Shown here piece after piece: positions 1 through 64,000 of a stretch of DNA of 64,000 nt. This stretch comes from Candidatus Heimdallarchaeota archaeon. GTDB taxonomy: Archaea; Asgardarchaeota; Heimdallarchaeia; Heimdallarchaeales; Heimdallarchaeaceae. The DNA lies in assembly GCA_019057815.1 (NCBI GenBank), contig JAHLWR010000016.1, positions 21,959-85,958 of the forward strand, written 5' to 3'. A program made the position numbers and the translations under genes. How positions within the stretch are numbered: the first letter of the stretch is position 1; the number at the start of each line of letters is the position of its first letter. The notes under the pieces were generated by a model, which saw only the letters and a program-made list of their open reading frames with translations, ran no database searches and had not been told where the DNA came from.

Positions 1-233
1 TCCTTAACCCTAAGAATCGTATCCTTTCCTACTGAAATCCACATTTCTCCATTTAGAACTATGTAAAGTTCTTGTGCATGTGTGTGATAGTGCACAGCTG
101 GATCACTCCAAGGTTCTACAAAACTTGTTTTCCCTAGTTGTAGATAAGAATCATAGTAATTTTTTTCTTTAAAACAACCAATAATCCATCCTTTTTTATC
201 CTTTAAATCATAGATGAAGGAATTATCAGACAT
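1..233 (-). CDS. Cupin-domain protein (partial, runs off window start)
   Basis: Hand translation from ATG at 233: MSDNSF...AVHYHTHAQELYIVLNGEMWI, the cupin HxH...E...VLxG motif; not in the ORF track. Confidence 0.75.
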   Translation of the reverse strand, partial: MSDNSFIYDLKDKKGWIIGCFKEKNYYDSYLQLGKTSFVEPWSDPAVHYHTHAQELYIVLNGEMWISVGKDTILRVK

Positions 234-250
234 TCTTTTCAAAACCATAA

Positions 251-1096
251 TTAGAGGTTTTTAATAACAACATAAAATTGCTCAAGCATCATTTTCAGAC
301 GTCCACTCTCCACTTCATATGGAAATTGAGGAAAGTCAGTTCGATTGACCAGTTCTTCTTTGGGGACATTTTGTTCCACAAGCTCCTCAATTTTCTTAGT
401 AAGTTCAGTTAGATATTTTTTATGAAGTTCAAGTTCTTTATTCGATGTTACAGGTCCATGTCCTGGAATAATAATATTAGCTCGCAACTCTAGCATTTTG
501 TCAATAGCTTCTATCCATAAATATGGATTAGCAGTGGGATCGCCACCATATGGGAATGTTTCAGAAAATATCAAATCACCTGAAAATATCAAAGCATCGC
601 TAGGGACATAGACAAATGCACTTCCTCTTGTATGACCATGTGTTTCAATAATCTCTATTTGCCTACCTTCATCATCTAGTGTTAGTTTACCAGTGAATGT
701 CTCGTTGGGAAGAACTATCTTCAGATTTTGCCATTTTTCTTTTAAGTCAGGATTATTTTCAGCCCACGTTTTTAGATTCTCTTCTGTTGATTGTTTTCGC
801 TCCTTCATTATTTCATTTGTAAAAATTGTAGAAATAATGCGACAATCCTCGAAAACCTGATTCCCAAATACATGATCACTATGGCAATGCGTATTTACTA
901 GTATTCTTACTGGAAGCTTTGTTTCCTTTTCAGCTATATCCCTTATATTCTTCAAAGTTACTGGGTCCATTCCTGAATCTAACATTACTACAAAGTTTTT
1001 CAATCTCACAAAAGCTACATTACCTCTTGTTTCTCCTTTTGTATGTGCCCAAACATTTTCTGTCAATTTCAACATCTCAACCATTTTAGTCACCAA
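251..1096 (-). CDS. MBL-fold metallo-hydrolase (cyclase-like)
   Basis: THCHSDH (HxHxDH), GHT, SGDL and PGHG motifs. Confidence 0.9.
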   Translation of the reverse strand: MVTKMVEMLKLTENVWAHTKGETRGNVAFVRLKNFVVMLDSGMDPVTLKNIRDIAEKETKLPVRILVNTHCHSDHVFGNQVFEDCRIISTIFTNEIMKERKQSTEENLKTWAENNPDLKEKWQNLKIVLPNETFTGKLTLDDEGRQIEIIETHGHTRGSAFVYVPSDALIFSGDLIFSETFPYGGDPTANPYLWIEAIDKMLELRANIIIPGHGPVTSNKELELHKKYLTELTKKIEELVEQNVPKEELVNRTDFPQFPYEVESGRLKMMLEQFYVVIKNL

Positions 1097-1113
1097 ATAT
1101 TCTAATGCTCAAT

Positions 1114-3039
1114 TTACAGCTTATCAATTTCTTTTAATATCGTTTTCGATATTTTTTCGACTTTTATGTCGATAGTTTCAATAGATTTCCTTTTAGTTTC
1201 CATTTTTTCGAACAAATCATTCATTTTTGTTACGTATTTAGCTCGTGTCTTTCCTTCTTCACCCTCACTTCGCAAAACTTGTATGGATTTGGTTATATTT
1301 TGATATTCGCTTTCCATTCTTTTAATGCTTTTTTCCTCTGAATCTCTCTGTACAACAAGCTTCTGTTTTTCTGTTCTCAAATCTCTTATTTTCTTTATTA
1401 TCGTTCCTTGTTTCTCATCTATTGTTTCTAAGTCAAGTAATTCTTCTAGAACCTGATCTGATACAGAGGCGATTGATACACTTTGTGAAGTTTTTCGAAA
1501 AGTGTGAATTTTCGCTTTAAGGCTGGATTTTTCTTCAATTTTTATTTTTGCTCGAAAATAGTTTGGAGTTTCTTTGACTTCAATTTTAGATTTTTTCTTG
1601 TCTACTTCGTAGCCATATAGTTTTGGTGTTTCAAGAATTATCTGTTTCTCTTCATCTGCTTTATTTTCGATCTCAAAAAGATATTCTGTCTTGTTTATGA
1701 AACTTTCAACATAATAATATCCAGAAAGAGAGATGTTTACTAGCTTAGTTGAGGATTCTTCGCTTTGCTTGATGTATATATCTTGTTCTAAACGGTGAGG
1801 GATAATTTGTTTCTCATCTTTTGGAACCCTTTGCAGCATAGCCTCCCCTGAATAATCTCCTTTTTCATATATTGTTACAGGTCCTTCTTCCCAAGCATAT
1901 CCAGATTTATTTTCAATCTCTATTGCACCAAAGGGATGTGATGCATGGTTAGCTCTATTGTAGATGTAAATCTTCTCTTTTGGCACATCAGTAGAATGTA
2001 GAAGTAGAAGAGCTGATTCTCCTTTTTTAATAGTAACCAGCTGTTTTAAACTGAAAGTAACACTTTCTGTTGTTGTTACAATTTCAGCTTCTTGTTCTGC
2101 TGTTTCTTCATATTCGTAAGGTTCTTCAATCGCAGCAGCACCAACAAAGTCCATTTTAGCTACTGCCCTTTTTGCTCTTTTAGGAGCAGCCATAGGAGCT
2201 AATTTAGGAGAAGGTCTTGGTTCGAATTCTGCTTCAGGTTTCATAACACTAATACCTGTCTGTGTAGGTCTAGAAACGTAAGGTCTGTCTATTAGCCATG
2301 GAGAGCTCATATCATACTTAAATGAAATTGGAAGGCCTGTTAGAAGCTGAACTTGGGCATCGATCCAATCAATTTGAGTATTGTTACTCACTAAAGCCCA
2401 CAGCTCAAATACAGCTTTTTCTTCTCCTATACTATATATTCGGTAAGATGATTGCCATGCGGGTAGTTCAGTAAGATATGAAACTACAATATCCTTTTCA
2501 CTTTCATCAGTAAATGAGATTTTTATGTTTTTAACGTCTTCCTTTTTGCTTTTAGAAAGCAAATCTAGCTGATCATTTAGTGATTTTCTGAAATACTCTT
2601 CTGCAGGAAAAATACTTTCTATCTCTTTAGAAGCAACTTGTTTAATCAGATTGTCTGGAGATGAGAGAACAATTGTGATTTCAGCACCATCATCCTTATT
2701 CTCTGATTCACTTTCTTGATACCCTACTAATCTTCCCTCATATTTTTCTCCATTTAAGAGATTAATCTGAATTCTAGAACCCGAAAGCAAGTCTAAAATT
2801 GATGTTAAAGCACATCCACTTTGCTCAATCTCTATTTCTCCTTTCGTTTCAGAATCAAAAGAAATTGAAGATAATAGTGATTCCCCTTCGATGTCAACAT
2901 GAAACGTTTTTAAAAAATCATCAGTCTGTTTTTTCAATACAGGGAATAAAATATCCTTTTCCTTACATCGTGCTTGAGCTGAAAGCCATCCAACACCCAT
3001 TTTATAGAGTTTAACTTCTTTAATTTCGAAAATAACCAT
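1114..3039 (-). CDS. DUF4139-like protein with C-terminal coiled coil
   Basis: DDFLKT, W.SSYRI, WALVSN.T..DW and GPVTIY..G.YSGE segments typical of the family. Confidence 0.7.
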   Translation of the reverse strand: MVIFEIKEVKLYKMGVGWLSAQARCKEKDILFPVLKKQTDDFLKTFHVDIEGESLLSSISFDSETKGEIEIEQSGCALTSILDLLSGSRIQINLLNGEKYEGRLVGYQESESENKDDGAEITIVLSSPDNLIKQVASKEIESIFPAEEYFRKSLNDQLDLLSKSKKEDVKNIKISFTDESEKDIVVSYLTELPAWQSSYRIYSIGEEKAVFELWALVSNNTQIDWIDAQVQLLTGLPISFKYDMSSPWLIDRPYVSRPTQTGISVMKPEAEFEPRPSPKLAPMAAPKRAKRAVAKMDFVGAAAIEEPYEYEETAEQEAEIVTTTESVTFSLKQLVTIKKGESALLLLHSTDVPKEKIYIYNRANHASHPFGAIEIENKSGYAWEEGPVTIYEKGDYSGEAMLQRVPKDEKQIIPHRLEQDIYIKQSEESSTKLVNISLSGYYYVESFINKTEYLFEIENKADEEKQIILETPKLYGYEVDKKKSKIEVKETPNYFRAKIKIEEKSSLKAKIHTFRKTSQSVSIASVSDQVLEELLDLETIDEKQGTIIKKIRDLRTEKQKLVVQRDSEEKSIKRMESEYQNITKSIQVLRSEGEEGKTRAKYVTKMNDLFEKMETKRKSIETIDIKVEKISKTILKEIDKL

Positions 3040-3082
3040 ATATCAAAATAATAAATACTCAATAAAAAGGTTATTAGAATCA

Positions 3083-3916
3083 TCATTCGAGTGTATCGAA
3101 AAAGTCTTTTACATAATCACCAATAATTTCATGATTTCCAACTATAATTCTATGAGCATCCCCAAAACTTATGAGCTTTGACTTAGGATGAAGAGTTGCA
3201 AATAATTTTGAATTTTCTGGATCTGTAAACCAATCTTGTTCAGCAATAAGCACTAAAATAGGAAGGTCCAATTCTTTTTCTCTACCTCTGATATCATATT
3301 TATGAATGAATTCTATCAATATTCGAAGCTGTATATACAAACCTGCTTCCTTAAATCTTTTTAATGCATAATCTAGATTTTCTGTTTCTTTTGGAGTCTT
3401 AAATTTGAGATAAATTCTAAGTATAAAGACTACGAATTTTTGTGCTAACCATAATAAAGGATAAGGTAGTAATTTTAAAACATCAAACCACCATTTGGTC
3501 TTGAACTTCGATTCTGGACTTGCTGATAACATACCTTTAGGTTTCACACCATTCTTTGTTAGGTAATATAAATATGATAAAGCTGATCCTATACAACTTC
3601 CCCAGATGAAGAATTCATCATCTTTTAAATTATATAATTTAATAACCTTAGATAAGTCATCTGTATATTCCTCAACTCCCCATATACCTCGTTTATGCGG
3701 TTTACTTGATTTGCCAAATCCTCTAGGTTCATATATTATAATATTTGCATATCTCTGAAATGACTCAATCAGAGGTGTTCTTGCTTCGATTGAATCTAAC
3801 CAACCAGGAATCATAATAATGGATCGATTTTGATAACTCTCATTTAAGCATTGAAAATATTTGTACCTAAGCTGTATAAATGGCTTCTTTGAAACTTCAA
3901 GATATCTATCTTCCAC
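3083..3916 (-). CDS. Alpha/beta hydrolase
   Basis: IPGW, PRGFGKS, nucleophile-elbow-like WGSCIG, catalytic D/H near C-terminus. Confidence 0.85.
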   Translation of the reverse strand: MEDRYLEVSKKPFIQLRYKYFQCLNESYQNRSIIMIPGWLDSIEARTPLIESFQRYANIIIYEPRGFGKSSKPHKRGIWGVEEYTDDLSKVIKLYNLKDDEFFIWGSCIGSALSYLYYLTKNGVKPKGMLSASPESKFKTKWWFDVLKLLPYPLLWLAQKFVVFILRIYLKFKTPKETENLDYALKRFKEAGLYIQLRILIEFIHKYDIRGREKELDLPILVLIAEQDWFTDPENSKLFATLHPKSKLISFGDAHRIIVGNHEIIGDYVKDFFDTLE

Positions 3917-3994
3917 AAGCAGCGTAATATGTGAAGTTAAAAAGTTTATTCAAACACTACTCCCATAAAAATTCACGAAAGGTTTATTTAAAAC

Positions 3995-4870
3995 ATGTTT
4001 TTCTCCACTGTTATGAAAGTAAAAATAGTAGTTGATAGTTGTGGTGACACTCATCAAAGTGTTTTAGAAAAATATGATATTGGAATGATTCCTCTAAATA
4101 TCCATATAGGAAAGATGATGAGAGATGGAATTGACATAACACCTGAAGATTACTACAAAATTATTGAAGATGTTGAACTCCCAGATACTTCCGCTCCTAA
4201 TCTTTCCCAATGGAAAGAATGCTTTGATACTTATCTTGAAAAAGATAATTATGATAAATTGGTTTTAGTAACAATAGCTCAGAAATTGTCTAATACTTAT
4301 GAACAAGCGTGTGTTGCCGCTAGAAAATATTATCCAAGTAAAATAGAGGTACTTGATTCAATGAGTGCATCTGCTGGTGAAGGTATAGTAGCTATCAAGT
4401 TTAGTGAGCTATTGAAAAAAGGATATGACTCTACTACTGTATATAATTTTATGCAAAATCTTCGCTTAAAAGTTGTTCAAATAGGTTATATGAATACTTT
4501 GAAAATGTTAGTCAAATCGGGCAGAATAAGTAAAGCAAGTGAATTTATCGCGTCCATAGGAAGATTAAAACCTATGATTATTACGAAAAACGGTGAAAAT
4601 TTACCCTTAGGTAAAGCTATTAGCTTAAAAAGCGCTAAGAAAAAAGCAATCGAAGAAATGGCTGAAAGAATAGATCCCTCTTTAAGTTATTCACTCTTTG
4701 TTACACATGCAGAAGCAAAAGAATCAGCTAAAGAACTAGAGGAAATTATGAAAGAACGGTTTTCAATTAGTAAATCATTCATAAGCTATATGGGACCTGT
4801 TGTTGGAAGCAGAATGGGAAAAGGTGCGGTTTTTATTACAACTATTCCTGATTTGGAACCAACTGAATAA
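3995..4870 (+). CDS. degV: DegV family fatty-acid-binding protein
   Basis: IVVDS..D, DGIDIT, P.TSAP, LDSMSASAGEG, SGRIS motifs; start may be ATG 4013. Confidence 0.9.
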   Translation: MFFSTVMKVKIVVDSCGDTHQSVLEKYDIGMIPLNIHIGKMMRDGIDITPEDYYKIIEDVELPDTSAPNLSQWKECFDTYLEKDNYDKLVLVTIAQKLSNTYEQACVAARKYYPSKIEVLDSMSASAGEGIVAIKFSELLKKGYDSTTVYNFMQNLRLKVVQIGYMNTLKMLVKSGRISKASEFIASIGRLKPMIITKNGENLPLGKAISLKSAKKKAIEEMAERIDPSLSYSLFVTHAEAKESAKELEEIMKERFSISKSFISYMGPVVGSRMGKGAVFITTIPDLEPTE

Positions 4871-5000
4871 TAGGAGACAATCAGGTCAGTCTCCTTCCTT
4901 CAATAAACTGTCAGAAATTAGATGCCTTCGTAAAAACTTTGCTAAAATATAAGGAAATAGAATTTAACAAAATGATTCAAGGGTATGATACTCACTGGAT

Positions 5001-5414
5001 CTAGTCTGTGTCTTCTACAGATGCCCATAACACTTGACCATTACCAGCATCTACTATGATTTCATAATATGCATTATCATATATTAAAACTATTTTCCAC
5101 ACCAAATAACCATTCTCATTTTCGAGAAAACTGGATACTATAGTTCCACTTGTAGTATAATCTAACGCAATTTGTTCTGCTTGTATCTGACTGATATCTG
5201 CAAAAACTAAGAGATCACCATCGTAATTTTCATCGACAGCTATGCTTCCTACATAATCAGGAAACTGATGATCGCCTTCAAAATTGCCGTCTTCCTCTGG
5301 TATTATATTAAATGGTAAAGTTATTACACCAGTTACACTAAGTATTCCAATAACACCAAAAGCCACAAGTAGAAGTGTGCTTGTGCCTAGTATGTATTTT
5401 GTTTTTGTTTTCAT
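5001..5414 (-). CDS. Membrane-anchored PepSY-domain protein
   Basis: N-terminal TM after MKTKTK; IS..QAEQIAL...LENENGYLVW.I...VDAGNGQVL is PepSY-like; start reassigned to ATG 5414 because the longer ORF extends into an IS remnant. Confidence 0.75.
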   Translation of the reverse strand: MKTKTKYILGTSTLLLVAFGVIGILSVTGVITLPFNIIPEEDGNFEGDHQFPDYVGSIAVDENYDGDLLVFADISQIQAEQIALDYTTSGTIVSSFLENENGYLVWKIVLIYDNAYYEIIVDAGNGQVLWASVEDTD

Positions 5415-5531
5415 CAATAGATAAATCTCATCTATATTAAATAGGTTATTGGTACAGATTTTTATTCCTCTAGTACAACTATTTAATTTACAGATATTTC
5501 TCAAAAAAAAGATAAATAGCACATCCGTCAG

Positions 5532-5567
5532 ATGAACTACTCCTACCTTAAGGAAGGGAACTTCTGC
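5532..5567 (-). mobile_element. Solo IS200/IS605 end remnant (fused right-end/left-end hairpin, PATE-like)
   Basis: 5532-5548 is identical to 23755-23771 (tnpB element right end); 5545-5567 is near-identical to 25075-25097 (left end). Confidence 0.7.
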
Positions 5568-5573
5568 CATCCA

Positions 5574-6098
5574 TCAGTTAAATTTAGCTTCAATGGAATC
5601 TAAAAATCTCTCCCATCTATTTGGGTAAATCTCTCTCCCCAATTTGCTTATCAGTTCTTTATCAAATAATAATTCTAGTGTAACTTCTCTACCCCTTCGA
5701 CAAGGTTTAATCAATTCATCTTCAGTTAGTCTTTTTATGTGCCAATGTAAAGCAGAAGGAGACATTTCAAGAACTTTTGCTAATTCCTTAATAGATAGAT
5801 TATGCATTTCTGGTGATTGGCTTAATAGCAACAAAATCTGCCGTGGGACAGTTTTTCGCAGATTAGCAATAAGTATCATAACACTTCCAATCCTCAACCT
5901 CCAAGTAAAATCAAAAAATAGTTTCAAATTGCGATGATGGACACTGATAATTCGTTCTCCTTTTTCCAATCGTTGCAGATGATATTCTACTACACCTAAT
6001 TGTCGACCTGATTCTTCTAGTATCTGCCTGAAATGAATCCCTGGATGGGATTCAATTATCTTGTAAATATCTTCTGCAGTGTCGACAAATTCAGTCAC
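5574..6098 (-). CDS. Archaeal winged-HTH transcriptional regulator (two HTH, ArsR-like)
   Basis: HPGIHFRQI...GVVEYHLQRLE and SIKELAKVLEMSPSALHWHIKRL; probable GTG start at 6098. Confidence 0.8.
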   Translation of the reverse strand: MTEFVDTAEDIYKIIESHPGIHFRQILEESGRQLGVVEYHLQRLEKGERIISVHHRNLKLFFDFTWRLRIGSVMILIANLRKTVPRQILLLLSQSPEMHNLSIKELAKVLEMSPSALHWHIKRLTEDELIKPCRRGREVTLELLFDKELISKLGREIYPNRWERFLDSIEAKFN

Positions 6099-6102
6099 AA
6101 GA

Positions 6103-6504
6103 TTATTCCTCCTGAGGTTTTTTAGGAAGGATTTTTTCTGGAAGTGTTTTATCAAAAGACGAATTTTCCTGACTTGTCTTTTTCTTTTGTATTTTTTCCT
6201 CAAAAGTTATTGGTAGATGTTTTTCTGGTACTAATAAAACAATTAAGATCAATAAAACCATAATAAATCCAAAAATAGCAGCAAGCAAATTTGGAATCTC
6301 AGAAGACCAATCTTCTGGAAAAAGAACATCCAAATTTCTGATTACCACTTGTACAGCAGCAGCAAGAGATGCTAAAAATATCAAGAAAAACTTACGCCTT
6401 TTATACCGAACAAATAAACTCAAGAAAATAATTGCAATTATAAATAAAATGATTCCACTCAAGAAAACAAGTATATCTTCAATATTTGATATTTGAATTG
6501 ACAT
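6103..6504 (-). CDS. Small 3-TM membrane protein
   Basis: Three hydrophobic segments; co-oriented upstream of the regulator. Confidence 0.65.
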   Translation of the reverse strand: MSIQISNIEDILVFLSGIILFIIAIIFLSLFVRYKRRKFFLIFLASLAAAVQVVIRNLDVLFPEDWSSEIPNLLAAIFGFIMVLLILIVLLVPEKHLPITFEEKIQKKKTSQENSSFDKTLPEKILPKKPQEE

Positions 6505-6614
6505 AACTACTTCAAGTTTGCTTGATGAAAAAGGATTTTATAATGTTTGGTACGAATCTTAAATTGAACTAAACAAATTCAGATAAAGAATAAGAACAAT
6601 TAATTCTTTTTATC

Positions 6615-7676
6615 TCAGAGCTCGATTAAACTACGAATCTTTAGAATGTCATTCAAAATCATAAATACAGAATTGTCAAGTGTTCTAAAAACATCGCCTA
6701 TAGATATCATTAAAGTAAGATTTTTTCTAGAACGAGCTTCTTTGTACAAATATTTTTTGACATCTAAAGGTATTTTCTCAGCTGGTTCAATAGTCATCAG
6801 AAAAAATTTGGTCGAAGGGCTGTTTAGGGAAAGTTCTTCAAGATTTTTAAAATGCCTTTCTGCTGATTTTAAATCTTCAAATGATCCGATATATAAGTAA
6901 TAATTTATATCTCTGAAAAACTCGATTCCTGCAATTGTATCAAGATCAAAAAGCAATGACATTACAATACGCATAAACAATGTATCAATTCGGACAACAT
7001 ATTCATTTCTTGTTAATTCGTAAATGAAATCTATGTTTTGAAAATGAAACAGTGATTGAATTAGGATATTATAAGCTACAGTATCTGCAGAAATTACTCC
7101 AATTTTTATTCTCCTATTAAGGAGCTGAGTCAACATTTGAATATTATGAAATCTATTAGCAATATCACGGACAATATCCTCTATTCGTTTAGACTCTATT
7201 TGTTCATCTAAAAGAATGTTCTCTATTAAATCTTCACTCAGCATTTCTAAGTCTTTTATTTTTATTTGTTGAATATCTTTAAATTGCTGCAGAAACAATT
7301 CTATAGTTTCGTAGATGCGGTTATAACCGAATTTAGCTTGTTGATCGCTTCCTTTGTGATAAAAAACTAATAATTGACACACAGCTAAACCAGTTTTAGT
7401 AATAGCTCGTTGATCTCTGACTTTTGAATCTTTCTTCCTAAAAGAGGCTACTAGTAAGTGATACTGATCGTGATGTGGGATCGGTAAAGGTCCATATACT
7501 TGCAGATTTGGTGTCGTTGCAGAAGATACTACAGTACTATAAAAATTTCCCAATGCGGTTATCTCTTCATTTGGAATATCTGGTATTGATACTGTATTTC
7601 TTAATTCCATTCCTGTTTCATCTAAAACTAGAAGAGAAACATAGGGGAGGAAGAGCGTTCCTGGCATTTTAATCAA
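6615..7676 (-). CDS. Asgard-type protein: longin/uDENN-like N-domain plus degenerate Ras-like domain
   Basis: YGPLP...SF..KD..V.D.R shared with 43551-44549; C-terminal pattern IKIGVI...FFRDINYYLYI..FED..S lacks a P-loop. Confidence 0.5.
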   Translation of the reverse strand: MIKMPGTLFLPYVSLLVLDETGMELRNTVSIPDIPNEEITALGNFYSTVVSSATTPNLQVYGPLPIPHHDQYHLLVASFRKKDSKVRDQRAITKTGLAVCQLLVFYHKGSDQQAKFGYNRIYETIELFLQQFKDIQQIKIKDLEMLSEDLIENILLDEQIESKRIEDIVRDIANRFHNIQMLTQLLNRRIKIGVISADTVAYNILIQSLFHFQNIDFIYELTRNEYVVRIDTLFMRIVMSLLFDLDTIAGIEFFRDINYYLYIGSFEDLKSAERHFKNLEELSLNSPSTKFFLMTIEPAEKIPLDVKKYLYKEARSRKNLTLMISIGDVFRTLDNSVFMILNDILKIRSLIEL

Positions 7677-7712
7677 CTTTCATGTTTTGAAGATTTTTCC
7701 TAGTAGGAGTCA

Positions 7713-8228
7713 CTATTTTTTACTCAATCTTTTCTTTAATATCTTTTCTGTTATTTCTTTATCTGAAAGTTCAAATTGTTTATGAGCTGGTTTTTCTATA
7801 AATGAAAATAACAAAGTAAATATTAACAAGATTCTGCATAGACGAATCACATGATAACCCAGACTTACCGTATTCTGGATATGTTCAGTTGGTATTAAGA
7901 ATCTTAGACTTTCAGCCCAAAAGGTATTTCCTTCTGATAGCCATACATTTACTGACAATTCTAAACTATAAGCCATTGCTATAGCTAAGGCTAAAAGAAG
8001 AACTCTTACCACTCTTGTATTCGATTTTCTTATCAAGTTTATACCATTAAAAAGTCCTATATCATGTGCAGCAACCCACATAGTTGCTGCCAAGTAAATC
8101 CATAGTGGTGGGGATTCTTGTATATCCAACCAAGTCAGTGCATATCTATCCTGAAAATAAACAGGCATAAATATTGTAAGAAAACCTACAATAAATGCAA
8201 GGATGGAGAGTTTAGAAGAAATCCTCAT
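7713..8228 (-). CDS. Membrane protein (about 4 TM)
   Basis: Hydrophobic segments, 171 aa ORF. Confidence 0.65.
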   Translation of the reverse strand: MRISSKLSILAFIVGFLTIFMPVYFQDRYALTWLDIQESPPLWIYLAATMWVAAHDIGLFNGINLIRKSNTRVVRVLLLALAIAMAYSLELSVNVWLSEGNTFWAESLRFLIPTEHIQNTVSLGYHVIRLCRILLIFTLLFSFIEKPAHKQFELSDKEITEKILKKRLSKK

Positions 8229-8353
8229 TACAAATCTTTTTGAAGCAGAACTTATATGTTTATCTCTAAAAAGAAAAAATATTAGATATTTTGATTAAAT
8301 GGGTACATTAATTAAACAGAACTCCACAACATTAAATATCACACTAAAAAACA

Positions 8354-9256
8354 ATGATTTATATGATTTCAGACTCCACTAGAAAGCATATAACCAATGC
8401 TGCTTTATCTTATGTATTTGCAGCAATGCTTTTTTCATTTCTCAGATTCTTTGATTTTAGTAGTCTTTTAGTTGTAGTCAGTATTTTTATTATGTTAAAA
8501 ATATTTGCTGTAAGCTGGTTAGGTTATGGTTTATACGTTTTTCAATCAGAAGAAAAAAATAAGAATCTTTTTTATGTAAGTCTTTTAATTTTAGGAGGAG
8601 CAGCTCTTGAATTTATTATTGTGGTGCTACAAATTCTAATAGGATATGAAATCTTATCTTTTGGAAATTCAGGAGATTTAATCTTGAATATTGCTTTTAT
8701 TTCACCATATATCGTTTATCTTATTGGGTTTTTCTTATTACGTGAAATTGTTGATTCTTTCTTTAAAACTAAAAGAAATGTGTTTAGAGGACAAATGTCT
8801 TTACCTCTAGGTTATGGGATATATATTGTTTCACTAATCGTTTTAATTGTAAAACCTCTTGAGTTGATTTTAGAAGATGGAAAACTAGTTGCAACAGATC
8901 CGACTTACTTCATGGTAATGAATTTCATGGAAATTGCTGTACTAGTAATGCTTGTTCTTGGTTATTGGAACCTCAGGAGAACTTTTCTTGTACTCGATAG
9001 AGTGCCTAAACAATTATTAGAGAGGATTAAACCTCTAACTTACACACAAGCACAAAGTCCTTATGATTCAAGATATCAACAAATTAAACAACCTACACAA
9101 CCTGGATTTGGAGCCATACCACCAGAGCAAACAGTAAAAGAGATTCAACAACCAGTTGAAAGAAAAAAAATGTTCTGTATTCAATGTGGACTAGAACTTG
9201 ACCCTGATGCTAGATTCTGTCCTCATTGTGGATCTGACAACCCTTACTTAACTTGA
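8354..9256 (+). CDS. Multi-TM protein with C-terminal zinc ribbon
   Basis: About 6 TM, Q/P linker, FCIQCG...FCPHCG. Confidence 0.8.
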   Translation: MIYMISDSTRKHITNAALSYVFAAMLFSFLRFFDFSSLLVVVSIFIMLKIFAVSWLGYGLYVFQSEEKNKNLFYVSLLILGGAALEFIIVVLQILIGYEILSFGNSGDLILNIAFISPYIVYLIGFFLLREIVDSFFKTKRNVFRGQMSLPLGYGIYIVSLIVLIVKPLELILEDGKLVATDPTYFMVMNFMEIAVLVMLVLGYWNLRRTFLVLDRVPKQLLERIKPLTYTQAQSPYDSRYQQIKQPTQPGFGAIPPEQTVKEIQQPVERKKMFCIQCGLELDPDARFCPHCGSDNPYLT

Positions 9257-9275
9257 AAAAAATAGTGATATTACT

Positions 9276-9950
9276 ATGAAACTCCCTGCTGATATTAAGA
9301 AACATCTATTTTATAGTTCTTGGGCTTTGATGATTTTACAAATGATATTAGTAGCAACTAGTACTATACAAATAGATATTTCACAAGTAACTATCATTGC
9401 TTACAATTGTGCATTAATTCTATTTGCTATAGGATTATTAAGAATGAATTCCCATATCGATTTCAAATTTTGGAAATATACTGCATTTTTGCTCATTGTT
9501 GCTCCTCTTTTAAGTCTAGTTCATACTATTCTATTTTTTATTTTCGAAGAACAATGGGAAACATTTCTTACAGTACGGATTGTCTTTATAATAACAACCC
9601 TAGTTCTTATAGCTACAGCATTTATTGGTGTCAAAAAGATAATAGATACACTTTATTCATTAAAAATAACCGGAAGGAGCGGTAAGTACTACCTTTCTTT
9701 TGGGAATTTATTATTATTATTTCCATACATAGCAGCTTGGTATGAGGAGTATATCTATCCAATGAAAATTGAATCTTGGCTAGAAACATCATCACTCATA
9801 ATTTTCCTAGTATCTACGTTCTTCATTATATTGGGTTATCTAGATTTAGGTTTTACATTGAAATCTCTTACAGATGAAGATAATGACATAATTTCCAACT
9901 TTAACAATGATGAAGATGTGCTAACTGAATTACCAGGTGATAACAATTAG
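9276..9950 (+). CDS. 6-TM membrane protein (likely paralogue of neighbours)
   Basis: Hydrophobic pattern similar to the flanking ORFs; operon-like spacing. Confidence 0.65.
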   Translation: MKLPADIKKHLFYSSWALMILQMILVATSTIQIDISQVTIIAYNCALILFAIGLLRMNSHIDFKFWKYTAFLLIVAPLLSLVHTILFFIFEEQWETFLTVRIVFIITTLVLIATAFIGVKKIIDTLYSLKITGRSGKYYLSFGNLLLLFPYIAAWYEEYIYPMKIESWLETSSLIIFLVSTFFIILGYLDLGFTLKSLTDEDNDIISNFNNDEDVLTELPGDNN

Positions 9951-10611
9951 TCGTTTTCGAGACTCAAAAGTAATTGGAAATGGTGGCTTTGTTATCAGTA
10001 TATTTTACGTAATACTCGCTTTTTTGACAAGGGGATTGTTTGATACTACAGCTCCCATTTTCAACTCTTCCTCCATTCTTTTCATACCAATTATCCTTGC
10101 TTACGTTTTAATAGGTAAGTCAGCTCACAATTTATACTTTGATCCAAAAAAACCATGGAACAAGGGTAAAAGAATTTTTATCCTAATGATTGTTGGAGCC
10201 TTTTTACTATTAAGTGGTCAAATTATGTTCAATATTCAAGAATTCGGAGAAATACTACCACTGGAGTATTTAGGCATAATTTTGATGATATTACATTGTT
10301 TCGTTATTGCTACAGCCTTCTATTTCCTTTATAATCAATTGAAAGAATTCTATATTGATGGTTTTATAATTAAAAATCCTAATTATATGATATCAATCGC
10401 TTACTTAATCCAGATGACGGGATATATTTTTTTCTTAATAGGATGGTTTATCCCTCAAAATTCCGCTGGAATAATCAACATAATTGGAATAGCCATTTCT
10501 GCAGTATCAATAATTCTTATTATCGCAGGAGCTATTCCTTTGAATATATCGTTTCGAGCTTACCCTTACCTGGTGGAAAACGAATCTTTGATAACAAAGA
10601 ACAATATGTGA
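9937..10611 (+). CDS. 6-TM membrane protein
   Basis: Hydrophobic pattern; overlaps previous stop. Confidence 0.65.
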   Translation: MITISRFRDSKVIGNGGFVISIFYVILAFLTRGLFDTTAPIFNSSSILFIPIILAYVLIGKSAHNLYFDPKKPWNKGKRIFILMIVGAFLLLSGQIMFNIQEFGEILPLEYLGIILMILHCFVIATAFYFLYNQLKEFYIDGFIIKNPNYMISIAYLIQMTGYIFFLIGWFIPQNSAGIINIIGIAISAVSIILIIAGAIPLNISFRAYPYLVENESLITKNNM

Positions 10612-10613
10612 TG

Positions 10614-11528
10614 CTAGATCATCAATAATTTAGCTGTATCAAGGAAATCCATTATTTTTCTTTCTATTTCTATTTCTGAGTATGAAATTGCAAAAGAAAC
10701 TATAAATTTGGTGTCAATATTTAACTCTTTTACAAGTGAAAACATCAGTTTTGAGAACTCTTGTAACTTGGTTACATTAGGGTTTTCATCTAGTACTGCT
10801 ATCAAAGTAATGACCAAATCTTTCTTCCTTTTCTCAATAATCGTAGTCAAAACTTCTGATATCTTCACAGCTTGTAATTTATCGTCAGGATTAAAAATAA
10901 TTAGAAATCCTTCAGGTATTTCATAAAGCAAATTCGCTAAAGAGATTAAGCTGCGGGAATAATTAATAACCGAAAATTGACATTCTATTGATTCAGTTGT
11001 ACTTCTGTAATCAAAGATTAAAGGTTCATAACCTCCAATATATTGGAATTTTGGTTGAATATGCTCTTTCTCATAAAAAGGCTCTAGAACTCCTTGTACT
11101 AAGCTGTTAACACCGAAAACGGATACTTTCAGTCTTTTCATTGCTACTTCTCTAACATGACCTTTTATTCTTTTCACTAAATGTGGGTAATCTTCAACTT
11201 TCATAGGAACAAAGTCATCAGCTTGAGTGTTCACTAACCAATCAATAAAATTAGTTTTAAGTTCTGCTTCAACATCTACAGTAAGTTCAGGAGTGATGTA
11301 GAGTCTATTTGCTCTAAGTACAAGTCCATATGCCATTGGAAGAGATTTGATGAAAAACGAAAACTCGTATGAATCGATATTAAGTATTGTACAAAACGAC
11401 TCGAATTCCCAAACATTTTTCTTTTGGATTAACTCGAAGAAGTGATTAGCACGTAGATTCTCTTTTTCATCACTCATCAAACAATAACTTAAGTGATAAT
11501 ATAAATACTTTTTACTTTGAGTAATCAT
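10614..11528 (-). CDS. Hypothetical protein with degenerate Ras-like C-terminal domain
   Basis: LKVSVFG...LYEIPEGFLIIFNPDD...VITLIA follows small-GTPase secondary structure without GKS/T. Confidence 0.5.
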   Translation of the reverse strand: MITQSKKYLYYHLSYCLMSDEKENLRANHFFELIQKKNVWEFESFCTILNIDSYEFSFFIKSLPMAYGLVLRANRLYITPELTVDVEAELKTNFIDWLVNTQADDFVPMKVEDYPHLVKRIKGHVREVAMKRLKVSVFGVNSLVQGVLEPFYEKEHIQPKFQYIGGYEPLIFDYRSTTESIECQFSVINYSRSLISLANLLYEIPEGFLIIFNPDDKLQAVKISEVLTTIIEKRKKDLVITLIAVLDENPNVTKLQEFSKLMFSLVKELNIDTKFIVSFAISYSEIEIERKIMDFLDTAKLLMI

Positions 11529-11672
11529 GTACTGGAACGTTACTTATACTAGAAGTTGAGAAATAAGAAAAAATCTCTTTGCACACAGAGAAGGAGAGAG
11601 AATATGCTTTTTTGAGCTAACCTCAAAGTTTTATATATATGGTTCTTCCTCAACTCAAAAAGTGAAATCAGT

Positions 11673-12575
11673 ATGGTGTTCTTTACCTTTACTTGGGGTA
11701 TAGGTTTATCTTTGGTAGCTTTTGGTCTAGTTATTGGAGCTATAGCACCTACTTTCGGAATTGGTGGAGGTCTTTTAGCTGTCCCGATACTTATACTAGT
11801 TTATGATTTAGATGGAAATGTAGCAACTGCAACTTCGTTAGGAGTAATAATTTTTACCTCTATGAGCGGTACAATTGCTTATTTTAGAGAAAAGAGAATA
11901 GATTTTAGAATCGCTCTTTCATTTATGGTTTTTGCAATACCAGGGGCTACATCTGGTGCTTTTCTTGCCAAATTTCTAAAGGATGAAGAAATTAAAGTTG
12001 ATGTTTTTCAAATTGTTTTTGCTATTACAATGTTATTGATATCTATTTATAAAATTGTTACGATAATTATTAACAAAAGAAAGAATTCTAATCATCATAA
12101 TGAGGAAATAATAGAAAAATCTTCTAATGATAATAAACCTTGGTGGAAACAAAACAAACTATATCGTCATTTTTCGGACAAGAGAGGAGTAGAATTTAGG
12201 TATGAAGCTAAGTTATTACCTGGAATAATAATAGCAACTATTGGAGCGTTTTTGGGAGCTATGCTGGGATTAGGAGGAGGAATTATATATGTTCCAATCT
12301 TGACTATGGCTTTAGGTGTTCCAGTTGCAATTGCAGCTGCTACATCAACATTAACAATATTTGCTATTACACCAATATCTGTTTTAATAAGAAGAGCTTC
12401 AATTCTATGGGATTATGTTTTTTGCATAGCGTTAGGCACGATTATAACCTCAAATATAGTGCCAAGATTCTTATATAAAATCAAATCAAAATCGATTCTT
12501 ACAGGTTTTTGGATTTTAGCCATGGGAGCTGCTATTCGCTTGTTAATCAAAGTTCTAACTGGAATCGATGTTTGA
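11673..12575 (+). CDS. tauE: Sulfite exporter TauE/SafE family
   Basis: Duplicated GIGGG..VP and GLGGG..YVP motifs, ATATSL. Confidence 0.9.
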   Translation: MVFFTFTWGIGLSLVAFGLVIGAIAPTFGIGGGLLAVPILILVYDLDGNVATATSLGVIIFTSMSGTIAYFREKRIDFRIALSFMVFAIPGATSGAFLAKFLKDEEIKVDVFQIVFAITMLLISIYKIVTIIINKRKNSNHHNEEIIEKSSNDNKPWWKQNKLYRHFSDKRGVEFRYEAKLLPGIIIATIGAFLGAMLGLGGGIIYVPILTMALGVPVAIAAATSTLTIFAITPISVLIRRASILWDYVFCIALGTIITSNIVPRFLYKIKSKSILTGFWILAMGAAIRLLIKVLTGIDV

Positions 12576-12585
12576 TTTTCCTTTT

Positions 12586-13908
12586 TTATTCTATTATTTG
12601 TACTATTGCTGTAGACTTTTCTAGCAATTTTTCCGTAATATCGAGTGGATGCCCTTTATTATTGTAAACAACACAAATCTTACACTTGTACCGCTTTTCA
12701 AACTCTTCTTTTTCTATATTCTCTTGAATCGATATTAAGGAATAGGAGTAAGCTCCTTTTGTATATGTTAGTGTTTGATTAAAAGCTGCATTTTGCCATT
12801 TTTGTTCTATTATGTCTAGTATTTTTAGACTTGAATCTCCTTCACCATAAGGATTTTCAATTTTCTCGAAAATTTGTTGAATTTCTACATCAACTAATGT
12901 TTGTTTTACTGTTTCAGAAATAATTTCACCTTTAGCCGGAACTAAGAAATTAACTCCATTTTCAACAGTTTCTGGTCGTTCAGTGTTTGGCCTAATAGTT
13001 ACACATGGCTTTTTTAAGATTAAAGCTTCTTCTTGTAAACCTCCAGAATCAGTTAAAATCAACTTACATTTTTGATCTGATAAAATTTTCAGAATAGAAA
13101 GATAATCTACTGAAGAAAAAACAGAGAGATTGGTTATTGAGGTTAACCTTTTATAACAATTGATTTCTTGTATTTTTTTCAGTGTTCTGGGATGTGCAAA
13201 AAACACAATTTCAATACCATTGAGTGATTCGAAGGCTTTTATTATTTCCACTAAATTTTCTGGATTCTCAACATTTGAAATTCTGTGAATAGTGCATAAG
13301 ATATAATCATCTTTTATTTTCTCTTTGATTTGAGTAATATAATGAGAATCATAGTGCTTGAGATTTTTTGAAAATACTTTTACAGCATCGACAATTGTAT
13401 TTCCTGTAAGAAATATTCTGTCAGAATCAATTTTCTCGTGTAAAAGATTAATTACAGCTCTTTTTGAGGGTGCAAATAGAAATGACGACACTCCATCAAC
13501 AAGCCTTCTGTTTCTCTCTTCTGGCATGGTGTTATCAAATGATCTTAATCCTGCTTCTATATGTCCAAAAGGGATATTATTTACTGAACAAGCCAAGCAA
13601 CAAGCTAAAACACTGTTTGTATCACCTGCTGCTATGACCATATCAGGTTTGTTTTTTCTTAATATCAGTCCTAATTGCGAAATCATCTCTCCAAGCTGTA
13701 TATCGGAGTCTGTAGTATTGGTAGTCAGATTAATATTGGGTTTTGGAATTCCTAGATTTTGAATAATCAGCCCTGACATCTCTTCATCGTAATGTTGTCC
13801 TGTATGAATAATTGTTAAATTGATTTTACGCCTTTTAGCTTCTAAAATCACTGGGGCTAGTTTAATTATTTCAGGTCGTGTTCCAAAAACAGCGGTTAAT
13901 TTAAGCAT
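12586..13908 (-). CDS. wecB: UDP-N-acetylglucosamine 2-epimerase (non-hydrolysing)
   Basis: GTRPEIIK, HTGQHYD, HIEAGLRS, MPEE.NR, TDSGGLQEEA, TERPE. Confidence 0.95.
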   Translation of the reverse strand: MLKLTAVFGTRPEIIKLAPVILEAKRRKINLTIIHTGQHYDEEMSGLIIQNLGIPKPNINLTTNTTDSDIQLGEMISQLGLILRKNKPDMVIAAGDTNSVLACCLACSVNNIPFGHIEAGLRSFDNTMPEERNRRLVDGVSSFLFAPSKRAVINLLHEKIDSDRIFLTGNTIVDAVKVFSKNLKHYDSHYITQIKEKIKDDYILCTIHRISNVENPENLVEIIKAFESLNGIEIVFFAHPRTLKKIQEINCYKRLTSITNLSVFSSVDYLSILKILSDQKCKLILTDSGGLQEEALILKKPCVTIRPNTERPETVENGVNFLVPAKGEIISETVKQTLVDVEIQQIFEKIENPYGEGDSSLKILDIIEQKWQNAAFNQTLTYTKGAYSYSLISIQENIEKEEFEKRYKCKICVVYNNKGHPLDITEKLLEKSTAIVQIIE

Positions 13909-13953
13909 TATATATACTAGAAAGTGTTTATTATTTTAAGTATTAGTGTCTAA

Positions 13954-15054
13954 TCAAGCTAATAAGTAGAAATTATTATCCAAAAGTGATATAATATGAT
14001 CAAGTTGTTCTTGATTTGGCATAATATTGGGTTTGAGTTCCTCCAAATAATTATCCAATGCTTTTAAAACGTCTGAAGATGTCCTTTCTAATCTCTTGCT
14101 AGAAATCTTTGTTTGTAAAATCATAAAAACTTTTTCACCAGCATAGAAGTTCAAAGAAGATGAAGTCGTTTTAAGTTCTTTAAACTGCTCGTCTTTAGAA
14201 GAAGCAATATAATCATGTACAAAATGAAAAATCCCAGAAAGGTAACCAGAAGCAGCAATGATTTTTTCTTCATAGTCAATTTTTGTTCTTGCCAGAGGTG
14301 AATAACCAACAAGTGGATTACCTTCTTTATCTACAACTAATATAGTTTGAATTCCATGGGATATGGATTGAGCCAAGTAGAATGCAACTGTGATAAGTAC
14401 TGCAACAGTATATAAATTATCAATTAGTATAAAAGATAGAAGATAAGAATCAGTTAGTTCTTTTATCATCTCTCTTCGGACTATAACTAGCCCTCCGAAT
14501 CCAATCAACATTATAATTAACAGCAAAGTTATATTTCTTTTATTCTTCAGACGTTTATCGTTTGTTATTGATGCTGAACGTACATATCTAACAAAAAGAG
14601 GAGCTAATAAAAAAGCGCTAACTACAATAAAAAGACCATAAATCAAACCATAAATATCACTAGGAATGAAAGAATAAATTCTAATTGAAATATCCTTGTA
14701 TAATTGAATCATAGAATCTAAAGGTATGAGGATAAAATACACAGCTAGCATGTAAAGTGAAATAGCTAAAATCCTTGAAGCCTTAGATGAGAGAATCATT
14801 GCTTGTTCTAAACATGCAGCGAAAAGAAGAATAATTGCTAGTGCTTGCATTGCTTGAAGAGCTCTATATAGCCATAATTCATTGTATAAATATTCAAGCG
14901 CATCAAATAAATCAAAAACACCATAAACAAATAAAAAAGCTACCCAAAGACCATAAAAGGGACTCTGTCTCTTTCTACCAATAATTGCAATAATGAGCCC
15001 TCCTACCATTAAAGCAGCTGCAGAAGAACATTTCAGAATTATATAATTACTCAT
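13954..15054 (-). CDS. 7-TM membrane protein with C-terminal longin-like domain
   Basis: Seven hydrophobic helices, then IQTILVVDKEGNPL...SGYLSGIFHF...; ATG 15054 follows GGGGT (track start 15090). Confidence 0.65.
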   Translation of the reverse strand: MSNYIILKCSSAAALMVGGLIIAIIGRKRQSPFYGLWVAFLFVYGVFDLFDALEYLYNELWLYRALQAMQALAIILLFAACLEQAMILSSKASRILAISLYMLAVYFILIPLDSMIQLYKDISIRIYSFIPSDIYGLIYGLFIVVSAFLLAPLFVRYVRSASITNDKRLKNKRNITLLLIIMLIGFGGLVIVRREMIKELTDSYLLSFILIDNLYTVAVLITVAFYLAQSISHGIQTILVVDKEGNPLVGYSPLARTKIDYEEKIIAASGYLSGIFHFVHDYIASSKDEQFKELKTTSSSLNFYAGEKVFMILQTKISSKRLERTSSDVLKALDNYLEELKPNIMPNQEQLDHIISLLDNNFYLLA

Positions 15055-15138
15055 GATTACCCCAGATAACCACCTATTACAGTTAAACATATAATCAATG
15101 CATATTTAAAAATTTATCCGAAATTGTAATCATCACTC

Positions 15139-16511
15139 TATGATTTGATTCTGTCTTACAGTCATATTAACAGAAACTTACTTAGAGCATCATGGCTTGG
15201 AAGCTCACTCTAAGGGGGTAAATCACGTACCCTCCTACCCCGCCCACACTTCGTGGAGGAAGTGCTTGCGGATCGCTTTTGACAAGAATATTATAAGCCG
15301 CATTAACATCAGCGTTGATAAATTGACCTAGAGATGAACGAAATAAACCTCGTTTTACTCTTTTTCCAAGGTAGTTAGAATGATGACAGATGGGTTCATT
15401 ATCAAGGAAACTGCATTTGGAAGTGTGACTCTCATCTATGAGTTCAACCTTTATACCTCGTTCAGATGCCTTGTAAGTCAGTAAACCGATGAGGTGGTGA
15501 AAGGGGATAATAACAAAGAGTTGAGTGGTTTTTCTACGTAATCGTACATGCTGTTTCCATCTGGGATTATACCCTATTACAATAGTGTGAAGACCCTTTT
15601 CTACCCACAAATCGACAAGAAACTTGCTTAGTTTATGAAAGACATCTTTCATCTTCAATCTCCATCGTTCTCGAGCGTGATAATATGCTCGTCCATAGAT
15701 CAATCTGTTCTTCTGTTTCAATTCATTTCTCTGCTGTTGTGAATACTGTTTCTGTAACTTACTTATTTTTTTCAAATAATATTGTGTGATACTTTTTACT
15801 CCTCTCCCCTCGTCCTTGACAATAATCGGTCTGTTGCCGATATTGTCCACAAAGGTAACGAGGTTAGTTAACCCTAAATCCAAGGCTCCTTTTCTTCTAG
15901 GATCCTTCTTTTTTGGTTTAGGGAGGTTTCTGTTATAAACAATCTCTACAGTATAGCCTATTCCCCGAGGAACGATTCTTACTTCTCGAAGCTTATGTCT
16001 AGCATCTAGTCTAGTTTTAAGAGCGAATCCTACCTTTTTAGGTAGTATAAGCCATCCATTAACTATCCTTGCTTGTTGGTTGCTGATAATAGCAACATAT
16101 TCTCCATTTACTGGTTTATACCGTGGAGAATGAGGAAAACCAAGGAACTTCTCAGGGTGTTTTTTCCACTCTTTCCTTGCTAGAAAACATGCTTTCCAGT
16201 TTCTCGTTAAAAGTTTGAGCGTGTGTTGTGCTGTATGAGCAGGAAGGAGTTTATAACATTCTTCTGTTTTGAGGGTTTTGTCTAAATCATAGTACGAGAG
16301 GAAAATCTTCCTTTGCTGTCTTTGTTTGACAATGTAGTTGGCTCGGTTATAGAGATTCTTCACTTGATGGCAGAGGAAACCTAAAGCTTGATTTTTTCTT
16401 ACCTCCATCACTTCCGTTCTTGTTATAACTGCCATCGTACACTATTCTTTATTTCCCTATTTAAACTCAGAAAAAAACACTAATATGACTATATGACAAA
16501 AACAATTCATA
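15139..16511 (-). mobile_element. Non-autonomous tnpB element bounded by 31-bp imperfect inverted repeats
   Basis: 15139-15169 tatgatttgattctgtcttacagtcatatta vs reverse complement of 16481-16511 tatgaattgtttttgtcatatagtcatatta (26/31); no transposase. Confidence 0.65.
15182..16435 (-). CDS. tnpB: RNA-guided endonuclease TnpB, rearranged RuvC-II type
   Basis: KNLYNRANY, RuvC-I ALDLG, Gly at the canonical RuvC-II position (IVIG), alternative Glu in DESHTSKC, RuvC-III NADVNAAYNI. Confidence 0.92.
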   Translation of the reverse strand: MAVITRTEVMEVRKNQALGFLCHQVKNLYNRANYIVKQRQQRKIFLSYYDLDKTLKTEECYKLLPAHTAQHTLKLLTRNWKACFLARKEWKKHPEKFLGFPHSPRYKPVNGEYVAIISNQQARIVNGWLILPKKVGFALKTRLDARHKLREVRIVPRGIGYTVEIVYNRNLPKPKKKDPRRKGALDLGLTNLVTFVDNIGNRPIIVKDEGRGVKSITQYYLKKISKLQKQYSQQQRNELKQKNRLIYGRAYYHARERWRLKMKDVFHKLSKFLVDLWVEKGLHTIVIGYNPRWKQHVRLRRKTTQLFVIIPFHHLIGLLTYKASERGIKVELIDESHTSKCSFLDNEPICHHSNYLGKRVKRGLFRSSLGQFINADVNAAYNILVKSDPQALPPRSVGGVGGYVIYPLRVSFQAMML

Positions 16512-18144
16512 ATTCTTCTGGTCCCCATATTTTTGAGACCCTCTTCGATTTTCTAGCTGTAATTGTTAAATAGCCTATTACTAAAACTCCAATAACCACT
16601 GCAGACACCCAGAAAATCCATGGAGATTGGCTCTTTACTTCTTCTTTAACATTGAGTTTTACTTCAGTTGTATCATGTATCCAATCTGTGCCATCATAAA
16701 CTGCAACTTTCAAATAATATGAACCAGAGTTAACAGTAGATAATTCCCAAAAGTAAGCTCCTGCATTTGATAAATCTGAAGCAATCCGATCCCAATTATA
16801 TCCATCCTCAGAAATCATAATATTACATGTCAATTGATCATTATCTGGATCAGTTGCTACCCATCTGATGGTATAGCTTTGTATAACTTGATTGGGTTCA
16901 GATGGATTAGTAACTTTTACTTCAGGAAGCGAATTATTATAAGTTAATCTAGGTTCTGAAGCAAGATAAATTAAAGCTTCATAAATTAATTCACAATTAA
17001 ACAATATCCCAGTACCTGAAGGGTTGAAGTAATCAAAATATGAACCATTAAACGGTTTTTGATAGGTCTCTAGAGTAAAACTTAGGATGTTATAAGAAGA
17101 ATAACAATAATCATCCCATCCTCCAGTTGTATTATAACCTGTTTCATTCCATAAACTAAAACCTGTAATATCTTTTAAGTCTGTCAACAGAGCGTTATAC
17201 TCATCTTTATCATCTATTGGTAGTGAGAGATTATAACACCAAGGTGCAATTATAGCCTTGAACCCACTATGTAGACTGACAGCTAGATTAAATGAATGTC
17301 CTTTCATAAAATCTCTTAACGCTTGTGTTTCAAGTTCACTAAAGGGTGTTTCTCCTCTGTATAATTCACTATTTTTGTCGTTAGAAGAACCTAATCCATC
17401 CCAAAAAACGGGATAATTTCTGTTTAGATCAGTTCCTCCTGGAAGGTCTTCTGCAATATCACCATCATGATCTAAATCCTTTTCAACAAAATAGGATGTG
17501 TTCTGTTCACTATCCCAGAAGTACATCCTTTCTTCTTCATCAAATAAACTACCATCTTCATCATCGTCAATCGGATTCATGTTCTTCCTTTGTTCAGGAA
17601 ATTTATGAATAATAGATACACCATCAGGATTTAACATAGGGATGATGTAAATTTCAGTATTTGCCAGAAGATCACTGTAATTAGCAAAATTGATTTGATT
17701 ATAAATGAGGTTATCGATAAAATAGAGAGCGTTTTCAACCGTAATTAACTCTCTAGCATGATGAGCTGCAACTATGTAAAATTCTGTTTTCGCAGAAGTA
17801 ATTGTCTCATTTGTAATCTTTACACACCATAGTTCTCTATCTTGCCAAGATTTTCCAATAGAAAAAACATCCACTAAATATGGAAAATTAGAATTTAAAT
17901 TCATCAACTTGTCTGTCATTTCAGTATAGTTATGATATGGACCGATATTTTCTCCCCAGAATACTACATCCTCTCCATTGATATCCCCTGGAGGATTAGA
18001 TAGTTCTTCCCAAATCCAAAAGTAACCATTTTCCTGTCTTTTTGATGGTGTAAAAATATAAGCTGATTCTGTTATTTGTAGAACTTGAAGATTAGTAAGT
18101 AATATAATGACTGTAAAAACTAAAATCTTCTGTTTTTTGCTCAT
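16507..18144 (-). CDS. Secreted, membrane-anchored M14 zinc carboxypeptidase
   Basis: Signal peptide, HARE, NPDG, DLNRNY, SLHS, TLE; Ig-like domain and C-terminal TM. Confidence 0.9.
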   Translation of the reverse strand: MSKKQKILVFTVIILLTNLQVLQITESAYIFTPSKRQENGYFWIWEELSNPPGDINGEDVVFWGENIGPYHNYTEMTDKLMNLNSNFPYLVDVFSIGKSWQDRELWCVKITNETITSAKTEFYIVAAHHARELITVENALYFIDNLIYNQINFANYSDLLANTEIYIIPMLNPDGVSIIHKFPEQRKNMNPIDDDEDGSLFDEEERMYFWDSEQNTSYFVEKDLDHDGDIAEDLPGGTDLNRNYPVFWDGLGSSNDKNSELYRGETPFSELETQALRDFMKGHSFNLAVSLHSGFKAIIAPWCYNLSLPIDDKDEYNALLTDLKDITGFSLWNETGYNTTGGWDDYCYSSYNILSFTLETYQKPFNGSYFDYFNPSGTGILFNCELIYEALIYLASEPRLTYNNSLPEVKVTNPSEPNQVIQSYTIRWVATDPDNDQLTCNIMISEDGYNWDRIASDLSNAGAYFWELSTVNSGSYYLKVAVYDGTDWIHDTTEVKLNVKEEVKSQSPWIFWVSAVVIGVLVIGYLTITARKSKRVSKIWGPEEL

Positions 18145-18208
18145 TAAGAATGGAAGATTATGAGAACTTAAAAATATTCACACTAAAGCCTACATTTTGA
18201 AGAAAGAC

Positions 18209-18246
18209 AAAACTTAATAACGGTTATGCACGATTATGCAACAACC
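18209..18246 (+). promoter_or_regulatory. BRE/TATA plus tandem operator-like repeat upstream of the sulfur operon
   Basis: AAAACTTAATAA followed by cggttatgca-cgattatgca (10-bp tandem repeat, palindromic TGCA cores). Confidence 0.45.
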
Positions 18247-18272
18247 TATAATAACCAAAGTAGGCGTATGAA

Positions 18273-18512
18273 ATGGTAGATTACGAAATATCAATTTCTA
18301 TAGATGCTAGGGGTAGTTTTTGCCCAGGCCCAATGATGGAGCTAATCAAAGCTATTAGACAATCTGAAGTAGGGGACTTTGTTGAAGTACTGAGTAGTGA
18401 TGAAGGATCATTACAGGATATTCCTGCATGGATTGCTAAGGCTAAACATGAACTGATTGATACAGTGAAAAAAGCGGACTTCAATCGATTTATTGTTAAA
18501 AAAACTTGGTAG
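18273..18512 (+). CDS. tusA: TusA/SirA sulfurtransferase
   Basis: DARGSFCPGP, DIPAW. Confidence 0.9.
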   Translation: MVDYEISISIDARGSFCPGPMMELIKAIRQSEVGDFVEVLSSDEGSLQDIPAWIAKAKHELIDTVKKADFNRFIVKKTW

Positions 18513-18520
18513 GTACTGAA

Positions 18521-19666
18521 ATGCCAATAGCAGTAATACTTGGAGGAGGTTTTGCTGGCCTTACAATTGCAAACAAACTAGCAATAAAGCTAAAAAAAAG
18601 AAAAGAAGTCGAAATAGTACTAATAGAACCAGCTGATTCTCATCTTTATGAGCCTGGTTTGCTCTACTATCCTTTTAATGATAAACCATTGTCAAAGCTA
18701 GAGAAACCTATTTCTAAAATACTTCGTAAGAATGTTAAGCACATAAAGCAGAAAGCTATTAAAATTGACTATGAGAACAAGAAAATAACTCTAGAAGATG
18801 GTGAAGTGATTGATTACAACTGTTTGGTTATGGCAACAGGTGTTGATCTAAAAGAAGAAAGGCTTGGTCTAACTGATAAGGATAATGTTCATCATTTTTA
18901 TTCAGCAGAAGCGACTTTAAAAATAAGAGAAGCTTTGAAGAATTTCAAAGGTGGGAATATTGTTATTTCACCATCCACAGTACCCTATAAATGTCCACCT
19001 GCACCGATTGAATTTGCTTTTCTGTTAGATGAATATCTACGTAGAAAAAAAATAAGAGACAAAACTAACATCAAATTCCTATATCCTTTACCACGTCCTT
19101 TCAACATTCGAGTAGTTGCAGCTAAAATACTGAAACTTTTCGAGAAAAAAGACATAGAATTTGAACCATTCTTCAATTATGATAAAATTGATACAGAGAA
19201 CAAGAAAATTCTCTCTTTTGAGGGTGATGAAGCTTCTTATGATCTTTTAGTGATAATCCCTCCTCATGAAGGGCAAGATATTATCAAAGATTCTGGATTA
19301 GGAGATAAAGAAGGATTCGTACTTACAGACAGAGAAACTTTGCAAGTTGAAGGACAAAAGAGTATTTACGCTGTTGGTGATTGCACAAATATTCCAGTAT
19401 CAAAAGCTGGTACAGTTGCTCATTTCGCTGCAGATGTCATAGTAAAGAATATGATATCGAAAATAGATAATAAAGAACCAACTGCGCGTTATGACGGTAA
19501 AACACTTTGTTTTCTAGTTACTAGCTCAAGTAAATCATTCTTATTGGATTTTTCATTTAAGAAAGAACCTAGAAAGATTGGTTTGCATTCCTGGCGCATT
19601 TATGGGATTATGAAAAAACTATTTCAATACTTTTACTTTGGTGGTCTAATTACAGGTAGAATTTAG
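18521..19666 (+). CDS. sqr: Sulfide:quinone oxidoreductase-like flavoprotein
   Basis: GGGFAG, KCPPAP, IPPH, AVGDC, SKAG, C-terminal catalytic Cys (YDGKTLC); ATG 18521 (track TTG 18506). Confidence 0.85.
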   Translation: MPIAVILGGGFAGLTIANKLAIKLKKRKEVEIVLIEPADSHLYEPGLLYYPFNDKPLSKLEKPISKILRKNVKHIKQKAIKIDYENKKITLEDGEVIDYNCLVMATGVDLKEERLGLTDKDNVHHFYSAEATLKIREALKNFKGGNIVISPSTVPYKCPPAPIEFAFLLDEYLRRKKIRDKTNIKFLYPLPRPFNIRVVAAKILKLFEKKDIEFEPFFNYDKIDTENKKILSFEGDEASYDLLVIIPPHEGQDIIKDSGLGDKEGFVLTDRETLQVEGQKSIYAVGDCTNIPVSKAGTVAHFAADVIVKNMISKIDNKEPTARYDGKTLCFLVTSSSKSFLLDFSFKKEPRKIGLHSWRIYGIMKKLFQYFYFGGLITGRI

Positions 19667-19915
19667 GTGATTAAAATGATGGATTACACAATAACAAAAA
19701 CTCTTGATGTTAAAAAACTCAATTGCCCTTTTCCTATTCTCAAAACAAAGAAAGCAATAAATGATATTGAGATAGGAGAGTATCTAGAAGTTTTAGCCAC
19801 TGATCCAGGATCAGTTTCAGATTTTCAAGCTTGGTGTAATTCTACAAGTCATGAACTTGTGGAATCATCTCAGGAAAATGGAATTTTTAGGTACATTATA
19901 AAGAAAACTAAATAA
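19667..19915 (+). CDS. tusA: TusA/SirA sulfurtransferase
   Basis: LDVKKLNCPFP, ATDPGS..DF.AWC. Confidence 0.92.
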   Translation: MIKMMDYTITKTLDVKKLNCPFPILKTKKAINDIEIGEYLEVLATDPGSVSDFQAWCNSTSHELVESSQENGIFRYIIKKTK

Positions 19916-19929
19916 AAAGAGGTATAAAA

Positions 19930-20403
19930 ATGTCAGAAAAAAAGAAAAGATTAGCAATAATAGCCTCACAAGCTAATATAACAGGAGCATATCCACCACT
20001 ACTCTTAGCTACAACAGCAGCTGCTATGGACTATGAAGTAGGAATATTCTTCACATTCTTTGGGTTAAATATGCTTAAGAAGAATAAGTTAAACAAAATT
20101 AAGATAACACCAGCTGGTGAAACAGCAATGCCTATGCCTATTCCTCAAATAGTAGGTGTCTTACCAGGAATGACAAGTATGGCAACAAAAATGATGAAGA
20201 GCTGGATGAAAAAAGCAAATGTTGCAAAATTGCAAGAACTTATGGACATCGCTGTAGAATCAGGAGTGAAACTTATCGCATGCCAAATGACAATGGAAGT
20301 CATGAAAATCAAGCGAAAGGATTTGATTGATGAATGTGTTGTTGGTGGCGCCGCTACATTTATAGAATTTGCTTCAGAAGCTGATATTAACCTGTACATT
20401 TAG
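19930..20403 (+). CDS. DsrE2-like (DsrE/DsrF/DrsH-like) sulfur carrier
   Basis: AYPPLLLATTAAAM, FFTFFGL, ACQMTM, GAATF. Confidence 0.9.
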   Translation: MSEKKKRLAIIASQANITGAYPPLLLATTAAAMDYEVGIFFTFFGLNMLKKNKLNKIKITPAGETAMPMPIPQIVGVLPGMTSMATKMMKSWMKKANVAKLQELMDIAVESGVKLIACQMTMEVMKIKRKDLIDECVVGGAATFIEFASEADINLYI

Positions 20404-20412
20404 GTGCATTGA

Positions 20413-20787
20413 ATGACTGAACAAGACAAAGTAATCTTTGTTGTAACACATGGGGAAGAATATAAAGATCGTCTAGAATCTCCCCTTCATTTAGCTTCTC
20501 TTGCAGCTATGCTTGATGCAGATGTGAAGATGGTTTATACAATGTCTGCTGGTTTGCTTCTTAAGAAAGGTGTAGCAGAGAATCTCATTCCGAAAGAAGG
20601 AAGAAAGTCCCTCATTGAAACAATTCGAGAAGCAAAAGAAGCTGGTGTTAAAATCTATGTATGCAGTCCAGTTCTAGAATGGAACGATTTAAAGAGAGAA
20701 GACTTTATCGATGAAGTAGATGATATCGTTGGTGGAATGTTTTTGATTACTGAATCCTTGGATGCAAAAGTAACATATACGTTTTAG
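20413..20787 (+). CDS. DsrE family protein
   Basis: VVTHG, GVKIYVC, fold pattern of DsrE. Confidence 0.85.
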   Translation: MTEQDKVIFVVTHGEEYKDRLESPLHLASLAAMLDADVKMVYTMSAGLLLKKGVAENLIPKEGRKSLIETIREAKEAGVKIYVCSPVLEWNDLKREDFIDEVDDIVGGMFLITESLDAKVTYTF

Positions 20788-20796
20788 TGATAAATA

Positions 20797-21204
20797 ATGT
20801 CTACCGCGCTTTATTCTCTTCTTTCGGACGAATTATCATGTTTTGATATTATAAAAGCGTTTTTTGCCCTTTCAGACAATGAAATAGAGATTCTTTCATG
20901 TGTTCATAATAAACAAGGAATTGGCATTGAAGGATTAACGGAAATAATCCCAAAGAACAGAACTACAATTTCTAGATCAATTCAGAGGTTGACTTCAATA
21001 GGCGTTATTCGAAAAGATAAAGTTAATCTTGTAAAGGGAGGTTACAAGTTCGTTTACTACAGCAAACCGGTGAACGAAATAAAGGAATTTTTGCTAGAAT
21101 TAATTGATAAATTAGCTATAAGCATGAAAAATTCTATGCAAAACCTCTCTGATGAACGTTGTGCAGAACTGTTCAAAGAAGTTGTTAATAAGTATAAAAA
21201 ATAA
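20797..21204 (+). CDS. Archaeal TrmB-like HTH regulator
   Basis: C.DIIK.FF.LS..E, RTTISRSIQRL...GGYKFVY. Confidence 0.85.
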   Translation: MSTALYSLLSDELSCFDIIKAFFALSDNEIEILSCVHNKQGIGIEGLTEIIPKNRTTISRSIQRLTSIGVIRKDKVNLVKGGYKFVYYSKPVNEIKEFLLELIDKLAISMKNSMQNLSDERCAELFKEVVNKYKK

Positions 21205-21254
21205 AAATCCTAAAAACTTAACTTCGTTCTTTTTCTGATCTTTAATTTACACCA

Positions 21255-22154
21255 TTATTCGTGTAATAAACGTTTCATATACTTACTCAGTCTAGCTTGG
21301 AACTTATTCCTTCTAGAAAATGGGATATCCAACTCATATCTTTTCGTAAATAATTTCTGAAGTTCTTTATGAGAATCAATGTGCATCCCAATGACCCACT
21401 TAGCTTTTTCTTTGAGTAGAGCTTCATGATCATCTTTCAAAATCATTTCAATATAGTCATTCAGATACCCTTTCTCGTCTCTAGCAATTGAAATGATTTT
21501 TCCTTTTTTGTTCTTTATGGCAACAGAATCTCCTTTATTCTGCTCTTTGGAGAAGGAGTATAGAATATTATGCACTAGTTGCTTCTCACAACTTTTATCA
21601 GAGTAAGTTATTAGAGAAAAATCGTAAGAAGCTTCATATGGAATAGCTTTGTCGATTACGCTAGCTAACTCTATTAGCCCTTTTTCATCCAAACTTGGTT
21701 GTAACACTACTTTGGTTGTAATCATTGCAGCTACGATTATCTCTCTTAATGTTGTTAAGTCAACTTTTTCAAGAATTGTATTAGGATCACTACGAAAGAT
21801 TTTTTCGTTTAGCATCACAGGTTCAGCTTCTATCTTATCAAAAATATCGGTTTGAAATAAAGGAGATGAGTAAAAACATAGATTATTGAAAGTATACTCC
21901 TCTGAAGGAATTATTAGACTGTGAGACAATGCTTTTGGTCTTCCAAAAGGATCCAATCCATCACTTCTAACTAGCTTCACAATGATATTACCTGAAGTAT
22001 GAGTGTATTTTGAAACATATTTAACATGCTCTTTATGCTTCGTTGATAATTCTGGCATGAAAACAATAGTATCATCGGATAATTCTTGAGGTAAATTTGA
22101 TTTTGATATATAATAACCTTTTTTGTCATCTCGACATGCTATTGCTTGAAACAT
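21255..22154 (-). CDS. GAP1-N/uDENN-like domain protein
   Basis: DPFGRP..LSHSLII resembles the D..GR....H motif of GAP1-N2/uDENN-like domains. Confidence 0.45.
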   Translation of the reverse strand: MFQAIACRDDKKGYYISKSNLPQELSDDTIVFMPELSTKHKEHVKYVSKYTHTSGNIIVKLVRSDGLDPFGRPKALSHSLIIPSEEYTFNNLCFYSSPLFQTDIFDKIEAEPVMLNEKIFRSDPNTILEKVDLTTLREIIVAAMITTKVVLQPSLDEKGLIELASVIDKAIPYEASYDFSLITYSDKSCEKQLVHNILYSFSKEQNKGDSVAIKNKKGKIISIARDEKGYLNDYIEMILKDDHEALLKEKAKWVIGMHIDSHKELQKLFTKRYELDIPFSRRNKFQARLSKYMKRLLHE

Positions 22155-22249
22155 GATTCAAATACATTATCTAGTTAGCAGAATTTAAAGGTTATTAATA
22201 AAAATCTAATCTCTTCAAAATATTCTTAAACAGAATATAGCATTGGTTT

Positions 22250-23287
22250 ATGATGACTGAATATGAAGCTCTCTCAGAACTAATAGAAAGGATTGATGAG
22301 CTTGTCAAAAAAGATCAATACAATTTAGCGATTGAGACCATTGAAAATCAGATTGATAATTTCGGAGAAAAACAAATTTTGTACGATTTTTTGGGAAAAC
22401 TCAATATGCTGGTAAAAGATCCTCAAAAAGCTGCTGGTTTTCTAATCAACTCTCTCGAAATACAACCAGAAAATGCTCTCACTCTTGAACTACTGGGTGA
22501 TGCCTACTATGCGATGGAAAATTGGGAGGAAACGATTATTTCATGGCATAAATCATGTGAAATTGATCAACAAAAGTTTGATGTGTGGAAAAAACTGGGA
22601 GAGCTATATTATCAAATTGGTGAATATGCTAAAGCAACCAAAGCGTTGCAGGTTTTTCTAGAATTTGAAGAAGATGTCGATGTTTACAGTCTTTTAGCGG
22701 ACATATTTCGAAAAATGGGAAATGATATCGAAAGTTGGAATCAATTGATGAAAGCAGAAAAACTAGCCCCTGATAATCGAAGAATATTAATTCAAATTGG
22801 CCAATCATATTCAGATATTGGCAATTATGAAAGAGCTATTGACTATTTCCAAAAAGTAGTTTCGGATGAACCAGAAAATGCCTCTGCGCTCTTCTTCCTT
22901 GGTAAAATGCATGTTTCAAAGAAAAATTATACTCAAGCTATAGAATTTTTCTCTCAAATTATAGAAATTGACCCAGACAATGCTTTAGCATATTATGAAA
23001 TTGCGGATATTTACACTTCTCAAGCTAAAATCGATGAAGCTATTAAAATGTATGATGAATGCTTAAACAGTGATCCTTCAATCGAAGAAGCTTCAGTCGC
23101 GATTGCCTCCTTACATTGGGTATCCAAAAAATACGAAAAAGCTTTGACATATCTAAAAGATGCTCTCCGATACAATAAAGCAAGTATAGATGCTCTTCAA
23201 ATGATTGGTGATATTTACGAAGACATGGATGATAAAGAACAAGCTGAAGAATATTGGTCCAAAGTTGCTGAAATTAAGGAAGATTGA
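22250..23287 (+). CDS. Tetratricopeptide repeat protein
   Basis: About 9 TPR units (LG..Y...G.Y..A...F...P.N). Confidence 0.92.
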   Translation: MMTEYEALSELIERIDELVKKDQYNLAIETIENQIDNFGEKQILYDFLGKLNMLVKDPQKAAGFLINSLEIQPENALTLELLGDAYYAMENWEETIISWHKSCEIDQQKFDVWKKLGELYYQIGEYAKATKALQVFLEFEEDVDVYSLLADIFRKMGNDIESWNQLMKAEKLAPDNRRILIQIGQSYSDIGNYERAIDYFQKVVSDEPENASALFFLGKMHVSKKNYTQAIEFFSQIIEIDPDNALAYYEIADIYTSQAKIDEAIKMYDECLNSDPSIEEASVAIASLHWVSKKYEKALTYLKDALRYNKASIDALQMIGDIYEDMDDKEQAEEYWSKVAEIKED

Positions 23288-23688
23288 TATGTATTCTTCG
23301 TGGTCCTGTAATTGCGTTTACTCACGGTTTGAAGGGGACATATATACTTTTTACGTTTTTAAGAGATAGAATCGATGTAAAGATAAGAGATAGAAAAGTA
23401 ACCATTAGCACAGGTTATTATGTTTATATAGGAAGCGCTTTCGGAGCAGGGGGACTTGCTTCCAGATTACATCGTCACTTACGGAAGAAAAAGAAAAGAT
23501 ACTGGCATATCGATCAGATAACTACTTCGGAATTTTGTGAAATACAATCAATTGGAATAATAATTGATAAAAAAATGGAATGTGAAGTGAGTGAAAAAAT
23601 TTCAAAAATCGGTATTATCGAATTAATAAATGGTTTTGGAAATAGTGACTGTAACTCGTGCCAAAGTCATTTATATAAATTACCTTAG
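23284..23688 (+). CDS. GIY-YIG/Uri superfamily endonuclease (DUF123)
   Basis: KGTYIL, GYYVYIGSA, RL.RH, WHID, GFG.SDC..C.SHL. Confidence 0.9.
   Translation: MICILRGPVIAFTHGLKGTYILFTFLRDRIDVKIRDRKVTISTGYYVYIGSAFGAGGLASRLHRHLRKKKKRYWHIDQITTSEFCEIQSIGIIIDKKMECEVSEKISKIGIIELINGFGNSDCNSCQSHLYKLP
23428..23685 (+). repeat. Copy 1 of a ~260-bp imperfect direct repeat (3' part of the DUF123 gene)
   Basis: Aligns with 25926-26184 from ataggaagcgcttt to tatataaattacct. Confidence 0.9.
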
Positions 23689-23754
23689 AAGATTATAGCC
23701 ATCAATTTTGTTTTGTAGCATTATTTTAGTGACTTTAACACGTTCTCTGAATAA

Positions 23755-25097
23755 ATGAACTACTCCTACCTAAAGGTAAGCGTTTCTTGATTCATTGAAA
23801 AGACTTGACCACTGATGATTGCTGAAGCAGTGATAGTGATTAGAGGTCTGTTCTCCACAAGTAAAGAGGCATATCCCTTACCCCTCTTCAAAATGTTTAT
23901 TGAAGCGTTATAGTCGCGGTCTATCTCTAAGTCGCAATAAGGACAAGAGTGTGTCCTATCATTTAATGTCTTAGGAACTATCTCTCCACATCTGGAACAT
24001 TCTTGAGTAGTACCTCTTGGTGGAACTTTAACTAGTTCTTTATCAGCGTTTACAGCTTTATAAGATAAATAGTTGAAGAATATTCCCCATGAAGCGTCGA
24101 GAATGTTACGATGGAGTGTGCGTGACCGCTTGTGTTTCTTATTACCTTTCTGTGTGAGTCCTTTAATATTCAAGTTTTCCACACAGATAATATCATAATT
24201 ATCTACATAAAAGTTTGAGACTTTATGTAAGAAGTCTTTACGCTGGTCAACAGCTTTAGTGTAGAGTTTAGCCAACTGATATTTGGCTTTTAACCAATTC
24301 TTTGAACCTTGCTTTTTACGACTAAGAGATTTGTGCTTATTTTTAAGTTTCTTTAATTGTCTTTCTATGTTTTTAGGATTCTCTATCTCTCGTCCATCCG
24401 AATCCACTGCGTAAGAATTTATCCCTACATCTATCCCTACGCTTTTAGAGGTTTTAGGAAGAGATATAGGAGCGTTCTCTACTTGTATATTAGCGAACCA
24501 TCTACCTGTTTGAGAACGTTTGAGTATTATGCCCTTGACTTTGTTTGTACGTATACGATTGTTTAATCCTCTACAATTGATAGTACCTATCTTAGAAAAG
24601 GTTAGTTTATTTTTGTTTTCATCTATCTTGAATCCACTCTGGTTATAGTTGATAGTCTTGTACCATCCTTTTCCTTTGAAACGTAAGTGACCGATCTTAT
24701 GTCCATTCTTCTTTAATTGTGCTAGACTTTTGATATTTGTCCATAGAGTGTAATTGACCATCTGTAAAACTTTAGAATGTACTCCTTTCAATTCGGGAAT
24801 AGAACTGTTTTTTAGCCCTACTATAAACGATTGAGTTTTGATTTGTGTGAGTTTTTCTCCCTTCTCTTGTGCTTTCTTACACTCTTCTAGTAGCCTATTA
24901 TAGAGTTTTCTACAAATGTCCAACTGTTCAACAAGTTTTGCTTGTTGCTGTTTATTAGGGTACAGTTGCACTTTGTATGTTAGCATTAGTCCATTTCCTT
25001 ATCTCCTTAGTACTTTTTTCACTATAAAAAGCTGAGTAATAGATGAATAGATGTGTCTATAGCATTCATCCCCCACCTAAAGGAAGGGGATTTCTGC
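23755..25097 (-). mobile_element. IS200/IS605-family (IS1341-like, tnpB only) element
   Basis: Subterminal hairpins: left atcccccacctaaaggaaggggat; right end ...ggtaggagtagttcat on the minus strand; exact left cut site uncertain. Confidence 0.8.
23766..24986 (-). CDS. tnpB: RNA-guided endonuclease TnpB (canonical D-E-D)
   Basis: YKVQLYP HTH, GIDVG, VENL, CSRCG/CPYC zinc ribbon, DRDYNASINI. Confidence 0.95.
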   Translation of the reverse strand: MLTYKVQLYPNKQQQAKLVEQLDICRKLYNRLLEECKKAQEKGEKLTQIKTQSFIVGLKNSSIPELKGVHSKVLQMVNYTLWTNIKSLAQLKKNGHKIGHLRFKGKGWYKTINYNQSGFKIDENKNKLTFSKIGTINCRGLNNRIRTNKVKGIILKRSQTGRWFANIQVENAPISLPKTSKSVGIDVGINSYAVDSDGREIENPKNIERQLKKLKNKHKSLSRKKQGSKNWLKAKYQLAKLYTKAVDQRKDFLHKVSNFYVDNYDIICVENLNIKGLTQKGNKKHKRSRTLHRNILDASWGIFFNYLSYKAVNADKELVKVPPRGTTQECSRCGEIVPKTLNDRTHSCPYCDLEIDRDYNASINILKRGKGYASLLVENRPLITITASAIISGQVFSMNQETLTFR

Positions 25098-25858
25098 TAT
25101 GTATTAAGATTAAATTCGCGGTTCTTACACAATTCTATATATTCTTGTCTTACATCTTTTAATGTAGGTACTTTCATATTTTTTAATTGCCCAAATATCA
25201 ACGGATTATTCATCGCAGCTCTGCCAATCATAACTCCAACGCAACCGATTTCCTTCATTTTCTTTACATCCTCCTTAGTTTTAATATCGCCATTAGCAAC
25301 AATGTCTTTTCCTGTATTTACACATTCAGAAAAAACCCCCCAATCTGCTTTTATTTCATAGGACTCGGATCTATGTCTAGCATGTACTATAAAGAAATCT
25401 GCATCTACTCTTTCTATTAAACTAAGATATACTTTTTCTTTTTTTTCAGTTTTGTTTACTCCAAGACGTAACTTAATATTGACATTATAACCATAATTTT
25501 TAACAATATCAACCATTCTTTTGATTTTTGTTGGTCTTTTAATCATTGCACTCCCAATACCTTGTTTAACATACGTTTGTGAAGGGCAACAAAGATTCAG
25601 GTTGAAACCTTGAAAACCTTTTTCAGGAGAAAAACCAGATATAAACTCTTCTAGTTTTTGCTCATTCTTACCCATAATCTGGATCATAGTAGGAGTATCA
25701 TCGTAAAGTACAATCCTCTTCAAAGCAGATTTATTTTTCTTCACTAATGTTTCAAATCTTGTTAGTTCTGTAAAAGTAAGATCAGCACCATATTTGTGAC
25801 AGAGATATCTAAAACTAGAATCTGCCAACTTTTCCATAGGTGCTAGCATATACTGCAT
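25097..25858 (-). CDS. dus: tRNA-dihydrouridine synthase, possibly C-terminally clipped by the IS
   Basis: LAPME, NLCCP, KLRLG, VHAR, ANGDI, GVMIGR; the stop codon abuts the IS left hairpin; start reassigned (track 25927). Confidence 0.85.
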   Translation of the reverse strand: MQYMLAPMEKLADSSFRYLCHKYGADLTFTELTRFETLVKKNKSALKRIVLYDDTPTMIQIMGKNEQKLEEFISGFSPEKGFQGFNLNLCCPSQTYVKQGIGSAMIKRPTKIKRMVDIVKNYGYNVNIKLRLGVNKTEKKEKVYLSLIERVDADFFIVHARHRSESYEIKADWGVFSECVNTGKDIVANGDIKTKEDVKKMKEIGCVGVMIGRAAMNNPLIFGQLKNMKVPTLKDVRQEYIELCKNREFNLNT

Positions 25859-25925
25859 GATAGCTTGTTGTTTCTTTGAAGCTTTAAACATTTTTTTATT
25901 TACATGAAAAGAAAAAAAAGAAACC

Positions 25926-26184
25926 ATAGGAAGCGCTTTTGGTGCAGGGGGACTTACATCTAGATTACATCGTCACTTAAGTAAGAAAAAGAAAATATAC
26001 TGGCACATCGATCAGATAACTACTTCGGAATTTTGTGAAATACAATCAGTAGAAATAATAATCGATAGAAAAATGGAATGTGAAGTAAGCGAAAAAATTT
26101 CAAAAATCGATTTAATCGAATCTATAAATGGTTTGGAAATAGTGACTGTACATACTGTGCCAAAGTCATTTATATAAATTACCT
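25926..26184 (+). pseudogene. Degenerate 5'-truncated duplicate of the DUF123 gene 3' part (repeat copy 2)
   Basis: About 85-90% identical by eye to 23428-23685, with indels near the 3' end. Confidence 0.85.
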
Positions 26185-26386
26185 GAAAAGAAAAAAAGAT
26201 GTTGAAAAGAAGAATTTCCAAGAGATAAATCTATTTGAGGATATTAGATTGGAATCGGATAAGGATAAAGATAGATTAACAAATTGTAATAACAAAAATA
26301 ATACATAAATATATACTAATTTACTCTATATATTAGAAAGGGATAAAACAATATAAAATGGATAATAAAGATTAAGGTGATACACA

Positions 26387-27649
26387 ATTACGAAACTAAC
26401 AAAAGAAGAGATACATGATTATTTTTTCAAATTCTCATTACACAAAAGTCTCGATCATTTCTTCTCAAAAGAAGAGCAAACATCGACAGTTGTAGATTAC
26501 CTTACAATCAAAGGGAAAAAAATATCAAGATACATCAATGAATTTTGGACTTCAAAACAGAGAAAATCTTCTTCAATCCATGAAATATCATATAGAGCTT
26601 GTTTTAAAGCCCAACTTCCCCGTTTTTTTATCAAACTTCTAACAAAACCAAAAGATATTGTTTATGATCCTTTTAGCGGAAGAGGAACCACTATCATTGA
26701 AGCTGGATTATTAGGAAGACGTGTTATATCCAATGACATTAATCCTTTAAGCGAAATTCTTGCTTATCCTCGTTTCTTTATTCCTGAAATTCGAGATGTT
26801 GAAGAAAGGTTGAATAATTTAGATTTTGATTATTCTAATAGAGCTGACATTGACTTATCTATGTTCTATCACCCAAAGACAGAAGCAGAAATAATTTCTT
26901 TACGAAATTATTTGATTGAAAGAAAAAGAGAGAACAATGAAGATAACCTTGATCGGTGGATAAGAATGGTATCAACCAATCGTCTAACTGGTCATTCAAC
27001 AGGTTTTTTTTCTGTTTATACATTACCCCCAAATCAAGCAATACTGCCTGAAAGACAGATATCAATTAATAAGAAGAGAAATCAAAAACCTGATTATCGT
27101 AAAATTACAGAACGTATTTTGAGAAAGACAAAAACACTTTTACAGAATGTCAGTCAAGTAGAAAAAGAAAATTTGATTCTTGCAGGAAAAACTGTTAAAT
27201 TTCTAACAAAAGATGCTAGAGAGACTTTAAAAATCGAAAACGAAAGTGTCAATCTAGTAGTTACTTCTCCACCGTTCCTTGATGTTGTTCAATATTCAAA
27301 AGATAATTGGCTAAGATGTTGGTTCAACAATATTGATGTTGATGAAATTGAAAATAAAATCACTATGACTAAGAAACTTGATGATTGGTGTGATGTGATG
27401 AGTGATGTTTTCAGAGAGTTATACAGGATTACCAAAAAGGGAGGTTATGTAGCTTTTGAGGTAGGTGAAGTCAGAAAAGGTAAAATAAAACTTGATGAAT
27501 ATGTTGTTCCTTTAGGAGTAAATACAGGTTTTGAACCATTAGGAATTATTATTAATTTACAAGAATTCACGAAAACTGCCAATATCTGGGGCATAAATAA
27601 TCTTGAAAAAGGTACTAATACAAATAGGATTGTTTTATTTCAAAAATAA
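26387..27649 (+). CDS. N4-cytosine-type DNA methyltransferase (motif I before motif IV), type II R-M
   Basis: Frame is open 141 codons upstream of the track start and contains VYDPFSGRGTT (motif I); TSPPF (motif IV) is downstream; proposed ATT start after AGGTGA. Confidence 0.85.
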   Translation: MTKLTKEEIHDYFFKFSLHKSLDHFFSKEEQTSTVVDYLTIKGKKISRYINEFWTSKQRKSSSIHEISYRACFKAQLPRFFIKLLTKPKDIVYDPFSGRGTTIIEAGLLGRRVISNDINPLSEILAYPRFFIPEIRDVEERLNNLDFDYSNRADIDLSMFYHPKTEAEIISLRNYLIERKRENNEDNLDRWIRMVSTNRLTGHSTGFFSVYTLPPNQAILPERQISINKKRNQKPDYRKITERILRKTKTLLQNVSQVEKENLILAGKTVKFLTKDARETLKIENESVNLVVTSPPFLDVVQYSKDNWLRCWFNNIDVDEIENKITMTKKLDDWCDVMSDVFRELYRITKKGGYVAFEVGEVRKGKIKLDEYVVPLGVNTGFEPLGIIINLQEFTKTANIWGINNLEKGTNTNRIVLFQK

Positions 27650-27650
27650 T

Positions 27651-28337
27651 CTAGTTATTTTTTGCTTTCTTTATATCGCCTTCAGCGATTTTCGTTTCCA
27701 TTGTGTATAAATCCTTATTTGATGCATTAAACTCGTGTTTTATTTGTCCCTTTAATGATTCCAATGAATACAGCTTCCAATATACAGGAATAAAAACTGT
27801 TTTATTATCTCTTATTTCGTTAACTATTTCAAAACCAACCATTAGATGAAGTGCATCTGTTGTAATTTTTGGATTTTTTGAAGGAGAAACATAGAAGGAA
27901 CGAAATGTCGTGTCTATACTTTTTTTATTATAGGTTTTGCATTCTAAATAAAAGGGTGATCCATCAATATCTTCAACATAGATGTCTGGATAACCAGTTG
28001 CTTTTTTTGAACCATCTTTTGTTTTAGGAATTCTAGCTTTCATCCCCACAGAATTTAATGCATTTATCACATAACGTTCAATATAATTCCCCACTTCATT
28101 TACTCGTCGTGCATAGATACCATCTCTGTTAGTGATTTTACATGTTTCAATGCATGCATCTACTAATCTTTTATAAAAACCGGGTTTTTTTGCTTCCTTT
28201 TCATCATAAGGTTGGACTTTATATCCTGTTATTCCACTTATTAGAACAGAGAATGGCAAATCCTTTATAGGTTTCAGAAGTTTTCCAATAAAACTCTCTA
28301 ATTCTTTTACATATTGTTTGTCTTCCATTTTGAACAA
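27651..28337 (-). CDS. PD-(D/E)xK type II restriction endonuclease (convergent partner of the methylase)
   Basis: GNYIE...GYPDI...YLECKT; tail-to-tail with the MTase. Confidence 0.8.
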   Translation of the reverse strand: MFKMEDKQYVKELESFIGKLLKPIKDLPFSVLISGITGYKVQPYDEKEAKKPGFYKRLVDACIETCKITNRDGIYARRVNEVGNYIERYVINALNSVGMKARIPKTKDGSKKATGYPDIYVEDIDGSPFYLECKTYNKKSIDTTFRSFYVSPSKNPKITTDALHLMVGFEIVNEIRDNKTVFIPVYWKLYSLESLKGQIKHEFNASNKDLYTMETKIAEGDIKKAKNN

Positions 28338-28855
28338 TTTTAACTAAATCCTAGCTAAATAAGCCTTTCTCTGTCAAATTCTGAGAATGAATTCTCTTTT
28401 TCTTCTAGCTTTTAAATGAAATTCAGGATTATTTTATTGAAGAGAGTTTCTTCACTATGATATTCTTTCTTTTTTCTCGCTTCAACCCCCTCTCACTCGT
28501 TATCTCTTTATTATATATCTCACTCTCTTTTCTCCCTTTTTCTTGTCTTTCTTCCCTTTTGGTTTAATGAATGCTTTCAATGACGCTTGACTGTATTTAT
28601 AATTTCTCATCCTTTGCGCAATATCATATGTATCTGATTATACTAACCCTTGCTCTTGTTCATCTTGTTCTTTTCTGTTTATATTCTAACTCACACATCT
28701 CTAATTGAGTGGTTTTTCACTATAAAAACTTACTGTCCACCTTAAAAAGGAGTTTAAAAATATTCAAGATAAAAGAAGAATGGAGTTGACCAAGTGACTG
28801 TTAACTCGATATCTTAAAGGAAAGGTTTATAGTTTTTAAAATCTCTTGATTTCAT

Positions 28856-31800
28856 ATGGTTCTTGTAGAGAGGAAGCAGTTTGAGAAAGCGTTAGAAGAA
28901 TATCTAAATAATGTTATGAAAATACATGAACAAGAAACGTCTACAGAACAATCCTACTATACAGCTCTCTCTAATTTTCTGAGTGATATATATAATGTCC
29001 CAAGGAAAAATATTTTAGTTAATCCTGTTGAGAAGTGGGGGATGCCCGATTTCGTAATTTTAAATCAAGAACTAATAGTTGGATATATTGAAGCCAAAGC
29101 ACCTACTATTAATCTTCTTCCTATTTTAGAGAGTGAGCAACTAAAGCGATACATAGATGCTTTTCCAAATGTTTGTCTAACTAACTTTACTGAATTTATT
29201 TTTATTCAACCTGGTGTTGATCCAAAAACTATCAAATTAGTTTCTAATATCCGTTTTACAAAAAAAGATTTGACTGATATTCCTAAAGCTGTTTTGTCAC
29301 GTTTTCACATTTTACTTGAAGAATTTTTGCTATTTTCTTCCCCTCTAATAACAAATGTAGAAAAACTGACTAAAAGATTATCTAGGTTGACTTTTGTGAT
29401 GAAGGAAATATTTATTTCTCATCATACTAAGGAGAAGGATATATTCACACATCAATCTATTGAGAACCTCTTTAATGGTTTTAAAACCTCATTAATTGAG
29501 AATATTTCACGAGTAGAATTCTGTGATATCTTAGCTCAAACTATCTCCTATAGTTTATTATTAGCTGTTGCCCATCATAAGGTTGCTGATAAAAACAATA
29601 CCACTCTAACACTTTCAACAGTATGGCAAGATATTCCAAAGAGTATACCAATTTTAGTAGAACTATATACCCAGTTCATGGTCAAGATGCCTAAAAATGT
29701 AGAATTGTGCTGCAATAGTATTATTCAATTACTAAACAAATGCGATTTTAACCTTATATTCGCTTTTTTTGACGAACACAAAGATGATCCAACAATCTAT
29801 TTCTATGAAAACTTTCTAGCTTCTTATAATCCTTCTCTTAAAAAACTTAAAGGCGTATTTTACACTCCTACACCTATTGTAAGATATATGATAAGTTCAG
29901 TTGATGAAATACTTATAAATTTTTTCAATAAAAATAAAGGTTTGATGGATGATAGTGTTTATTTATTAGATCCTTGTGCAGGAACTGCAACATTTATTAT
30001 TGAAGCAATTAAGCAAATATTTGGTAAACTAGCAAATGCTAGAAATTTGGGTCTCTTCAAGGGCATTGTAAAAGAACATATACTCAAACATTTTTTTGCG
30101 TTTGAAATAATGATTACTGCTTATGCAATAGGTCATTTTAAACTTAGAAACTTTCTAAAGTCTCTACAATACCCACTAGAATCAAAAGATTTTTTTCAAC
30201 TCTATCTTACAAATACCTTAGAAACAAAAGCTGAGGATGAAGGTTTAACAGGTTTTTTTGCACTCTCTGAAGAAGGAAGAAAAGCTAACATAATTAAAAA
30301 AACTACTCCAATTCTTACAATAGTAGGAAACCCGCCATATAAAATAGGTTCAACAAATAAAAGCTCGAGTATCAATAAATTAATGATAGACTATCGTCCC
30401 AAAAAGAAGAAACAAAGAGAAAATTTACAACCACTCTCGGATGACTATATTAAATTTATAAGATTTGCACAATGGAAGATCGCAGAGAAAAACAATGAGG
30501 GCATTGTTGCGTTTATCACTAATAATAACTTCTTAAAGGGGCGTATCCATCGAAAAATGCGACACAGTCTATTGAAGTCATTTGACAAAATATTAATTCT
30601 AGACCTACATGGAGATGCAAGAGAAGAGAGACCCCCAAAAAACACTAAAAATGAGAGTGTGTTTGGGATACAAACAGGTGTATGTATATTCTTTCTAATT
30701 AAGCTCAAAAATAGTAATAAAGATAATGAGGAGTTAGCTGAAGTATATTACAGTGAAGTTTGGGGCTCTGCGAAGGAGAAACTGAGTCTATTAGGAAAGA
30801 ATGATATCATTAAAATGCTTAATGATAAGAAATTGAAGAGAATTCACCCTTATAATCCATATTTTTTTCTATTTCCTTATTATGTAAGCAAACAAATGCA
30901 ACAATTTTGGGATAGTTTTTTTACCATTAGAGAGGATATTTTTCATGTTGCATCTATAGGTGTCCAAACAAGTAGAGATAAATTATCAATAGCTCTTGAT
31001 GAAAAAACTCTATTCGATAGATTCACAGAAATTAGAAATTCAAATTTGTCAACTTCTGAAATAATTGCAAAAAATGAGTGGGGTCAATGGAAAGGTGATG
31101 ATTGGACGGAAAATAGAATAAAATCTTATCTGACGGATTTAAGAAGAAAGGAGAAGAATGGGAAAGTACGACCTATCAATGATTACATTCGCAAAATACA
31201 CTATCGTCCCTTCGATTTTCAATATGTTTTCTATATGGATGGATTTGTTCAAATTACATGTAGAGAGAGAGCTGAACATCTAAAAGGGAATAGTTCTGGT
31301 GAAATAGCACTTATTATTGGAAGGTCAGGTAGACCGAGTAAATATTCTTGGGATATGGTAATTATGACATCTGAGATGCCCGATCAAGTTCTTGTTACAT
31401 ATCGTGGTTCTTCGATTCTCTGCCCTATGAATTATAAAAAGAGTACAGACACAAAAACTCTGTCCAGTAACATAAGAACACCTTTCTTATTAAATTTAAA
31501 AAATCATTATCTGAGAGAAAATAGTGTTTCTCACATTGATAATGCTGAATTTCCAAGAAATGTAATGTATTATCTATATGGTATCCTTTATTCTATGGTA
31601 TATAGAAAAAAATGGGAAGAATTTTTAAAATATGATATGCCTAGATTTCCCTTCCCGAAGAATTATCACCTTTTCTCATCAATGTCAGAAAAGGGTGAAT
31701 TATTGGCAAAAATGCACATGTTTTACACCGATCTGTTATCAGATACTATGCTAGACGAAATAAAATTTCCAGTTCAAGGAATAAACGTCATTACGAAAAT

Positions 31801-32095
31801 ACGATATGTTAAGGAAAAAGAACAATTGTGGATTAACAAAGAACAATATTTCACTGGTGTATCTGAAAGAATTTGGAATTATCGTATTGGAGGATATCAA
31901 GTTCTAAAACAATGGTTAAATAGGAGAATTAATAGAGAGTTAGTGACTCAAGATATCAAACACCTTAGAATGATGATTTATATTATTAATCAAACAATCA
32001 AATCTAGTGTAGAACTCGATAATATCTATTTAGAAATTGAAAAAGACTCTATTTCCTCCAAAATATTCAGAACAAACATGGATTATTATATTTAG
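28856..32095 (+). CDS. Single-polypeptide R-M enzyme (type IIG / type ISP-like, no helicase)
   Basis: N-terminal PDF...YIEAK nuclease, GVFYTP, LDPCAGT, GNPPY, ISP-type C-terminal domain (YRPFD, YR.IGGYQVL..WL). Confidence 0.88.
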   Translation: MVLVERKQFEKALEEYLNNVMKIHEQETSTEQSYYTALSNFLSDIYNVPRKNILVNPVEKWGMPDFVILNQELIVGYIEAKAPTINLLPILESEQLKRYIDAFPNVCLTNFTEFIFIQPGVDPKTIKLVSNIRFTKKDLTDIPKAVLSRFHILLEEFLLFSSPLITNVEKLTKRLSRLTFVMKEIFISHHTKEKDIFTHQSIENLFNGFKTSLIENISRVEFCDILAQTISYSLLLAVAHHKVADKNNTTLTLSTVWQDIPKSIPILVELYTQFMVKMPKNVELCCNSIIQLLNKCDFNLIFAFFDEHKDDPTIYFYENFLASYNPSLKKLKGVFYTPTPIVRYMISSVDEILINFFNKNKGLMDDSVYLLDPCAGTATFIIEAIKQIFGKLANARNLGLFKGIVKEHILKHFFAFEIMITAYAIGHFKLRNFLKSLQYPLESKDFFQLYLTNTLETKAEDEGLTGFFALSEEGRKANIIKKTTPILTIVGNPPYKIGSTNKSSSINKLMIDYRPKKKKQRENLQPLSDDYIKFIRFAQWKIAEKNNEGIVAFITNNNFLKGRIHRKMRHSLLKSFDKILILDLHGDAREERPPKNTKNESVFGIQTGVCIFFLIKLKNSNKDNEELAEVYYSEVWGSAKEKLSLLGKNDIIKMLNDKKLKRIHPYNPYFFLFPYYVSKQMQQFWDSFFTIREDIFHVASIGVQTSRDKLSIALDEKTLFDRFTEIRNSNLSTSEIIAKNEWGQWKGDDWTENRIKSYLTDLRRKEKNGKVRPINDYIRKIHYRPFDFQYVFYMDGFVQITCRERAEHLKGNSSGEIALIIGRSGRPSKYSWDMVIMTSEMPDQVLVTYRGSSILCPMNYKKSTDTKTLSSNIRTPFLLNLKNHYLRENSVSHIDNAEFPRNVMYYLYGILYSMVYRKKWEEFLKYDMPRFPFPKNYHLFSSMSEKGELLAKMHMFYTDLLSDTMLDEIKFPVQGINVITKIRYVKEKEQLWINKEQYFTGVSERIWNYRIGGYQVLKQWLNRRINRELVTQDIKHLRMMIYIINQTIKSSVELDNIYLEIEKDSISSKIFRTNMDYYI

Positions 32096-32278
32096 AATAA
32101 TGTCAAGAAAAACAACAAATAATGTGCTACAACATTTAGAGTATATAACTATCAAAACACATTATTTTTTCTTTCTTTTCCTATAATTTGTTTTACTTTA
32201 TGAATAGGCTATGACTACGATAACTCGTTCTTCCTCTCCTCTTGAAATATATTTAAATTTCTTTTATCTATTCACTAA

Positions 32279-32893
32279 TTGATGACAGAAGAAGAACGAG
32301 AAATATATTTTAAAAGTTCACTTAATAAAATTCCATATTCTTGGGAAAGGATGAAATGGATCAAGGAAACCGAAAGAAAAATAGATATTGAGAATGTAAT
32401 TACCCGGGAGATAACAAGGTGTCTATACCATTCTGGAACACTAAGCTATGTTAATGGTAATTATTCGGCTTCGATTCTTTCTATTTCCTCTGCAATTGAC
32501 TCTTTTTTATCCTCCATCATTTCAGCGACGGAATTTTCTGAAAGAACTTTGTTATCTGCAAGGATACAAAAAGCTAGAGAGGATAACAAAATTTCTTTAG
32601 ATATCTCTAATGAGTTAGAGATTTTTAATGCAAAAATAAGAAATCATCTTGTACATCCTAAAGGTCCATTTACACACTTTTTCCTTGGTGGTGAATTCGA
32701 TAACAAGAAAGGTTCTTGGACTAAAACTTTCCAATTAGATGATATAGCTATTGTTAAAGATAACACTATACATGCACTCAAGATGGATCCAAACACTAAC
32801 GTGAAACATGTCTGTGAATACTCTATATTGTTATTTATGCGAACTGTTCGAGATCATTTGAATTTAAAAAAATTATCTGATACACATGAATGA
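32279..32893 (+). CDS. HEPN-like (DUF4145/Abi-like) protein
   Basis: GNYSASIL helix followed by RNHLVH (Rx4H); defence-island context. Confidence 0.55.
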   Translation: MMTEEEREIYFKSSLNKIPYSWERMKWIKETERKIDIENVITREITRCLYHSGTLSYVNGNYSASILSISSAIDSFLSSIISATEFSERTLLSARIQKAREDNKISLDISNELEIFNAKIRNHLVHPKGPFTHFFLGGEFDNKKGSWTKTFQLDDIAIVKDNTIHALKMDPNTNVKHVCEYSILLFMRTVRDHLNLKKLSDTHE

Positions 32894-33179
32894 TAGAAAC
32901 GGGGAATCAGTTGTCAATCTCTATTAAGTAATTTTAACTAATTTTTATCTGATTCCTCTCCTTCCTCTAAAATCACAAGTGTAAAATCTCCGTTCTCATC
33001 TATCTTCTTTTTTTCTTATCAAATTATTCTTTTTGCAAAATCTTTTATTATTTTCTCTTAGGTAGCATATTCTTCATAATGATGTGAAAAAAGTTTCTAA
33101 AACAAGTATCTAAATATTATTAGTACAAAGAATAAAGCGAAATGAAAAGATTATATAGTGCTGTAGTATATTTATTGTC

Positions 33180-33947
33180 ATGGATTGGATGGGATTAACT
33201 GCATTGGTTGTGTCTATAGTAGCTACTTCTGGGAGTCTTATATTCATAATTTGGAAAATGAGAGTCGTAGGACCGAAACTTGAAATAAATGAAGTTATGA
33301 TTATTCATCCATGGGATAATGATTCTAGTAAAATAAAATTAAAACTTCTGTTACAGAACTATGGGGACAGAATGGCTTATCTTCGTGTTCAGAGGCTATA
33401 TTTAAGACATATGTTAGATGAAGAATATTATCGTATTTTAATGAATGAGCGAAATGAAATTGTTCATACATATTCAGATTCAATAGGATTCCAAAGGCTT
33501 GTTGCCTTGTATAATACAGTAAACATTAATCAGAGAAAATTGTTTAAACAGCATAGTGAGCTATTACATAAGGCAGTGGAAAGAGGAGACATTTCTGAGA
33601 AAGACAAAATTGAGCTTAATTATCTCAAAAATAAACTTTCTGAAGAATTGGATGATTTAGAAAAAATTAGAGAAACTATTAGAATTCATGCAAATTTAAA
33701 CAGATTCTTAAACATATCTGATGAGTATAAAACTGAAACAACAGAATTTATTTGGGCATCACATCCCCAAAGTCAAGAAGAAATGGATTTCATAATTAAC
33801 ATAGGTTTTTCTAAGTTTCAAATGAATGATTTTGATTTAGTTATAGAAGGTTATTATTTCAACCATCGTGGAAAAAAGAAAAATCTAAAAACAATTAAAA
33901 ATTTGAAGGAAATTGAGATTAAAGAAAATTCTAACCAAATTCTTTGA
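33180..33947 (+). CDS. Hypothetical protein with N-terminal TM anchor
   Basis: Single N-terminal TM, coiled-coil insert. Confidence 0.6.
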   Translation: MDWMGLTALVVSIVATSGSLIFIIWKMRVVGPKLEINEVMIIHPWDNDSSKIKLKLLLQNYGDRMAYLRVQRLYLRHMLDEEYYRILMNERNEIVHTYSDSIGFQRLVALYNTVNINQRKLFKQHSELLHKAVERGDISEKDKIELNYLKNKLSEELDDLEKIRETIRIHANLNRFLNISDEYKTETTEFIWASHPQSQEEMDFIINIGFSKFQMNDFDLVIEGYYFNHRGKKKNLKTIKNLKEIEIKENSNQIL

Positions 33948-34205
33948 ACCAGTAGGTAATGAACTAGAACTCATTATTACCACCTTTTTAAATAAAATTT
34001 TTCATATTAGTTTACCTACACATCTCTTGTTCTACATCCCACTGAAAGCAAACAAAAAAATGATGGTGATTATAGTGGATACAAACACACATACAAGAGT
34101 AAAAGAAGCAGTAATAATTTCTTCGACAATTTTTCTCGACTTACTTCTTTCTCTTTTCCTAATCCTTTCCAATTCCGTATTAATCTCCTTCTTTCACTTC
34201 ACTAA

Positions 34206-34253
34206 CAAAACTAAGTCGTATTTTTTCCTCAACAAAAAGATTCTCTTATGAAA
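34206..34253 (-). repeat. Conserved ~48-bp island-border motif, copy A
   Basis: 43/48 identical to the reverse complement of 49172-49219. Confidence 0.75.
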
Positions 34254-35376
34254 TTATATGTTTGTTTCCTATATTTACGTTTTTCAGATGTTTTAAGGCG
34301 GTTTTCTGACAACTTTCAGCTAATTCTCTTGATGTAAATGGCAAGTCGTTAAACTCGTGTTGAGGGTGAAAACCTAATAATGAATATGGTATATTTTCAT
34401 CTATTGAAGCTATGAAAGAGGCTATATTTTCTACTTCTTCTTCATCTATATAACCAGGTACAAGTAAAGTGGTTGCATTTAGAATGGGAATATTTTGACG
34501 TTTACCAAAATACTCCTTTCCTATCATCTCAAAATTTTCAAGAGTTCTTTTGTTAGATACACCGGTTAGAGCTTTGTGAATAGAAGGATTCCATGCTTTC
34601 AAATCAAATTTGATGTTACCTCCTGATTTAAGTGAATATTCTGCTGCTTTTTTCACAAGATTTGGATTACCTGATCCATTCCATTCCCAACATATTCGAG
34701 CGATTCTATTTTCATTTTCTGCAATTTGCAGAATTTCTTTGGAAATATTTAATGCAAAAGGAAAATGCGGTTCAGGTGAACCCCCAAAGAAACAGACACA
34801 GGATATTTTTTTATTATTTTTGTAAATACTGGAAAGTTCTGTCCTAGACACTTTACGTCCAGCTTTAACACTTTTATGATGGTAATTTTGACAAAATAAG
34901 CAGTCAAATGAGCAACCATAGAAGAAGACAGAGAGATTGTAAAATCCTCTTTCTTTTCCTTCCTTATATGCAAACTCCGGGAATCCACTTCCAGTCCCAG
35001 CTGGACAAAACCAAGCAGCACAGCAATTACAAGGCAAAGGATCAAGGTAATATTCAAGAATCCCTGACTCTCTGGTTGCTAGAGAAACTAGTTTTTTGTT
35101 TTTTACATATCTTAAACCACAATAACTCGTCTCTAATTCATCCATCCCACATCGATGAAAACAATAAGAGCATTTTACTAAATCTGAATTGGGGGAGGAT
35201 GCAGGGAGATTGAAACGTTGTCTAGAAATTTGGTGAGTTAAAGAAATTTGCTCCTCAACAACTGAGCTACCTTTTTTAACACAATCCTTGCAAATTTTAA
35301 GACTGTTTGATAGAATTTTTGGGCTTTTACAAATCTGACATTCCTTTGTTACCTCTGGTCTTTGGAAAAAGGTCAT
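34246..35376 (-). CDS. Radical SAM protein (archaeal PFL-activase-like / AmmeMemoRadiSam-like)
   Basis: CSFDCLFCQN, GGSPEP, DLKA, TLLVPGY; N-terminal Cys clusters. Confidence 0.88.
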   Translation of the reverse strand: MTFFQRPEVTKECQICKSPKILSNSLKICKDCVKKGSSVVEEQISLTHQISRQRFNLPASSPNSDLVKCSYCFHRCGMDELETSYCGLRYVKNKKLVSLATRESGILEYYLDPLPCNCCAAWFCPAGTGSGFPEFAYKEGKERGFYNLSVFFYGCSFDCLFCQNYHHKSVKAGRKVSRTELSSIYKNNKKISCVCFFGGSPEPHFPFALNISKEILQIAENENRIARICWEWNGSGNPNLVKKAAEYSLKSGGNIKFDLKAWNPSIHKALTGVSNKRTLENFEMIGKEYFGKRQNIPILNATTLLVPGYIDEEEVENIASFIASIDENIPYSLLGFHPQHEFNDLPFTSRELAESCQKTALKHLKNVNIGNKHIIS

Positions 35377-35453
35377 GAATATTTCAACCCATATTTTCTT
35401 TCTTCCTGATTCTTAGTAAAAATATTTATTTATATATTTGGTATTTCAAATAT

Positions 35454-35855
35454 ATGGCATTCGATTGGACAGTATTTTTCACACTTCTTATTGCTACTGG
35501 TTTGTTTTATTTAGCCTCTGCAATAATGTGTGGTAGTATGTTCGGAAGAAAAGTTAAGAAATGGAGCTGGTTGAATCTTATAATGGCAGCTGCTTGTTCT
35601 TTAATATGGGTCTTTGGATTAAATATACCAGGAATTGGAAACGCTGGTCAGGTTACATTTGGTATAATACTGTTTCTGGTGTGTTATTTTATCTGGACAC
35701 TTGGAGCTGATATTTCAGAAAGAAGAGCTGTTTGGGCAACTGCAGCTACCTTAGTAATTTGGTTTGCTTTATGTTGGCTACTCATCATAATACTGCACTT
35801 GTTTGAAATTGACACATTTGACAGCCTTCCCACACTATTTACGTTCTTCACATAA
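35454..35855 (+). CDS. 4-TM membrane protein
   Basis: Hydrophobic segments. Confidence 0.65.
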   Translation: MAFDWTVFFTLLIATGLFYLASAIMCGSMFGRKVKKWSWLNLIMAAACSLIWVFGLNIPGIGNAGQVTFGIILFLVCYFIWTLGADISERRAVWATAATLVIWFALCWLLIIILHLFEIDTFDSLPTLFTFFT

Positions 35856-35860
35856 GTGCT

Positions 35861-37309
35861 TTAGGTGAAAAAACTAACAAAGTTCTCCCAGTTCAAAGCA
35901 TAATTCAACCTAAATCTCTTTTTTTTCTTTTCTAAAAATTTCTTTAGAAGCCCAGGATAGTTTTCGATTGTTTTATAAACAAAATATGCAGTAACCCTAA
36001 AATAAATGTGATTCATCTTGCATTCTATTGAATTTACATCTTTGAGCGCATTTCCCCCTTCTTTAACTTGCCAATCCAGACAAGGACCACCACAATAGTA
36101 CTTAATTCCACATTTTGAGCAAGTTTCTATTTTATCAACATTCTCCTGCACAGATTTCCTTGAGATATTTTCTAGATTAGATTCTTGAATAGAGCCGAGT
36201 TTAAAATCTTCGATTCCTATCAATCCAGAGCAAGGATAGTAATTTCCATTCCAGTCAATTGCCACAGCTGTTCTTCCAGCAGGGCACCTAGTGAGATGTT
36301 TTTCTCTTGTTAAGATTTTTTCTAAATATCTACCAAAATAGTCTGAAGATCCCAAACTCTCAAGAAATTCCAGTAAATTTTTCTCAGCTAATTCTAATAA
36401 TGTCAGTATAAGCTTTGACAACTCTTTTTCAACTAAATTAAGATTGTCTTGAGTCCAAGGATATTTTGCATCTTTTGGTATTCGAACAGGTCTTAAGGAA
36501 CTTAAATCAAAATGTTTCAAGCATTCAACATATATACTATAGTAATCTTTAGTTTCTGAGTTTATAGGAATATAACAATGTTTAACCACTGAATCATCAA
36601 GAAGTTCTAAATTCTTAACAACTTTCTTGTTTTTAATGAGATTTTCATAATCCAATGAAACTGTGAGATATCCATAAGAATTCATAAAATCTATAAAGTC
36701 TGCTGTTGGTTGAAGAAGGTTAGTAGAAGAAGGAAAAAAGGATATTTGGATATTTTTCTCTTTTTGAATATTTTCAATGAATGTGTTAACTTCCAGAAAT
36801 TGATCAAAATTGAGAGTAATTTCACTAGTATAACCATAAGAAAAGCAGATCTGTTTATCACAACCAAGTTTAATATTAGCTTCTACTACTTTTTCAATTA
36901 ATCCTTTGATTTGATCAGTTGAAAGTTCCCTTGAATTGTTTTTTCTAAGATGGTTAACATAGCAATACCAACAATCAGAGTTACAAGTGGTTGAGGGATT
37001 GATCACTATACAATCGATAAGAGCTGATTTATTATTATTCAAGTGTGGTTCTTGTTTTTTTTTCACAAAAAAATTGAATTTTTGTAAATATCTGATTCTG
37101 TTTTTTATCCCCTGGTGATAGATATTATTGTACTCTTTGATCAGATTTTCAAAACTAATAATACTGGAAATATTTTCTGAAGAATCTTCTGAGATAGTGT
37201 AATTCTTTTCTAAGAACCAAAACATCTGTGAAAAAGAATCTAATAAGAAATCAGTATCTCTGAATTTAAAAAAAAATACTTCGTCACTCTTAGTCATTTT
37301 TCTCAGCAT
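35861..37309 (-). CDS. Radical SAM/SPASM domain protein
   Basis: CNSDCWYC; CPAG...YPC...CSKC..KYYCGGPC SPASM cysteines. Confidence 0.9.
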   Translation of the reverse strand: MLRKMTKSDEVFFFKFRDTDFLLDSFSQMFWFLEKNYTISEDSSENISSIISFENLIKEYNNIYHQGIKNRIRYLQKFNFFVKKKQEPHLNNNKSALIDCIVINPSTTCNSDCWYCYVNHLRKNNSRELSTDQIKGLIEKVVEANIKLGCDKQICFSYGYTSEITLNFDQFLEVNTFIENIQKEKNIQISFFPSSTNLLQPTADFIDFMNSYGYLTVSLDYENLIKNKKVVKNLELLDDSVVKHCYIPINSETKDYYSIYVECLKHFDLSSLRPVRIPKDAKYPWTQDNLNLVEKELSKLILTLLELAEKNLLEFLESLGSSDYFGRYLEKILTREKHLTRCPAGRTAVAIDWNGNYYPCSGLIGIEDFKLGSIQESNLENISRKSVQENVDKIETCSKCGIKYYCGGPCLDWQVKEGGNALKDVNSIECKMNHIYFRVTAYFVYKTIENYPGLLKKFLEKKKKRFRLNYALNWENFVSFFT

Positions 37310-37485
37310 ACTGATTCTGTCTCTTCTCTGTTTTCATCACTTTGTAACACAGAAGCTATTTTACTCAACGCATCATCTTTATTGAGAAATCTACCAATAA
37401 TTTTCTCATCAGATATTTTTTTTACAATCCACCAGTCATTTTCAAAATAAATTTCAAAATCGCCACATATTTCTCTTTCGCTCAT
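37303..37485 (-). CDS. Small protein (about 60 aa) translationally coupled to the SPASM gene
   Basis: ATG start, upstream TATA-like element, overlap with the next gene. Confidence 0.55.
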   Translation of the reverse strand: MSEREICGDFEIYFENDWWIVKKISDEKIIGRFLNKDDALSKIASVLQSDENREETESVC

Positions 37486-37582
37486 TTCTTTCTGAAGTTT
37501 TATTCATAATAGCATATTTAATTATTTCCAGTGAACTCAACACAATAGTCTTAAATATCCACAGAATTTAGGGTTTAAGAAG

Positions 37583-38104
37583 ATGATAAGTAGAAATTAC
37601 AAAATCTGTTTAGTTGGAGATCCAGGCGTTGGGAAAACGTCTTTAGCTCTCAGACAAGCTCATGGTACATTTCCTACTTCACATCACCCTACTCTGGGAA
37701 TTAATTTTGTTATTTGGAACACTATTAAAGATAACATCAGAATCAAATTAATAATCGCAGATTCAGGTTCTCAAGAACGCTTTTTATCTGTTTTACCCAC
37801 TTATTTCAAAAACTCACTTGCAGCTGCAGTAATTTATGATATTTCAAAAAAAGAGACTTTTATAAATTTGGATAATTGGATTAAAATTTTAAGTGAAAGT
37901 GTTAGCCAAATACCCTTTATTTTGATAGGTAACAAAAGTGACAAGAAATCAAAAAGAGAAGTTACGCCAGAGGAAGGAAAAAGATTTGCAGAGAAACACA
38001 AAACTGAGTATTTTGAAGTCTCAGCAAAGGAAAAGACCAATATGCGAGAAATGTTCTCAACAATAATAGAAATTGTTATGGAGAGAGACAAATCATTGGA
38101 ATGA
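37583..38104 (+). CDS. Rab-like small GTPase
   Basis: G1 GDPGVGKT, G2 PTLG, G3 DSGSQERF, G4 NKSD, G5 SAK. Confidence 0.92.
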   Translation: MISRNYKICLVGDPGVGKTSLALRQAHGTFPTSHHPTLGINFVIWNTIKDNIRIKLIIADSGSQERFLSVLPTYFKNSLAAAVIYDISKKETFINLDNWIKILSESVSQIPFILIGNKSDKKSKREVTPEEGKRFAEKHKTEYFEVSAKEKTNMREMFSTIIEIVMERDKSLE

Positions 38105-38159
38105 TTTTTTCTTCAATACAATGGAATAGCTTTTTATTTATTTTAAACTATTATAATGT

Positions 38160-39248
38160 GTGACAGATTCAAAGTCAAAGTACAACATAATTATCTTGAA
38201 TATTGACTCATCGGAAGAACATTTACCGTTTAGAAGTATTTTCAACTGTGGAGAAGGAGAAGAAGTAACAGATTTAAGAGATGGTAAAGAACAAGACATT
38301 TCAGAGTATTTTGAGGATGAATATCTCCAATTAGAAGCAGTTAAGTATGCGAATTATGATAAAAATAACGAACTATTAAAACTATTTTTCTATCAATTCA
38401 TAAGTAATCACAATTCTGTGTTTCTTTTGAATTTCTTTAGCAGTAATTATTCAGATTTATGTATAAATAAAACAAAAGAGGAGCTAGATTTTATTTGTAA
38501 ATCTGTAAATGGTCTTTTCAAGCGTTTAGAAGACCAAAAATACGAAAGGATTATAAGTAAAAATGATCAATTAGAAATTTTAAATGAGAATTTGAGCAAA
38601 TTATGCAAATATTATCAGTGGCAACTTTTTGAAGAACAAAATCTTAGGGGGAGTGATGAGAATGATGCTCCAACTCCTATGATTTCACAAGTTATCTTCC
38701 TAAATTGTACCTTAAAAGAAGATAATAGGAACCTAATACAACTTGAGTTTAATGAAGTTTCCTTTGTTTATCCTGAAGTTTTAAACCATCCGACCTACAA
38801 AGGCATAATAATCCCATACAAGTGTCTAAAACAAATACAGAAGAGTTTCATGTCTAGTAACCTTTTTTCTACTGTGAAACTTGCTAATTTCTCTTTTTTT
38901 GAAGATTTAATTTCAGTTCCTGATACTGCATATTTTAAGTCACCCGAAACTAGTGATAAGATTAAAATTGTCTTCGATTATCATTTCCATGGTGAAGATA
39001 GTTTACTTATCTCTGCATACTTTATTGATTCAAGAATTTCTGATAGTTCATTACTTAATTCTCGTGAATTACCTCAGATTAGAAGAAATATATCAGCATA
39101 TTTGGAAACAGATGGCGATTTAGAGAACGCAATAGTGAATTCAGCGTTTAGGAATTGGTACAAGGTTTTGAGAGTAAGAACTGAGGACATAGAAAAAGAT
39201 CATGGTTTGGATCGAATAGTTGAAGACAAAAAGGTGGATAACTTATGA
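38160..39248 (+). CDS. Hypothetical protein
   Basis: 362-aa ORF with typical composition. Confidence 0.6.
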   Translation: MTDSKSKYNIIILNIDSSEEHLPFRSIFNCGEGEEVTDLRDGKEQDISEYFEDEYLQLEAVKYANYDKNNELLKLFFYQFISNHNSVFLLNFFSSNYSDLCINKTKEELDFICKSVNGLFKRLEDQKYERIISKNDQLEILNENLSKLCKYYQWQLFEEQNLRGSDENDAPTPMISQVIFLNCTLKEDNRNLIQLEFNEVSFVYPEVLNHPTYKGIIIPYKCLKQIQKSFMSSNLFSTVKLANFSFFEDLISVPDTAYFKSPETSDKIKIVFDYHFHGEDSLLISAYFIDSRISDSSLLNSRELPQIRRNISAYLETDGDLENAIVNSAFRNWYKVLRVRTEDIEKDHGLDRIVEDKKVDNL

Positions 39249-40531
39249 ATCACGTGATTAATCAAATTTCGGATATTGTATACTCACCTGAAGGCATATT
39301 TGATAAAGTCAATCAATTTAAGACTCTATTTAATTACTTTAATGCAAACTACAGAGATTTCATCATGAATCAACCGACTTTCTTGAGTGAAATTCGCAAG
39401 AAATTAAAAATGGAAATAGGTTTCCTCTCTCCTCAGAAAAAAGAGATATGTTTAGCGGTTTATGGTATTTTACTAACTGAGGATCTAATAGATAAATATA
39501 GCGAGTTCCATTATGCTGAAGATATCTCAACCTTATTGGATGCAACAAATAAAAAGAATATATGTACAGAAGACGAATTTGTAGGTTTGCTAACATCATT
39601 TACTCATTGCATCAAGATGTCAACAAAAGCACTTGATGTTATATTAGAAAATCTTTGTCTTATCAAAATAAAGGAAAAAGATAGAGATCTAATTGAAATG
39701 CTTTTAATTAAAAACAATTTCTTACCTGCTCTATCTGAAGCTTGTTTAGAATTTGAAGTAGGTGAATTTCAAGTAGATTTACGATTTATCACCGCAATAT
39801 TCGCATATTTAATAGAAAAAAAAGTTCTAACTGATAGCTCTGATAAAAAATTGAAATCTATTAGTTATCATTATAACGTAATCAAATCAAAATATCCGCT
39901 ATCTGAAGGGGAGGATTTATTTTATGATTTAATAAGGACACAGCTAGTCGTTCCATATTACACCGAAATTGAAAAGTTCATTCTTCCAAAAATCGAATCA
40001 CTTTCACTAAAACAATCATTAAGTAAAATTGATAATCAAGAGGAAATTGGAGAAATAACTTCTGATGTTGAAAAATCAGAAATTCATCCAATTATAACTT
40101 TTGTTTCAGGGATAGTAGAAGAAGTGCTATATCAAAATCAAACTGTAAACAGTGCTAAGAAGCAACACATTGAAAGAAATATTGCATATCTACTAAAGAA
40201 AGGTTCAACAGAGAATGAGACTTTTACCAGTTCGACTCTTAGTAGTGGAGTACTTATTGAAATTATAGATATTTGGTTTATCATATTTTCAATATACCCT
40301 CAACTTGTTTTACATTTAGTTAATCTACATGATTATGCAGATTTTACAGAAAACCCTGAAAATTACCTTCAAACAAATCGTAGAAAAATTATGCAGCAGC
40401 TTAATATTAAATTTAGAAAATATATTAGTGTCGATGAAATGAGCATAGATAATATTGCTAAAGCATTTGCTAAAATATTGATAGAAATTTTATCAAATCC
40501 TACAATTAAAACCATTGATTTCCAAAAATAA
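39245..40531 (+). CDS. Hypothetical alpha-helical protein
   Basis: 428-aa ORF, ATGA overlap with the previous gene. Confidence 0.6.
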   Translation: MNHVINQISDIVYSPEGIFDKVNQFKTLFNYFNANYRDFIMNQPTFLSEIRKKLKMEIGFLSPQKKEICLAVYGILLTEDLIDKYSEFHYAEDISTLLDATNKKNICTEDEFVGLLTSFTHCIKMSTKALDVILENLCLIKIKEKDRDLIEMLLIKNNFLPALSEACLEFEVGEFQVDLRFITAIFAYLIEKKVLTDSSDKKLKSISYHYNVIKSKYPLSEGEDLFYDLIRTQLVVPYYTEIEKFILPKIESLSLKQSLSKIDNQEEIGEITSDVEKSEIHPIITFVSGIVEEVLYQNQTVNSAKKQHIERNIAYLLKKGSTENETFTSSTLSSGVLIEIIDIWFIIFSIYPQLVLHLVNLHDYADFTENPENYLQTNRRKIMQQLNIKFRKYISVDEMSIDNIAKAFAKILIEILSNPTIKTIDFQK

Positions 40532-40585
40532 AATGGCTATTGTTTCTTAGAGCACAAAACTTATTGAAATGTTCGAATATATCAC

Positions 40586-41440
40586 TTGAAGATGATTCAA
40601 TCTGAGATAGAATTTAGAGAACTTACACATTACTCAGATTTCTGTGAAGTTGAAGATATACAACGCGATGCGTGGGGAATGTCTAATATTGAAATTGTCC
40701 CTAAAAGATTGATGTTTGCAACATGCAGAAGTGGAGGAGTAGCCATTGGTTGTTTCTCCAACAATATGATAGGCTACTGCTGGGGATGGGTAGGTAAGAC
40801 AGATAAACATGATGTGTTCCTTTATTCCCATCACAATGCTGTGAGAAAAACATTCCAAAATCAAGGTATAGGCCATTTACTTAAACTTCAACAAAGAGAA
40901 TGGAGTATACAGAGTAATTTTAAGATGATAAACTGGACATTTGACCCCCTTCAATCTAAAAACTGTTATTTAAATTTTCATAAGCTAGGAGTGATATGTA
41001 ATACTTATTATTCAAATTACTGGGGACCAATGCATGATGCTGAGAATGTTGGGATGGATACTGACCGTTTTTATTGCAATTGGATTCTGAAGTCTGATAG
41101 GGTAAAACAAAGACTAGATCAAAAAGTTGAGCATTTTGATGAGGAGATACTAAATCCTTCAAATCATACAATTAATACAGATATTAGAGGTGACCATTTG
41201 ATAATTAACAAAATTAATTTGAATCTTATTTCACGGACGTTAATAGTTGAAATACCATCTAACATTAATTTTATGAAAAAACACAATCTAGATTTAGTAG
41301 TTGAATGGAGAGAAAAAACAAGAAAGGTTTTTCAAACCTATTTCAAAAAGGGTTATGCTGTAACTGACTTTGTCTTGAAGAGAGACGGTACTAATATTCT
41401 AAAGACCTTTCATATCTTGACAAAAAATGGTGATTTCTAG
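40586..41440 (+). CDS. GNAT family acyltransferase (putative D-amino acid N-succinyltransferase)
   Basis: LYSHH.AV, Q.QGIG..LK..QR, WTFDPL, N..KLG, TDRF; adjacent to NSAR/OSBS. Confidence 0.85.
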   Translation: MKMIQSEIEFRELTHYSDFCEVEDIQRDAWGMSNIEIVPKRLMFATCRSGGVAIGCFSNNMIGYCWGWVGKTDKHDVFLYSHHNAVRKTFQNQGIGHLLKLQQREWSIQSNFKMINWTFDPLQSKNCYLNFHKLGVICNTYYSNYWGPMHDAENVGMDTDRFYCNWILKSDRVKQRLDQKVEHFDEEILNPSNHTINTDIRGDHLIINKINLNLISRTLIVEIPSNINFMKKHNLDLVVEWREKTRKVFQTYFKKGYAVTDFVLKRDGTNILKTFHILTKNGDF

Positions 41441-42546
41441 TGAAAATTGATTATGCAACGTTTTATACTGTGAAAATGGTATTGAAAAACCCATTCAGAA
41501 CAAGTTTTGGAATTATGCAAGAACGAGAAATACTTTTGATATGTTTGCAATCAGGTGATTTTAAGGGTTGGGGAGAATGTATAACTGAAAAAGGGCCTTG
41601 GTATTCATCAGAGACTACAGACTCGTGTATTCATATTATTACAAAGTTTATCATACCTTTGTTAAAAGGGAGTAATATTGAGCATCCAACCGACTACCCT
41701 CCTCTAGTAAAAAGAATTCGAGGTAATCAAATGGCAAAGGCTTGTATTGAGGATGCCCTTTGGGATCTTTATGGGAAGATTGAAGAGAAATGCCTCAAGA
41801 CACTGATTGGTGGAGAAAAACAATATATAGAAGCTGGTATTTCTCTAGGGATTCAGAAAGATTTCTCAATTTTATTAAGCAAAATCAATGATGCTTTAGA
41901 ACAAGGATATCAAAGAATTAAGATTAAAATTGAACCAGGATGGGATGTTGATATTGTCAAACAAATCAGGGATAATTATCCTGAGATAAAATTGATGGTT
42001 GATGCTAATAGCGCTTATAGACTAAAAGATAAAGATATTTTCCATGCATTGGATCGATTTAATTTAATGATGATTGAACAACCTTTGCAGTATTATGATA
42101 TCATTGATCACGCTGCTCTTCAAAAAGAGATTCAGACACCCATTTGTTTAGATGAATCGATAAAAAGTGTTGATGACGCTAGAACTGCAGTTGAGTTAGA
42201 TGCCACTAGAATAATCAATGTCAAACCTTCACGTGTATCTGGTATCACTGAAACACTGAAGATTCATGAACTAGCTAAATTAGTAAGTATCCCTTTATGG
42301 TGCGGAGGCATGTTGGAAGCAGGTATAGGCCGAGCGAAAAATATAGCAGTTGCAAGTTTATCATCGTTCAAATTACCAAATGATTTAAGCGAAAGTTCCA
42401 GATATTACACTGAATTCATAATCAAGCAACCCTTTAAAATGAACAAAGAGGGTTTCATTCGAGTACCTGAAGAATTCCCAGGTTTAGGAGTGCAGGTTGA
42501 TGAAGAAAAAATAAAACAATTATCCAATGAAAAAATGGAGATTTAA
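41440..42546 (+). CDS. menC: o-succinylbenzoate synthase / N-succinylamino acid racemase
   Basis: PFRTSFG, KIKI, VDAN, IEQP, LDES, WCGGMLE.GIGR. Confidence 0.9.
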   Translation: MKIDYATFYTVKMVLKNPFRTSFGIMQEREILLICLQSGDFKGWGECITEKGPWYSSETTDSCIHIITKFIIPLLKGSNIEHPTDYPPLVKRIRGNQMAKACIEDALWDLYGKIEEKCLKTLIGGEKQYIEAGISLGIQKDFSILLSKINDALEQGYQRIKIKIEPGWDVDIVKQIRDNYPEIKLMVDANSAYRLKDKDIFHALDRFNLMMIEQPLQYYDIIDHAALQKEIQTPICLDESIKSVDDARTAVELDATRIINVKPSRVSGITETLKIHELAKLVSIPLWCGGMLEAGIGRAKNIAVASLSSFKLPNDLSESSRYYTEFIIKQPFKMNKEGFIRVPEEFPGLGVQVDEEKIKQLSNEKMEI

Positions 42547-42576
42547 GAAAAGAAAAAGATTTAAGAAAATAAGCAA

Positions 42577-43458
42577 TTATCCAACAATTTCTAATTCTTC
42601 ATTGAAAGAGGGACTTAAAGTTGCCACTACTGAACCTTTTCCAAGGGTATTGATCATCATTGGAACCATAGGCCATTGGTAGATGTTTTTGATATTTCTT
42701 ACTTTTACAATCTCTTCTTCTAGTTTTTTCAGTAATTTAGGTGCTTCTGCGCCAGTCATGAATAAATCATAAACTATTTTTTCATCAGTTTTTTCAATTA
42801 TATTAGAGATTATTTTTTTGACTGCTCCTTTGAATCCCATTCCTCCTCCTAGACTTGTCACTCCTTTTTCATAATTGATTTCAAACATAGGTTTAAGTCT
42901 CATTAGAGTAGACATAATTGTGATACCAGCACCTTTTTTCACTCTTCCTGTCTTGAAAAGAGTTTCAAAACTTTCAGAGAATCCAGCACAATAAATTTTG
43001 TGTTTCTCAGATTCTATATGTTCTATGATTTCTTTAACATTTTTTCCTTTCTTGACAATGTCAAGAGCTATTAAGGTTATCATTCCTTGAGGGGGTCCCA
43101 TTATCTCACAGTCATAAACTGTGAGTTTAGCCTTCTTAATTTTCTTTGCAGCAATATTGGCTGCATTTAATGCTTGAGAGATATTAGTGCCAAGACATAT
43201 ATGGAGAATCTCATCATATCCATCAGCTTCAGCTTTCTGGAAAACATCAAGGTAATCTTGTGGACTTGGTAGACTAGAAGTAGGATATGGATCAATATCT
43301 TTAACTTCATTCATAAACTTCTCCCGATCTATCTCAGAATAATCTTTAACATGTTTACCATCTATCAACAAATAGAATTCAACAAAGCCAATATTCTCTT
43401 TTATCATCATTTCCATTGGAATACATGTAGTTATATCAGTAATGATTTTTACTTTCAT
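42577..43458 (-). CDS. degV: DegV family protein
   Basis: IITD, PTSSLPSP, TGRV, LKP motifs. Confidence 0.85.
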   Translation of the reverse strand: MKVKIITDITTCIPMEMMIKENIGFVEFYLLIDGKHVKDYSEIDREKFMNEVKDIDPYPTSSLPSPQDYLDVFQKAEADGYDEILHICLGTNISQALNAANIAAKKIKKAKLTVYDCEIMGPPQGMITLIALDIVKKGKNVKEIIEHIESEKHKIYCAGFSESFETLFKTGRVKKGAGITIMSTLMRLKPMFEINYEKGVTSLGGGMGFKGAVKKIISNIIEKTDEKIVYDLFMTGAEAPKLLKKLEEEIVKVRNIKNIYQWPMVPMMINTLGKGSVVATLSPSFNEELEIVG

Positions 43459-43550
43459 AATTAATTCTCAAACAAAACAGCTATTTAAATGATTTCACAA
43501 AACGTAAGCAAAATAATTGTTAAAATCAAGAAAAAGTGTGTTGTTTGTCT

Positions 43551-44549
43551 TTAATCTGGTGTTAGAGCCCATAACAAAGCCTCTAGCATCTTTGATTTAA
43601 ATTCTGAAACACCTGTGTAACTTGCAGAAAAATAAGGCAACCCATGTATTTTTTCTTGTAATCCTACGAAGAAATCTGCATACTTCTTACTTGCATCTTC
43701 TAGATTCTCTGGAAGAGACATTATAGTAGCAATCTTTGGAGAAGATTCCAAGTCTGATAAAAGATCATAGATGTACTTGTATTTTCCAGTATCAATATTT
43801 ACAAGAAAAATTAACGCTTTTTGCTTTGCTATAAACTCCTTGGTTAGCGAAGTATTGGTTACAAGAGTTAGTTTAGTTGTTGATGTTTTGATATAAGCTT
43901 CTTCTACTTTATAGACAGACTCTTCATATGGAAGTGAAGATAGTAATATTGTGAAATAGTTTCTAACTAATTCAGTATACTCTATCGGATAAATAACAGA
44001 GTAATTTAATTCTTTTTCTTCCCTTTTGTCAGGTTTTTGCTGAAGAAAAGTAATTATCTGTCCTGATAATTGTTCTGCTTGCTTTTGATTCAATAATCTC
44101 GTGACAATACTATTATACTCTTTTATGATTTCTGTAAGAAATTTGTCGCTAACCTGCTTAATTTCGTAAATTTTCCTAAATCTGTAAACTAAGCTTTTAG
44201 CAAGTTCTTCCCTAAAATCGTCTATTTTTGAGACCATTTCAGGAACTAACATCAACAGAAGTCCTATAGTTTTGTGTTTCATTCTCTTATCTTGAACAGT
44301 TTTATCATCTACCATGAATGAGTATGCATATTGAACGAAACCAGAAGAAAATGCGAAGGGAAAGGGACCGTAAAGCTCAGAAGTCATATCATCTAACGTA
44401 ACCATTCCTTGAAAGACTAAGGAATAAGTCATAGTTCCAGAAAATCTAAATTTGTCAACAGTGGTTTCATCGAAATGGACGTCTTGGTCTGCAACCATTT
44501 TTGACAGAGTTGGACCAATATCTTCCAATTTGAACAAACAGATTAGCAT
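43551..44549 (-). CDS. Asgard-type longin/uDENN-like protein (paralogue of 6615-7676)
   Basis: F.LEDIGP, LYGPFP, YSF.VDD..VQD.R. Confidence 0.5.
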   Translation of the reverse strand: MLICLFKLEDIGPTLSKMVADQDVHFDETTVDKFRFSGTMTYSLVFQGMVTLDDMTSELYGPFPFAFSSGFVQYAYSFMVDDKTVQDKRMKHKTIGLLLMLVPEMVSKIDDFREELAKSLVYRFRKIYEIKQVSDKFLTEIIKEYNSIVTRLLNQKQAEQLSGQIITFLQQKPDKREEKELNYSVIYPIEYTELVRNYFTILLSSLPYEESVYKVEEAYIKTSTTKLTLVTNTSLTKEFIAKQKALIFLVNIDTGKYKYIYDLLSDLESSPKIATIMSLPENLEDASKKYADFFVGLQEKIHGLPYFSASYTGVSEFKSKMLEALLWALTPD

Positions 44550-44619
44550 AATACAAGATTAGATTTATGACTTTAAAATTTTTTTATGAGAAATATGATT
44601 GGATTCTTAGTGATTCTAG

Positions 44620-47328
44620 TTAAGTATTTGATTTGTTTTTTGCTGATGAACTCTTAGAAACAGTTTTCTTTGTTTTGGATGTAGGTTTCTTTGAAGTAGA
44701 TTTAGAGGTTGAAGATGGTTTTGTTATCTTTTTGGTTGGAGATTTCTTTGCTATGGGTTTTTTTTCTTCTGATTTTGTCTTGATTTCTTTTTTACTACTA
44801 GTTTTAGTTACTTTCTTAGTTGTAGTTTTTTTCGCTTGGGTTTTTTTTGCAGGTTTCTTAGTTTCTTTTTTAACAATAGGCTTTTTCTCTTTCTTTTCTT
44901 CTTCAACTATTTGCTCTTCTTTCTCATGAGCTTGGACGATATACAATCGCCCATTAACAAGTTCAATTTTTGCAGAGATCTCTTCTTTAAGTATCAAATC
45001 ATAAGTTAATTTCTCTACTTCTTCACTTGATAAGCCAATTCTTTCAGCAAATATATCCAAAGGAATAGATCCTACTTTTGAAAGACTCTCAATATACTTT
45101 TTCTTTAACATCTCGAATTTAATTTTTTCAGGAACATCCCTACCACTCAATATCATCGCTAAAGATTCATATGCTCCATCTTTAAAGGCATCAATTATTT
45201 TCGATATAATGTGTTTTGAAGCCCCATTTATATTGTATTCATCAATTGAATCGCAGAAGAGTTTTAGACTCTTTCCGGACATTTCTCCAATTATAGATAA
45301 ACCTGATATCCATGAATCGAACATAACAACTAATTCTATTATTCTATGCAATATTATCTCATTAGGTTTTTCTGTTTCTATTGCTTCATTGTAAAGTTTA
45401 ATAAGAATTTTGGCTATTATACTCATCATTTGAGGATCATCAGCACTGATTACGTTTAGAAGGCGTCTTAACTTCTCAACTACATTTATTTCATCTGTGT
45501 AAAGGTGCTTGACTATAAATGAGTCAATAATTTCCTCTGCGATTGGTAAAGAGCTATTTATGATTAACATTGAAGTCTTGAGATAATTCAGGAATTCTTT
45601 ATCGTCTATTGTCCACATACATTTATTTAACAGCTCTTCAAGACGTTCTCTGTAGTAGTTTCGTTTGTGTGCTGCGAGAAAAGTCACAATATCAGCTATT
45701 CTTTCTTCAGGTTTAAGTGCTATTACTTTTGCTAGTTTCACTAACAGAAGTTTGAATATCTTGTCAACTAATAGAGGATTGTTTTGTAAAGATAGTAAAT
45801 CAGAAAAAATAACTTCTACTCCCGATGAATTCAAAGATAATGCTCGATCTATAAACGACCCAATTATTTGCTCATCCGCGTCCATCGATTCAAAATCTGT
45901 CCATTCTAACTGATTTATTTGTTCTATTCCAGGAAGAGCAAAGTGTGCATTTTCACTAATAGATATTTCAGATTCAGGAAGGCTTTGGTTTTCAGTAACG
46001 CTTTCTTTAGGAGGAGGAGCAGGAATCGTATCTATATCTTTTGTTTCTTTAATGATGTCCATTTCAAACTCGTCAGTTAGACTTTCATCTACAATTTCAC
46101 TCAAGACAATATCTTCTCTTGAATCTTGCACAGTTACCTTAGAAGCGCTCTCTTCTAAATTAAATTGTTCTAATAGTTCTTCTTCTTTTACTCGTTCTTG
46201 TTCACTGATGTCTTCCGACAAACTTTCAGGTTCACCCAGTAGGTCTTCAACTTGATCATCTGATTCTCTTTGTCTAAATAAATTAACTAATTTGTCAGCA
46301 ACACCTTCTCTTCGCTTTCTGGGCTCTATACTAATTGATTCCAATGATACTCCTACAGTCTTCAAAATAGTTTCGAAAAACTCTTGAGATTGTTGATTTT
46401 CAACATCTAATTCTTCTATTATTACACGAATACCAGCTTCTCGTAATTTAGAAACAAGCTCTGTGTTCTTCTTTTCTATTATTATTGTGTCTACAGTCTC
46501 TTTTATCAATTCAACAATATTAATCAAGCTAGATTCAAAATTCATTTTGTTTAAAATAGCTTTTTCATAGACACTTAACTTTTCCTCAACCCAGAATGGA
46601 GATAAGAACACAATTTCACCAGTTGTTCTTTTAAGTGCTTCGCAAAAGCTTTCAGATTGAAATAAAATATATAAAGATACTAAGTCAGTTGGAACAATTA
46701 TAACAGCTGTTGCATTAATAATTCTCTTTGAAGCTTCACTGCAGAGTCTCATTTTTTCTATTTGCTCTATATCGATAATACCTGTTATCTTTTCTAACTC
46801 AGCTTCGATTGATTTAGAATTAACTTTCCCATCCTGTTTTCGAATTTCTATTTCTTTACCGATTAAGAACTGTCTAACAGGTATCTCTACATCACCATTT
46901 TTCATGTGCAGTATTCTTATTTCATCAAATATAGGAAAAATGAAATCTTCATCGAATACTGCTTTTGTGATTTCTCTCCAAGCTTTCAAGTAATTGTCAT
47001 TTCCTTGTTTGATATCTGTTGCAAAACGAGAAATCAAATAATTCAAGGTTGATAATTGTAAAGGGTTATAAAAATCGAAATATTGACCTAAAGCTTCGAA
47101 AACACCAAGAGATTCGATGTTGAGTTTAGCTTTTATTTCAATCAGACTTGTAAACTCGATGTGATATCTTAATATTTTTGAGGGGTCAGAATGGTGAATT
47201 AAAAAGTCACTAGAATTATTTGCAATCATAGAAAGTGCAATATCCCCTTTATGCAAAAGTTGTTCAACAAAGGGGCTTGTTCGAAACCCTACATTCACAA
47301 CTGCAATTTCCTGTTCTGATGACATCAA
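44620..47328 (-). CDS. Large protein: CofD/YvcK-like N-domain, acidic linker, helical solenoid, PCI-like wHTH, Lys/Thr/Ser-rich tail
   Basis: I.L..FAERIGLS.EEVEKL...LI....ISAKI (PCI wHTH); KKPAKKT tail; N-terminal pattern like degenerate CofD. Confidence 0.55.
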   Translation of the reverse strand: MMSSEQEIAVVNVGFRTSPFVEQLLHKGDIALSMIANNSSDFLIHHSDPSKILRYHIEFTSLIEIKAKLNIESLGVFEALGQYFDFYNPLQLSTLNYLISRFATDIKQGNDNYLKAWREITKAVFDEDFIFPIFDEIRILHMKNGDVEIPVRQFLIGKEIEIRKQDGKVNSKSIEAELEKITGIIDIEQIEKMRLCSEASKRIINATAVIIVPTDLVSLYILFQSESFCEALKRTTGEIVFLSPFWVEEKLSVYEKAILNKMNFESSLINIVELIKETVDTIIIEKKNTELVSKLREAGIRVIIEELDVENQQSQEFFETILKTVGVSLESISIEPRKRREGVADKLVNLFRQRESDDQVEDLLGEPESLSEDISEQERVKEEELLEQFNLEESASKVTVQDSREDIVLSEIVDESLTDEFEMDIIKETKDIDTIPAPPPKESVTENQSLPESEISISENAHFALPGIEQINQLEWTDFESMDADEQIIGSFIDRALSLNSSGVEVIFSDLLSLQNNPLLVDKIFKLLLVKLAKVIALKPEERIADIVTFLAAHKRNYYRERLEELLNKCMWTIDDKEFLNYLKTSMLIINSSLPIAEEIIDSFIVKHLYTDEINVVEKLRRLLNVISADDPQMMSIIAKILIKLYNEAIETEKPNEIILHRIIELVVMFDSWISGLSIIGEMSGKSLKLFCDSIDEYNINGASKHIISKIIDAFKDGAYESLAMILSGRDVPEKIKFEMLKKKYIESLSKVGSIPLDIFAERIGLSSEEVEKLTYDLILKEEISAKIELVNGRLYIVQAHEKEEQIVEEEKKEKKPIVKKETKKPAKKTQAKKTTTKKVTKTSSKKEIKTKSEEKKPIAKKSPTKKITKPSSTSKSTSKKPTSKTKKTVSKSSSAKNKSNT

Positions 47329-47553
47329 TATACCCCTAAGTTAATCAAGCGAAGCTTTTGTGATGTGACTATTACAATGTTAAACTAGATAGAAACTAGA
47401 TAGACTAATTGATAAATATTGTCATAAATTACACACAGCTTTTATATAAGATTCATAAATCTAAAGCGCTCACAATAAAAAATCAATGATAATTTCACTA
47501 GTTCTATACTTTTCGAAGAAAAACCTTTAAGTTATACTCCTAAAATATAGCTG

Positions 47554-49158
47554 ATGGATAGAGAAAAGCAAATTAATATGTTATCTGAAGACGAGTTTGA
47601 TTTGCTAGTAATAGGAGGGGGAATAAATGGTGCTGGAATCGCAAGAGATGCTAGTTTACGAGGTTTGAAAGTAGCTCTAATTGATAAGGGTGACTTCTCT
47701 TCTGGAACTAGTTCAAAAAGCGCTAAACTTATACATGGTGGGCTTAGATACATAGAAAAATTTCAATTTAAAATGGTTTTTGAGAGTGTTAGGGAGAGAA
47801 ATCTTTTACTAAAATTGGCACCTCATCTGGTAAAACCTTTAGAATTTGTGGTTCCAATTTACAAAGAAGATCGTGTTCCTAAATGGTTTTTACTTCTAGG
47901 TCTTGTAGTATATGATATCTTCTCTGGTTTAAAAAAACCAAGACACAGAAGACTTAGTAAGAAGGGAATTGTAGAACTCTTTCCATGGTTGAAAGAAGAT
48001 GGTCTCAAGGGAGGAGGATTGTATACGGATGCAAGAGCTGATGATAGCCGTTTAACAATTGCCAACGTGCAATCTGCTTTTGAAAACAAAGCAATAGTTG
48101 CTAATTATGTCAAAGCGATAGACATAGAAAATTCAGAATCTATGAAATGTGTTTCCGTAAAAGATATGCTATCTAATCATGAATTCAAAATTAAATGTAA
48201 AATCGTCGTCGCTGTTATAGGTGTATGGCAAGATCAACTTTTTACTGCCCATAAAAAATTACCTAAGATTATCCCTTCAACAGGTAGTCATTTTGTAATA
48301 AAACAAGATCTTTGTAATGATAGAGCCTTGGGATTCATATATCAACAAGCCAAATCCACGGGATATATTATCCCTTGGAAAAAACATACTATAATAGGTA
48401 CAACAGATATTCCTTTCGAAGGTAACCTAGATAATATCCTTCCATGCCAAGAAGATTTAGATTTCCTTTTAAGTGAGGTTAATAGGATTATCAAAAGTGA
48501 AAATTCTATAACTGAATCAGATATTTTCAGCGCTTTTGCAGGAGCTAGACCTCTTTTTTACAGTAAAGCAGAAGTCACTGACATATCTAGAGAATTTAAA
48601 ATAGCTGAATTGGAAGATGGAATAATTGTAGTTACAGGCGGAAAGCTAACTACATATCGATTATTAGCAGAAAAAACAGTTGATAAAGTTTACAAAAATT
48701 TAAAAAGAAGAAAAGCAAAATGCTTAACTCATAAACTTACCCTACCCGGATCTGAAGTTGAGGATTACAGTTGTTTTTATTTAGAATATCATAAAAAACT
48801 AAGCGATATGGGTTTTAAGGATGAAACTGTCAATCATTTACTCAATACTTACGGAACGAGAGTTAAAAATATTCTAGAACTAATTAGAAAAGATGAATCC
48901 TTAAAAAGGAAAATTTCTGAAGCAAAACCACACATATATGCTGAAATTCCATATTTAGTGCAAAACGAGTATGTATGTAGAATCGAAGATGTATTTTTTG
49001 GAAGATTGCATTTGGATTTAACTCTTGACAATGGGTTTGATTGCATTAACGTGATTGCACATGAAGTAAAAGAAACTTATAATCTAAGCAATGTAGAAAT
49101 TGAAGACCAAATAAAAGAATACAGAAATTATATAAAATCAATAAGAGATTTTAAATGA
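47554..49158 (+). CDS. glpD: FAD-dependent glycerol-3-phosphate dehydrogenase
   Basis: GGGINGAGIARDA.LRG, SGTSSKSAKLIHGGLRY, GTTD, AGARPL, GGKLTTYR. Confidence 0.95.
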   Translation: MDREKQINMLSEDEFDLLVIGGGINGAGIARDASLRGLKVALIDKGDFSSGTSSKSAKLIHGGLRYIEKFQFKMVFESVRERNLLLKLAPHLVKPLEFVVPIYKEDRVPKWFLLLGLVVYDIFSGLKKPRHRRLSKKGIVELFPWLKEDGLKGGGLYTDARADDSRLTIANVQSAFENKAIVANYVKAIDIENSESMKCVSVKDMLSNHEFKIKCKIVVAVIGVWQDQLFTAHKKLPKIIPSTGSHFVIKQDLCNDRALGFIYQQAKSTGYIIPWKKHTIIGTTDIPFEGNLDNILPCQEDLDFLLSEVNRIIKSENSITESDIFSAFAGARPLFYSKAEVTDISREFKIAELEDGIIVVTGGKLTTYRLLAEKTVDKVYKNLKRRKAKCLTHKLTLPGSEVEDYSCFYLEYHKKLSDMGFKDETVNHLLNTYGTRVKNILELIRKDESLKRKISEAKPHIYAEIPYLVQNEYVCRIEDVFFGRLHLDLTLDNGFDCINVIAHEVKETYNLSNVEIEDQIKEYRNYIKSIRDFK

Positions 49159-49171
49159 GGTCAACAGATAG

Positions 49172-49219
49172 TTTTATAAGGAAATCTTTTTGTTGAAGAA
49201 AAAAAACGACTTAGTTTTG
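49172..49219 (+). repeat. Conserved ~48-bp island-border motif, copy B
   Basis: ttttataaggaaatctttttgttgaagaaaaaaaacgacttagttttg; inverted copy at 34206-34253. Confidence 0.75.
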
Positions 49220-49704
49220 GTTAATAGAAGAAAAGGATATAAAATATTGAGTAAAAAAGGTTGAAACGGGAATATTTTGAAAAAGATTTTGTCGAAGGAA
49301 AGATTAGACTGAATTGTAGAACTATTATAGTAGAAAAAAACTTCGAGGAAAAGATTTCATAACATTAAAAGATTAGTCTATCAGCAGTATCAACGAAGGT
49401 AATTATTCTAAAATAAATATTAAAAGTGTACCAACATTTTTTCTATTTAATGTTACTTCTCATCAAATTGGCAAGCATGTTGGAATTATGGTTTTTGAAG
49501 AGTTATTTACGTTTGTTAATTCGTCTTCTTACATGGGAAGTATTAAAAAATACATATAAGTTTCTTTAAGAATTTAATAACACAAGATTTATGTTTTTTT
49601 ACTTAAATATTTAAAAGTCATATGTTAAAGAAAAAACTGTTACCAAGGTGGGTTTAGTTAACAAGCAAGAAAAACTTGTAAAAAAGCTCTAATAATACCC
49701 TTTT

Positions 49705-50931
49705 CTACTCTAATTTTGGAAATTTAGCAAGTTTACGTAATTTGGTTAACTCCTCTTGTTCCTTTCCAGCTTCTTCAGCAAAAACTATAATTTTACGGTA
49801 TAGTTTGTCCACAAAATCTTTGTTAACAGGTTTAATGCCGTGAGCTAAGATCGAATCGTTTCTATAACTTAATAAATTCTTTAACTCTTTGTCTTTTCTG
49901 AACAAAAAACCTAGAGAATCCTTTAGATCACAAAGTAGGTCATAACTAGCATGCAAACCAATCTTTATTACTCGACTTCGAGTTTTATACTCCTCATATT
50001 GCGAGATAACAATAGGTTGTAAACCTAACTCTAATAACCTCTCAGTATCAATATTACTAGTATCTAGAAGATAAGAAGTTTTAAGGCGAAATTGTGCAAT
50101 AAGTTCAGCACACCTGTACAATCTTGCTGTAGCATCGTCATATTTCTCTTCTTCCACTCGACGTTCGGTATTATTTAATAAATCAGCAATAAGAAAATAC
50201 TCTTTAGAGACTTTCTTATCTCTTGAATCAGATAATAGTTTAGAGAGGAAAAGCTTATTCTCAGCATATTCTTTACTAATGTTCTTTAGTTCGAGAAAAG
50301 CTGATTCATGATGGAATTTATCCCAAAGACGGTAAGCATTAATTAGAGCAGTATAGGTCTCACGTATATCATCATCAAAAATAATTATTTCATCCAGACA
50401 GTTTTGTGCAGTACTAAATTGGTAATGATTAAATGAATCATGTAGTTTGGCTATAAGTATCTTATCATAAGCAGAATAAAGATTTTGTTCTATTATGTGT
50501 TCGGTCCCAGAAATGATAAGTCCATGCTCACCTCTTTTACCAGAGATCAGACTCAGCTTTTTGTGGAAAAGAACAGAACAAATTGCTGCACTCACAGTCA
50601 TTGTTTTAGTTCCAGAAGTGTAATCAATGATGATCTCAGTGTTAGGAAAACGTGTGAGAGAAGAGGAGATTAGACGAAAACATTCATCAAAACTGTCAAT
50701 TTGCTGGATAATTATAAATTCATAATGAGAAAATTCTTTCTTCATTGTCTCGAAATAAAGTTTCTTAACAACATCAACTGTAGAATAACTCTGGTCAGAA
50801 CCAAAAAAAATAACCTTATCTGGACGAAAATGTAAGATGCAAGATAATAAGCCATGAGCTAAACTGGAGATACGACCCTGTTGATTAGAACCCACACCAG
50901 TACCAACGGTCATGAAAAGGACTCTTTGCAA
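49705..50931 (-). CDS. csm6: CRISPR-associated CARF-HEPN ribonuclease, TIGR02710/Csm6-like
   Basis: TVG, DYTSGTKTM (CARF); YDDATARLYR..E; RNDSILAHG (HEPN). Confidence 0.88.
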   Translation of the reverse strand: MQRVLFMTVGTGVGSNQQGRISSLAHGLLSCILHFRPDKVIFFGSDQSYSTVDVVKKLYFETMKKEFSHYEFIIIQQIDSFDECFRLISSSLTRFPNTEIIIDYTSGTKTMTVSAAICSVLFHKKLSLISGKRGEHGLIISGTEHIIEQNLYSAYDKILIAKLHDSFNHYQFSTAQNCLDEIIIFDDDIRETYTALINAYRLWDKFHHESAFLELKNISKEYAENKLFLSKLLSDSRDKKVSKEYFLIADLLNNTERRVEEEKYDDATARLYRCAELIAQFRLKTSYLLDTSNIDTERLLELGLQPIVISQYEEYKTRSRVIKIGLHASYDLLCDLKDSLGFLFRKDKELKNLLSYRNDSILAHGIKPVNKDFVDKLYRKIIVFAEEAGKEQEELTKLRKLAKFPKLE

Positions 50932-51061
50932 AGAATAACCACCTATAAGTAAGTGGGTAACAATAAAACTATTTAAGGATTAAGAAATCGAAGAAAAAGA
51001 AAAAAAAGCAAATAAAAAATTAATAACTGAATTAAAGTAATTCAAGCGTAAATAAAAATCA

Positions 51062-51769
51062 ACAAATTCACTGATTATTAACAAAGCTAGTTTGTATCAG
51101 TTTAAAAATTTTTTTAACGAGGGGGAGCAAAAAAAGTTACCTCCTTCTCTTTAACGAAGCTAGTTTGCATCTTCTGACACTATCTGGTTTAACACTACTA
51201 ATAGTAAGTTACCACCTCCTCTTTTGACGGAGCTAGTTTGTAACAACTATTGAAACCTTTTACGACGGCGATTTTGCTAGGTTACCACCTCCTCTTTTGA
51301 CGGAGCTAGTTTGTAACATCCATCAAGAAGAACTCTCTTACACAACTATACAAAAGTTACCACCTCCTCTTTTGACGGAGCTAGTTTGTAACCAGTTAAT
51401 TATCATGGGAAAATTAAAAAGAATTAAGGTTACCACCTCCTCTTTTGACGGAGCTAGAATGTAACAACAACAAGGAGGTGAAAGGGCAAAATGAGATTTC
51501 GCGTTACCACCTCCTCTTTTGACGGAGCTAGAATGTAACGGAGAATCAAAAAAGGGCGATGTGTGACGCTCTTTGGTTACCACCTCCTCTTTTGACGGAG
51601 CTAGAATGTAACGAAAATTGTTCAGATAGAAGCCGAGATGGCTTTCAAGTTACCACCTCCTCTTTTGACGGAGCTAGAATGTAACCCCTTACCTTCCTTT
51701 CAAGGGAGGTAAGGAGAACAGTAAAAAGTCTCGTTACCACCTCCTCTTTTGACGGAGCTAGAATGTAAC
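51062..51769 (-). CRISPR. CRISPR array 1: 8 intact 37-bp repeats plus 2 degenerate trailer repeats
   Basis: GTTACCACCTCCTCTTTTGACGGAGCTAG(TT/AA)TGTAAC at 51208, 51281, 51356, 51429, 51503, 51576, 51649, 51733; degenerate at 51136 and ~51062; leader on the right. Confidence 0.97.
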
Positions 51770-51880
51770 CGCGGGGATTCTGGTTCTAGTAAACGTTTTA
51801 TCAGTTTTCACTTTCACCTCGTATACTAGTTGTAGCGTACGCTATTTTCTCTTTCTCCCTCATTCTTAAAGTTTTTGCTG
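51770..51880 (-). promoter_or_regulatory. Leader of CRISPR array 1
   Basis: Minus strand AAAACTTTAAG (BRE/TATA) about 100 nt from the repeat; ACTAGAA-N11-GCG junction shared with the array 2 leader. Confidence 0.75.
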
Positions 51881-51964
51881 TTTCTCGAGCTCTAGCATTT
51901 TTTCTCTTTTTACGTTACTTCGTTTAAGGCTCTAAGAAAACGTTTTTTATTGTTCATATTACTG

Positions 51965-54883
51965 TTATTCTATTCTGAATAATGGATAATATTTTCTGTC
52001 TTTATTGTGATATTCATATAGTTTTACTGCTCTTGCTGTATTCAATTCGTATCCTATCATAAAGCTTAGAAAAATTGGCATTGCTCCATAAAAAAGTATT
52101 TTATCTGTTCCTTTTTCTTGAGAATAATCTCTTATCTTTGTAGCTATTGATTTTGCCATTTGATTTGCTTTTTCATCTGTAAATATAATGTCTCTACTTA
52201 TCCCTTCCTTTGGATGTATATGTATCCTTTTCCTATAATTAATATTATTTGTGTCTATATAATCTGATACAGCTTCTCTTATTGACTGAGCGACACTAAC
52301 TTCTATTGTTGTAATTGTTCCTTTCTCTTCATCACCTGGGATTATGTCTTCTTTTAACAACTCTGGAGCTTCAGCTAACTCTTGTAATGTTCTGTATATG
52401 TTTTCATTGTGTAATATCTCTAAGTTATATCCAGTTGTGCTTCTAAATATGAAACCAAATGCTAAAGTTAATATAATATGAACTTTTGGGTTGATTATTC
52501 TTAATTTTCTTATATTAGATATCTTAGAAAGACTGTCTCTTACTCTTTTTATGCACTCATAAACAAGTTCACTTTTCTCTTTAATTATCATCTTATCAAC
52601 TTCTTCAACTGCACTTGTTAAATCAAAGGCAAAATCTGTATCATTATTGATTTTTTGATGCTCTTTTGAAAATAACTGAATGTTAAAATACTTATCTTCA
52701 CCTTTTCTTTCATCTATTTCTGAGATCATCTGTTCAAAAATTCTTTGCATAGTGTCGATATTATGCTTTTTTTTACTATCTTCATCTTTTTCAAAAGTAG
52801 CAAAGGGTTTTATTAATGTATCAAACTTTTCAACACTCCAATTTTTCACTCTTTCTTTATTTATTTTATATAATATTGGAAAAATCTTGAATTGTTCTTC
52901 ATTTTCTATTAATAGTGCTTCTTTTAGAATGTTTTCCACTAGTGATGATTCTAAACTTTTTGGTGTAAGAAGTATAATTGCTCCATCACATTTTTTCATT
53001 TGTTCAATTAATAAGTCGCTATTTTCATATTCTACTAGTTCATATTCTAAACAAACATTTATACCCATAAACCTTAAAATCTCAGCTAAATTCGTCATTA
53101 TTTCTTTATCTTCGTAAATGAAGCAGCAAAAAATTGAAGGAGTTCCCATTTTCTCAATAACTTTACTTTCTTTCACTTTTTCAAGTTGAGTCTTACTTGT
53201 TTCTCTCATTATGATTTCAAATTGTTGAGATTTTATCCCTTCAGTAGGTATTAATTGAAATTCTGTAGTATTATTTGGTCTTGTTTTTGTAGATATTTTA
53301 GCGTAGTAAGTTATATTTGCTAAATTTTGTTCTCCTATGCTAGTAATTACTTTAAATAGCTTCTTTTCGTTTGGTTTTAAGATAAAATTGCTTGGTTCAA
53401 TATCTTTTATCGTAATTGCTTCTTTTGGTAATTCATTTTCAAAATTTTGATCTTGAGCAAGTTCCATTTGAAGGTGAGTGGATATTAACTCTCCTTCGCT
53501 ATCACCTATGTTTTGAATAGTCAAATGCCATTCGTGGTCAGTTTCTATTTGACCATCATTAGATATATCTACAATTAATAAATTTTTGCACTCTTCTTTA
53601 AGAATCATTGGTGTAAAACCTTTTTTTAGTTTTACTGAGACTTTTTTAGCAAAATTATATTTTCTTGATTCAACAACATCCCTTTGTACTATGTTAACAG
53701 CTAGTTCTATTTGTAAAGAGTCACTTTCAATAATAGAAGGATTAAGGGGTTTAAGAGTAAATAATCGTTCTAGGATATCTTGAGTAAAATAAAAATCACT
53801 AGAGAGATAATGTGGTTGATAAATTTTTTCTGGTTTTTCAAGTGAAGTAACATTATCTATCTGCAAAACTATTTTATTTATCTCTTCAGGTAATGGAATA
53901 AAACTTAATGAACATTGAATACTTTGATCTCTAAAGTCATCAATTGTAATAGTAACAAAATCAGCAATGCGATCAAGGAAATAATCAATATCAACTTCAA
54001 AAGGTAGTGACGAAGTGAGAAATTTAGTTACTACTTCATCTATTTCTTTTTCTAATTTACCGTTTCTTATACGAAGATCCATCTCTGTTTTGATATTTTT
54101 TGCTAAGACTTTTTCTATTTGACGACACATCATTTCTTGAAGGGTTTTGTTTTTCAACCAACTGGTAATATCCTTGTAAACTCCAACAGCTACATATTTG
54201 TCTTGGATAGTAGTGTAAAGTGCAAAATAATCAGCATTTTCAAAAATAAAAAATTCAGGAGCAGTATTGAACAGTTCAAGAGATACGTTCCGAATAGCTG
54301 AAAAAATACCTGCTATATTTGAATCATCTGCTGATAAATCTCCTTCCTCTTTCTTAACTCTAAAATCTGAATACTCTGGGAGTATACTAATAATAGGAAC
54401 TCCTTCGTGATATTCAAAAACAATAAACCATTGTAAACTTTTACCATAAGGAGTTTTAGGTTGTTTAAATGTTTTGGTATCCTTTACTGCTTCACTGAGC
54501 AAATCATCTGTACATTTCTTAGCTATCTGTTTAATGCGTTCATTAAGGAACATTTCAAATTGCGGGAAATGTTTATTTAATAATTGATTAAAATCAATCT
54601 CTCCTCTTCCAAAACTTTTGATATTTTCCTGGATAGTCTCTATTCTTTCATTAAGATTACTTTGCAATTCTTTAAGTTCTGGAATGATTTCTACTTGTTT
54701 TTCTGTTTGTTCTATGAAATTATTGAATTTTGCTATCTCTGAATTAAGACATTCATTTACTTCTTCAAGAGCAGTAATTTTGTCACGATTACGATAAACT
54801 TGACTAGATAATTGATTTAAAGCTTTAAGTATTTGATTTATAGTATAGTAAGCTTCTTTTATTTTGGGAAACCAAGAACTCAT
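51965..54883 (-). CDS. Multidomain TIR-SAVED effector with N-terminal coiled coil, longin-like and Ig-like domains
   Basis: TIR: IFCCF..ED...CDGAIILLTPKSLES; SAVED: ILFYGAMPIFLSFMIGYELN...LYEY...YYP; longin-like: WFIV..HEGVP...IAGIFSAI. Confidence 0.8.
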   Translation of the reverse strand: MSSWFPKIKEAYYTINQILKALNQLSSQVYRNRDKITALEEVNECLNSEIAKFNNFIEQTEKQVEIIPELKELQSNLNERIETIQENIKSFGRGEIDFNQLLNKHFPQFEMFLNERIKQIAKKCTDDLLSEAVKDTKTFKQPKTPYGKSLQWFIVFEYHEGVPIISILPEYSDFRVKKEEGDLSADDSNIAGIFSAIRNVSLELFNTAPEFFIFENADYFALYTTIQDKYVAVGVYKDITSWLKNKTLQEMMCRQIEKVLAKNIKTEMDLRIRNGKLEKEIDEVVTKFLTSSLPFEVDIDYFLDRIADFVTITIDDFRDQSIQCSLSFIPLPEEINKIVLQIDNVTSLEKPEKIYQPHYLSSDFYFTQDILERLFTLKPLNPSIIESDSLQIELAVNIVQRDVVESRKYNFAKKVSVKLKKGFTPMILKEECKNLLIVDISNDGQIETDHEWHLTIQNIGDSEGELISTHLQMELAQDQNFENELPKEAITIKDIEPSNFILKPNEKKLFKVITSIGEQNLANITYYAKISTKTRPNNTTEFQLIPTEGIKSQQFEIIMRETSKTQLEKVKESKVIEKMGTPSIFCCFIYEDKEIMTNLAEILRFMGINVCLEYELVEYENSDLLIEQMKKCDGAIILLTPKSLESSLVENILKEALLIENEEQFKIFPILYKINKERVKNWSVEKFDTLIKPFATFEKDEDSKKKHNIDTMQRIFEQMISEIDERKGEDKYFNIQLFSKEHQKINNDTDFAFDLTSAVEEVDKMIIKEKSELVYECIKRVRDSLSKISNIRKLRIINPKVHIILTLAFGFIFRSTTGYNLEILHNENIYRTLQELAEAPELLKEDIIPGDEEKGTITTIEVSVAQSIREAVSDYIDTNNINYRKRIHIHPKEGISRDIIFTDEKANQMAKSIATKIRDYSQEKGTDKILFYGAMPIFLSFMIGYELNTARAVKLYEYHNKDRKYYPLFRIE

Positions 54884-55326
54884 ATGATTTATGATTTCAC
54901 TTTAACATTTAAAAATATAGCTTTTTTTGTTGTATTTTTAAGAAAAAATAAATTCCTTTAGAAGAAGGACTGAAAACTATTTTGGATTAGTATATAAACT
55001 ACAATACATCAAGAAGGTTTGTGATCTTTTTTCCTTTAAGTATAAACATTACAAAACGAGAAAGAGGTTCTTTTCTTAAAAAGTGTTGATGTTACCTTGT
55101 TTATATAACAAAAAAGAGTAGATGTCCTACTAACTGATTGATACAACATATAGATTAGTGAATAGATAAAATAGTGAATAGATTTCTGATTATTTTGAGT
55201 GTCTTATATAGATTTTTGAAGCTAGAAAAATCAAAAAGGTACACTAGTATTATTTATATACAGTTTTTACTTAGTTACTATATCACATATGAAGTAGTTT
55301 TATTCATAACAAGTAAGGATCAAATA

Positions 55327-56538
55327 ATGGCTAGAATATTATTTATGACAGTTGGAACTGGTATTGGTGTAAACAAAGAGGAAAAGATCAAAAGTCTTGC
55401 TCATGGATTATTGGTCTGTATTGAACACCATCGTCCAGATAATGTAGTTTTTTTTGGTTCTGATCAAAGCATGGATACAATCGAATCTGTTAAAGAACAA
55501 TATTATGAGCGACATCAAGAAGAATTTACTGATTATGAATTTGTAGAAATAAAAAACGTTGATAACTTTGACGATTGTTTTTATATTTTGACTAAAAAAC
55601 TAGAAGAATATCAGCAAGAAGAAGTAATTATTGATTACACTTCTGGAACTAAAACTATGACTATAAGTGCTGCTATTGGTTCTATTCTTTATCATAGAAC
55701 ACTAAGTTCGATTTTGGGCAAGAGAGGAGAGAAAGGAATAGTTATCCCGAATACAGAAAAGATTACTGAACAGAACCTTTATTCATTCTATGATAAGCTG
55801 ATACTAAAAAAAGTTAAAGAGTTATTCAACAATTATAGGTTTGGCGCTGCTGAAAAAGTTCTTGAGGAAATAGTGATACAAGAAACAGAACAACAAGAGA
55901 ACTATAAAGCTTTGATTAAAGCTTATGATTTATGGGATAAATTCCGTCATCAAGAAGCTTTTACAGAATTAAAAAAAGTAACTAAAATATATGGAGAAAA
56001 TAAAGCTTTTCTAGGAAAATTACTTCAAACATCAGAAGAAAAAAGAGAGTTGTACTATATTGCAGATCTTCTAAACAACACAGAAAGAAGAATAGAGGAA
56101 GAAAAATATGACGATGCAACTGCAAGATCATACAGAGTAATAGAGCTAATTGCTCAATACAGATTAAGAGATAAGTATCAATTGATCTCAAGTGATATTA
56201 AGATTAAAAGACTAAAAGAATTAGGGTTAAAAAACCAAGATATAGAACAATATAAAAGTCCAGAGGGTGCTAATAAGAAAATAAGTTTACAGGATAACTA
56301 TAAACTTCTAAAAGCCCTGAAAGATGAACTGGGGGAGATGTCTATTAAGGATAAGGAAATGAAAAATCTCTTGCAAATAAGAAATAACTCAATATTAGCA
56401 CATGGATTACAACCAGTAGGAAAAGATGATGCAATCGATTTTTTTAATACAGCGAAACTCTATGCAGAGGAAGTAAGTACGGAAAAAGTAGATTTAGAAG
56501 AACTACGGAAAATAGCTCTCTTTCCAAAATTAGAATAA
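55327..56538 (+). CDS. csm6: CRISPR-associated CARF-HEPN ribonuclease, TIGR02710/Csm6-like (paralogue 2)
   Basis: MARILFMTVGTG aligns with the paralogue start; DYTSGTKTM; RNNSILAHG; start reassigned from 55174. Confidence 0.88.
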   Translation: MARILFMTVGTGIGVNKEEKIKSLAHGLLVCIEHHRPDNVVFFGSDQSMDTIESVKEQYYERHQEEFTDYEFVEIKNVDNFDDCFYILTKKLEEYQQEEVIIDYTSGTKTMTISAAIGSILYHRTLSSILGKRGEKGIVIPNTEKITEQNLYSFYDKLILKKVKELFNNYRFGAAEKVLEEIVIQETEQQENYKALIKAYDLWDKFRHQEAFTELKKVTKIYGENKAFLGKLLQTSEEKRELYYIADLLNNTERRIEEEKYDDATARSYRVIELIAQYRLRDKYQLISSDIKIKRLKELGLKNQDIEQYKSPEGANKKISLQDNYKLLKALKDELGEMSIKDKEMKNLLQIRNNSILAHGLQPVGKDDAIDFFNTAKLYAEEVSTEKVDLEELRKIALFPKLE

Positions 56539-56685
56539 TAAAATATCTATAAGATATAGCGTGTTATAACTGTGACTTTCCAGTTTTCCTTTTAGTTTTT
56601 TAGTGTTTTTGGTAGCTTAACTGGAAACCTTTTACGAAGAGGGATAGAGGGTTACATACTTCATCACTGTCTGACTTTCACGCTC

Positions 56686-57081
56686 CTATGTTGTTATGAA
56701 GGAACGAGATACAAAGTCTGTCCTCCACCCATTCAAGATACGGACCTGAGCAAGAACGAGTTTTCCCCAGTTGGTGAATCCTATCGCAGCATAGCGACTA
56801 TCCTTTGTTCGTGCTTCCCAGTCTTTTACCGTACCCATACGCTTATCGACTCTAAAAGTTCCTTTGATAATGCTTCGAACCCCAAGTGTCTTGAGGTATT
56901 GTTTAGGTGTTTGATAGTACTGTTCGATACACTTGTTTTGTAACGCATGTCCTACTTCTGTCACTCTCCCTTTCTTGTAGAGGAACTGTAGAATAAACTC
57001 GTCAGTACACCCTGGGTCATCGAATGGCTTGAAAGCGGAGTCTCTCCAATATTTTTGGTACAGTCGTCTTACCATGGGCAT
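56686..57081 (-). pseudogene. C-terminal fragment of an IS4/IS5-like DDE transposase
   Basis: Y...LGVRSIIKGTF..DKR resembles Y-x-R-x2-IE-x2-F-x3-K with the catalytic E lost; higher GC than the flanks. Confidence 0.55.
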
Positions 57082-57337
57082 GTGATTAACAATGAACTCA
57101 ACTAGTAAACCAATACCTATACAATAAATTTAAGGAGAGAATGTTAGATTGAATGAAAAACAAATTCAAAAAACAATGAAAATAAGAACCAAATAATCAG
57201 AGTAATATCCGAATAAATTGAATCTTGAATATATTTAAAAATAAAGTAAAATCGGGCTAAACCTTTTCATTGAAACTGAAATATGCACAGTTCAAAACAG
57301 AGTAATCATTGTCAAGTTTAAAAATTAAAAATATATA

Positions 57338-58135
57338 TTAAGCAATTTCGAATTTGCCAAAACCATAAGAAGTTTTGCTACCAATTTGATAGAATTTAGC
57401 AAGAGACAAAAGCTTACCAATTTCATCATTCATTTTTTTGAGTTTGTAAGTGATTTCGCCAAAAATACCTTCTAATTTTATAGGTTTACCTTTACGTCTA
57501 TGTTGATTCCAAGAGAACAAACGAAGATCATAATTTTCAACAGTAACAGGAATATTTCTCCAGCTGCGATCCCAATGAATAGGGTAGCAACTAAGAAGAT
57601 GGAATTTGTTAAAACGATTGACACTTCGAACCAATGAATCGAGAAGAAGGGAAAAATCAACAAAAAGACAAGGCTTACCAGAACGATAGAAAGAAGTAGG
57701 AGAAATAAGACGGATACGGAGAAAAGGAGAAGGGGAAAGAGGGGAGAAAAAATCATTACGAATTTGAACATGAGAAAGAGAAGCATCTTTACCTGCAATA
57801 TGGAGATGCTTTATGCCAGAAAGAACATGAACAAATTCAGAAACAAGGTCCTCAAAAGAATCTAAAAAGAGAAAATGGGCGAAAATGCCAGAAGAATTAT
57901 GAGTAGTATAGAAAAAATAAGGACGAAAAGGAATAAGAGAATCACAAAAAACAGAGTGAAGAGAAGGGGAATCAAATAAATGAGAACCGAACCAACCACG
58001 AAGAACAGGACCATAATAAGGTAAATGAGAGAAAGAAGGAAAATCAATGAAAAAAGAAACATGAATGACTGAATGAGAAAGAAGCGATGAAAGAGAAGGA
58101 GAAAAAAACGAAGAAGAGGAAGAAGAAGGAGACAT
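57338..58135 (-). CDS. cas6: CRISPR endoribonuclease Cas6
   Basis: G..LRG.FG, RPY, SPT, GIFGEITY, C-terminal Gly loop IGSKTSYGFG; start reassigned to ATG 58135. Confidence 0.9.
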   Translation of the reverse strand: MSPSSSSSSFFSPSLSSLLSHSVIHVSFFIDFPSFSHLPYYGPVLRGWFGSHLFDSPSLHSVFCDSLIPFRPYFFYTTHNSSGIFAHFLFLDSFEDLVSEFVHVLSGIKHLHIAGKDASLSHVQIRNDFFSPLSPSPFLRIRLISPTSFYRSGKPCLFVDFSLLLDSLVRSVNRFNKFHLLSCYPIHWDRSWRNIPVTVENYDLRLFSWNQHRRKGKPIKLEGIFGEITYKLKKMNDEIGKLLSLAKFYQIGSKTSYGFGKFEIA

Positions 58136-58189
58136 AAAATGGAAAAAGAAAAGAAATATATCAAGTTTTAGATAAGCAAAGAGAAGAAA

Positions 58190-58293
58190 AAAAGAAAAGG
58201 TTAATAAAGAAAAAAAAGAAGAAGAAAGAAGAAAAAAAAAAGATAAGAAAAAGAGAAATGGAAAAAACAAGGACTAGAAGGAATTTCGTTGCG
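58190..58293 (+). promoter_or_regulatory. Leader of CRISPR array 2 (divergent from cas6)
   Basis: AAAAGGTTAATAAA about 93 nt upstream; ACTAGAA-N11-GCG immediately before the first repeat. Confidence 0.7.
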
Positions 58294-58476
58294 GTTACAA
58301 ACTAGCTTCGTCAAAAGAGAAGGTGGTAACGAAAAGTTTCTTTCCTGAGGGGATTGCAAAGGGCATGTTACAAACTAGCTTCGTCAAAAGAGAAGGTGGT
58401 AACATCCTTTGATTATGTTGTTCAAGTTTGGCTAAGTATGTTACAAACTAGCTTCGTCAAAAGAGAAGGTGGTAAC
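58294..58476 (+). CRISPR. CRISPR mini-array 2: 3 repeats, 2 spacers, opposite orientation to arrays 1 and 3
   Basis: GTTACAAACTAGCTTCGTCAAAAGAGAAGGTGGTAAC at 58294, 58367, 58440; 36-nt spacers. Confidence 0.95.
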
Positions 58477-58549
58477 CAATACGATTGATCAAGGAATCAG
58501 AATTATATAACAAAAACGATTTTTATGTGCAAATTCTTAGGTTAAAGCT

Positions 58550-59045
58550 GTAATATTGCTACCAGCGTCTCATTTTCTTTTAGACTTTTGAAAGAATATT
58601 CTATCAGGATCTATCATGCAGGTTCTTCTTCACCCATTCCCCAAGAGAGATTCTAATCTTCTTTCTTGGGCTTGAAAGTAATCAAGTGTAAAAGCAAGAA
58701 GGAAATATCCTTCATTTGGGAGAAACCAAGGTTCTTTTACTGTTTCTTTATATATTCCTCGTTGTTTAGTTTTTAGTAGTTGAAGAAAGACTTGTAAGCT
58801 TGTTCTGTTTTTCGTGTTGCTTGTTGTGCAACTTGTGCTGGAAGTCTTTGATAATACTCATTTGTTTTAATTGTTGGGTATGCTTTGTTGTATGTGAAAA
58901 AAGTCCTTGTTGACTCCCATTCCTTTTTCATTAACCATAATGTGAGGTAATAAACATCTTTTGACCATCGTGTAAGTTGTTTGAGTATCCAGTACGTTTC
59001 TTTGTTTAATGATCTTAAATGGTTTTATTATACTAAAAATATCAT
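58550..59045 (-). pseudogene. tnpB: Degenerate N-terminal part of a tnpB
   Basis: Hand translation NHLRSLNKETYWILKQLTRWSKDVY...NEYYQRLPAQVAQQ...YKSFF with stops and frameshifts; upstream ttcctatttaaac matches the promoter region of tnpB 15182-16435. Confidence 0.8.
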
Positions 59046-59188
59046 TTCTTCATCTTTACTTTCCTATTTAAACCCCAGTAAGACAATCAACTGAATGTAT
59101 TAGTACTCGAAAAAGTTCATTATTGTACAAAAAAACAAAACCTATAGTAAATTTAATAAATTATATATAAATAATACTAAGATAAATC

Positions 59189-62100
59189 ATGTACAGTAAA
59201 TTAAAAGAACAAGAAGTGGCATTACTTAAGACATTGATACAAGACAATAGTGAGAATTTAGACTACAATATTATAAATATTCCACGATCTACTGAATTTT
59301 TCATTAATCTTGAAATTGAATCAGATAAATGGAATTTAACACACATTAGTATTGTCACTAGAGCAGACCATCATAGTGAAATTATATTATTGCTAGCTTT
59401 TAATTTAGATGCAAGACGTTTAGTGTTATGTCTCTTAGATGATAATTATGAGATTAATATATACACACAGACTGATGATTCACAAATAATTTACATGAAA
59501 AGTCCTAATTTACTTGATGGTATTGTTATCAGTGATATAGAAACCGTTATAGTAAGTATTTTGTTGGACTCTATGCAGAAAGAACAAAAGAAATTTAGAG
59601 AGTTTTTTACATACTTTCAAAAAAATAATAACCTTCCTCCCATACGTTTCAACTTACTTAAAGAACTACTCCTAAATAAAAGGAGAACATTATTCTTACT
59701 ACATAACGCTTCTTGTACTATAGAACAGCTAATAACTTCACATAGGAATGCAAAGGGAAATTTATTTAGCTTACATTCCTTAAATACTAAAAGTGTCAAA
59801 ACTGATTATAGCATCTCTAGTTATTTGTATAGTTTCAACTTTAGTAATCTCACTGTAGGTTTCTACTTTTCTTTATCTTCAATAGAAATAGGAAAATACA
59901 AATTTTGCTCTATAAAAATAAGTCCAGCAAAGAGAGGAAGTTCTACTCTCACTTATACTTGTGACTTAACAACTTTAACTAATGTTTTTCAAGAAAAATC
60001 AACAACTCTATTTGATTTAAGTGCAAATACTAATTATCCTAAAATAGACAATAAAGATGATAAAAAAGCAGTAGCCATAATTTGCGATTTTCCTAACCCC
60101 ATAATTGTCAAATCAATTCCAGAAAAAGAATTGAATGCTATTATTGATTCATTTTCTATTATTGCAATTTATGCAAAACTTTCCAACAGATTGAATTTAG
60201 CTAAACTAGAGAATTTGTTAGGATTGAAAATAGAAAAAACTAATATCCCTTTTTGTACTAAAATACGTTCAGCTGCAACAATCAGTAAACATATCCTTAG
60301 AAATTATTTAGTCCAAAAACTTAATCTAGATTTATATATAATTCAAAAAAACATTAAAAAATCACACAATTTCCTACAAAACTACAAACAGACTTACTTA
60401 GGTGGAAAAGTTGAGTGCTTTATTCACGGACTAGTCGAAACTACACTTGAACAAAAAATCTATTATTTAGATTTTACTGCTCTTTATCCTCATGCAGCTT
60501 GGATTTGTGAAGCACTATGGCTTTATCTTGTTTGTTCAAAGAATGAAATACAAAAATACATTAGAAAAGATATTAGCAATGTTATAAAACGTATTAAATT
60601 GAGTGTTAATGAAATTATTGAGAGTATAATAAAAAAGAAACCTTTACAAAAAAGAATCTTTCAAGGATTGGTAGGAAATTGCACTATTCACAGTGACATA
60701 CTCCTACAATTACCTAGAGACTTTAAGAATAAGAAAGTTGATTTGTTAGTTAAAGGACAAATATCAACTACACTCGTTGATCTCTCTCTAGCTATTGTAA
60801 GGGAAATTATAATTCATAAAAGACAAATAGATGAAATCTTTAGTCAAATTTCTTTTATAAAAGCAGAATATATCGATTTTCCTGTTTCATCTGAATATGG
60901 CAAAGAATTTTTTTCAATTCTCTGTTTATTTCGTAAAGATATCAAAGCAGAAATAAGAGAAATAAAAGAAAACCTCAAAAAAGGGAATAGCGCTAAAATT
61001 ACTATTTTAGAGTGTGAGCAATTATTTGTAAAAATTTTGATGAATGCTTGTTGTGGAATAAGTGGAGAAGGGATGTTAAATGAAAAATATACAGGAATTT
61101 TCTGTAATCCAATAGTGGCAAATGCAATATCAACCATTGGTCGCGCTTTTATTACTGTTGCTGAAATAACGGTTGATCACATTAACGCGTTAAAAATATA
61201 TACAGATACAGACAGTATCTTTGTTCGAGCTACAAAGACACAGCAAGAATATTTGTTATCTGTTTTTCAAGAAACTATTTTACTGAAAGACGAAATAGAA
61301 GAGAAATATAAGGATGGAGATTATATTACTCACATTTACATAGCAGGTAAGAAGAAATATGGCTACAAGACAAGTAAAGGTAGAATAGTATTCACTACTC
61401 ATAGTAAGGGGCAGTACTTGACAGAACCCTTCAAGAAAGCTCTTAAAGAATCCTATAAATACCTTTTTACGCCTACCTTCACAGAAGATACAACAGATAA
61501 AGCAGGTGAGATAGCATCACAATATCATAGTTATTTACAGAATGTTACTCTAAGCAGTCAGAAAAGCAGTATCTATACGGGTTTAAGAAAATTCAATAAA
61601 AGAACAATTACTTCTTATACTTGGCAATGGGAAGGAATAACCATCTATGTTAAATTTAATCTTCCGAATGGAAGTTACCTTGTAACTAATACTAGACAAA
61701 TCACAAAAGGATTAACTGGGGAATATTTGAATATTACAAAAGGAAAGAACAAATTGATCTTTTTCATTACCATATCAATAGATGTTGATAAACTAATTAG
61801 TGATTTTATAAAAAAATTTGATACAACAAATGAGGATATATTATTTAAGAAACAAAAAACCACCAACTCGTTACAAGGGTTTTATGGTTCTAATAATACT
61901 TATTATCTACAATATCTCTTGAATGATTATATCAGTTTTGAACGAAAAAAAATTGTTAAATATTACAAAAATTATTGGCTAGATGTTTATTATGACTGTA
62001 AGATAAATAATAAAGAACCTTTAGGAAAGAAAGAATTACTCTTATGGGAACAAATAACAAATTATAATAATTTAGAAGAAATAAAGAAACAAGCAGCTTT

Positions 62101-62506
62101 ACTGTTACATTCTTGGTATTTCCAGGAGTCAAATCAATTGAGTTTTGAAAAATCAGTAAAAGAGATTAAAGATTTAGATTTAAACTTTCTTAACCATCCA
62201 ACTTATCAGCTCTATCAAAACATTCTCTCAGAAGTATGTAAGGGGGTAACTATTACTAAGATCATACAAAACTCTATTAGTAAAATAGTAGCAGGATTTC
62301 AAACACTTGATGTTCTTATTGACCAATTAGTTACTAAAATAGAGAATAAGGAACACATTAAAAGAAGGATGCAAAATTACTTTCAGTACAACGAGCACAA
62401 AATTACTCGAGATATAGCTGAATATAAAGAAACCTTCATAATTACAAAACCTCAAGATGACAAAGTTAATGATGAAGAAATCCAAAACATTAAAGAAAAA
62501 TCATAA
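59189..62506 (+). CDS. polB: Family B DNA polymerase, protein-primed/casposon-like, degenerate exonuclease
   Basis: YLGGKVE, motif A DFTALYP (aa 428), motif B KILMNACCG (aa 615), motif C YTDTDS (aa 671), KKY. Confidence 0.85.
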   Translation: MYSKLKEQEVALLKTLIQDNSENLDYNIINIPRSTEFFINLEIESDKWNLTHISIVTRADHHSEIILLLAFNLDARRLVLCLLDDNYEINIYTQTDDSQIIYMKSPNLLDGIVISDIETVIVSILLDSMQKEQKKFREFFTYFQKNNNLPPIRFNLLKELLLNKRRTLFLLHNASCTIEQLITSHRNAKGNLFSLHSLNTKSVKTDYSISSYLYSFNFSNLTVGFYFSLSSIEIGKYKFCSIKISPAKRGSSTLTYTCDLTTLTNVFQEKSTTLFDLSANTNYPKIDNKDDKKAVAIICDFPNPIIVKSIPEKELNAIIDSFSIIAIYAKLSNRLNLAKLENLLGLKIEKTNIPFCTKIRSAATISKHILRNYLVQKLNLDLYIIQKNIKKSHNFLQNYKQTYLGGKVECFIHGLVETTLEQKIYYLDFTALYPHAAWICEALWLYLVCSKNEIQKYIRKDISNVIKRIKLSVNEIIESIIKKKPLQKRIFQGLVGNCTIHSDILLQLPRDFKNKKVDLLVKGQISTTLVDLSLAIVREIIIHKRQIDEIFSQISFIKAEYIDFPVSSEYGKEFFSILCLFRKDIKAEIREIKENLKKGNSAKITILECEQLFVKILMNACCGISGEGMLNEKYTGIFCNPIVANAISTIGRAFITVAEITVDHINALKIYTDTDSIFVRATKTQQEYLLSVFQETILLKDEIEEKYKDGDYITHIYIAGKKKYGYKTSKGRIVFTTHSKGQYLTEPFKKALKESYKYLFTPTFTEDTTDKAGEIASQYHSYLQNVTLSSQKSSIYTGLRKFNKRTITSYTWQWEGITIYVKFNLPNGSYLVTNTRQITKGLTGEYLNITKGKNKLIFFITISIDVDKLISDFIKKFDTTNEDILFKKQKTTNSLQGFYGSNNTYYLQYLLNDYISFERKKIVKYYKNYWLDVYYDCKINNKEPLGKKELLLWEQITNYNNLEEIKKQAALLLHSWYFQESNQLSFEKSVKEIKDLDLNFLNHPTYQLYQNILSEVCKGVTITKIIQNSISKIVAGFQTLDVLIDQLVTKIENKEHIKRRMQNYFQYNEHKITRDIAEYKETFIITKPQDDKVNDEEIQNIKEKS

Positions 62507-62615
62507 TTTAATGAAAAAAGTATAGTGTGATCATGAAAACGACTAGATCCTATTTTATAAAAAACTATACAATTTGCACATTTCAAAGAGTTATGATTAA
62601 ATTTGTCAATTATCA

Positions 62616-64000
62616 GTTATCTCCTCTTCTTCTACTATAGTTAGAGAATAGTTATGGGATAGAAGGAGAATGAATCCGAAGTGTTATCATAAGTTATTAT
62701 CTCCTCTTCTTATTGAGCTAAAATGTAACTAGAGCTGATTCTGTCTATTTAACTCAAAATGTCTATACGTTACCACCTCCTCTTTTGACGGAGCTAGAAT
62801 GTAACCCTCTCTCAGCCACCCTCCCAAGAAGAAATTTTGGGTTACCACCTCCTCTTTTGACGGAGCTAGAATGTAACTTCTACTAGTTTTTACGAAGCTG
62901 CAAGGATAGAGTAGTTACCACCTCCTCTTTTGACGGAGCTAGAATGTAACTTATCAGGAGAACTGGCTGATAATCACAGAAACCCGTTACCACCTCCTCT
63001 TTTGACGGAGCTAGAATGTAACCTTCTCAAGCAGAAGCCAATCAATAATGACCTGCGCGTTACCACCTCCTCTTTTGACGGAGCTAGAATGTAACGCTTA
63101 AGTGGCTTCCCAAGAACTGATTTATAATCTTGTTACCACCTCCTCTTTTGACGGAGCTAGAATGTAACAAAATCAGAAAAGAAGTACAACACTGTCATGG
63201 AAGTAGTTACCACCTCCTCTTTTGACGGAGCTAGAATGTAACGACTCAAGAACGTCTTCGTTACGGAGCACTTTGTAGGTTACCACCTCCTCTTTTGACG
63301 GAGCTAGAATGTAACTTAATAAGGTGAGTTTTACAAAAACTGAATAATGAAGTTACCACCTCCTCTTTTGACGGAGCTAGAATGTAACGCCCTTGACATA
63401 TTCTTAAACAAATTGGTTACTTTAAGGTTACCACCTCCTCTTTTGACGGAGCTAGAATGTAACGCCCTTGACATATTCTTAAACAAATTGGTTACTTTAA
63501 GGTTACCACCTCCTCTTTTGACGGAGCTAGAATGTAACGTCTTTAATGTGCGGAGGATTGTGGACTGCAAGTTTTTGTTACCACCTCCTCTTTTGACGGA
63601 GCTAGAATGTAACGTGAATATCCTAACTTCTGCTCAATTAATTCTCCCCGTTACCACCTCCTCTTTTGACGGAGCTAGAATGTAACCTGATCAGTTGGGG
63701 TATAAAAGGTGGGCTCCAGATGTAGTTACCACCTCCTCTTTTGACGGAGCTAGAATGTAACGATTGCTTCTTGAAAAGGCCCGCAGAGTTTATCCTCAGT
63801 TACCACCTCCTCTTTTGACGGAGCTAGAATGTAACGTTTGGAGAAAAGTATAGTAAGTTAAGCGGAGAAAGATGTTACCACCTCCTCTTTTGACGGAGCT
63901 AGAATGTAACGGCACGTTCGGTAGAATGACCGCTGGTTTATTAGAAGTTACCACCTCCTCTTTTGACGGAGCTAGAATGTAACGTTTGGAGAAAAGTATA
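62616..64000 (-). CRISPR. CRISPR array 3: 17 identical repeats plus 2 degenerate trailer repeats; continues past the window end
   Basis: GTTACCACCTCCTCTTTTGACGGAGCTAGAATGTAAC from 62769 to 63983, spacers 35-39 nt; degenerate copies at 62693 and ~62616. Confidence 0.98.

Follow-up and report, generated by a model that had tools for sequence, protein, structure and literature searches.

A CRISPR array and effector region at the end of a contig

The window analysed is a stretch of 64,000 nucleotides at the end of contig C46 of a Candidatus Heimdallarchaeota genome; coordinates below are those of the window unless a contig is named. Its positions 49705-64000 hold three CRISPR arrays sharing one 37-nt repeat, a cas6 gene, two csm6 genes, a TIR-SAVED gene, a gene for a divergent family-B DNA polymerase (polB) and fragments of insertion sequences (IS). 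An earlier reading of the sequence by itself (the sequence-only reading) had listed these same elements, and every one of them is real.

Array 1 (~51062-51769) consists of ten 37-nt units, of which eight are good and the two leftmost, at the trailer end, are decayed, and is followed by a leader-like flank (51770-51964) that is nearly identical to the flank between array and cas2 on a second contig, C20 (C20:279-462). Array 2 (58294-58476) has three repeats of an older variant and points the opposite way from arrays 1 and 3. Array 3 (62693-64000) begins with a decayed trailer repeat beside polB, counts 18 units up to position 63983 and runs off the contig. In a search across the genome's contigs, the repeat was found in identical form on C46 and C20 only. 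When 48 spacers, taken from C46, C20 and the related metagenome-assembled genome (MAG) 8H_bin2, were compared with the genome, the sole matches were duplicated spacers inside the arrays themselves. An Rfam search of window positions 49000-64000 gave no matches.

The two csm6 genes (49705-50931, minus strand, and 55174-56538, plus strand) encode CARF-6H-HEPN ribonucleases of the TIGR02710 family, with scores (197.8 and 208.4 bits, respectively) well above the curated cut-off of 83.9. Both carry an RNxSILAH motif of the Rx4-6H type (RNDSILAH at residue 357 and RNNSILAH at residue 403, respectively), and the paralogs are about 66% identical to each other at the nucleotide level. The TIR-SAVED gene (51965-54883, minus strand) encodes a protein of 972 aa in which a coiled coil (residues 1-100) and a region without family match (~100-580) precede the TIR (~584-680) and SAVED (~740-971) domains. 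SAVED scored 79.9 bits (cut-off 26.2), while the TIR_2 match, at 24.5 bits, fell under its cut-off of 28. The PADLOC model SAVED5--SAVED_TIR covers both domains (E=1.6e-27, residues 581-970, model positions 11-389 of 404), and among solved structures the sole TIR match to the TIR region was a weak one, 7uxr (E=0.13). By analogy, we predict that the protein is probably an NAD+ hydrolase. Its N-terminal extension of ~580 aa was found in the window's genus only, in a word-based search.

The cas6 gene (57338-58270, minus strand) was assigned by family profile matches. Translation probably begins at the ATG at 58132, which would yield a protein of 264 aa like that of the relative; the sequence upstream is of low complexity. 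Two pieces of IS debris lie nearby. The first (56573-57071) shares 92% identity with C20:9932-10430, a segment weakly matching DDE transposases, and includes a 131-aa ORF (56686-57081) with no match to any family, PHROGs included. The second (58641-59101, minus strand) corresponds to the N-terminal part of an IS200/IS605-type TnpB, an assignment made by eye from the minus-strand translation; it has no intact ORF and shows ~72% nucleotide identity to copies on contigs C1, C12 and C43.

The polymerase gene is probably a fragment of a rare replicase

The polB gene (59189-62506, plus strand) encodes a truncated family-B DNA polymerase of 1105 aa, recognized by its PolB motifs, its profile links to canonical PolBs and its fold. 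It differs from known family-B polymerases in escaping all Pfam, NCBIfam and PHROG models (PF00136, PF03175 and PF03104 included). The weak profile matches of its family are nevertheless PF00136/PF03175 proteins, and one distant member has a precomputed PF00136 match. PDB sequence searches with the protein and its profile returned noise only (PolB 5mdn at E=1.7). As in the family-B polymerases of mobile elements and viruses (PF00136/PF03175), motifs A (DxxxLYP), B (KxxxN...G), C (YTDTDS) and KxY are kept, with the tyrosine of motif B replaced by cysteine. In an alignment of 38 sequences that included canonical PolBs, D428, Y433, K615 and G623 were invariant, and N619, D673, T674, D675, K722 and Y724 nearly so. 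The structure model (pLDDT 89.8) has a palm-fingers-thumb fold, and all its top Foldseek matches were PolBs, among them the KOD, 9°N, Tgo, Pol alpha and ASFV polymerases (probability 1.0); a whole-length AlphaFold model made from six sequences (mean pLDDT 35) was set aside.

Relatives of this protein are scarce: five were found among 5.8 billion clusters, four of them of ~1700 aa. The full-length relatives (~1600-2000 aa) have extra N- and C-terminal regions, both of which are absent from the window copy, which aligns to residues ~105-1202 of the ~1700-aa proteins. They also have ExoI, ExoII and ExoIII motifs, reading DTE, NASYD and Yx3D, where the window copy has VTR, NASCT and Nx3D. By this comparison, ExoI and ExoII are without their catalytic residues in the window PolB, which is proofreading-dead.

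These relatives, and more distant ones, lie on ORFan-rich contigs with HNH, topoisomerase-like, methylase, PD-(D/E)xK and MazG-like genes, and no cas genes or arrays were seen in their neighbourhoods. The family occurs in 4 of the 83 genomes of the class and is CRISPR-adjacent in the window's genus only; no relative was found on IMG/VR viral contigs. A PolB gene near CRISPR-related sequence recalls the casposons, but the cas1 near the window belongs to an ordinary cas1-cas2 pair beside a leader, and no cas1 lies beside any full-length relative, so we rejected this reading. The contig of one relative (L009, ~20 kb) was checked for terminal inverted repeats and had none. We take the window PolB to be an internal fragment of a replicase from a rare group of mobile elements or viruses, and not a part of the CRISPR machinery. 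The fragment would have landed in the array region and been cut at both ends, with the TnpB fragment on one side and the trailer of array 3 on the other; it would have lost its proofreading site, and would now lie on a segment flanked by inverted arrays and able to flip.

Is the fragment merely decaying? Compared with an intact, 93%-identical copy (L013), the window polB has a dN/dS of ~0.3, with 69 of the 136 differences at third codon positions, and a neutral simulation predicted 8.2 stop codons where there are none (P=0.0002). In two strains, all 1105 codons of the ORF remain uninterrupted. Some function of the fragment is thus likely in two of the three strains, since dN/dS and the stop-codon simulation indicate purifying selection and not free drift, and the simulation weakens the idea of a pure pseudogene.

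This raises the question of whether the truncated, exonuclease-dead PolB has been domesticated, that is, retained by selection, on a segment that can flip between two inverted arrays, because it serves the CRISPR locus or host defence, for example as a decoy or dominant-negative inhibitor of the related mobile element's replicase that poisons replication of that element, or as a polymerase filling gaps at spacer integration. The intact ORF and its substitution pattern would fit such a role, as would the retention of the polymerase residues D428, Y433, K615, N619, D673 and D675 together with KxY, and the same position of polB between arrays in three strains. On the other hand, this is a single evolutionary event limited to one genus, and a dN/dS of 0.3 is not distinctive, because cas genes at the same shallow divergence range from 0.13 to 0.58. 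In 8H_bin2, moreover, polB is broken three times (by an IS insertion of 1089 bp and by two small indels, 2 bp deleted and 1 bp inserted), whereas the effector-complex and accessory cas genes there are intact. The 48 spacers gave no credible match to the PolB-bearing loci that were fetched, and relatives elsewhere have no CRISPR nearby. We therefore consider domestication unlikely, and retain the replicase fragment as our reading of polB.

The remainder of a type III locus probably lies on C20

The sequence-only reading had proposed a candidate new system, having seen no cas10, cas7 or cas1 within 14 kb. This is literally true, but only because the last base of the window is also the last base of C46, inside array 3; the absence of these genes is an artefact of the assembly. 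The second contig that carries the repeat, C20 (13.2 kb), has in order a leader, cas2, cas1, three Cas7-like RAMP genes, a gene for Cas11/Csm2, a 145-aa ORF, a Csx10-like cas5, cas10, an IS fragment, a second cas6 and array 4, and we infer that the locus would continue past array 3 in this same order. Cas10 (C20:6413-8845, minus strand; PF22335 57 bits, PADLOC Cas10 E=1.5e-41) has both its HD (residue 108) and GGDD (residue 579) motifs intact. The four RAMP proteins measure 183, 343, 269 and 438 aa, one of them scoring above the Csx7 cut-off (112 vs. 108 bits), and Csm2/Cas11 has 179 aa (E=7.5e-37). The cas2 gene (C20:463-741) adjoins the array leader, and with cas1 (C20:719-1738) forms a pair beside the flank that C20 shares with array 1. 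The subtype appears to be III-D-like, a call that leans on matches of Cas5 to TIGR02674 Csx10 (E=1.1e-7) and PADLOC Cas5_IIId (E=2e-9), both well under their curated cut-offs.

The proposed join between the two contigs is based on a 55-nt graph overlap and on the gene order of a relative. Nucleotides 1-55 of C20 are identical to C46 85887-85941 (window 63929-63983), the last 55-mer but one of array 3 being the link, and 55-mer loops terminate both contigs, consistent with a k=55 assembly graph. In the relative, Ca. Heimdallarchaeota 8H_bin2, a single contig (BPTO01000026.1) holds the run of genes from cas10 to cas2, followed by polB between two arrays, then cas6, csm6 and TIR-SAVED, and finally a further array and a second csm6; nucleotide identity is 93-99%.

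Could C20 instead lie elsewhere on the chromosome, or come from a co-binned strain, leaving the window as a separate island of arrays and effectors that depends in trans on the same type III complex? The overlap is only 55 nt, and past it C46 runs on into a repeated spacer, an alternative continuation that may stem from a loop, a tandem duplication or heterogeneity in the population. In addition, the polB segment of 8H_bin2 is inverted relative to the joined C46-C20 model, and its orientation may be wrong in one of the two assemblies. However, the 18-nt spacer tail inside the overlap occurs nowhere in the genome beyond C46 and C20, no third contig carries the repeat, the leader flank is duplicated between the two contigs and the same genes are contiguous in 8H_bin2. 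A separate island thus seems quite improbable.

More improbable still is a derived system in which the CARF and SAVED sensors act without a local Cas10, with another signal source, or in which PolB replaces part of adaptation: its one support, the absence of cas10, cas7 and cas1 within 14 kb of the window, was caused by the contig end, a Cas10 with GGDD and a cas1-cas2 pair adjoin array 3, the genes are contiguous in 8H_bin2, and a search of the 95.4%-complete genome for a CD-NTase (SMODS, PF18144) found none. This last result also led us to reject a CBASS reading, in which a CD-NTase is paired with the SAVED effector.

Of the two options left by the sequence-only reading, the first, an effector-rich satellite accompanying a type III operon that lies past array 3, thus held up, by virtue of the 55-nt overlap with C20 and the contiguity in the related MAG, while the second, a derived system whose source of signal or mode of adaptation is atypical, did not, given the GGDD of Cas10, the cas1-cas2 pair beside a leader and the PolB relatives that are never CRISPR-adjacent elsewhere. 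Of the genes it had suggested looking for beyond the window, cas10 and cas1 turned up on C20 and a CD-NTase did not. Its implied guess of an Asgard source was right. The neighbourhood of polB, cas6 and CARF/SAVED genes recurs within the window's genus, in 8H_bin2, while PolB relatives elsewhere come without CRISPR. In essence, then, a standard type III operon adjoins array 3 and polB does not accompany CRISPR elsewhere, the two observations that the same reading had named as counting against a new system.

The best explanation, and very probably the correct one, is that positions 49705-64000 hold the arrays and accessory genes of a single conventional type III CRISPR-Cas locus with cyclic oligoadenylate (cOA) signalling, cut by the assembler inside array 3, with PolB standing outside the machinery as an internal fragment of a mobile-element or virus replicase.

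Comparison with known loci and proposed mode of action

The locus resembles type III-D/III-A loci with cOA effectors in its Cas10 with HD and GGDD motifs, its several Csm3/Cas7-like RAMPs, Cas11/Csm2, Csx10-like Cas5 and Cas6, its cas1-cas2 pair adjoining a leader, and its Csm6 CARF-HEPN and TIR-SAVED genes encoded beside the arrays. TIR-SAVED has been described as a type III effector (bioRxiv 10.1101/2022.05.04.490601; reviewed in PMC9704534 and PMC11229360). Unlike such loci, this one is split up by its four arrays, by IS fragments and by a piece of a foreign polymerase, has two csm6 paralogs and two cas6 genes, and encodes a TIR-SAVED with the ~580-aa N-terminal extension.

From what is known of these families, Cas6 would cut the array transcripts into crRNAs, with which the Cas10-RAMP complex would bind any foreign transcript that matches. 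Cas10 would then use its GGDD palm to make cyclic oligoadenylates, and these would activate both Csm6 CARF-HEPN ribonucleases and the TIR-SAVED protein encoded in the window. New spacers would be added at the leader ends by Cas1-Cas2.

A practical caution follows from the way the locus was split: short-read assemblies fall apart at CRISPR arrays, and an "orphan" effector island at the end of a contig should be compared with any small contigs that share its repeat before it is put forward as a new system. With two Csm6 proteins and a long variant of TIR-SAVED, all three predicted to respond to cOA, the locus adds an Asgard case to the type III systems that carry such effectors. The ~1700-aa PolBs form a very divergent family that Pfam models miss and that marks a group of elements, not described before, from Asgard-rich sediments. 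One copy of this polymerase, truncated and proofreading-dead, appears to be under selection in its host.

The CRISPR locus probably continues on a second contig

The window is C46:21959-85958 of the source genome, and C46 is 85,958 bp long; the end of the window is therefore the end of the contig, and it falls inside array 3. In a genome-wide scan, the CRISPR repeat was found only on C46 and on C20, a contig of 13.2 kb that carries it at both ends. The first 55 nt of C20 (18 nt of spacer and one whole repeat) are those of C46 85887-85941, and the 18-nt spacer tail is unique, within the genome, to these two places. Each contig terminates in 55-mers looping onto themselves, which is the behaviour of a k=55 assembly graph at a repeat. 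Beyond the overlap, C20 carries, in order, four further repeats with a leader-like flank, cas2, cas1, RAMP genes (438 and 269 aa), Csm2/Cas11 (E=7.5e-37), a 145-aa ORF without family match, a Csx10/Cas5_IIId-like protein (343 aa), a further RAMP (183 aa), Cas10 (810 aa; HD at residue 108, GGDD at residue 579), and an IS fragment, a second cas6 and a fourth array. The lack of Cas10, Cas7 and Cas1, which the sequence-only reading took as a hint of a new system, is thus only apparent.

A relative, Ca. Heimdallarchaeota archaeon 8H_bin2, in which PolB was located by a pattern scan of species genomes, carries genes of C20 and of the window together on one contig (BPTO01000026.1), in the order cas10, the same RAMP and Cas11 genes, cas1, cas2, array, polB, array, cas6, csm6, TIR-SAVED, array and csm6; at the nucleotide level it is 93-99% identical to the window and to C20. 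This synteny and the C20 overlap place a standard type III operon, with a cas10 bearing GGDD and a cas1, next to array 3, just where the earlier reading had proposed to look. The sole part of 8H_bin2 flipped relative to the joined C46 and C20 is the TnpB fragment and polB segment between two inverted arrays (window 58294-63983; 8997-14862 of the 8H_bin2 locus, L016), either by true inversion through recombination between these arrays or by the assembler's choice. The 8H_bin2 cas1 (L016:7539-8555) falls into two ORFs, one of 202 aa and one of 90 aa; that of C20 is intact (339 aa).

The genome, which is 95% complete, yielded no CD-NTase. A second SAVED-domain protein (C33:33591-34118; 575-aa frame) is encoded far away from any cyclase. 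Two additional cas1 loci (C18:27277-28152 and C36:6072-6894), of which one is interrupted by stop codons, show that this genome contains further CRISPR modules.

Arrays, effectors and insertion sequences of the window

A repeat search showed that a single 37-nt repeat (GTTACCACC...GAATGTAAC) is common to the three arrays of the window. Array 1 (about 51062-51769) has 8 good units and 2 decayed ones at its left end; array 2 (58294-58476) has 3 units of an older repeat variant, in the orientation opposite to the others; and array 3 (62693-63983) has 18 units, with a decayed unit adjoining polB, and reaches the window's last bases. The right flank of array 1 is nearly identical to the C20 flank between array and cas2, and arrays 3 and 4 have similar trailer flanks. 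By this likeness of flanks, the arrays of C46 and C20 are duplicated modules of a single locus. The polB-adjacent trailer spacer is common to the window's genome and 8H_bin2 and the remaining spacers differ, hence the array leaders lie away from polB; the comparison suggests that spacers turned over after the two genomes diverged.

At 63352-63501 a spacer is duplicated in tandem, two neighbouring repeat-spacer units matching at 100% identity, and the spacer order A-B-A at 63799-64000, the contig end, is an assembly-graph loop. The left boundary of the CRISPR locus holds, directly after glpD, an element of ~60-200 bp (49139-49342), of which there are copies with 78-91% identity on no fewer than six further contigs (C7, C8, C24, C30, C36, C44) and one more in the window. 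Just upstream of glpD, 44620-47328 encodes a 902-aa protein; it has a PCI domain, which is a signature of eukaryote type, and also a weak CofD-like region.

HMM scans assigned both csm6 genes (49705-50931, minus strand; 55174-56538, plus strand) to TIGR02710, with scores of 198 and 208 bits (cut-off 84), and both proteins keep the HEPN motif RNxSILAH. In the 972-aa TIR-SAVED protein (51965-54883, minus strand), the SAVED domain scores above its cut-off and TIR_2 slightly below (24.5 bits against 28), and the PADLOC SAVED_TIR model is matched full-length over residues 581-970 (E=1.6e-27). Csm6 and TIR-SAVED are known type III effectors (10.1101/2022.05.04.490601, PMC9704534, PMC11229360). Residues 1-580 of the TIR-SAVED protein form a coiled coil followed by a stretch without family match; a word-based search found this ~580-aa extension in a single 95%-identical cluster only, and the TIR activity is putative.

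The same scans identified cas6 (57338-58270, minus strand). As called, its ORF is 310 aa and starts inside a purine-rich low-complexity tract (58133-58270), giving a Phe/Ser/Leu-rich N-terminus; in 8H_bin2 it is 264 aa, from the ATG equivalent to window 58132. Even from that ATG, the first ~20 residues are Ser-rich, unlike the C20 paralog. There are two IS remnants: 58641-59101 reads on the minus strand like a TnpB N-terminus, by eye only, with ~72% nucleotide identity to repeated copies on C1, C12 and C43; 56573-57071, including a 131-aa ORF, is a 92% copy of a C20 stretch with a weak DDE transposase match. Thus, with the polymerase described below, every element named by the sequence-only reading (arrays, cas6, two CARF-HEPN genes, TIR-SAVED, PolB and IS debris) is present; the candidate new system it proposed at 49705-64000 is not borne out by the C20 operon and the contiguity of 8H_bin2.

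The polymerase is a fragment of a rare, divergent family

The product of polB (59189-62506, plus strand) has no match to curated models, and a search of 5.8 billion clusters returned five relatives only. One (L013) has the same length of 1105 aa and 93% identity; its 4.4-kb contig ends on both sides in the same repeats, so it is the same locus from another strain. The remaining four, of about 1700 aa each, align with the window protein over their residues ~105-1202, and the homology ends no more than a few codons away from the start and the stop of the window gene. When 1.84 billion representatives were searched with a profile, 28 clusters came out at E<1e-10, mostly of 1600-2000 aa; the weaker tail matches at profile positions 570-760, its scanned members being mostly canonical PF00136/PF03175 polymerases.

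The columns that are invariant or almost so in an alignment of 38 sequences coincide exactly with motif A (D428, Y433), motif B (K615, N619, G623), motif C (D673-T-D675) and KxY (K722, Y724). The core folded with this alignment at pLDDT 89.8, and its top Foldseek matches are all family-B polymerases (probability 1.0). By these motifs, fold and matches, the protein is a family-B DNA polymerase. Compared with full-length relatives, the window copy has VTR for DTE in ExoI, NASCT for NASYD in ExoII, Nx3D for Yx3D in ExoIII and NACCG for NSxYG in motif B. The Exo changes indicate that proofreading would be lost, the polymerase carboxylates being retained.

The full-length members have extra N-terminal (~100 aa) and C-terminal (~490 aa) regions without known function. 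The loci L008-L012, L014, L015 and L029-L032 encode rare, very divergent family-B polymerases of ~1600-2000 aa, mostly missed by curated models; their contigs, rich in ORFans and as long as 54 kb, also encode a topoisomerase-like protein of ~600 aa and HNH, methylase, PD-(D/E)xK and MazG-like proteins. This divergent family probably marks an undescribed virus or mobile-element group of Asgard-rich sediments.

The polymerase fragment and CRISPR

The association of PolB with CRISPR is essentially confined to this locus. None of the 16 loci with full-length or distant PolB relatives has arrays, and those with called genes have no cas families; besides many small ORFs without family match, they carry HNH, topoisomerase-like, methylase, PD-(D/E)xK, MazG-like and RNase T genes, a content that looks like a virus or other mobile element. 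The family occurs in 4 of the 83 species genomes of the class, CRISPR-adjacent only in the window's genus. Moreover, polB of 8H_bin2 is disrupted by an inserted IS of 1089 bp (DDE_Tnp_1) and by two small indels, a loss of 2 bp and a gain of 1 bp; the cas genes of the effector complex and the accessory ones are intact in this genome.

Free drift of the fragment does not appear to account for the window and L013 copies, where dN/dS is about 0.3 and third codon positions hold 69 of the 136 differences; the same substitutions placed at random gave a mean of 8.2 stop codons, and only 0.02% of trials were free of them. Synonymous and non-synonymous codon changes number 29 and 29 in the window lineage, 19 and 37 in that of L013, and 12 and 34 in the broken copy of 8H_bin2. 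Cas genes at equal shallow divergence have dN/dS of 0.13-0.58, so the signal of selection on polB is modest. It is possible that the fragment has kept a function; a role in defence or CRISPR seems to us improbable. Globally, this is no new system but a type III (III-D-like) locus of the ordinary cOA-signalling sort, with effectors of known kinds, which the assembly cut in two at a CRISPR array; the polymerase fragment is probably its captured cargo.

What the first reader, a model, noticed from the sequence alone, without database searches (positions are those of the whole stretch)
51965..54883. TIR-SAVED fused to an Asgard longin-like domain and an Ig-like domain, TIR possibly inactive
Seen: coiled coil (aa ~1-135), longin-like (~150-290), Ig/CARDB-like (~440-560; LTIQNIGD...LKPNEKK.F), TIR (~580-720), SAVED (~735-972). 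Known: TIR-SAVED filaments degrade NAD+ on cyclic-oligonucleotide binding and need a catalytic Glu. Here the equivalent helix reads SSLVENIL, with Ile/Leu where the Glu usually aligns. Inference: a cOA sensor wired to GTPase/trafficking machinery as a scaffold-type TIR adaptor, conceptually between prokaryotic NADase TIRs and eukaryotic adaptor TIRs. I do not recognise this architecture as described.
Basis: partly seen in the sequence, partly recalled or inferred. Interest (0 to 1): 0.85.

Follow-up and report, generated by a model that had tools for sequence, protein, structure and literature searches.

The report
CRISPR signal sensor fused to longin domain
An Asgard (Heimdall-type) archaeon carries, inside a type III CRISPR locus, a 972-residue alarm-signal sensor of the TIR-SAVED family that has lost the residues needed to destroy NAD+ and instead carries a eukaryote-like longin domain, so it probably signals by assembling proteins rather than by chemistry.

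Summary
Window 51965-54883 (-) is one 972-aa ORF.

- **Longin:** AF2 pLDDT 79.5. VIA Z 12.6 to TRAPP Trs23 and 12.3 to a Lokiarchaeal longin domain.
- **TIR:** four independent alignments put Ile652 at the catalytic Glu (AbTir E208, MkTIR-SAVED E84), Leu648 at the alphaC Trp and Glu620 at the BB-loop Gly. The sister-species ortholog is the same.
the gene lies in a type III CRISPR locus with three arrays, two Csm6 and Cas6. Cas10 (HD + GGDD), Csm2, Cas7s and Cas1 sit on a 13-kb contig bounded by the same repeat. No CD-NTase was found.
- **Distribution:** only this genus (2 of 400 Asgard genomes) has the fusion. A 635-aa metagenomic protein has the N-terminal half alone.

Best reading: a cOA-sensing CRISPR ancillary protein whose pseudo-TIR and SAVED domains drive assembly, with the longin/Ig module as output. 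Any link to GTPases is inference only. This is a new variant of a known kind, with moderately high interest.

The parts
51965..54883 (-). Whole gene, 972 aa plus stop (P0001)
   Evidence: Intact ortholog (94% aa identity) in sister species G011 = BPTO01000026.1, a Candidatus Heimdallarchaeota MAG.
54479..54883 (-). aa 1-135: helical, heptad-rich (coiled-coil-like) N-terminus
   Evidence: Heptad scan: aa 12-110 above the 99th percentile of shuffles. Weak coiled-coil Pfam matches. Not modelled.
53996..54448 (-). aa 146-296: longin domain
   Evidence: AF2 pLDDT 79.5. VIA Z 12.6 to Trs23 (2j3t_D), 12.3 to a Loki longin (8yqg_A), 11.2 to Mon1-Ccz1. Foldseek best E 2.6e-5. 8 of 24 relatives hit Pfam Fuz_longin_1.
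53624..53989 (-). aa ~299-420: first Ig-like beta-sandwich
   Evidence: AF2 model m8deacc4b4c2d, pLDDT 60-76. VIA Z 8.2 (CssA pilin) and 7.8 (GAE domain), which are generic matches. Tandem PapD/ASH-like Foldseek hits.
   Evidence: Z 8.2 to a GH2 Ig-like domain; FixG-related, ApaG. Conserved in P0004.
52709..53143 (-). aa 581-~725: degenerate TIR domain
52928..52942 (-). aa 648-652 (LVENI): Leu648 at the alphaC Trp position, Ile652 (ATT) at the catalytic Glu position
   Evidence: AbTir W204/E208 roles from bioRxiv 10.1101/2022.05.07.491051.
51968..52681 (-). aa ~735-972: SAVED domain (cyclic-oligonucleotide sensor)
   Evidence: Cap4 SAVED 6vm6 E 3.4e-4.
51077..51807 (+). CRISPR array 1 (37-nt repeat, about 73-75 nt period), 158 nt from the gene's stop
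49705..50931 (-). Csm6-type CARF-HEPN ribonuclease 1
   Evidence: Pfam Csm6 HEPN 2.5e-35; TIGR02710 2.6e-58
55174..56538 (+). Csm6-type CARF-HEPN ribonuclease 2, divergent from the gene
   Evidence: Pfam 3e-33; TIGR02710 1.6e-61
57338..58270 (-). Cas6
   Evidence: Pfam CRISPR_Cas6 3.7e-14
58294..58479 (-). CRISPR array 2 (3 repeats, inverted orientation)
62605..64000 (+). CRISPR array 3, running to the contig end. The same repeat bounds contig C20, which carries Cas10 (HD, GGDD), Csm2, Cas7-like RAMPs, Cas1 and Cas6.

Best explanation
This is a type III CRISPR ancillary protein of the TIR-SAVED lineage. It has lost NADase chemistry and gained a 580-residue N-terminal module made of a coiled coil, a longin domain and two Ig-like sandwiches.

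Proposed mechanism:
1. The Cas10 complex encoded on the adjoining contig makes cyclic oligoadenylate when it meets target RNA. This is inferred from the intact GGDD motif and the shared arrays.
2. The SAVED domain binds that signal. This is inferred from homology.
3. Ligand binding drives head-to-tail self-assembly of SAVED, with TIR-TIR packing, as in solved TIR-SAVED filaments. This is by analogy.
4. No NAD+ is cleaved, because Ile, Leu and Glu replace the catalytic Glu, the alphaC Trp and the BB-loop Gly. This is shown at sequence level only.
5. Assembly instead clusters the longin/Ig modules into a multivalent platform that captures or sequesters a partner protein. A small GTPase or its regulator is the obvious candidate class, and this step is pure inference.

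The two Csm6 RNases in the same locus would supply the enzymatic arm of the response.
For: - **Family membership:** TIR-SAVED membership is collinear over both domains (PDLC02012 E 1.6e-27; SAVED 2.5e-22).
- **CRISPR context:** arrays lie 158 nt downstream and further along. Two Csm6 and Cas6 flank the gene.
- **Signal source:** contig C20 is bounded by the same repeat and carries Cas10 with HD and GGDD, Csm2, Cas7s and Cas1. No SMODS/CD-NTase was found in the 95%-complete genome.
- **Missing catalytic residues:** Ile652, Leu648 and Glu620 sit at the Glu, Trp and Gly positions. The literature reports E84Q (MkTIR-SAVED) and E208A and G174A (AbTir) as inactive or nearly so. Ile652 is encoded by ATT, at least two changes from a Glu codon, and the residue is shared by the ortholog.
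- **Gene is maintained:** it is intact in two species. About 5 stop codons would be expected from 90 random substitutions, P(0) about 0.007.
- **Longin fold:** well supported.
- **N-terminal half is a unit of its own:** it occurs alone in P0004, 635 aa, E 1.4e-6 over aa 8-538.
Against: - Nothing biochemical has been tested: no cOA binding, no assembly, no partner.
- The TIR part was not modelled in 3D, so a nearby acidic residue (Glu650, Glu655) reaching the pocket cannot be excluded.
- dN/dS against the ortholog is 0.58 overall (26 synonymous, 64 non-synonymous changes). It is above 1 in the coiled coil and the first Ig domain on very few changes. This fits relaxed constraint as well as fast defence-gene evolution.
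- The fusion occurs in one genus only.
- No GTPase gene is adjacent. The nearest Ras-family gene is 14 kb away.
- The Cas10 operon is on another contig, so physical linkage is inferred from the shared repeat.
Confidence: 0.45

Rival explanations
1. It is still an active cOA-triggered NADase. A different acidic residue (Glu650 or Glu655), or a residue from a neighbouring protomer, completes the active site. The N-terminal module only localises or regulates the enzyme.
For: The TIR-SAVED unit is collinear with the family model. Glu650 lies two residues before the canonical position. TIR dN/dS is 0.38, the second lowest of the domains. Known TIR active sites are composite between protomers.
Against: Three hallmark positions are changed together (Glu to Ile, Trp to Leu, BB-loop Gly to Glu) in four alignments. 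A residue at i-2 on a helix faces the other side. In AbTir, E208A is dead and even E208D is reduced. Glu at W+7 also occurs in canonical TIRs that keep the W+4 Glu, for example L029.
Confidence: 0.2
2. It is a non-enzymatic cOA buffer or decoy, or a decaying relic. The SAVED domain soaks up or slowly cleaves cOA and so tempers the two Csm6 RNases. The dead TIR and the N-terminal half have no output of their own.
For: No recognisable catalytic domain remains. Overall dN/dS is 0.58. The locus is rich in rearrangement and mobile-element traces. SAVED filaments with ring-nuclease activity are reported for SAVED-Lon (title and abstract).
Against: The 2.9-kb frame is kept open in two species against an expectation of about 5 stops. 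A buffer would not need 580 extra residues. Those residues form folded domains that also exist as a stand-alone protein elsewhere.
Confidence: 0.22
3. The N-terminal module is the input rather than the output. The longin/Ig part senses a cellular or viral protein (or the state of a GTPase) and gates SAVED/TIR assembly, so the protein integrates two signals.
For: Longin and roadblock domains are nucleotide-state readers of small GTPases in solved complexes that match the model: MglB, Mon1-Ccz1, TRAPP, Ragulator. The stand-alone relative P0004 sits next to a STAND-type NTPase gene.
Against: With a dead TIR there would be no downstream activity to gate. There is no evidence for any partner.
Confidence: 0.08

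Closest known systems
TIR-SAVED effectors (Microbacterium ketosireducens TIR-SAVED, PDB 7QQK; CRISPR-associated TIR-SAVED found in seven type III loci, PMC11229360)
   Same: TIR followed by SAVED, collinear with the family model. Association with a cyclic-oligoadenylate-producing system. Co-occurrence with CARF effectors in type III loci, as described in PMC11229360.
   Different: 972 aa instead of about 430. It has a 580-aa N-terminal extension. The catalytic Glu (E84), the alphaC Trp and the BB-loop Gly are all replaced. Sequence is very distant: 7qqk was not found by single-sequence phmmer at E<=1.
TSR1, TIR-SAVED-Crn4 (bioRxiv 10.64898/2026.09.16.751991)
   Same: A CRISPR-associated TIR-SAVED that carries an extra domain which changes its quaternary behaviour.
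   Different: The TSR1 extra domain is a C-terminal ring nuclease and its TIR is an active NADase. Here the extra module is N-terminal and non-enzymatic (longin/Ig), and the TIR lacks the catalytic residues.
Longin domains of Asgard archaea and eukaryotic GEF/GAP complexes (Lokiarchaeal Roadblock-Longin 8yqg; TRAPP Trs23/Bet5; Mon1-Ccz1; Fuzzy-Inturned)
   Same: Same fold over the whole domain: Z 12.6-11, 127-134 residues aligned. Relatives of this domain hit Pfam Fuz_longin_1 and Intu_longin_1.
   Different: Those proteins act on small GTPases or in vesicle coats. None is fused to a cyclic-nucleotide sensor. P0001 itself gives no Pfam longin hit.
Asgard TPR-longin paralog family (e.g. L010, 623 aa: TPR_12/MalT-like TPR plus a C-terminal longin)
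   Same: The closest sequence relatives of the longin domain, up to 30% identity. Present in 346 of 400 genomes of the phylum, with many copies per genome.
   Different: There the longin domain is C-terminal to a TPR solenoid. Here it is embedded between a coiled coil and Ig-like domains, and it has a longer beta2-alpha1 loop.
Non-catalytic adaptor TIRs of animals (MyD88, MAL)
   Same: They lack the catalytic Glu, and TIR is used for cooperative assembly. This is established knowledge; the profile also matches MyD88 and MAL chains.
   Different: No evidence of common descent beyond the TIR superfamily. This TIR descends from a SAVED-fused prokaryotic lineage.
P0004, a 635-aa metagenomic protein (loci L005/L006)
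   Same: Coiled coil, longin and two beta-sandwiches, aligned over aa 8-538 (21% identity, E 1.4e-6).
   Different: It ends after the second sandwich, with no TIR-SAVED. It has an extra ~100-aa N-terminus and sits next to a STAND-like NTPase gene.

Membership tests
TIR-SAVED cOA-activated NADase effectors | C-terminal SAVED domain | tested here: met
   PF18145 E 2.5e-22; NF033611 E 1.8e-21 covering 27-259 of 261
TIR-SAVED cOA-activated NADase effectors | TIR domain directly N-terminal to SAVED, collinear with the family model | tested here: met
   PDLC02012 aa 581-970 to positions 11-389 of 404, E 1.6e-27. Pfam TIR_2 reaches only 24.5 bits (cut-off 28).
TIR-SAVED cOA-activated NADase effectors | Catalytic Glu on helix alphaC (E84 in MkTIR-SAVED, E208 in AbTir) | tested here: not met
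   Ile652 occupies the column in four alignments. The ortholog is identical there.
TIR-SAVED cOA-activated NADase effectors | alphaC aromatic residue (AbTir W204) and BB-loop Gly (AbTir G174) | tested here: not met
   Leu648 and Glu620 at these columns. Residue roles.
TIR-SAVED cOA-activated NADase effectors | Genomic association with a cyclic-oligonucleotide synthase (CD-NTase or Cas10) | tested here: met
   Type III locus. Cas10 with GGDD lies on contig C20, bounded by the same CRISPR repeat. Linkage across the contig break is inferred.
TIR-SAVED cOA-activated NADase effectors | cOA binding, ligand-induced filament, NAD+ cleavage | not testable with these tools
   Needs purified protein.
Longin domain | beta2-alpha-beta3-alpha-alpha topology without the N-terminal helix of roadblock | tested here: met
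   E5-12, E17-22, H40-60, E66-70, E75-81, E85-91, H101-118, H122-126, H130-145
Longin domain | Whole-domain structural match to solved longin domains | tested here: met
   2j3t_D Z 12.6 (128 aa, 2.8 A); 8yqg_A Z 12.3 (131 aa); 9rs7_A Z 11.2. Roadblock/MglB hits cover only residues 1-120.
Longin domain | Sequence-family match (Pfam Fuz_longin_1 / Intu_longin_1 / Sybindin) | tested here: inconclusive
   P0001 itself has no hit. 8 of 24 aligned relatives hit Fuz_longin_1 (best E 2.7e-5) and 4 hit Intu_longin_1.
Longin domain | Binds or regulates a small GTPase, SNARE or coat | not testable with these tools
   No partner identified.
Ig-like / CARDB beta-sandwich | Beta-sandwich fold | tested here: met
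   Two sandwiches, pLDDT 60-76. VIA Z about 8, within the range the tool calls common.
Ig-like / CARDB beta-sandwich | Match to Pfam CARDB | tested here: inconclusive
   No CARDB hit at E<=1. The motif resemblance is by eye only.
Scaffold-type (non-catalytic) TIR | Absence of the catalytic Glu with a retained TIR fold | tested here: inconclusive
   Glu is absent by alignment. The TIR fold was not modelled here.

The most novel reading that the evidence does not exclude
A wholly non-enzymatic, cyclic-oligoadenylate-triggered polymerising scaffold. In a Heimdall-type Asgard archaeon, CRISPR alarm signalling would be read out by clustering a eukaryote-like longin/Ig module that engages the cell's small-GTPase or membrane machinery. 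That would be a prokaryotic example of a TIR working as an assembly adaptor rather than an enzyme, arising inside the lineage closest to eukaryotes.
Probability: 0.2. Interest if true: 0.9.

Novelty: new variant of a known kind. Interest (0 to 1): 0.62.

Why it matters
All CRISPR- and CBASS-associated TIR effectors that I found described (MkTIR-SAVED, TSR1, Cat1) work by cleaving NAD+. A member that keeps the sensor and the assembly domains, has lost the catalytic residues and has gained a protein-interaction module would show that cyclic-oligoadenylate signalling can act through scaffolding alone.

The added module is a longin domain, a hallmark of eukaryotic GTPase regulation that is expanded in Asgard archaea. 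The protein therefore offers a concrete, testable link between prokaryotic immune signalling and eukaryote-like cell biology. It would also be a natural example of the shift from enzyme TIR to adaptor TIR.

If it turns out to be an odd NADase or a decaying gene, it is only a curiosity of one genus.

Tried and rejected
- **Homolog searches.** The word-index search with the TIR-SAVED half alone found nothing. With the whole protein it found only the 95% ortholog.
- **First AF2 run.** aa 136-580 with 4 sequences gave pLDDT below 50 for the longin part, so that part was not used for fold search. The domain was refolded with 24 relatives.
- **Complex prediction.** Two copies of aa 1-300 gave no verdict (score 0.00). 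This is no evidence either way.
- **P0003 and L093 as natural domain shuffling.** P0003 is aa 1-122 joined to a Csm6 HEPN domain. L093 holds a 306-aa coiled coil plus longin only. I considered and rejected both as evidence. Each contig is an inverted junction between the gene's 5' part and nearby plus-strand sequence (window 54523|55972 and 53995|56572). They are either local inversions or chimeric assemblies.
- **Mu-adaptin/delta-COP-like arrangement (longin plus mu-homology domain).** Only delta-COP at Foldseek rank 45 (prob 0.60, TM 0.14), and no such row among the 50 shown by VIA. Not supported, and not excluded given the model quality.
- **CBASS origin of the signal.** No SMODS match in the genome.
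- **Roadblock rather than longin.** hhalign against the genome's own Robl_LC7 paralogs gave only 57% probability. Roadblock structures cover only the first 120 residues of the model.
Full report
**The gene.** Window 51965-54883 on the minus strand is a single open frame of 972 codons starting with ATG. The frame opens only five codons upstream of that ATG (978-aa open frame). The region is AT-rich (GC 0.28-0.29 against about 0.32 for the window).

**C-terminal half.** Pfam finds SAVED at aa 794-971 (E 2.5e-22). NCBIfam's SAVED model covers aa 739-971, nearly end to end (E 1.8e-21). Pfam TIR_2 matches aa 584-675 at E 4.2e-5, below its cut-off. However, the PADLOC model built on TIR-SAVED effectors aligns collinearly from aa 581 to 970 (positions 11-389 of 404, E 1.6e-27). 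The two domains therefore descend together from the TIR-SAVED lineage. Against solved structures, the SAVED part matches Cap4 (6vm6, E 3.4e-4) and the TIR part weakly matches a bacterial TIR (7uxr, E 0.13).

**The catalytic site.**
- Single-sequence alignment to 7uxr, a MAFFT alignment with 15 TIR domains taken from other Asgard genomes, and an HMM built from those 15 without the query all agree.
- They place Leu648 on the conserved alphaC Trp, Ile652 on the Glu four residues later, and Glu620 on the BB-loop Gly.
- A profile of the same alignment matches AbTir, BtTir, Cat1, SARM1, plant TIRs and 7qqk. Its conserved Glu column falls on the Glu of AbTir's WTNYE motif.
- That Glu (E208) is the key catalytic residue. 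E208A is inactive. W204 stacks on the substrate analogue. G174A has little or no activity (bioRxiv 10.1101/2022.05.07.491051).
- In the solved TIR-SAVED the equivalent E84Q is dead (bioRxiv 10.1101/2022.05.04.490601).
- Ile652 is encoded by ATT, at least two changes away from a Glu codon, and the sister-species protein is identical in this stretch. This is not a sequencing slip.
- Glu650 lies two residues upstream, on the other face of a helix.

**N-terminal half.** No family library or PDB sequence search recognises aa 1-580. An exhaustive HMMER search of 1.84 billion representatives found only three proteins:
- the 94-95% ortholog;
- a 310-aa protein that shares aa 1-122;
- P0004, a 635-aa metagenomic protein aligned over aa 8-538 at 21% identity.

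P0004 ends just after the second beta-sandwich and has no TIR-SAVED.

*Longin domain.* A weak hit in a sister-family genome led to a TPR protein with a related C-terminal domain. A profile of this domain then matched 346 of 400 genomes of the phylum, often ten or more times per genome. Most matches lie at the C-end of 640-740-aa frames; the one checked (L010) is TPR plus longin. Of 24 aligned members, 8 hit Pfam Fuz_longin_1 (best E 2.7e-5) and 4 hit Intu_longin_1. Folding aa 146-296 on that alignment gave pLDDT 79.5 and pTM 0.74, with the longin strand and helix order. Structure matches:
- Foldseek returned GATOR1, Fuzzy, MglB, Asgard Roadblock3, Ragulator and TRAPP (best E 2.6e-5).
- VIA-align gave Z 12.6 to Trs23, 12.3 to the longin domain of a Lokiarchaeal Roadblock-Longin protein, and 11-11.2 to Mon1-Ccz1 and Lst4, over 123-134 residues.
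- Roadblock proteins covered only the first 120 residues.

*Ig-like domains.* The earlier, shallower model of aa 136-580 is poor for the longin part. For aa ~299-546 it reaches pLDDT 60-76 and shows two beta-sandwiches. They match Ig-like domains of pilins, PapD-like chaperones, ASH/SPD-2, GH2 enzymes and GAE/appendage domains at Z about 8. The tool itself rates that level as common. 'Ig-like' therefore stands, while 'CARDB' is unproven.

*Coiled coil.* aa 12-110 show heptad periodicity above the 99th percentile of shuffled sequence.

**Context.** The gene lies in a CRISPR locus.
- A 37-nt repeat array ends 158 nt beyond its stop (51077-51807). A short inverted array lies at 58294-58479. A long array runs from 62605 to the end of the contig.
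- Two TIGR02710-type Csm6 genes (CARF, 6H, HEPN) flank the gene, and Cas6 follows.
- The window holds no Cas10. The genome's only Cas10 match is on contig C20 (13.2 kb), which begins and ends in the same repeat.
- C20 encodes Cas10 with HD and GGDD motifs, Csm2, several Csx7/Csm3-like and Csx10-like RAMPs, Cas1 and a second Cas6.
- No CD-NTase (SMODS) was found in the 95%-complete genome.
- CRISPR-associated TIR-SAVED is already known: seven loci in PMC11229360, and TSR1.

**Distribution and constraint.** Among 400 genomes of the phylum, only the window's genome and one congener carry the N-terminal half or a full TIR+SAVED match. The congener is BPTO01000026.1, labelled Candidatus Heimdallarchaeota archaeon 8H_bin2, and its locus is syntenic. 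The two genes differ by 26 synonymous and 64 non-synonymous changes (dN/dS 0.58; TIR 0.38, SAVED 0.61, longin 0.38). Random substitution would have produced about five stop codons (P of none about 0.007). The frame is therefore maintained, though under weak or diversifying constraint.

**Interpretation.** I read this as a cOA-sensing ancillary protein that keeps the sensor (SAVED) and the assembly surface (TIR), has lost NAD+ chemistry, and presents a longin/Ig module as its output.
- Shown here: domain identities, the missing residues, and the CRISPR context.
- Inferred: cOA binding, ligand-driven assembly, and above all any partner of the longin module.
- Rivals: an unusual but active NADase; a cOA buffer or decaying gene; or a two-input sensor.

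No paper in the searchable library holds both 'longin' and 'SAVED domain'.

**Earlier notes of this scan.** One note proposed a CRISPR locus with no Cas10, Cas7 or Cas1 within 14 kb. My search shows these genes on the repeat-bounded contig C20, so the locus is probably an ordinary type III system split by the assembly. Other notes call the 1105-aa neighbour a PolB and describe a Rab-like GTPase at 37583. I confirmed only the Ras-family hit.

Noticed in passing
window 59189-62506 (+): A 1105-aa ORF between the inverted array 2 and array 3. It has no hit in Pfam, NCBIfam or PADLOC. An earlier scan note calls it a casposon-like PolB. In the sister species this segment is inverted relative to the rest of the locus.
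   Followed up: partly
window 56686-57081 (-): A 131-aa ORF between Csm6-2 and cas6. It has no family hit. Its protein-language features resemble IS4/DDE transposase fragments (score 0.95, a lead only). An 87%-identical DNA copy lies on contig C20 near its cas6.
   Followed up: partly
L007 (1240 bp) and L093 (2112 bp), metagenome contigs: Both join the 5' part of this gene (down to window 54523 and 53995) in inverted orientation to plus-strand sequence at 55972 and 56572. This gives open frames of 310 aa (coiled coil plus Csm6 HEPN) and 306 aa (coiled coil plus longin). They are either local inversions in related strains or chimeric assemblies.
   Followed up: yes
L007:1109-1240; own genome contigs C1, C5, C26, C27, C30, C43, C44, C48: A ~134-bp element after the Csm6-2 stop in L007 is repeated at 82-91% identity on at least eight contigs of the window's genome. 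It looks like a miniature mobile element.
   Followed up: no
phylum-wide; e.g. L010 (G013:C14), own genome C27:85287, C33:125225, C40:52899: A large paralogous family of ~640-740-aa frames with a C-terminal longin domain (TPR plus longin in the one checked, L010). It is present in 346 of 400 genomes of the phylum, with ten or more copies in some.
   Followed up: partly
window 63352-63501: Two consecutive repeat-spacer units of array 3 are 100% identical, which is a duplicated spacer.
   Followed up: no
window 51770-51807 and L053:278-299: The sequence just after the last repeat of array 1 (CGCGGGGATTCTGGTTCTAGT...) recurs after the last repeat of the short array at the start of contig C20. The array-flank sequence is duplicated.
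   Followed up: no
window 37583-38104 (+) and 44620-47328 (-): A Ras/Rab-family small GTPase (Pfam Ras E 3.7e-42) and a 902-aa protein with a PCI domain (E 6.8e-6). Both are eukaryote-signature genes, 5-14 kb from the CRISPR locus.
   Followed up: no
own genome C33:33504-34151 (L002): A second SAVED-domain protein (515-aa ORF) lies elsewhere in the genome. It matches only the SAVED half of the TIR-SAVED model.
   Followed up: no

Follow-up and report, generated by a model that had tools for sequence, protein, structure and literature searches.

The window analyzed here, a stretch of 64,000 nucleotides from a Candidatus Heimdallarchaeota archaeon (contig JAHLWR010000016.1), holds a gene for a family B DNA polymerase (PolB) between two inverted CRISPR arrays, which raises the question of where this gene comes from and whether it works for the CRISPR system that surrounds it. 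The original prediction saw in it a casposon-like PolB, either domesticated to serve CRISPR or left as a relic linking casposons to CRISPR. The explanation that we consider probable is a different one, namely that the gene is a captured fragment of a mobile-element replicase that persists as a dispensable accessory gene. One element of the prediction, the mobile-element origin of the polymerase, is thereby retained, and two relatives of the protein are indeed found on circular plasmid-like elements.

The PolB gene (59189..62506, plus strand) is an uninterrupted open reading frame encoding a truncated protein of 1105 amino acids (P0001) from which the proofreading residues are gone. As a single sequence, P0001 gave no match in searches of Pfam, NCBIfam, PHROGs and PDB sequences, and it is by its modeled fold and by profile that the gene is assigned to the family B polymerases. 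The AF2 model (pLDDT 80.9, pTM 0.78) contains the N-terminal, exonuclease, palm, fingers and thumb domains of the PolB fold, with residues 880-1037 poorly modeled. Foldseek aligns it with KOD, 9N, Pol epsilon and Pol alpha over 800-1000 columns (best E 5e-13), and the best 50 PDB structure matches are PolBs without exception. A profile of the window-PolB family reaches an archaeal PolB in the PDB (E 1e-10); moreover, tail matches in phmmer carry PF00136, and one relative, P0010, has a recorded PF00136 match. The prediction spoke of an intact PolB of 1105 amino acids, and this is correct for the reading frame but not for the protein. P0001 is 47-51% identical to its relatives P0003 and P0004 across its full length and corresponds to residues ~109-1203 of complete relatives, which are 1591-2037 amino acids long, so that ~106 N-terminal and ~490 C-terminal residues are absent. 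The gene occurs once in the genome, and no leftover N- or C-terminal pieces are present elsewhere in it. The C-terminal cut lies near a domain boundary, and selection rather than an accident of capture could account for its position.

The polymerase and exonuclease motifs of the window PolB have fared very differently. In the family alignment, motif A (YLDFTALYP, 60464..60490, plus strand) retains Asp428 and Tyr433, which are invariant across the family, motif C (YTDTDS, 61199..61216, plus strand) is intact, and so is KKKY at residues 721-724. Motif B (KILMNACCG, 61031..61057, plus strand) keeps its Lys, Asn and Gly, while the position that is Tyr or Phe in all other family members is Cys. The exonuclease motifs are kept in 22 of the 22 other family members but not in the window PolB. 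Where those 22 have the DxE of Exo I, it reads V56-T-R58 (59354..59362, plus strand) and its 94% orthologue reads ITK. The (Y/F)D of Exo II has become C176-T177 (59714..59719, plus strand), with C-N at this place in the copy of a related metagenome-assembled genome (MAG), and the YxxxD of Exo III now reads N...D. The exonuclease fold is still modeled (pLDDT ~90), without its catalytic residues. All the motifs quoted in the prediction (TYLGGKVEC, YLDFTALYP, KILMNACCG, YTDTDS and HNASCT) are present, and the alignment bears out its reading of them, i.e., that the enzyme has kept its catalytic aspartates but neither its exonuclease motifs nor the Tyr of motif B. If the protein is made, it is most likely a DNA polymerase without proofreading and with lowered fidelity, although the Tyr-to-Cys change in motif B, together with the missing termini, could also abolish this predicted activity.

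Among known PolBs, the RNA- and DNA-primed enzymes (KOD, 9N and Tgo; Pol alpha, delta and epsilon; E. coli Pol II; PF00136) match P0001 in whole-chain fold and share with it motifs A and C and KxY. Compared with them, the window PolB is ~100 residues longer from motif A to motif B and has lost the exonuclease residues, and its full-length relatives add further regions of ~100 amino acids at the N-terminus and ~480 amino acids at the C-terminus that extend beyond the window copy. The A-to-B spacing, predicted as ~185 amino acids, is 187 from Asp428 to Lys615 of motif B, and the ~100-residue insertion at the TPR1 position is modeled as helices plus a long hairpin at 496-528. In its position, between motif A and the fingers, this insertion is like that of protein-primed and primer-independent PolBs (phi29 type, PF03175; pipolin piPolB), and the spacing had led to the suggestion of a TPR1-type, protein-primed enzyme. 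The insertion is real, but the assignment is not supported, as P0001 and five relatives have no match to PF03175, no phi29-type chain occurs among the 57 PDB profile matches of the family, and the links of the family are to PF00136-type enzymes. A viral structure library returned protein-primed and RNA-primed PolBs at similar E-values and does not separate these subgroups. The distance from motif B to motif C, 58 amino acids, is presumably too short for a TPR2-like insertion. No terminal protein was recognized, and the replicons of two complete relatives are circles instead of linear molecules with inverted termini. Exonuclease domains inactivated within an otherwise conserved PolB are known from Pol alpha, Pol zeta and archaeal PolB2 (Kazlauskas et al., 2020; PMC7544198). 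As in the window PolB, these enzymes have the exonuclease fold without catalytic residues and keep the polymerase motifs; however, they form old and widespread cellular lineages, whereas the window PolB is a recent derivative of a mobile-element enzyme in one genus, and its relatives are all of the proofreading type.

These relatives form a rare family of 27 clusters among 1.84 billion representatives searched, and two of them lie on complete circular elements. One contig (L003) shows a 4762-bp perfect overlap with a period of 14978, corresponding to a 15.0-kb circle, and another (L002) has a 114-bp terminal direct repeat that yields a circular element of 18252 bp. In these two and in L001, a topoisomerase IA-like protein (Toprim plus Topoisom_bac) is encoded beside the PolB. 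Neither Cas1 nor a CRISPR array was found in any of 11 relative contexts (L001-5, L008, L011-13, L026 and L027). The neighborhoods of the homologues are thus plasmid-like and devoid of CRISPR, which is one half of what was to count against the prediction, and the giant PolBs appear to be replicases of small circular Asgard elements. Two proteins of ~1140 amino acids (P0018 and P0019), considered as natural short forms, were rejected because both are cut by contig ends. A tblastn search with P0003 gave no match in plasmid and phage collections, and IMG/VR contains distant PolBs only (26-34% identity over 90-150 amino acids). The C-terminal domain of the full-length relatives, modeled confidently by AF2 (pLDDT 88.2), has no Foldseek match below E 0.001, the best being the rolling-circle initiator RepD (E 0.03); in VIA-align all Z-scores are below 8 (Bet v1/START-type helix-grip 7.7, TBP 7.3, RepDE 6.4), and scores in the Atlas feature search are below 0.9. 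Neither this PolB family nor a PolB within an Asgard CRISPR locus is described in the passages searched of Wu 2022 (PMC8813620), the Medvedeva 2021 preprint (10.1101/2021.07.29.453957), Kazlauskas 2020, PMC12680538 and PMC13700489.

In the window, the gene is embedded in a type III CRISPR-Cas locus. Its 37-nt repeat, GTTACCACCTCCTCTTTTGACGGAGCTAGAATGTAAC, has 25 copies on the plus strand, where zero are expected by chance. Eight belong to array 1 (51208..51769), whose leader flank is identical, over the 190 nt examined, to the cas2-side leader on contig C20 of the same genome, and 17 to array 3 (62769..64000), which continues to the end of the window and of the contig, its last repeat ending at 63983. 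Between these arrays lies mini-array 2 (58294..58476, minus strand), consisting of three degenerate, reverse-orientation repeats and two spacers, with cas6 (copy a; 57338..58270, minus strand; PF10040, E 4e-14) as its outer neighbor. A weak leader-like flank on the cas6 side (58256-58293) implies that mini-array 2 would be read toward the PolB gene. Array 3 is also read toward it, from the leader adjoining cas2-cas1 on contig C20, and by this comparison of leaders and trailers the two flanking arrays are convergent, in agreement with the prediction that inverted repeats bracket the gene. Contig C20 carries the remainder of the type III system (cas2, cas1, RAMPs, cas10 and a second cas6), and its first array end continues array 3, which would place cas1 just past that array; this join is deduced from how the repeats are oriented and from the conserved gene order in the MAG. 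On its left, the PolB gene is preceded by the tnpB remnant that had been noticed beside it, an IS200/IS605-type element end with about the first 128 tnpB codons and stops inside (58641..59101, minus strand), recognized by copies on contigs C1 and C12 with which it shares 71-73% nucleotide identity. The one on C12 is a 417-amino acid protein with OrfB_IS605 and Cas12f1-like_TNB domains. The remnant ends 88 nt from the PolB ATG, at the left edge of the cassette. On the right, an array trailer with two degenerate repeats (62530..62768), ~93% paralogous to the trailer of array 4 on C20, begins 24 nt past the stop codon, which sets the right-hand limit of the captured piece. Among the 45 spacers of the window, C20 and the related MAG L009, none convincingly matches the PolB elements, the PolB gene or the remaining genome, the best match (20/22 nt, E 0.008 per query) being at chance level over 45 queries, and the window and L009 have no spacers in common.

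Comparison with related strains shows that the cassette flips and that its gene can be lost. The same cassette stands between inverted repeats in L007 (95.6% nucleotide identity), and in a 95%-identical Heimdallarchaeota MAG (BPTO01000026) it is inverted relative to cas6/csm6/TIR-SAVED on one side and cas1-cas10 on the other. Likewise, a contig of run X5 leads from the end of the TnpB remnant through a repeat into a spacer of the window's array 3 on the opposite strand, the evidence for inversion consisting of short-read assemblies that cross repeats. A further X5 joint (58330/62950) was treated as trivial, one of its sides being merely a repeat (38 nt). In this MAG (L009) and in run X4 the PolB gene is broken by an insertion sequence with a DDE transposase after codon 48 and, besides this, by two frameshifts, a 2-nt deletion and a 1-nt insertion; in run X3, a 1169-bp deletion takes out the start and 381 codons. 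The cas genes look whole in the populations with a broken PolB. Three strains each carry the cassette once, at the same site, and among 400 Asgard genomes its CRISPR-linked form was found in 2, which belong to a single genus. In every strain seen, the PolB lies inside the CRISPR-Cas locus, and this conserved position, a point against a mere stranded fragment, is compatible with a locus-linked role.

Whether such a fragment does anything at all can be judged from the substitutions it has collected. One reading holds that it is a non-functional relic, inert since capture, and that its frame is still intact in two lineages owing to recent capture or to chance. This reading finds agreement in the loss of the termini and of the proofreading site, in former catalytic positions that are still drifting (V/I, R/K, T/N), in a C-terminal third that is nearly neutral (dN/dS 0.85) and in the two independent disabling histories of related populations. 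However, the PolB as a whole has a dN/dS of 0.32, with 0.20 for palm and fingers, and all the substitutions counted are later than the capture common to the three lineages. In the window lineage, 33 synonymous stand against 35 non-synonymous changes, where neutrality predicts about 1:4. Although ~5.9% of possible substitutions would produce a stop, none occurs in ~130 changes, and this AT-rich frame of 3.3 kb has neither stops nor indels where ~4 stops per lineage are expected. By lineage, pN/pS is 0.26 in the window and 0.40 in L007, both with intact frames, and 0.69 where the gene is broken (Fisher p = 0.02), as compared with 0.16-0.58 in neighboring cas genes. Because relaxation is visible in the broken copy, the method is able to detect it, and the relaxed selection that would have spoken against the prediction is not seen in the window lineage. 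An inert relic is therefore unlikely, if still to be reckoned with. The PolB has been under purifying selection since capture in two lineages, with a strength like that of its cas neighbors, which indicates that the cell probably makes some use of the protein. That a stranded fragment provides in itself no reason for the gene being kept is a difficulty for the capture account.

Selection of cas-like strength is also what a domesticated CRISPR accessory would display. In this alternative, a non-proofreading polymerase, transcribed by read-through from an array pointing at the gene, would serve the type III system, e.g., by filling the gaps left once Cas1-Cas2 has integrated a spacer or by providing prespacer DNA. 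The location of the gene within the locus in all strains seen, the retained polymerase motifs and the inward reading of both arrays, which would leave the PolB downstream of an array in either orientation, fit this proposal. Polymerases truly tied to CRISPR adaptation include the reverse transcriptase-Cas1 fusions of type III systems and CRISPR-associated PrimPol, and they recur across many lineages, fused or adjacent to cas1. The window PolB shares with them a place inside a CRISPR-Cas locus; in contrast, its linkage is restricted to a single genus, an array stands between it and cas1, the 11 other contexts of relatives contain neither CRISPR nor cas, and two related populations have a wrecked gene beside cas genes that appear complete. 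In addition, its edges, an IS remnant and a trailer, are those that accidental capture predicts. We regard this accessory role as quite unlikely, and the claim that the polymerase serves CRISPR is not supported. An unlikely variant is that the shortened replicase is a working part of a defense island, either a type III helper or a dominant-negative decoy, with a dosage set by the array that reads into the invertible cassette. As a helper, the non-proofreading polymerase would aid the type III adaptation or interference machinery; as a decoy, which is conceivable because it lacks the N- and C-terminal domains of the plasmid PolBs, it would poison the replication of incoming plasmids with the same PolB family. 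A casposon relic, i.e., the remains of a self-synthesizing Cas1 transposon whose inverted ends were, or became, CRISPR repeats, would likewise have a PolB gene between inverted repeats near cas1, and here 37-nt repeats flank the gene and cas1 lies across array 3. Nevertheless, this cas1 belongs to an ordinary cas1-cas2 pair adjoining a leader, Cas1 is absent from the cassette and the relatives, two of which are circular replicons, the inverted repeats belong to two ordinary arrays, each with spacers of its own, and a genome has the cassette only once, at one site. Nor does the cassette have terminal inverted repeats of its own or any sign of mobility, and, as predicted, it contains no casposase, capsid or terminal-protein gene. 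A casposon origin is thus highly improbable, and the link between casposons and CRISPR is absent at this locus. A further likeness is offered by foreign DNA within CRISPR arrays, e.g., the transposon-like 'long spacers' (Kupczok et al., 2015; PMC4524480), since in the cassette, too, an IS remnant sits between repeats that serve as recombination substrates. The cassette differs in its size of 4.3 kb, its selected reading frame, its inverted arrays and its flip between strains.

The capture of a replicase fragment thus remains the account that we favor. In this scenario, the donor would have been a plasmid-like circular Asgard element of 15-18 kb encoding a PolB of ~1700 amino acids, a topoisomerase IA-like protein and other replication proteins. 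We infer that, in the ancestor of this Heimdall-type genus, a piece of such an element became lodged in the type III CRISPR locus, with the two gene ends cut at the edges of this piece, at the IS605/TnpB remnant on the left and at the array trailer on the right. The proofreading site was lost before the sampled strains split, leaving a product with the fold of the full PolB core and intact polymerase motifs but without the C-terminal domain of the family. Recombination between oppositely oriented array repeats flips the cassette, and the gene has been kept by purifying selection in two lineages and destroyed in at least two others.

In all, this locus brings to light an undescribed family of giant PolBs that appear to replicate small circular elements in the Asgard archaea, a group with a largely unexplored mobilome; neither Pfam nor PHROG has a model for this family. 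The cassette also shows clearly that CRISPR repeats can serve in nature as inverted sites for recombination, with a 4.3-kb segment that flips between close strains. Finally, a replicase fragment that has lost proofreading, is under selection and resides in a defense locus is a candidate for exaptation in a host close to the ancestor of eukaryotes.

A single open reading frame (ORF) of 1105 codons, encoding the family B DNA polymerase (PolB) P0001, occupies positions 59189-62506 of the plus strand between CRISPR arrays. The 37-nt CRISPR repeat is present in 25 plus-strand copies in the window, where none is expected by chance. Array 1 spans 51208-51769 and array 3 runs from 62769 to the window end, which is also the end of contig C46, of which the window covers 21959-85958, whereas a mini-array of three degenerate copies at 58294-58476 has the opposite orientation, so that the ORF is indeed bracketed by inverted repeats, as the original prediction had stated. 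Left of the ORF lie the genes for Cas6, a Csm6 and a 972-aa TIR-SAVED protein, array 1 and a second csm6. C20, the only other contig of this genome that bears the repeat, has arrays at both its ends and, between its arrays, cas2, cas1, five RAMP/small-subunit genes, cas10 with an HD domain, a second cas6 and array 4; together, the window and C20 make up a complete, multi-array type III locus. The high-coordinate flank of array 1, identical across the 190 nt examined to that between the C20 array and cas2, is the leader (copies at 51770-51960 in the window, adjoining the 3' end of the TIR-SAVED gene, and at 279-470 of the C20 locus L006, adjoining cas2). The trailer is the flank on the low-coordinate side of arrays 3 and 4, where the two sequences are about 93% alike across about 240 nt and include two decayed repeats. 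Since the trailer lies on the low side of array 3 and the mini-array flank that faces cas6 is weakly similar to the leader start, both read inward toward the ORF, and the description of these arrays as convergent holds.

Several further observations concern this locus. Identical neighbouring spacers in array 3 (63389-63426 and 63464-63501) reflect a duplicated repeat-spacer unit. No spacer, trailer ends included, is common to the window (with C20) and L009, a metagenome-assembled genome (MAG) with a broken PolB gene, despite loci about 95% identical in DNA; their arrays have undergone complete turnover or exchange. The ORF at the cas1 position of this MAG (7539-8147) has 202 aa versus 339 aa on C20, and cas1 may be damaged there too. 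A 131-aa ORF between csm6 and cas6 (56686-57081, minus strand) has a 91% paralogue beside the second cas6 (L006 9868-10317, plus strand) and is probably another IS fragment, because this paralogue weakly matches the DDE transposase domain PF13586 (E 9e-4).

P0001 alone gave no match to Pfam, NCBIfam or PHROGs models or to PDB sequences. Searched exhaustively with HMMER, 1.84 billion representatives yielded a family of only 27 clusters, nearly all of 1591-2037 aa; PF00136 is carried by the weak tail of the HMMER list, and the relative P0010 has a recorded match to it. Against PDB, a 24-member family profile matched archaeal PolB, Pol alpha, Pol delta and Pol II (down to E 1e-10), with no phi29-type chain among the matches. 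The AlphaFold model of P0001 (pLDDT 80.9, pTM 0.78; weak only at residues 880-1037) superposes across 800-1000 columns on KOD, 9N, Tgo, Pol epsilon, Pol alpha and HSV polymerases (E about 1e-12). Judged by profile and predicted fold, P0001 is a genuine, deeply diverged family B polymerase. RNA-primed and protein-primed PolBs of a viral structure library scored similarly, so the fold alone leaves the family unplaced; all its sequence links point to the PF00136 group, which leaves the protein-primed type originally proposed without support. What stands of that proposal is the insertion: motifs A and B are 187 aa apart, and the ~100 extra residues, modelled as helices and a long hairpin, lie at the TPR1 position of phi29-type enzymes. 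The only 58 aa between motifs B and C, however, presumably leave no room for a TPR2.

Aligned to residues ~109-1203 of its relative P0003 (47% identity), P0001 is a cut-down version of the family's PolB, lacking about 106 residues at the N terminus and about 490 at the C terminus. Both truncations fall at the edges of the inserted piece, since an IS200/IS605-type tnpB remnant (58641-59101; the element end and the first ~128 codons, interrupted by stop codons) ends 88 nt before the PolB ATG and homology to the array 4 trailer starts 24 nt past the stop codon. Full copies of this tnpB occur on contigs C1 and C12; no further pieces of the PolB gene were found elsewhere in the genome. In the window PolB and its 94% orthologue, compared with 22 other family members, Exo I reads V/I-T-R/K versus DxE, Exo II C-T versus (Y/F)D, Exo III N...D versus Y...D and motif B C-G versus (Y/F)G. 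Motif A (YLDFTALYP), motif C (YTDTDS) and KKKY are intact in both, and are kept, kept with one exception, and largely kept in the others, respectively. The former Exo catalytic positions vary among strains (V/I, R/K, plus T/N in the MAG). Judged by its motifs and predicted fold, the best-supported mechanism is that the fragment would act as a DNA polymerase without proofreading.

The cassette formed by PolB and the tnpB remnant has also changed orientation. The MAG has the order cas10...cas1, array, PolB (+), three repeats, cas6 (+), csm6, TIR-SAVED, versus array 3, PolB (-), three repeats, cas6 (+) in the window read in the same direction, with collinear flanks and the cassette alone reversed. 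A contig of sequencing run X5 passes from the TnpB-remnant end through a repeat into a window array 3 spacer on the opposite strand, and the Logan contig of L007, a second lineage with an intact PolB ORF (95.6% identity), likewise ends in inverted repeats. Recombination between CRISPR repeats of opposite orientation would account for the inversion simply, with the caveat that the assemblies are built from short reads and cross repeats.

Between the window and L007, PolB has a dN/dS of 0.32 without indels (N-terminal and exonuclease regions 0.32, palm and fingers 0.20, last third 0.85); the neighbouring cas genes range from 0.16 to 0.58 at the same divergence, so PolB is constrained as strongly as they are. 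Synonymous and non-synonymous changes number 33 and 35 in the window lineage (pN/pS 0.26), 24 and 39 in L007 (0.40), and 13 and 36 in the MAG (0.69), the window and MAG patterns differing at Fisher p = 0.02. None of the roughly 130 changes in the two intact lineages is a stop, which ~5.9% of possible substitutions would make. That constraint persists after capture speaks for some use of the protein. Even so, the cell can do without the gene: in the MAG and in run X4 an IS encoding a DDE transposase interrupts it after codon 48, and it has further suffered a deletion of 2 nt and an insertion of 1 nt, and a contig of run X3 joins 59163 to 60333, removing the PolB start and 381 codons. A captured accessory gene, with an unspecified or non-CRISPR role, is the probable reading, and an inert relic is unlikely. 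Service to CRISPR, as originally suggested, has the position in the locus as its sole positive point and is rather more doubtful, given a distribution confined to one genus and gene loss in strains with whole-looking cas genes. That the cassette is a casposon relic is extremely improbable, because a casposase is absent, the relatives are circular, the site is single and fixed, and the supposed terminal repeats are members of the arrays.

The contexts of 11 relatives (L001-L005, L008, L011-L013, L026, L027) contain neither Cas1 nor a CRISPR array. The L003 sequence (1-19740) recurs with a period of 14978 bp, giving a perfect self-overlap of 4762 bp, and L002 (1-18366) has a 114-bp terminal direct repeat; both are thus complete circular elements, of 15.0 and 18.3 kb, respectively. 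Beside the giant PolB a divergent Toprim + Topoisom_bac (topoisomerase IA-like) protein is encoded, and L002 additionally has genes for a DnaA-like ATPase and a Cas4-like nuclease; neither circle has a recognisable capsid gene. The L001 and L008 copies, which have host-like genes around them, are probably integrated. The plasmid, phage and IMG/VR collections gave no match to the family at useful similarity, and it is matched in only 6 of 400 Asgard genomes, several matches being C-terminal-only fragments. ORFs of 486-963 aa matching the C-terminal part alone (L016, L017, L018 and L019, from genomes G049, G044, G070 and G060) complement the part kept by the window PolB, and are either decaying integrated copies or a stand-alone C-terminal domain. 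The C-terminal ~480 aa of full-length PolBs (P0003 1200-1689) have a confident predicted fold (pLDDT 88) of two helix-grip/TBP-like halves, weakly matching Bet v1/START-type helix-grip chains (best Z 7.7), TBP (Z 7.3) and the rolling-circle initiator RepDE (Z 6.4), with a Foldseek E of 0.03. Among the residues that never vary are a Tyr, two Lys, two Arg and a Glu; a putative DNA-binding or initiator role is a lead only.

The host is a Heimdall-type Asgard archaeon with a 95%-identical relative, 'Candidatus Heimdallarchaeota archaeon 8H_bin2'; nearby eukaryote-like domains (PCI at 44620-47328, minus strand, in the window; YEATS at L001 19621-19923) are consistent with an Asgard host. The origin of its PolB is clear, a replicase fragment of a plasmid-like element, taken up a single time by the genus ancestor. 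The circular elements L002 and L003, and with them L001, L008, L011-L013, L026 and L027, apparently represent an undescribed replicon type, which lacks Pfam and PHROG models.
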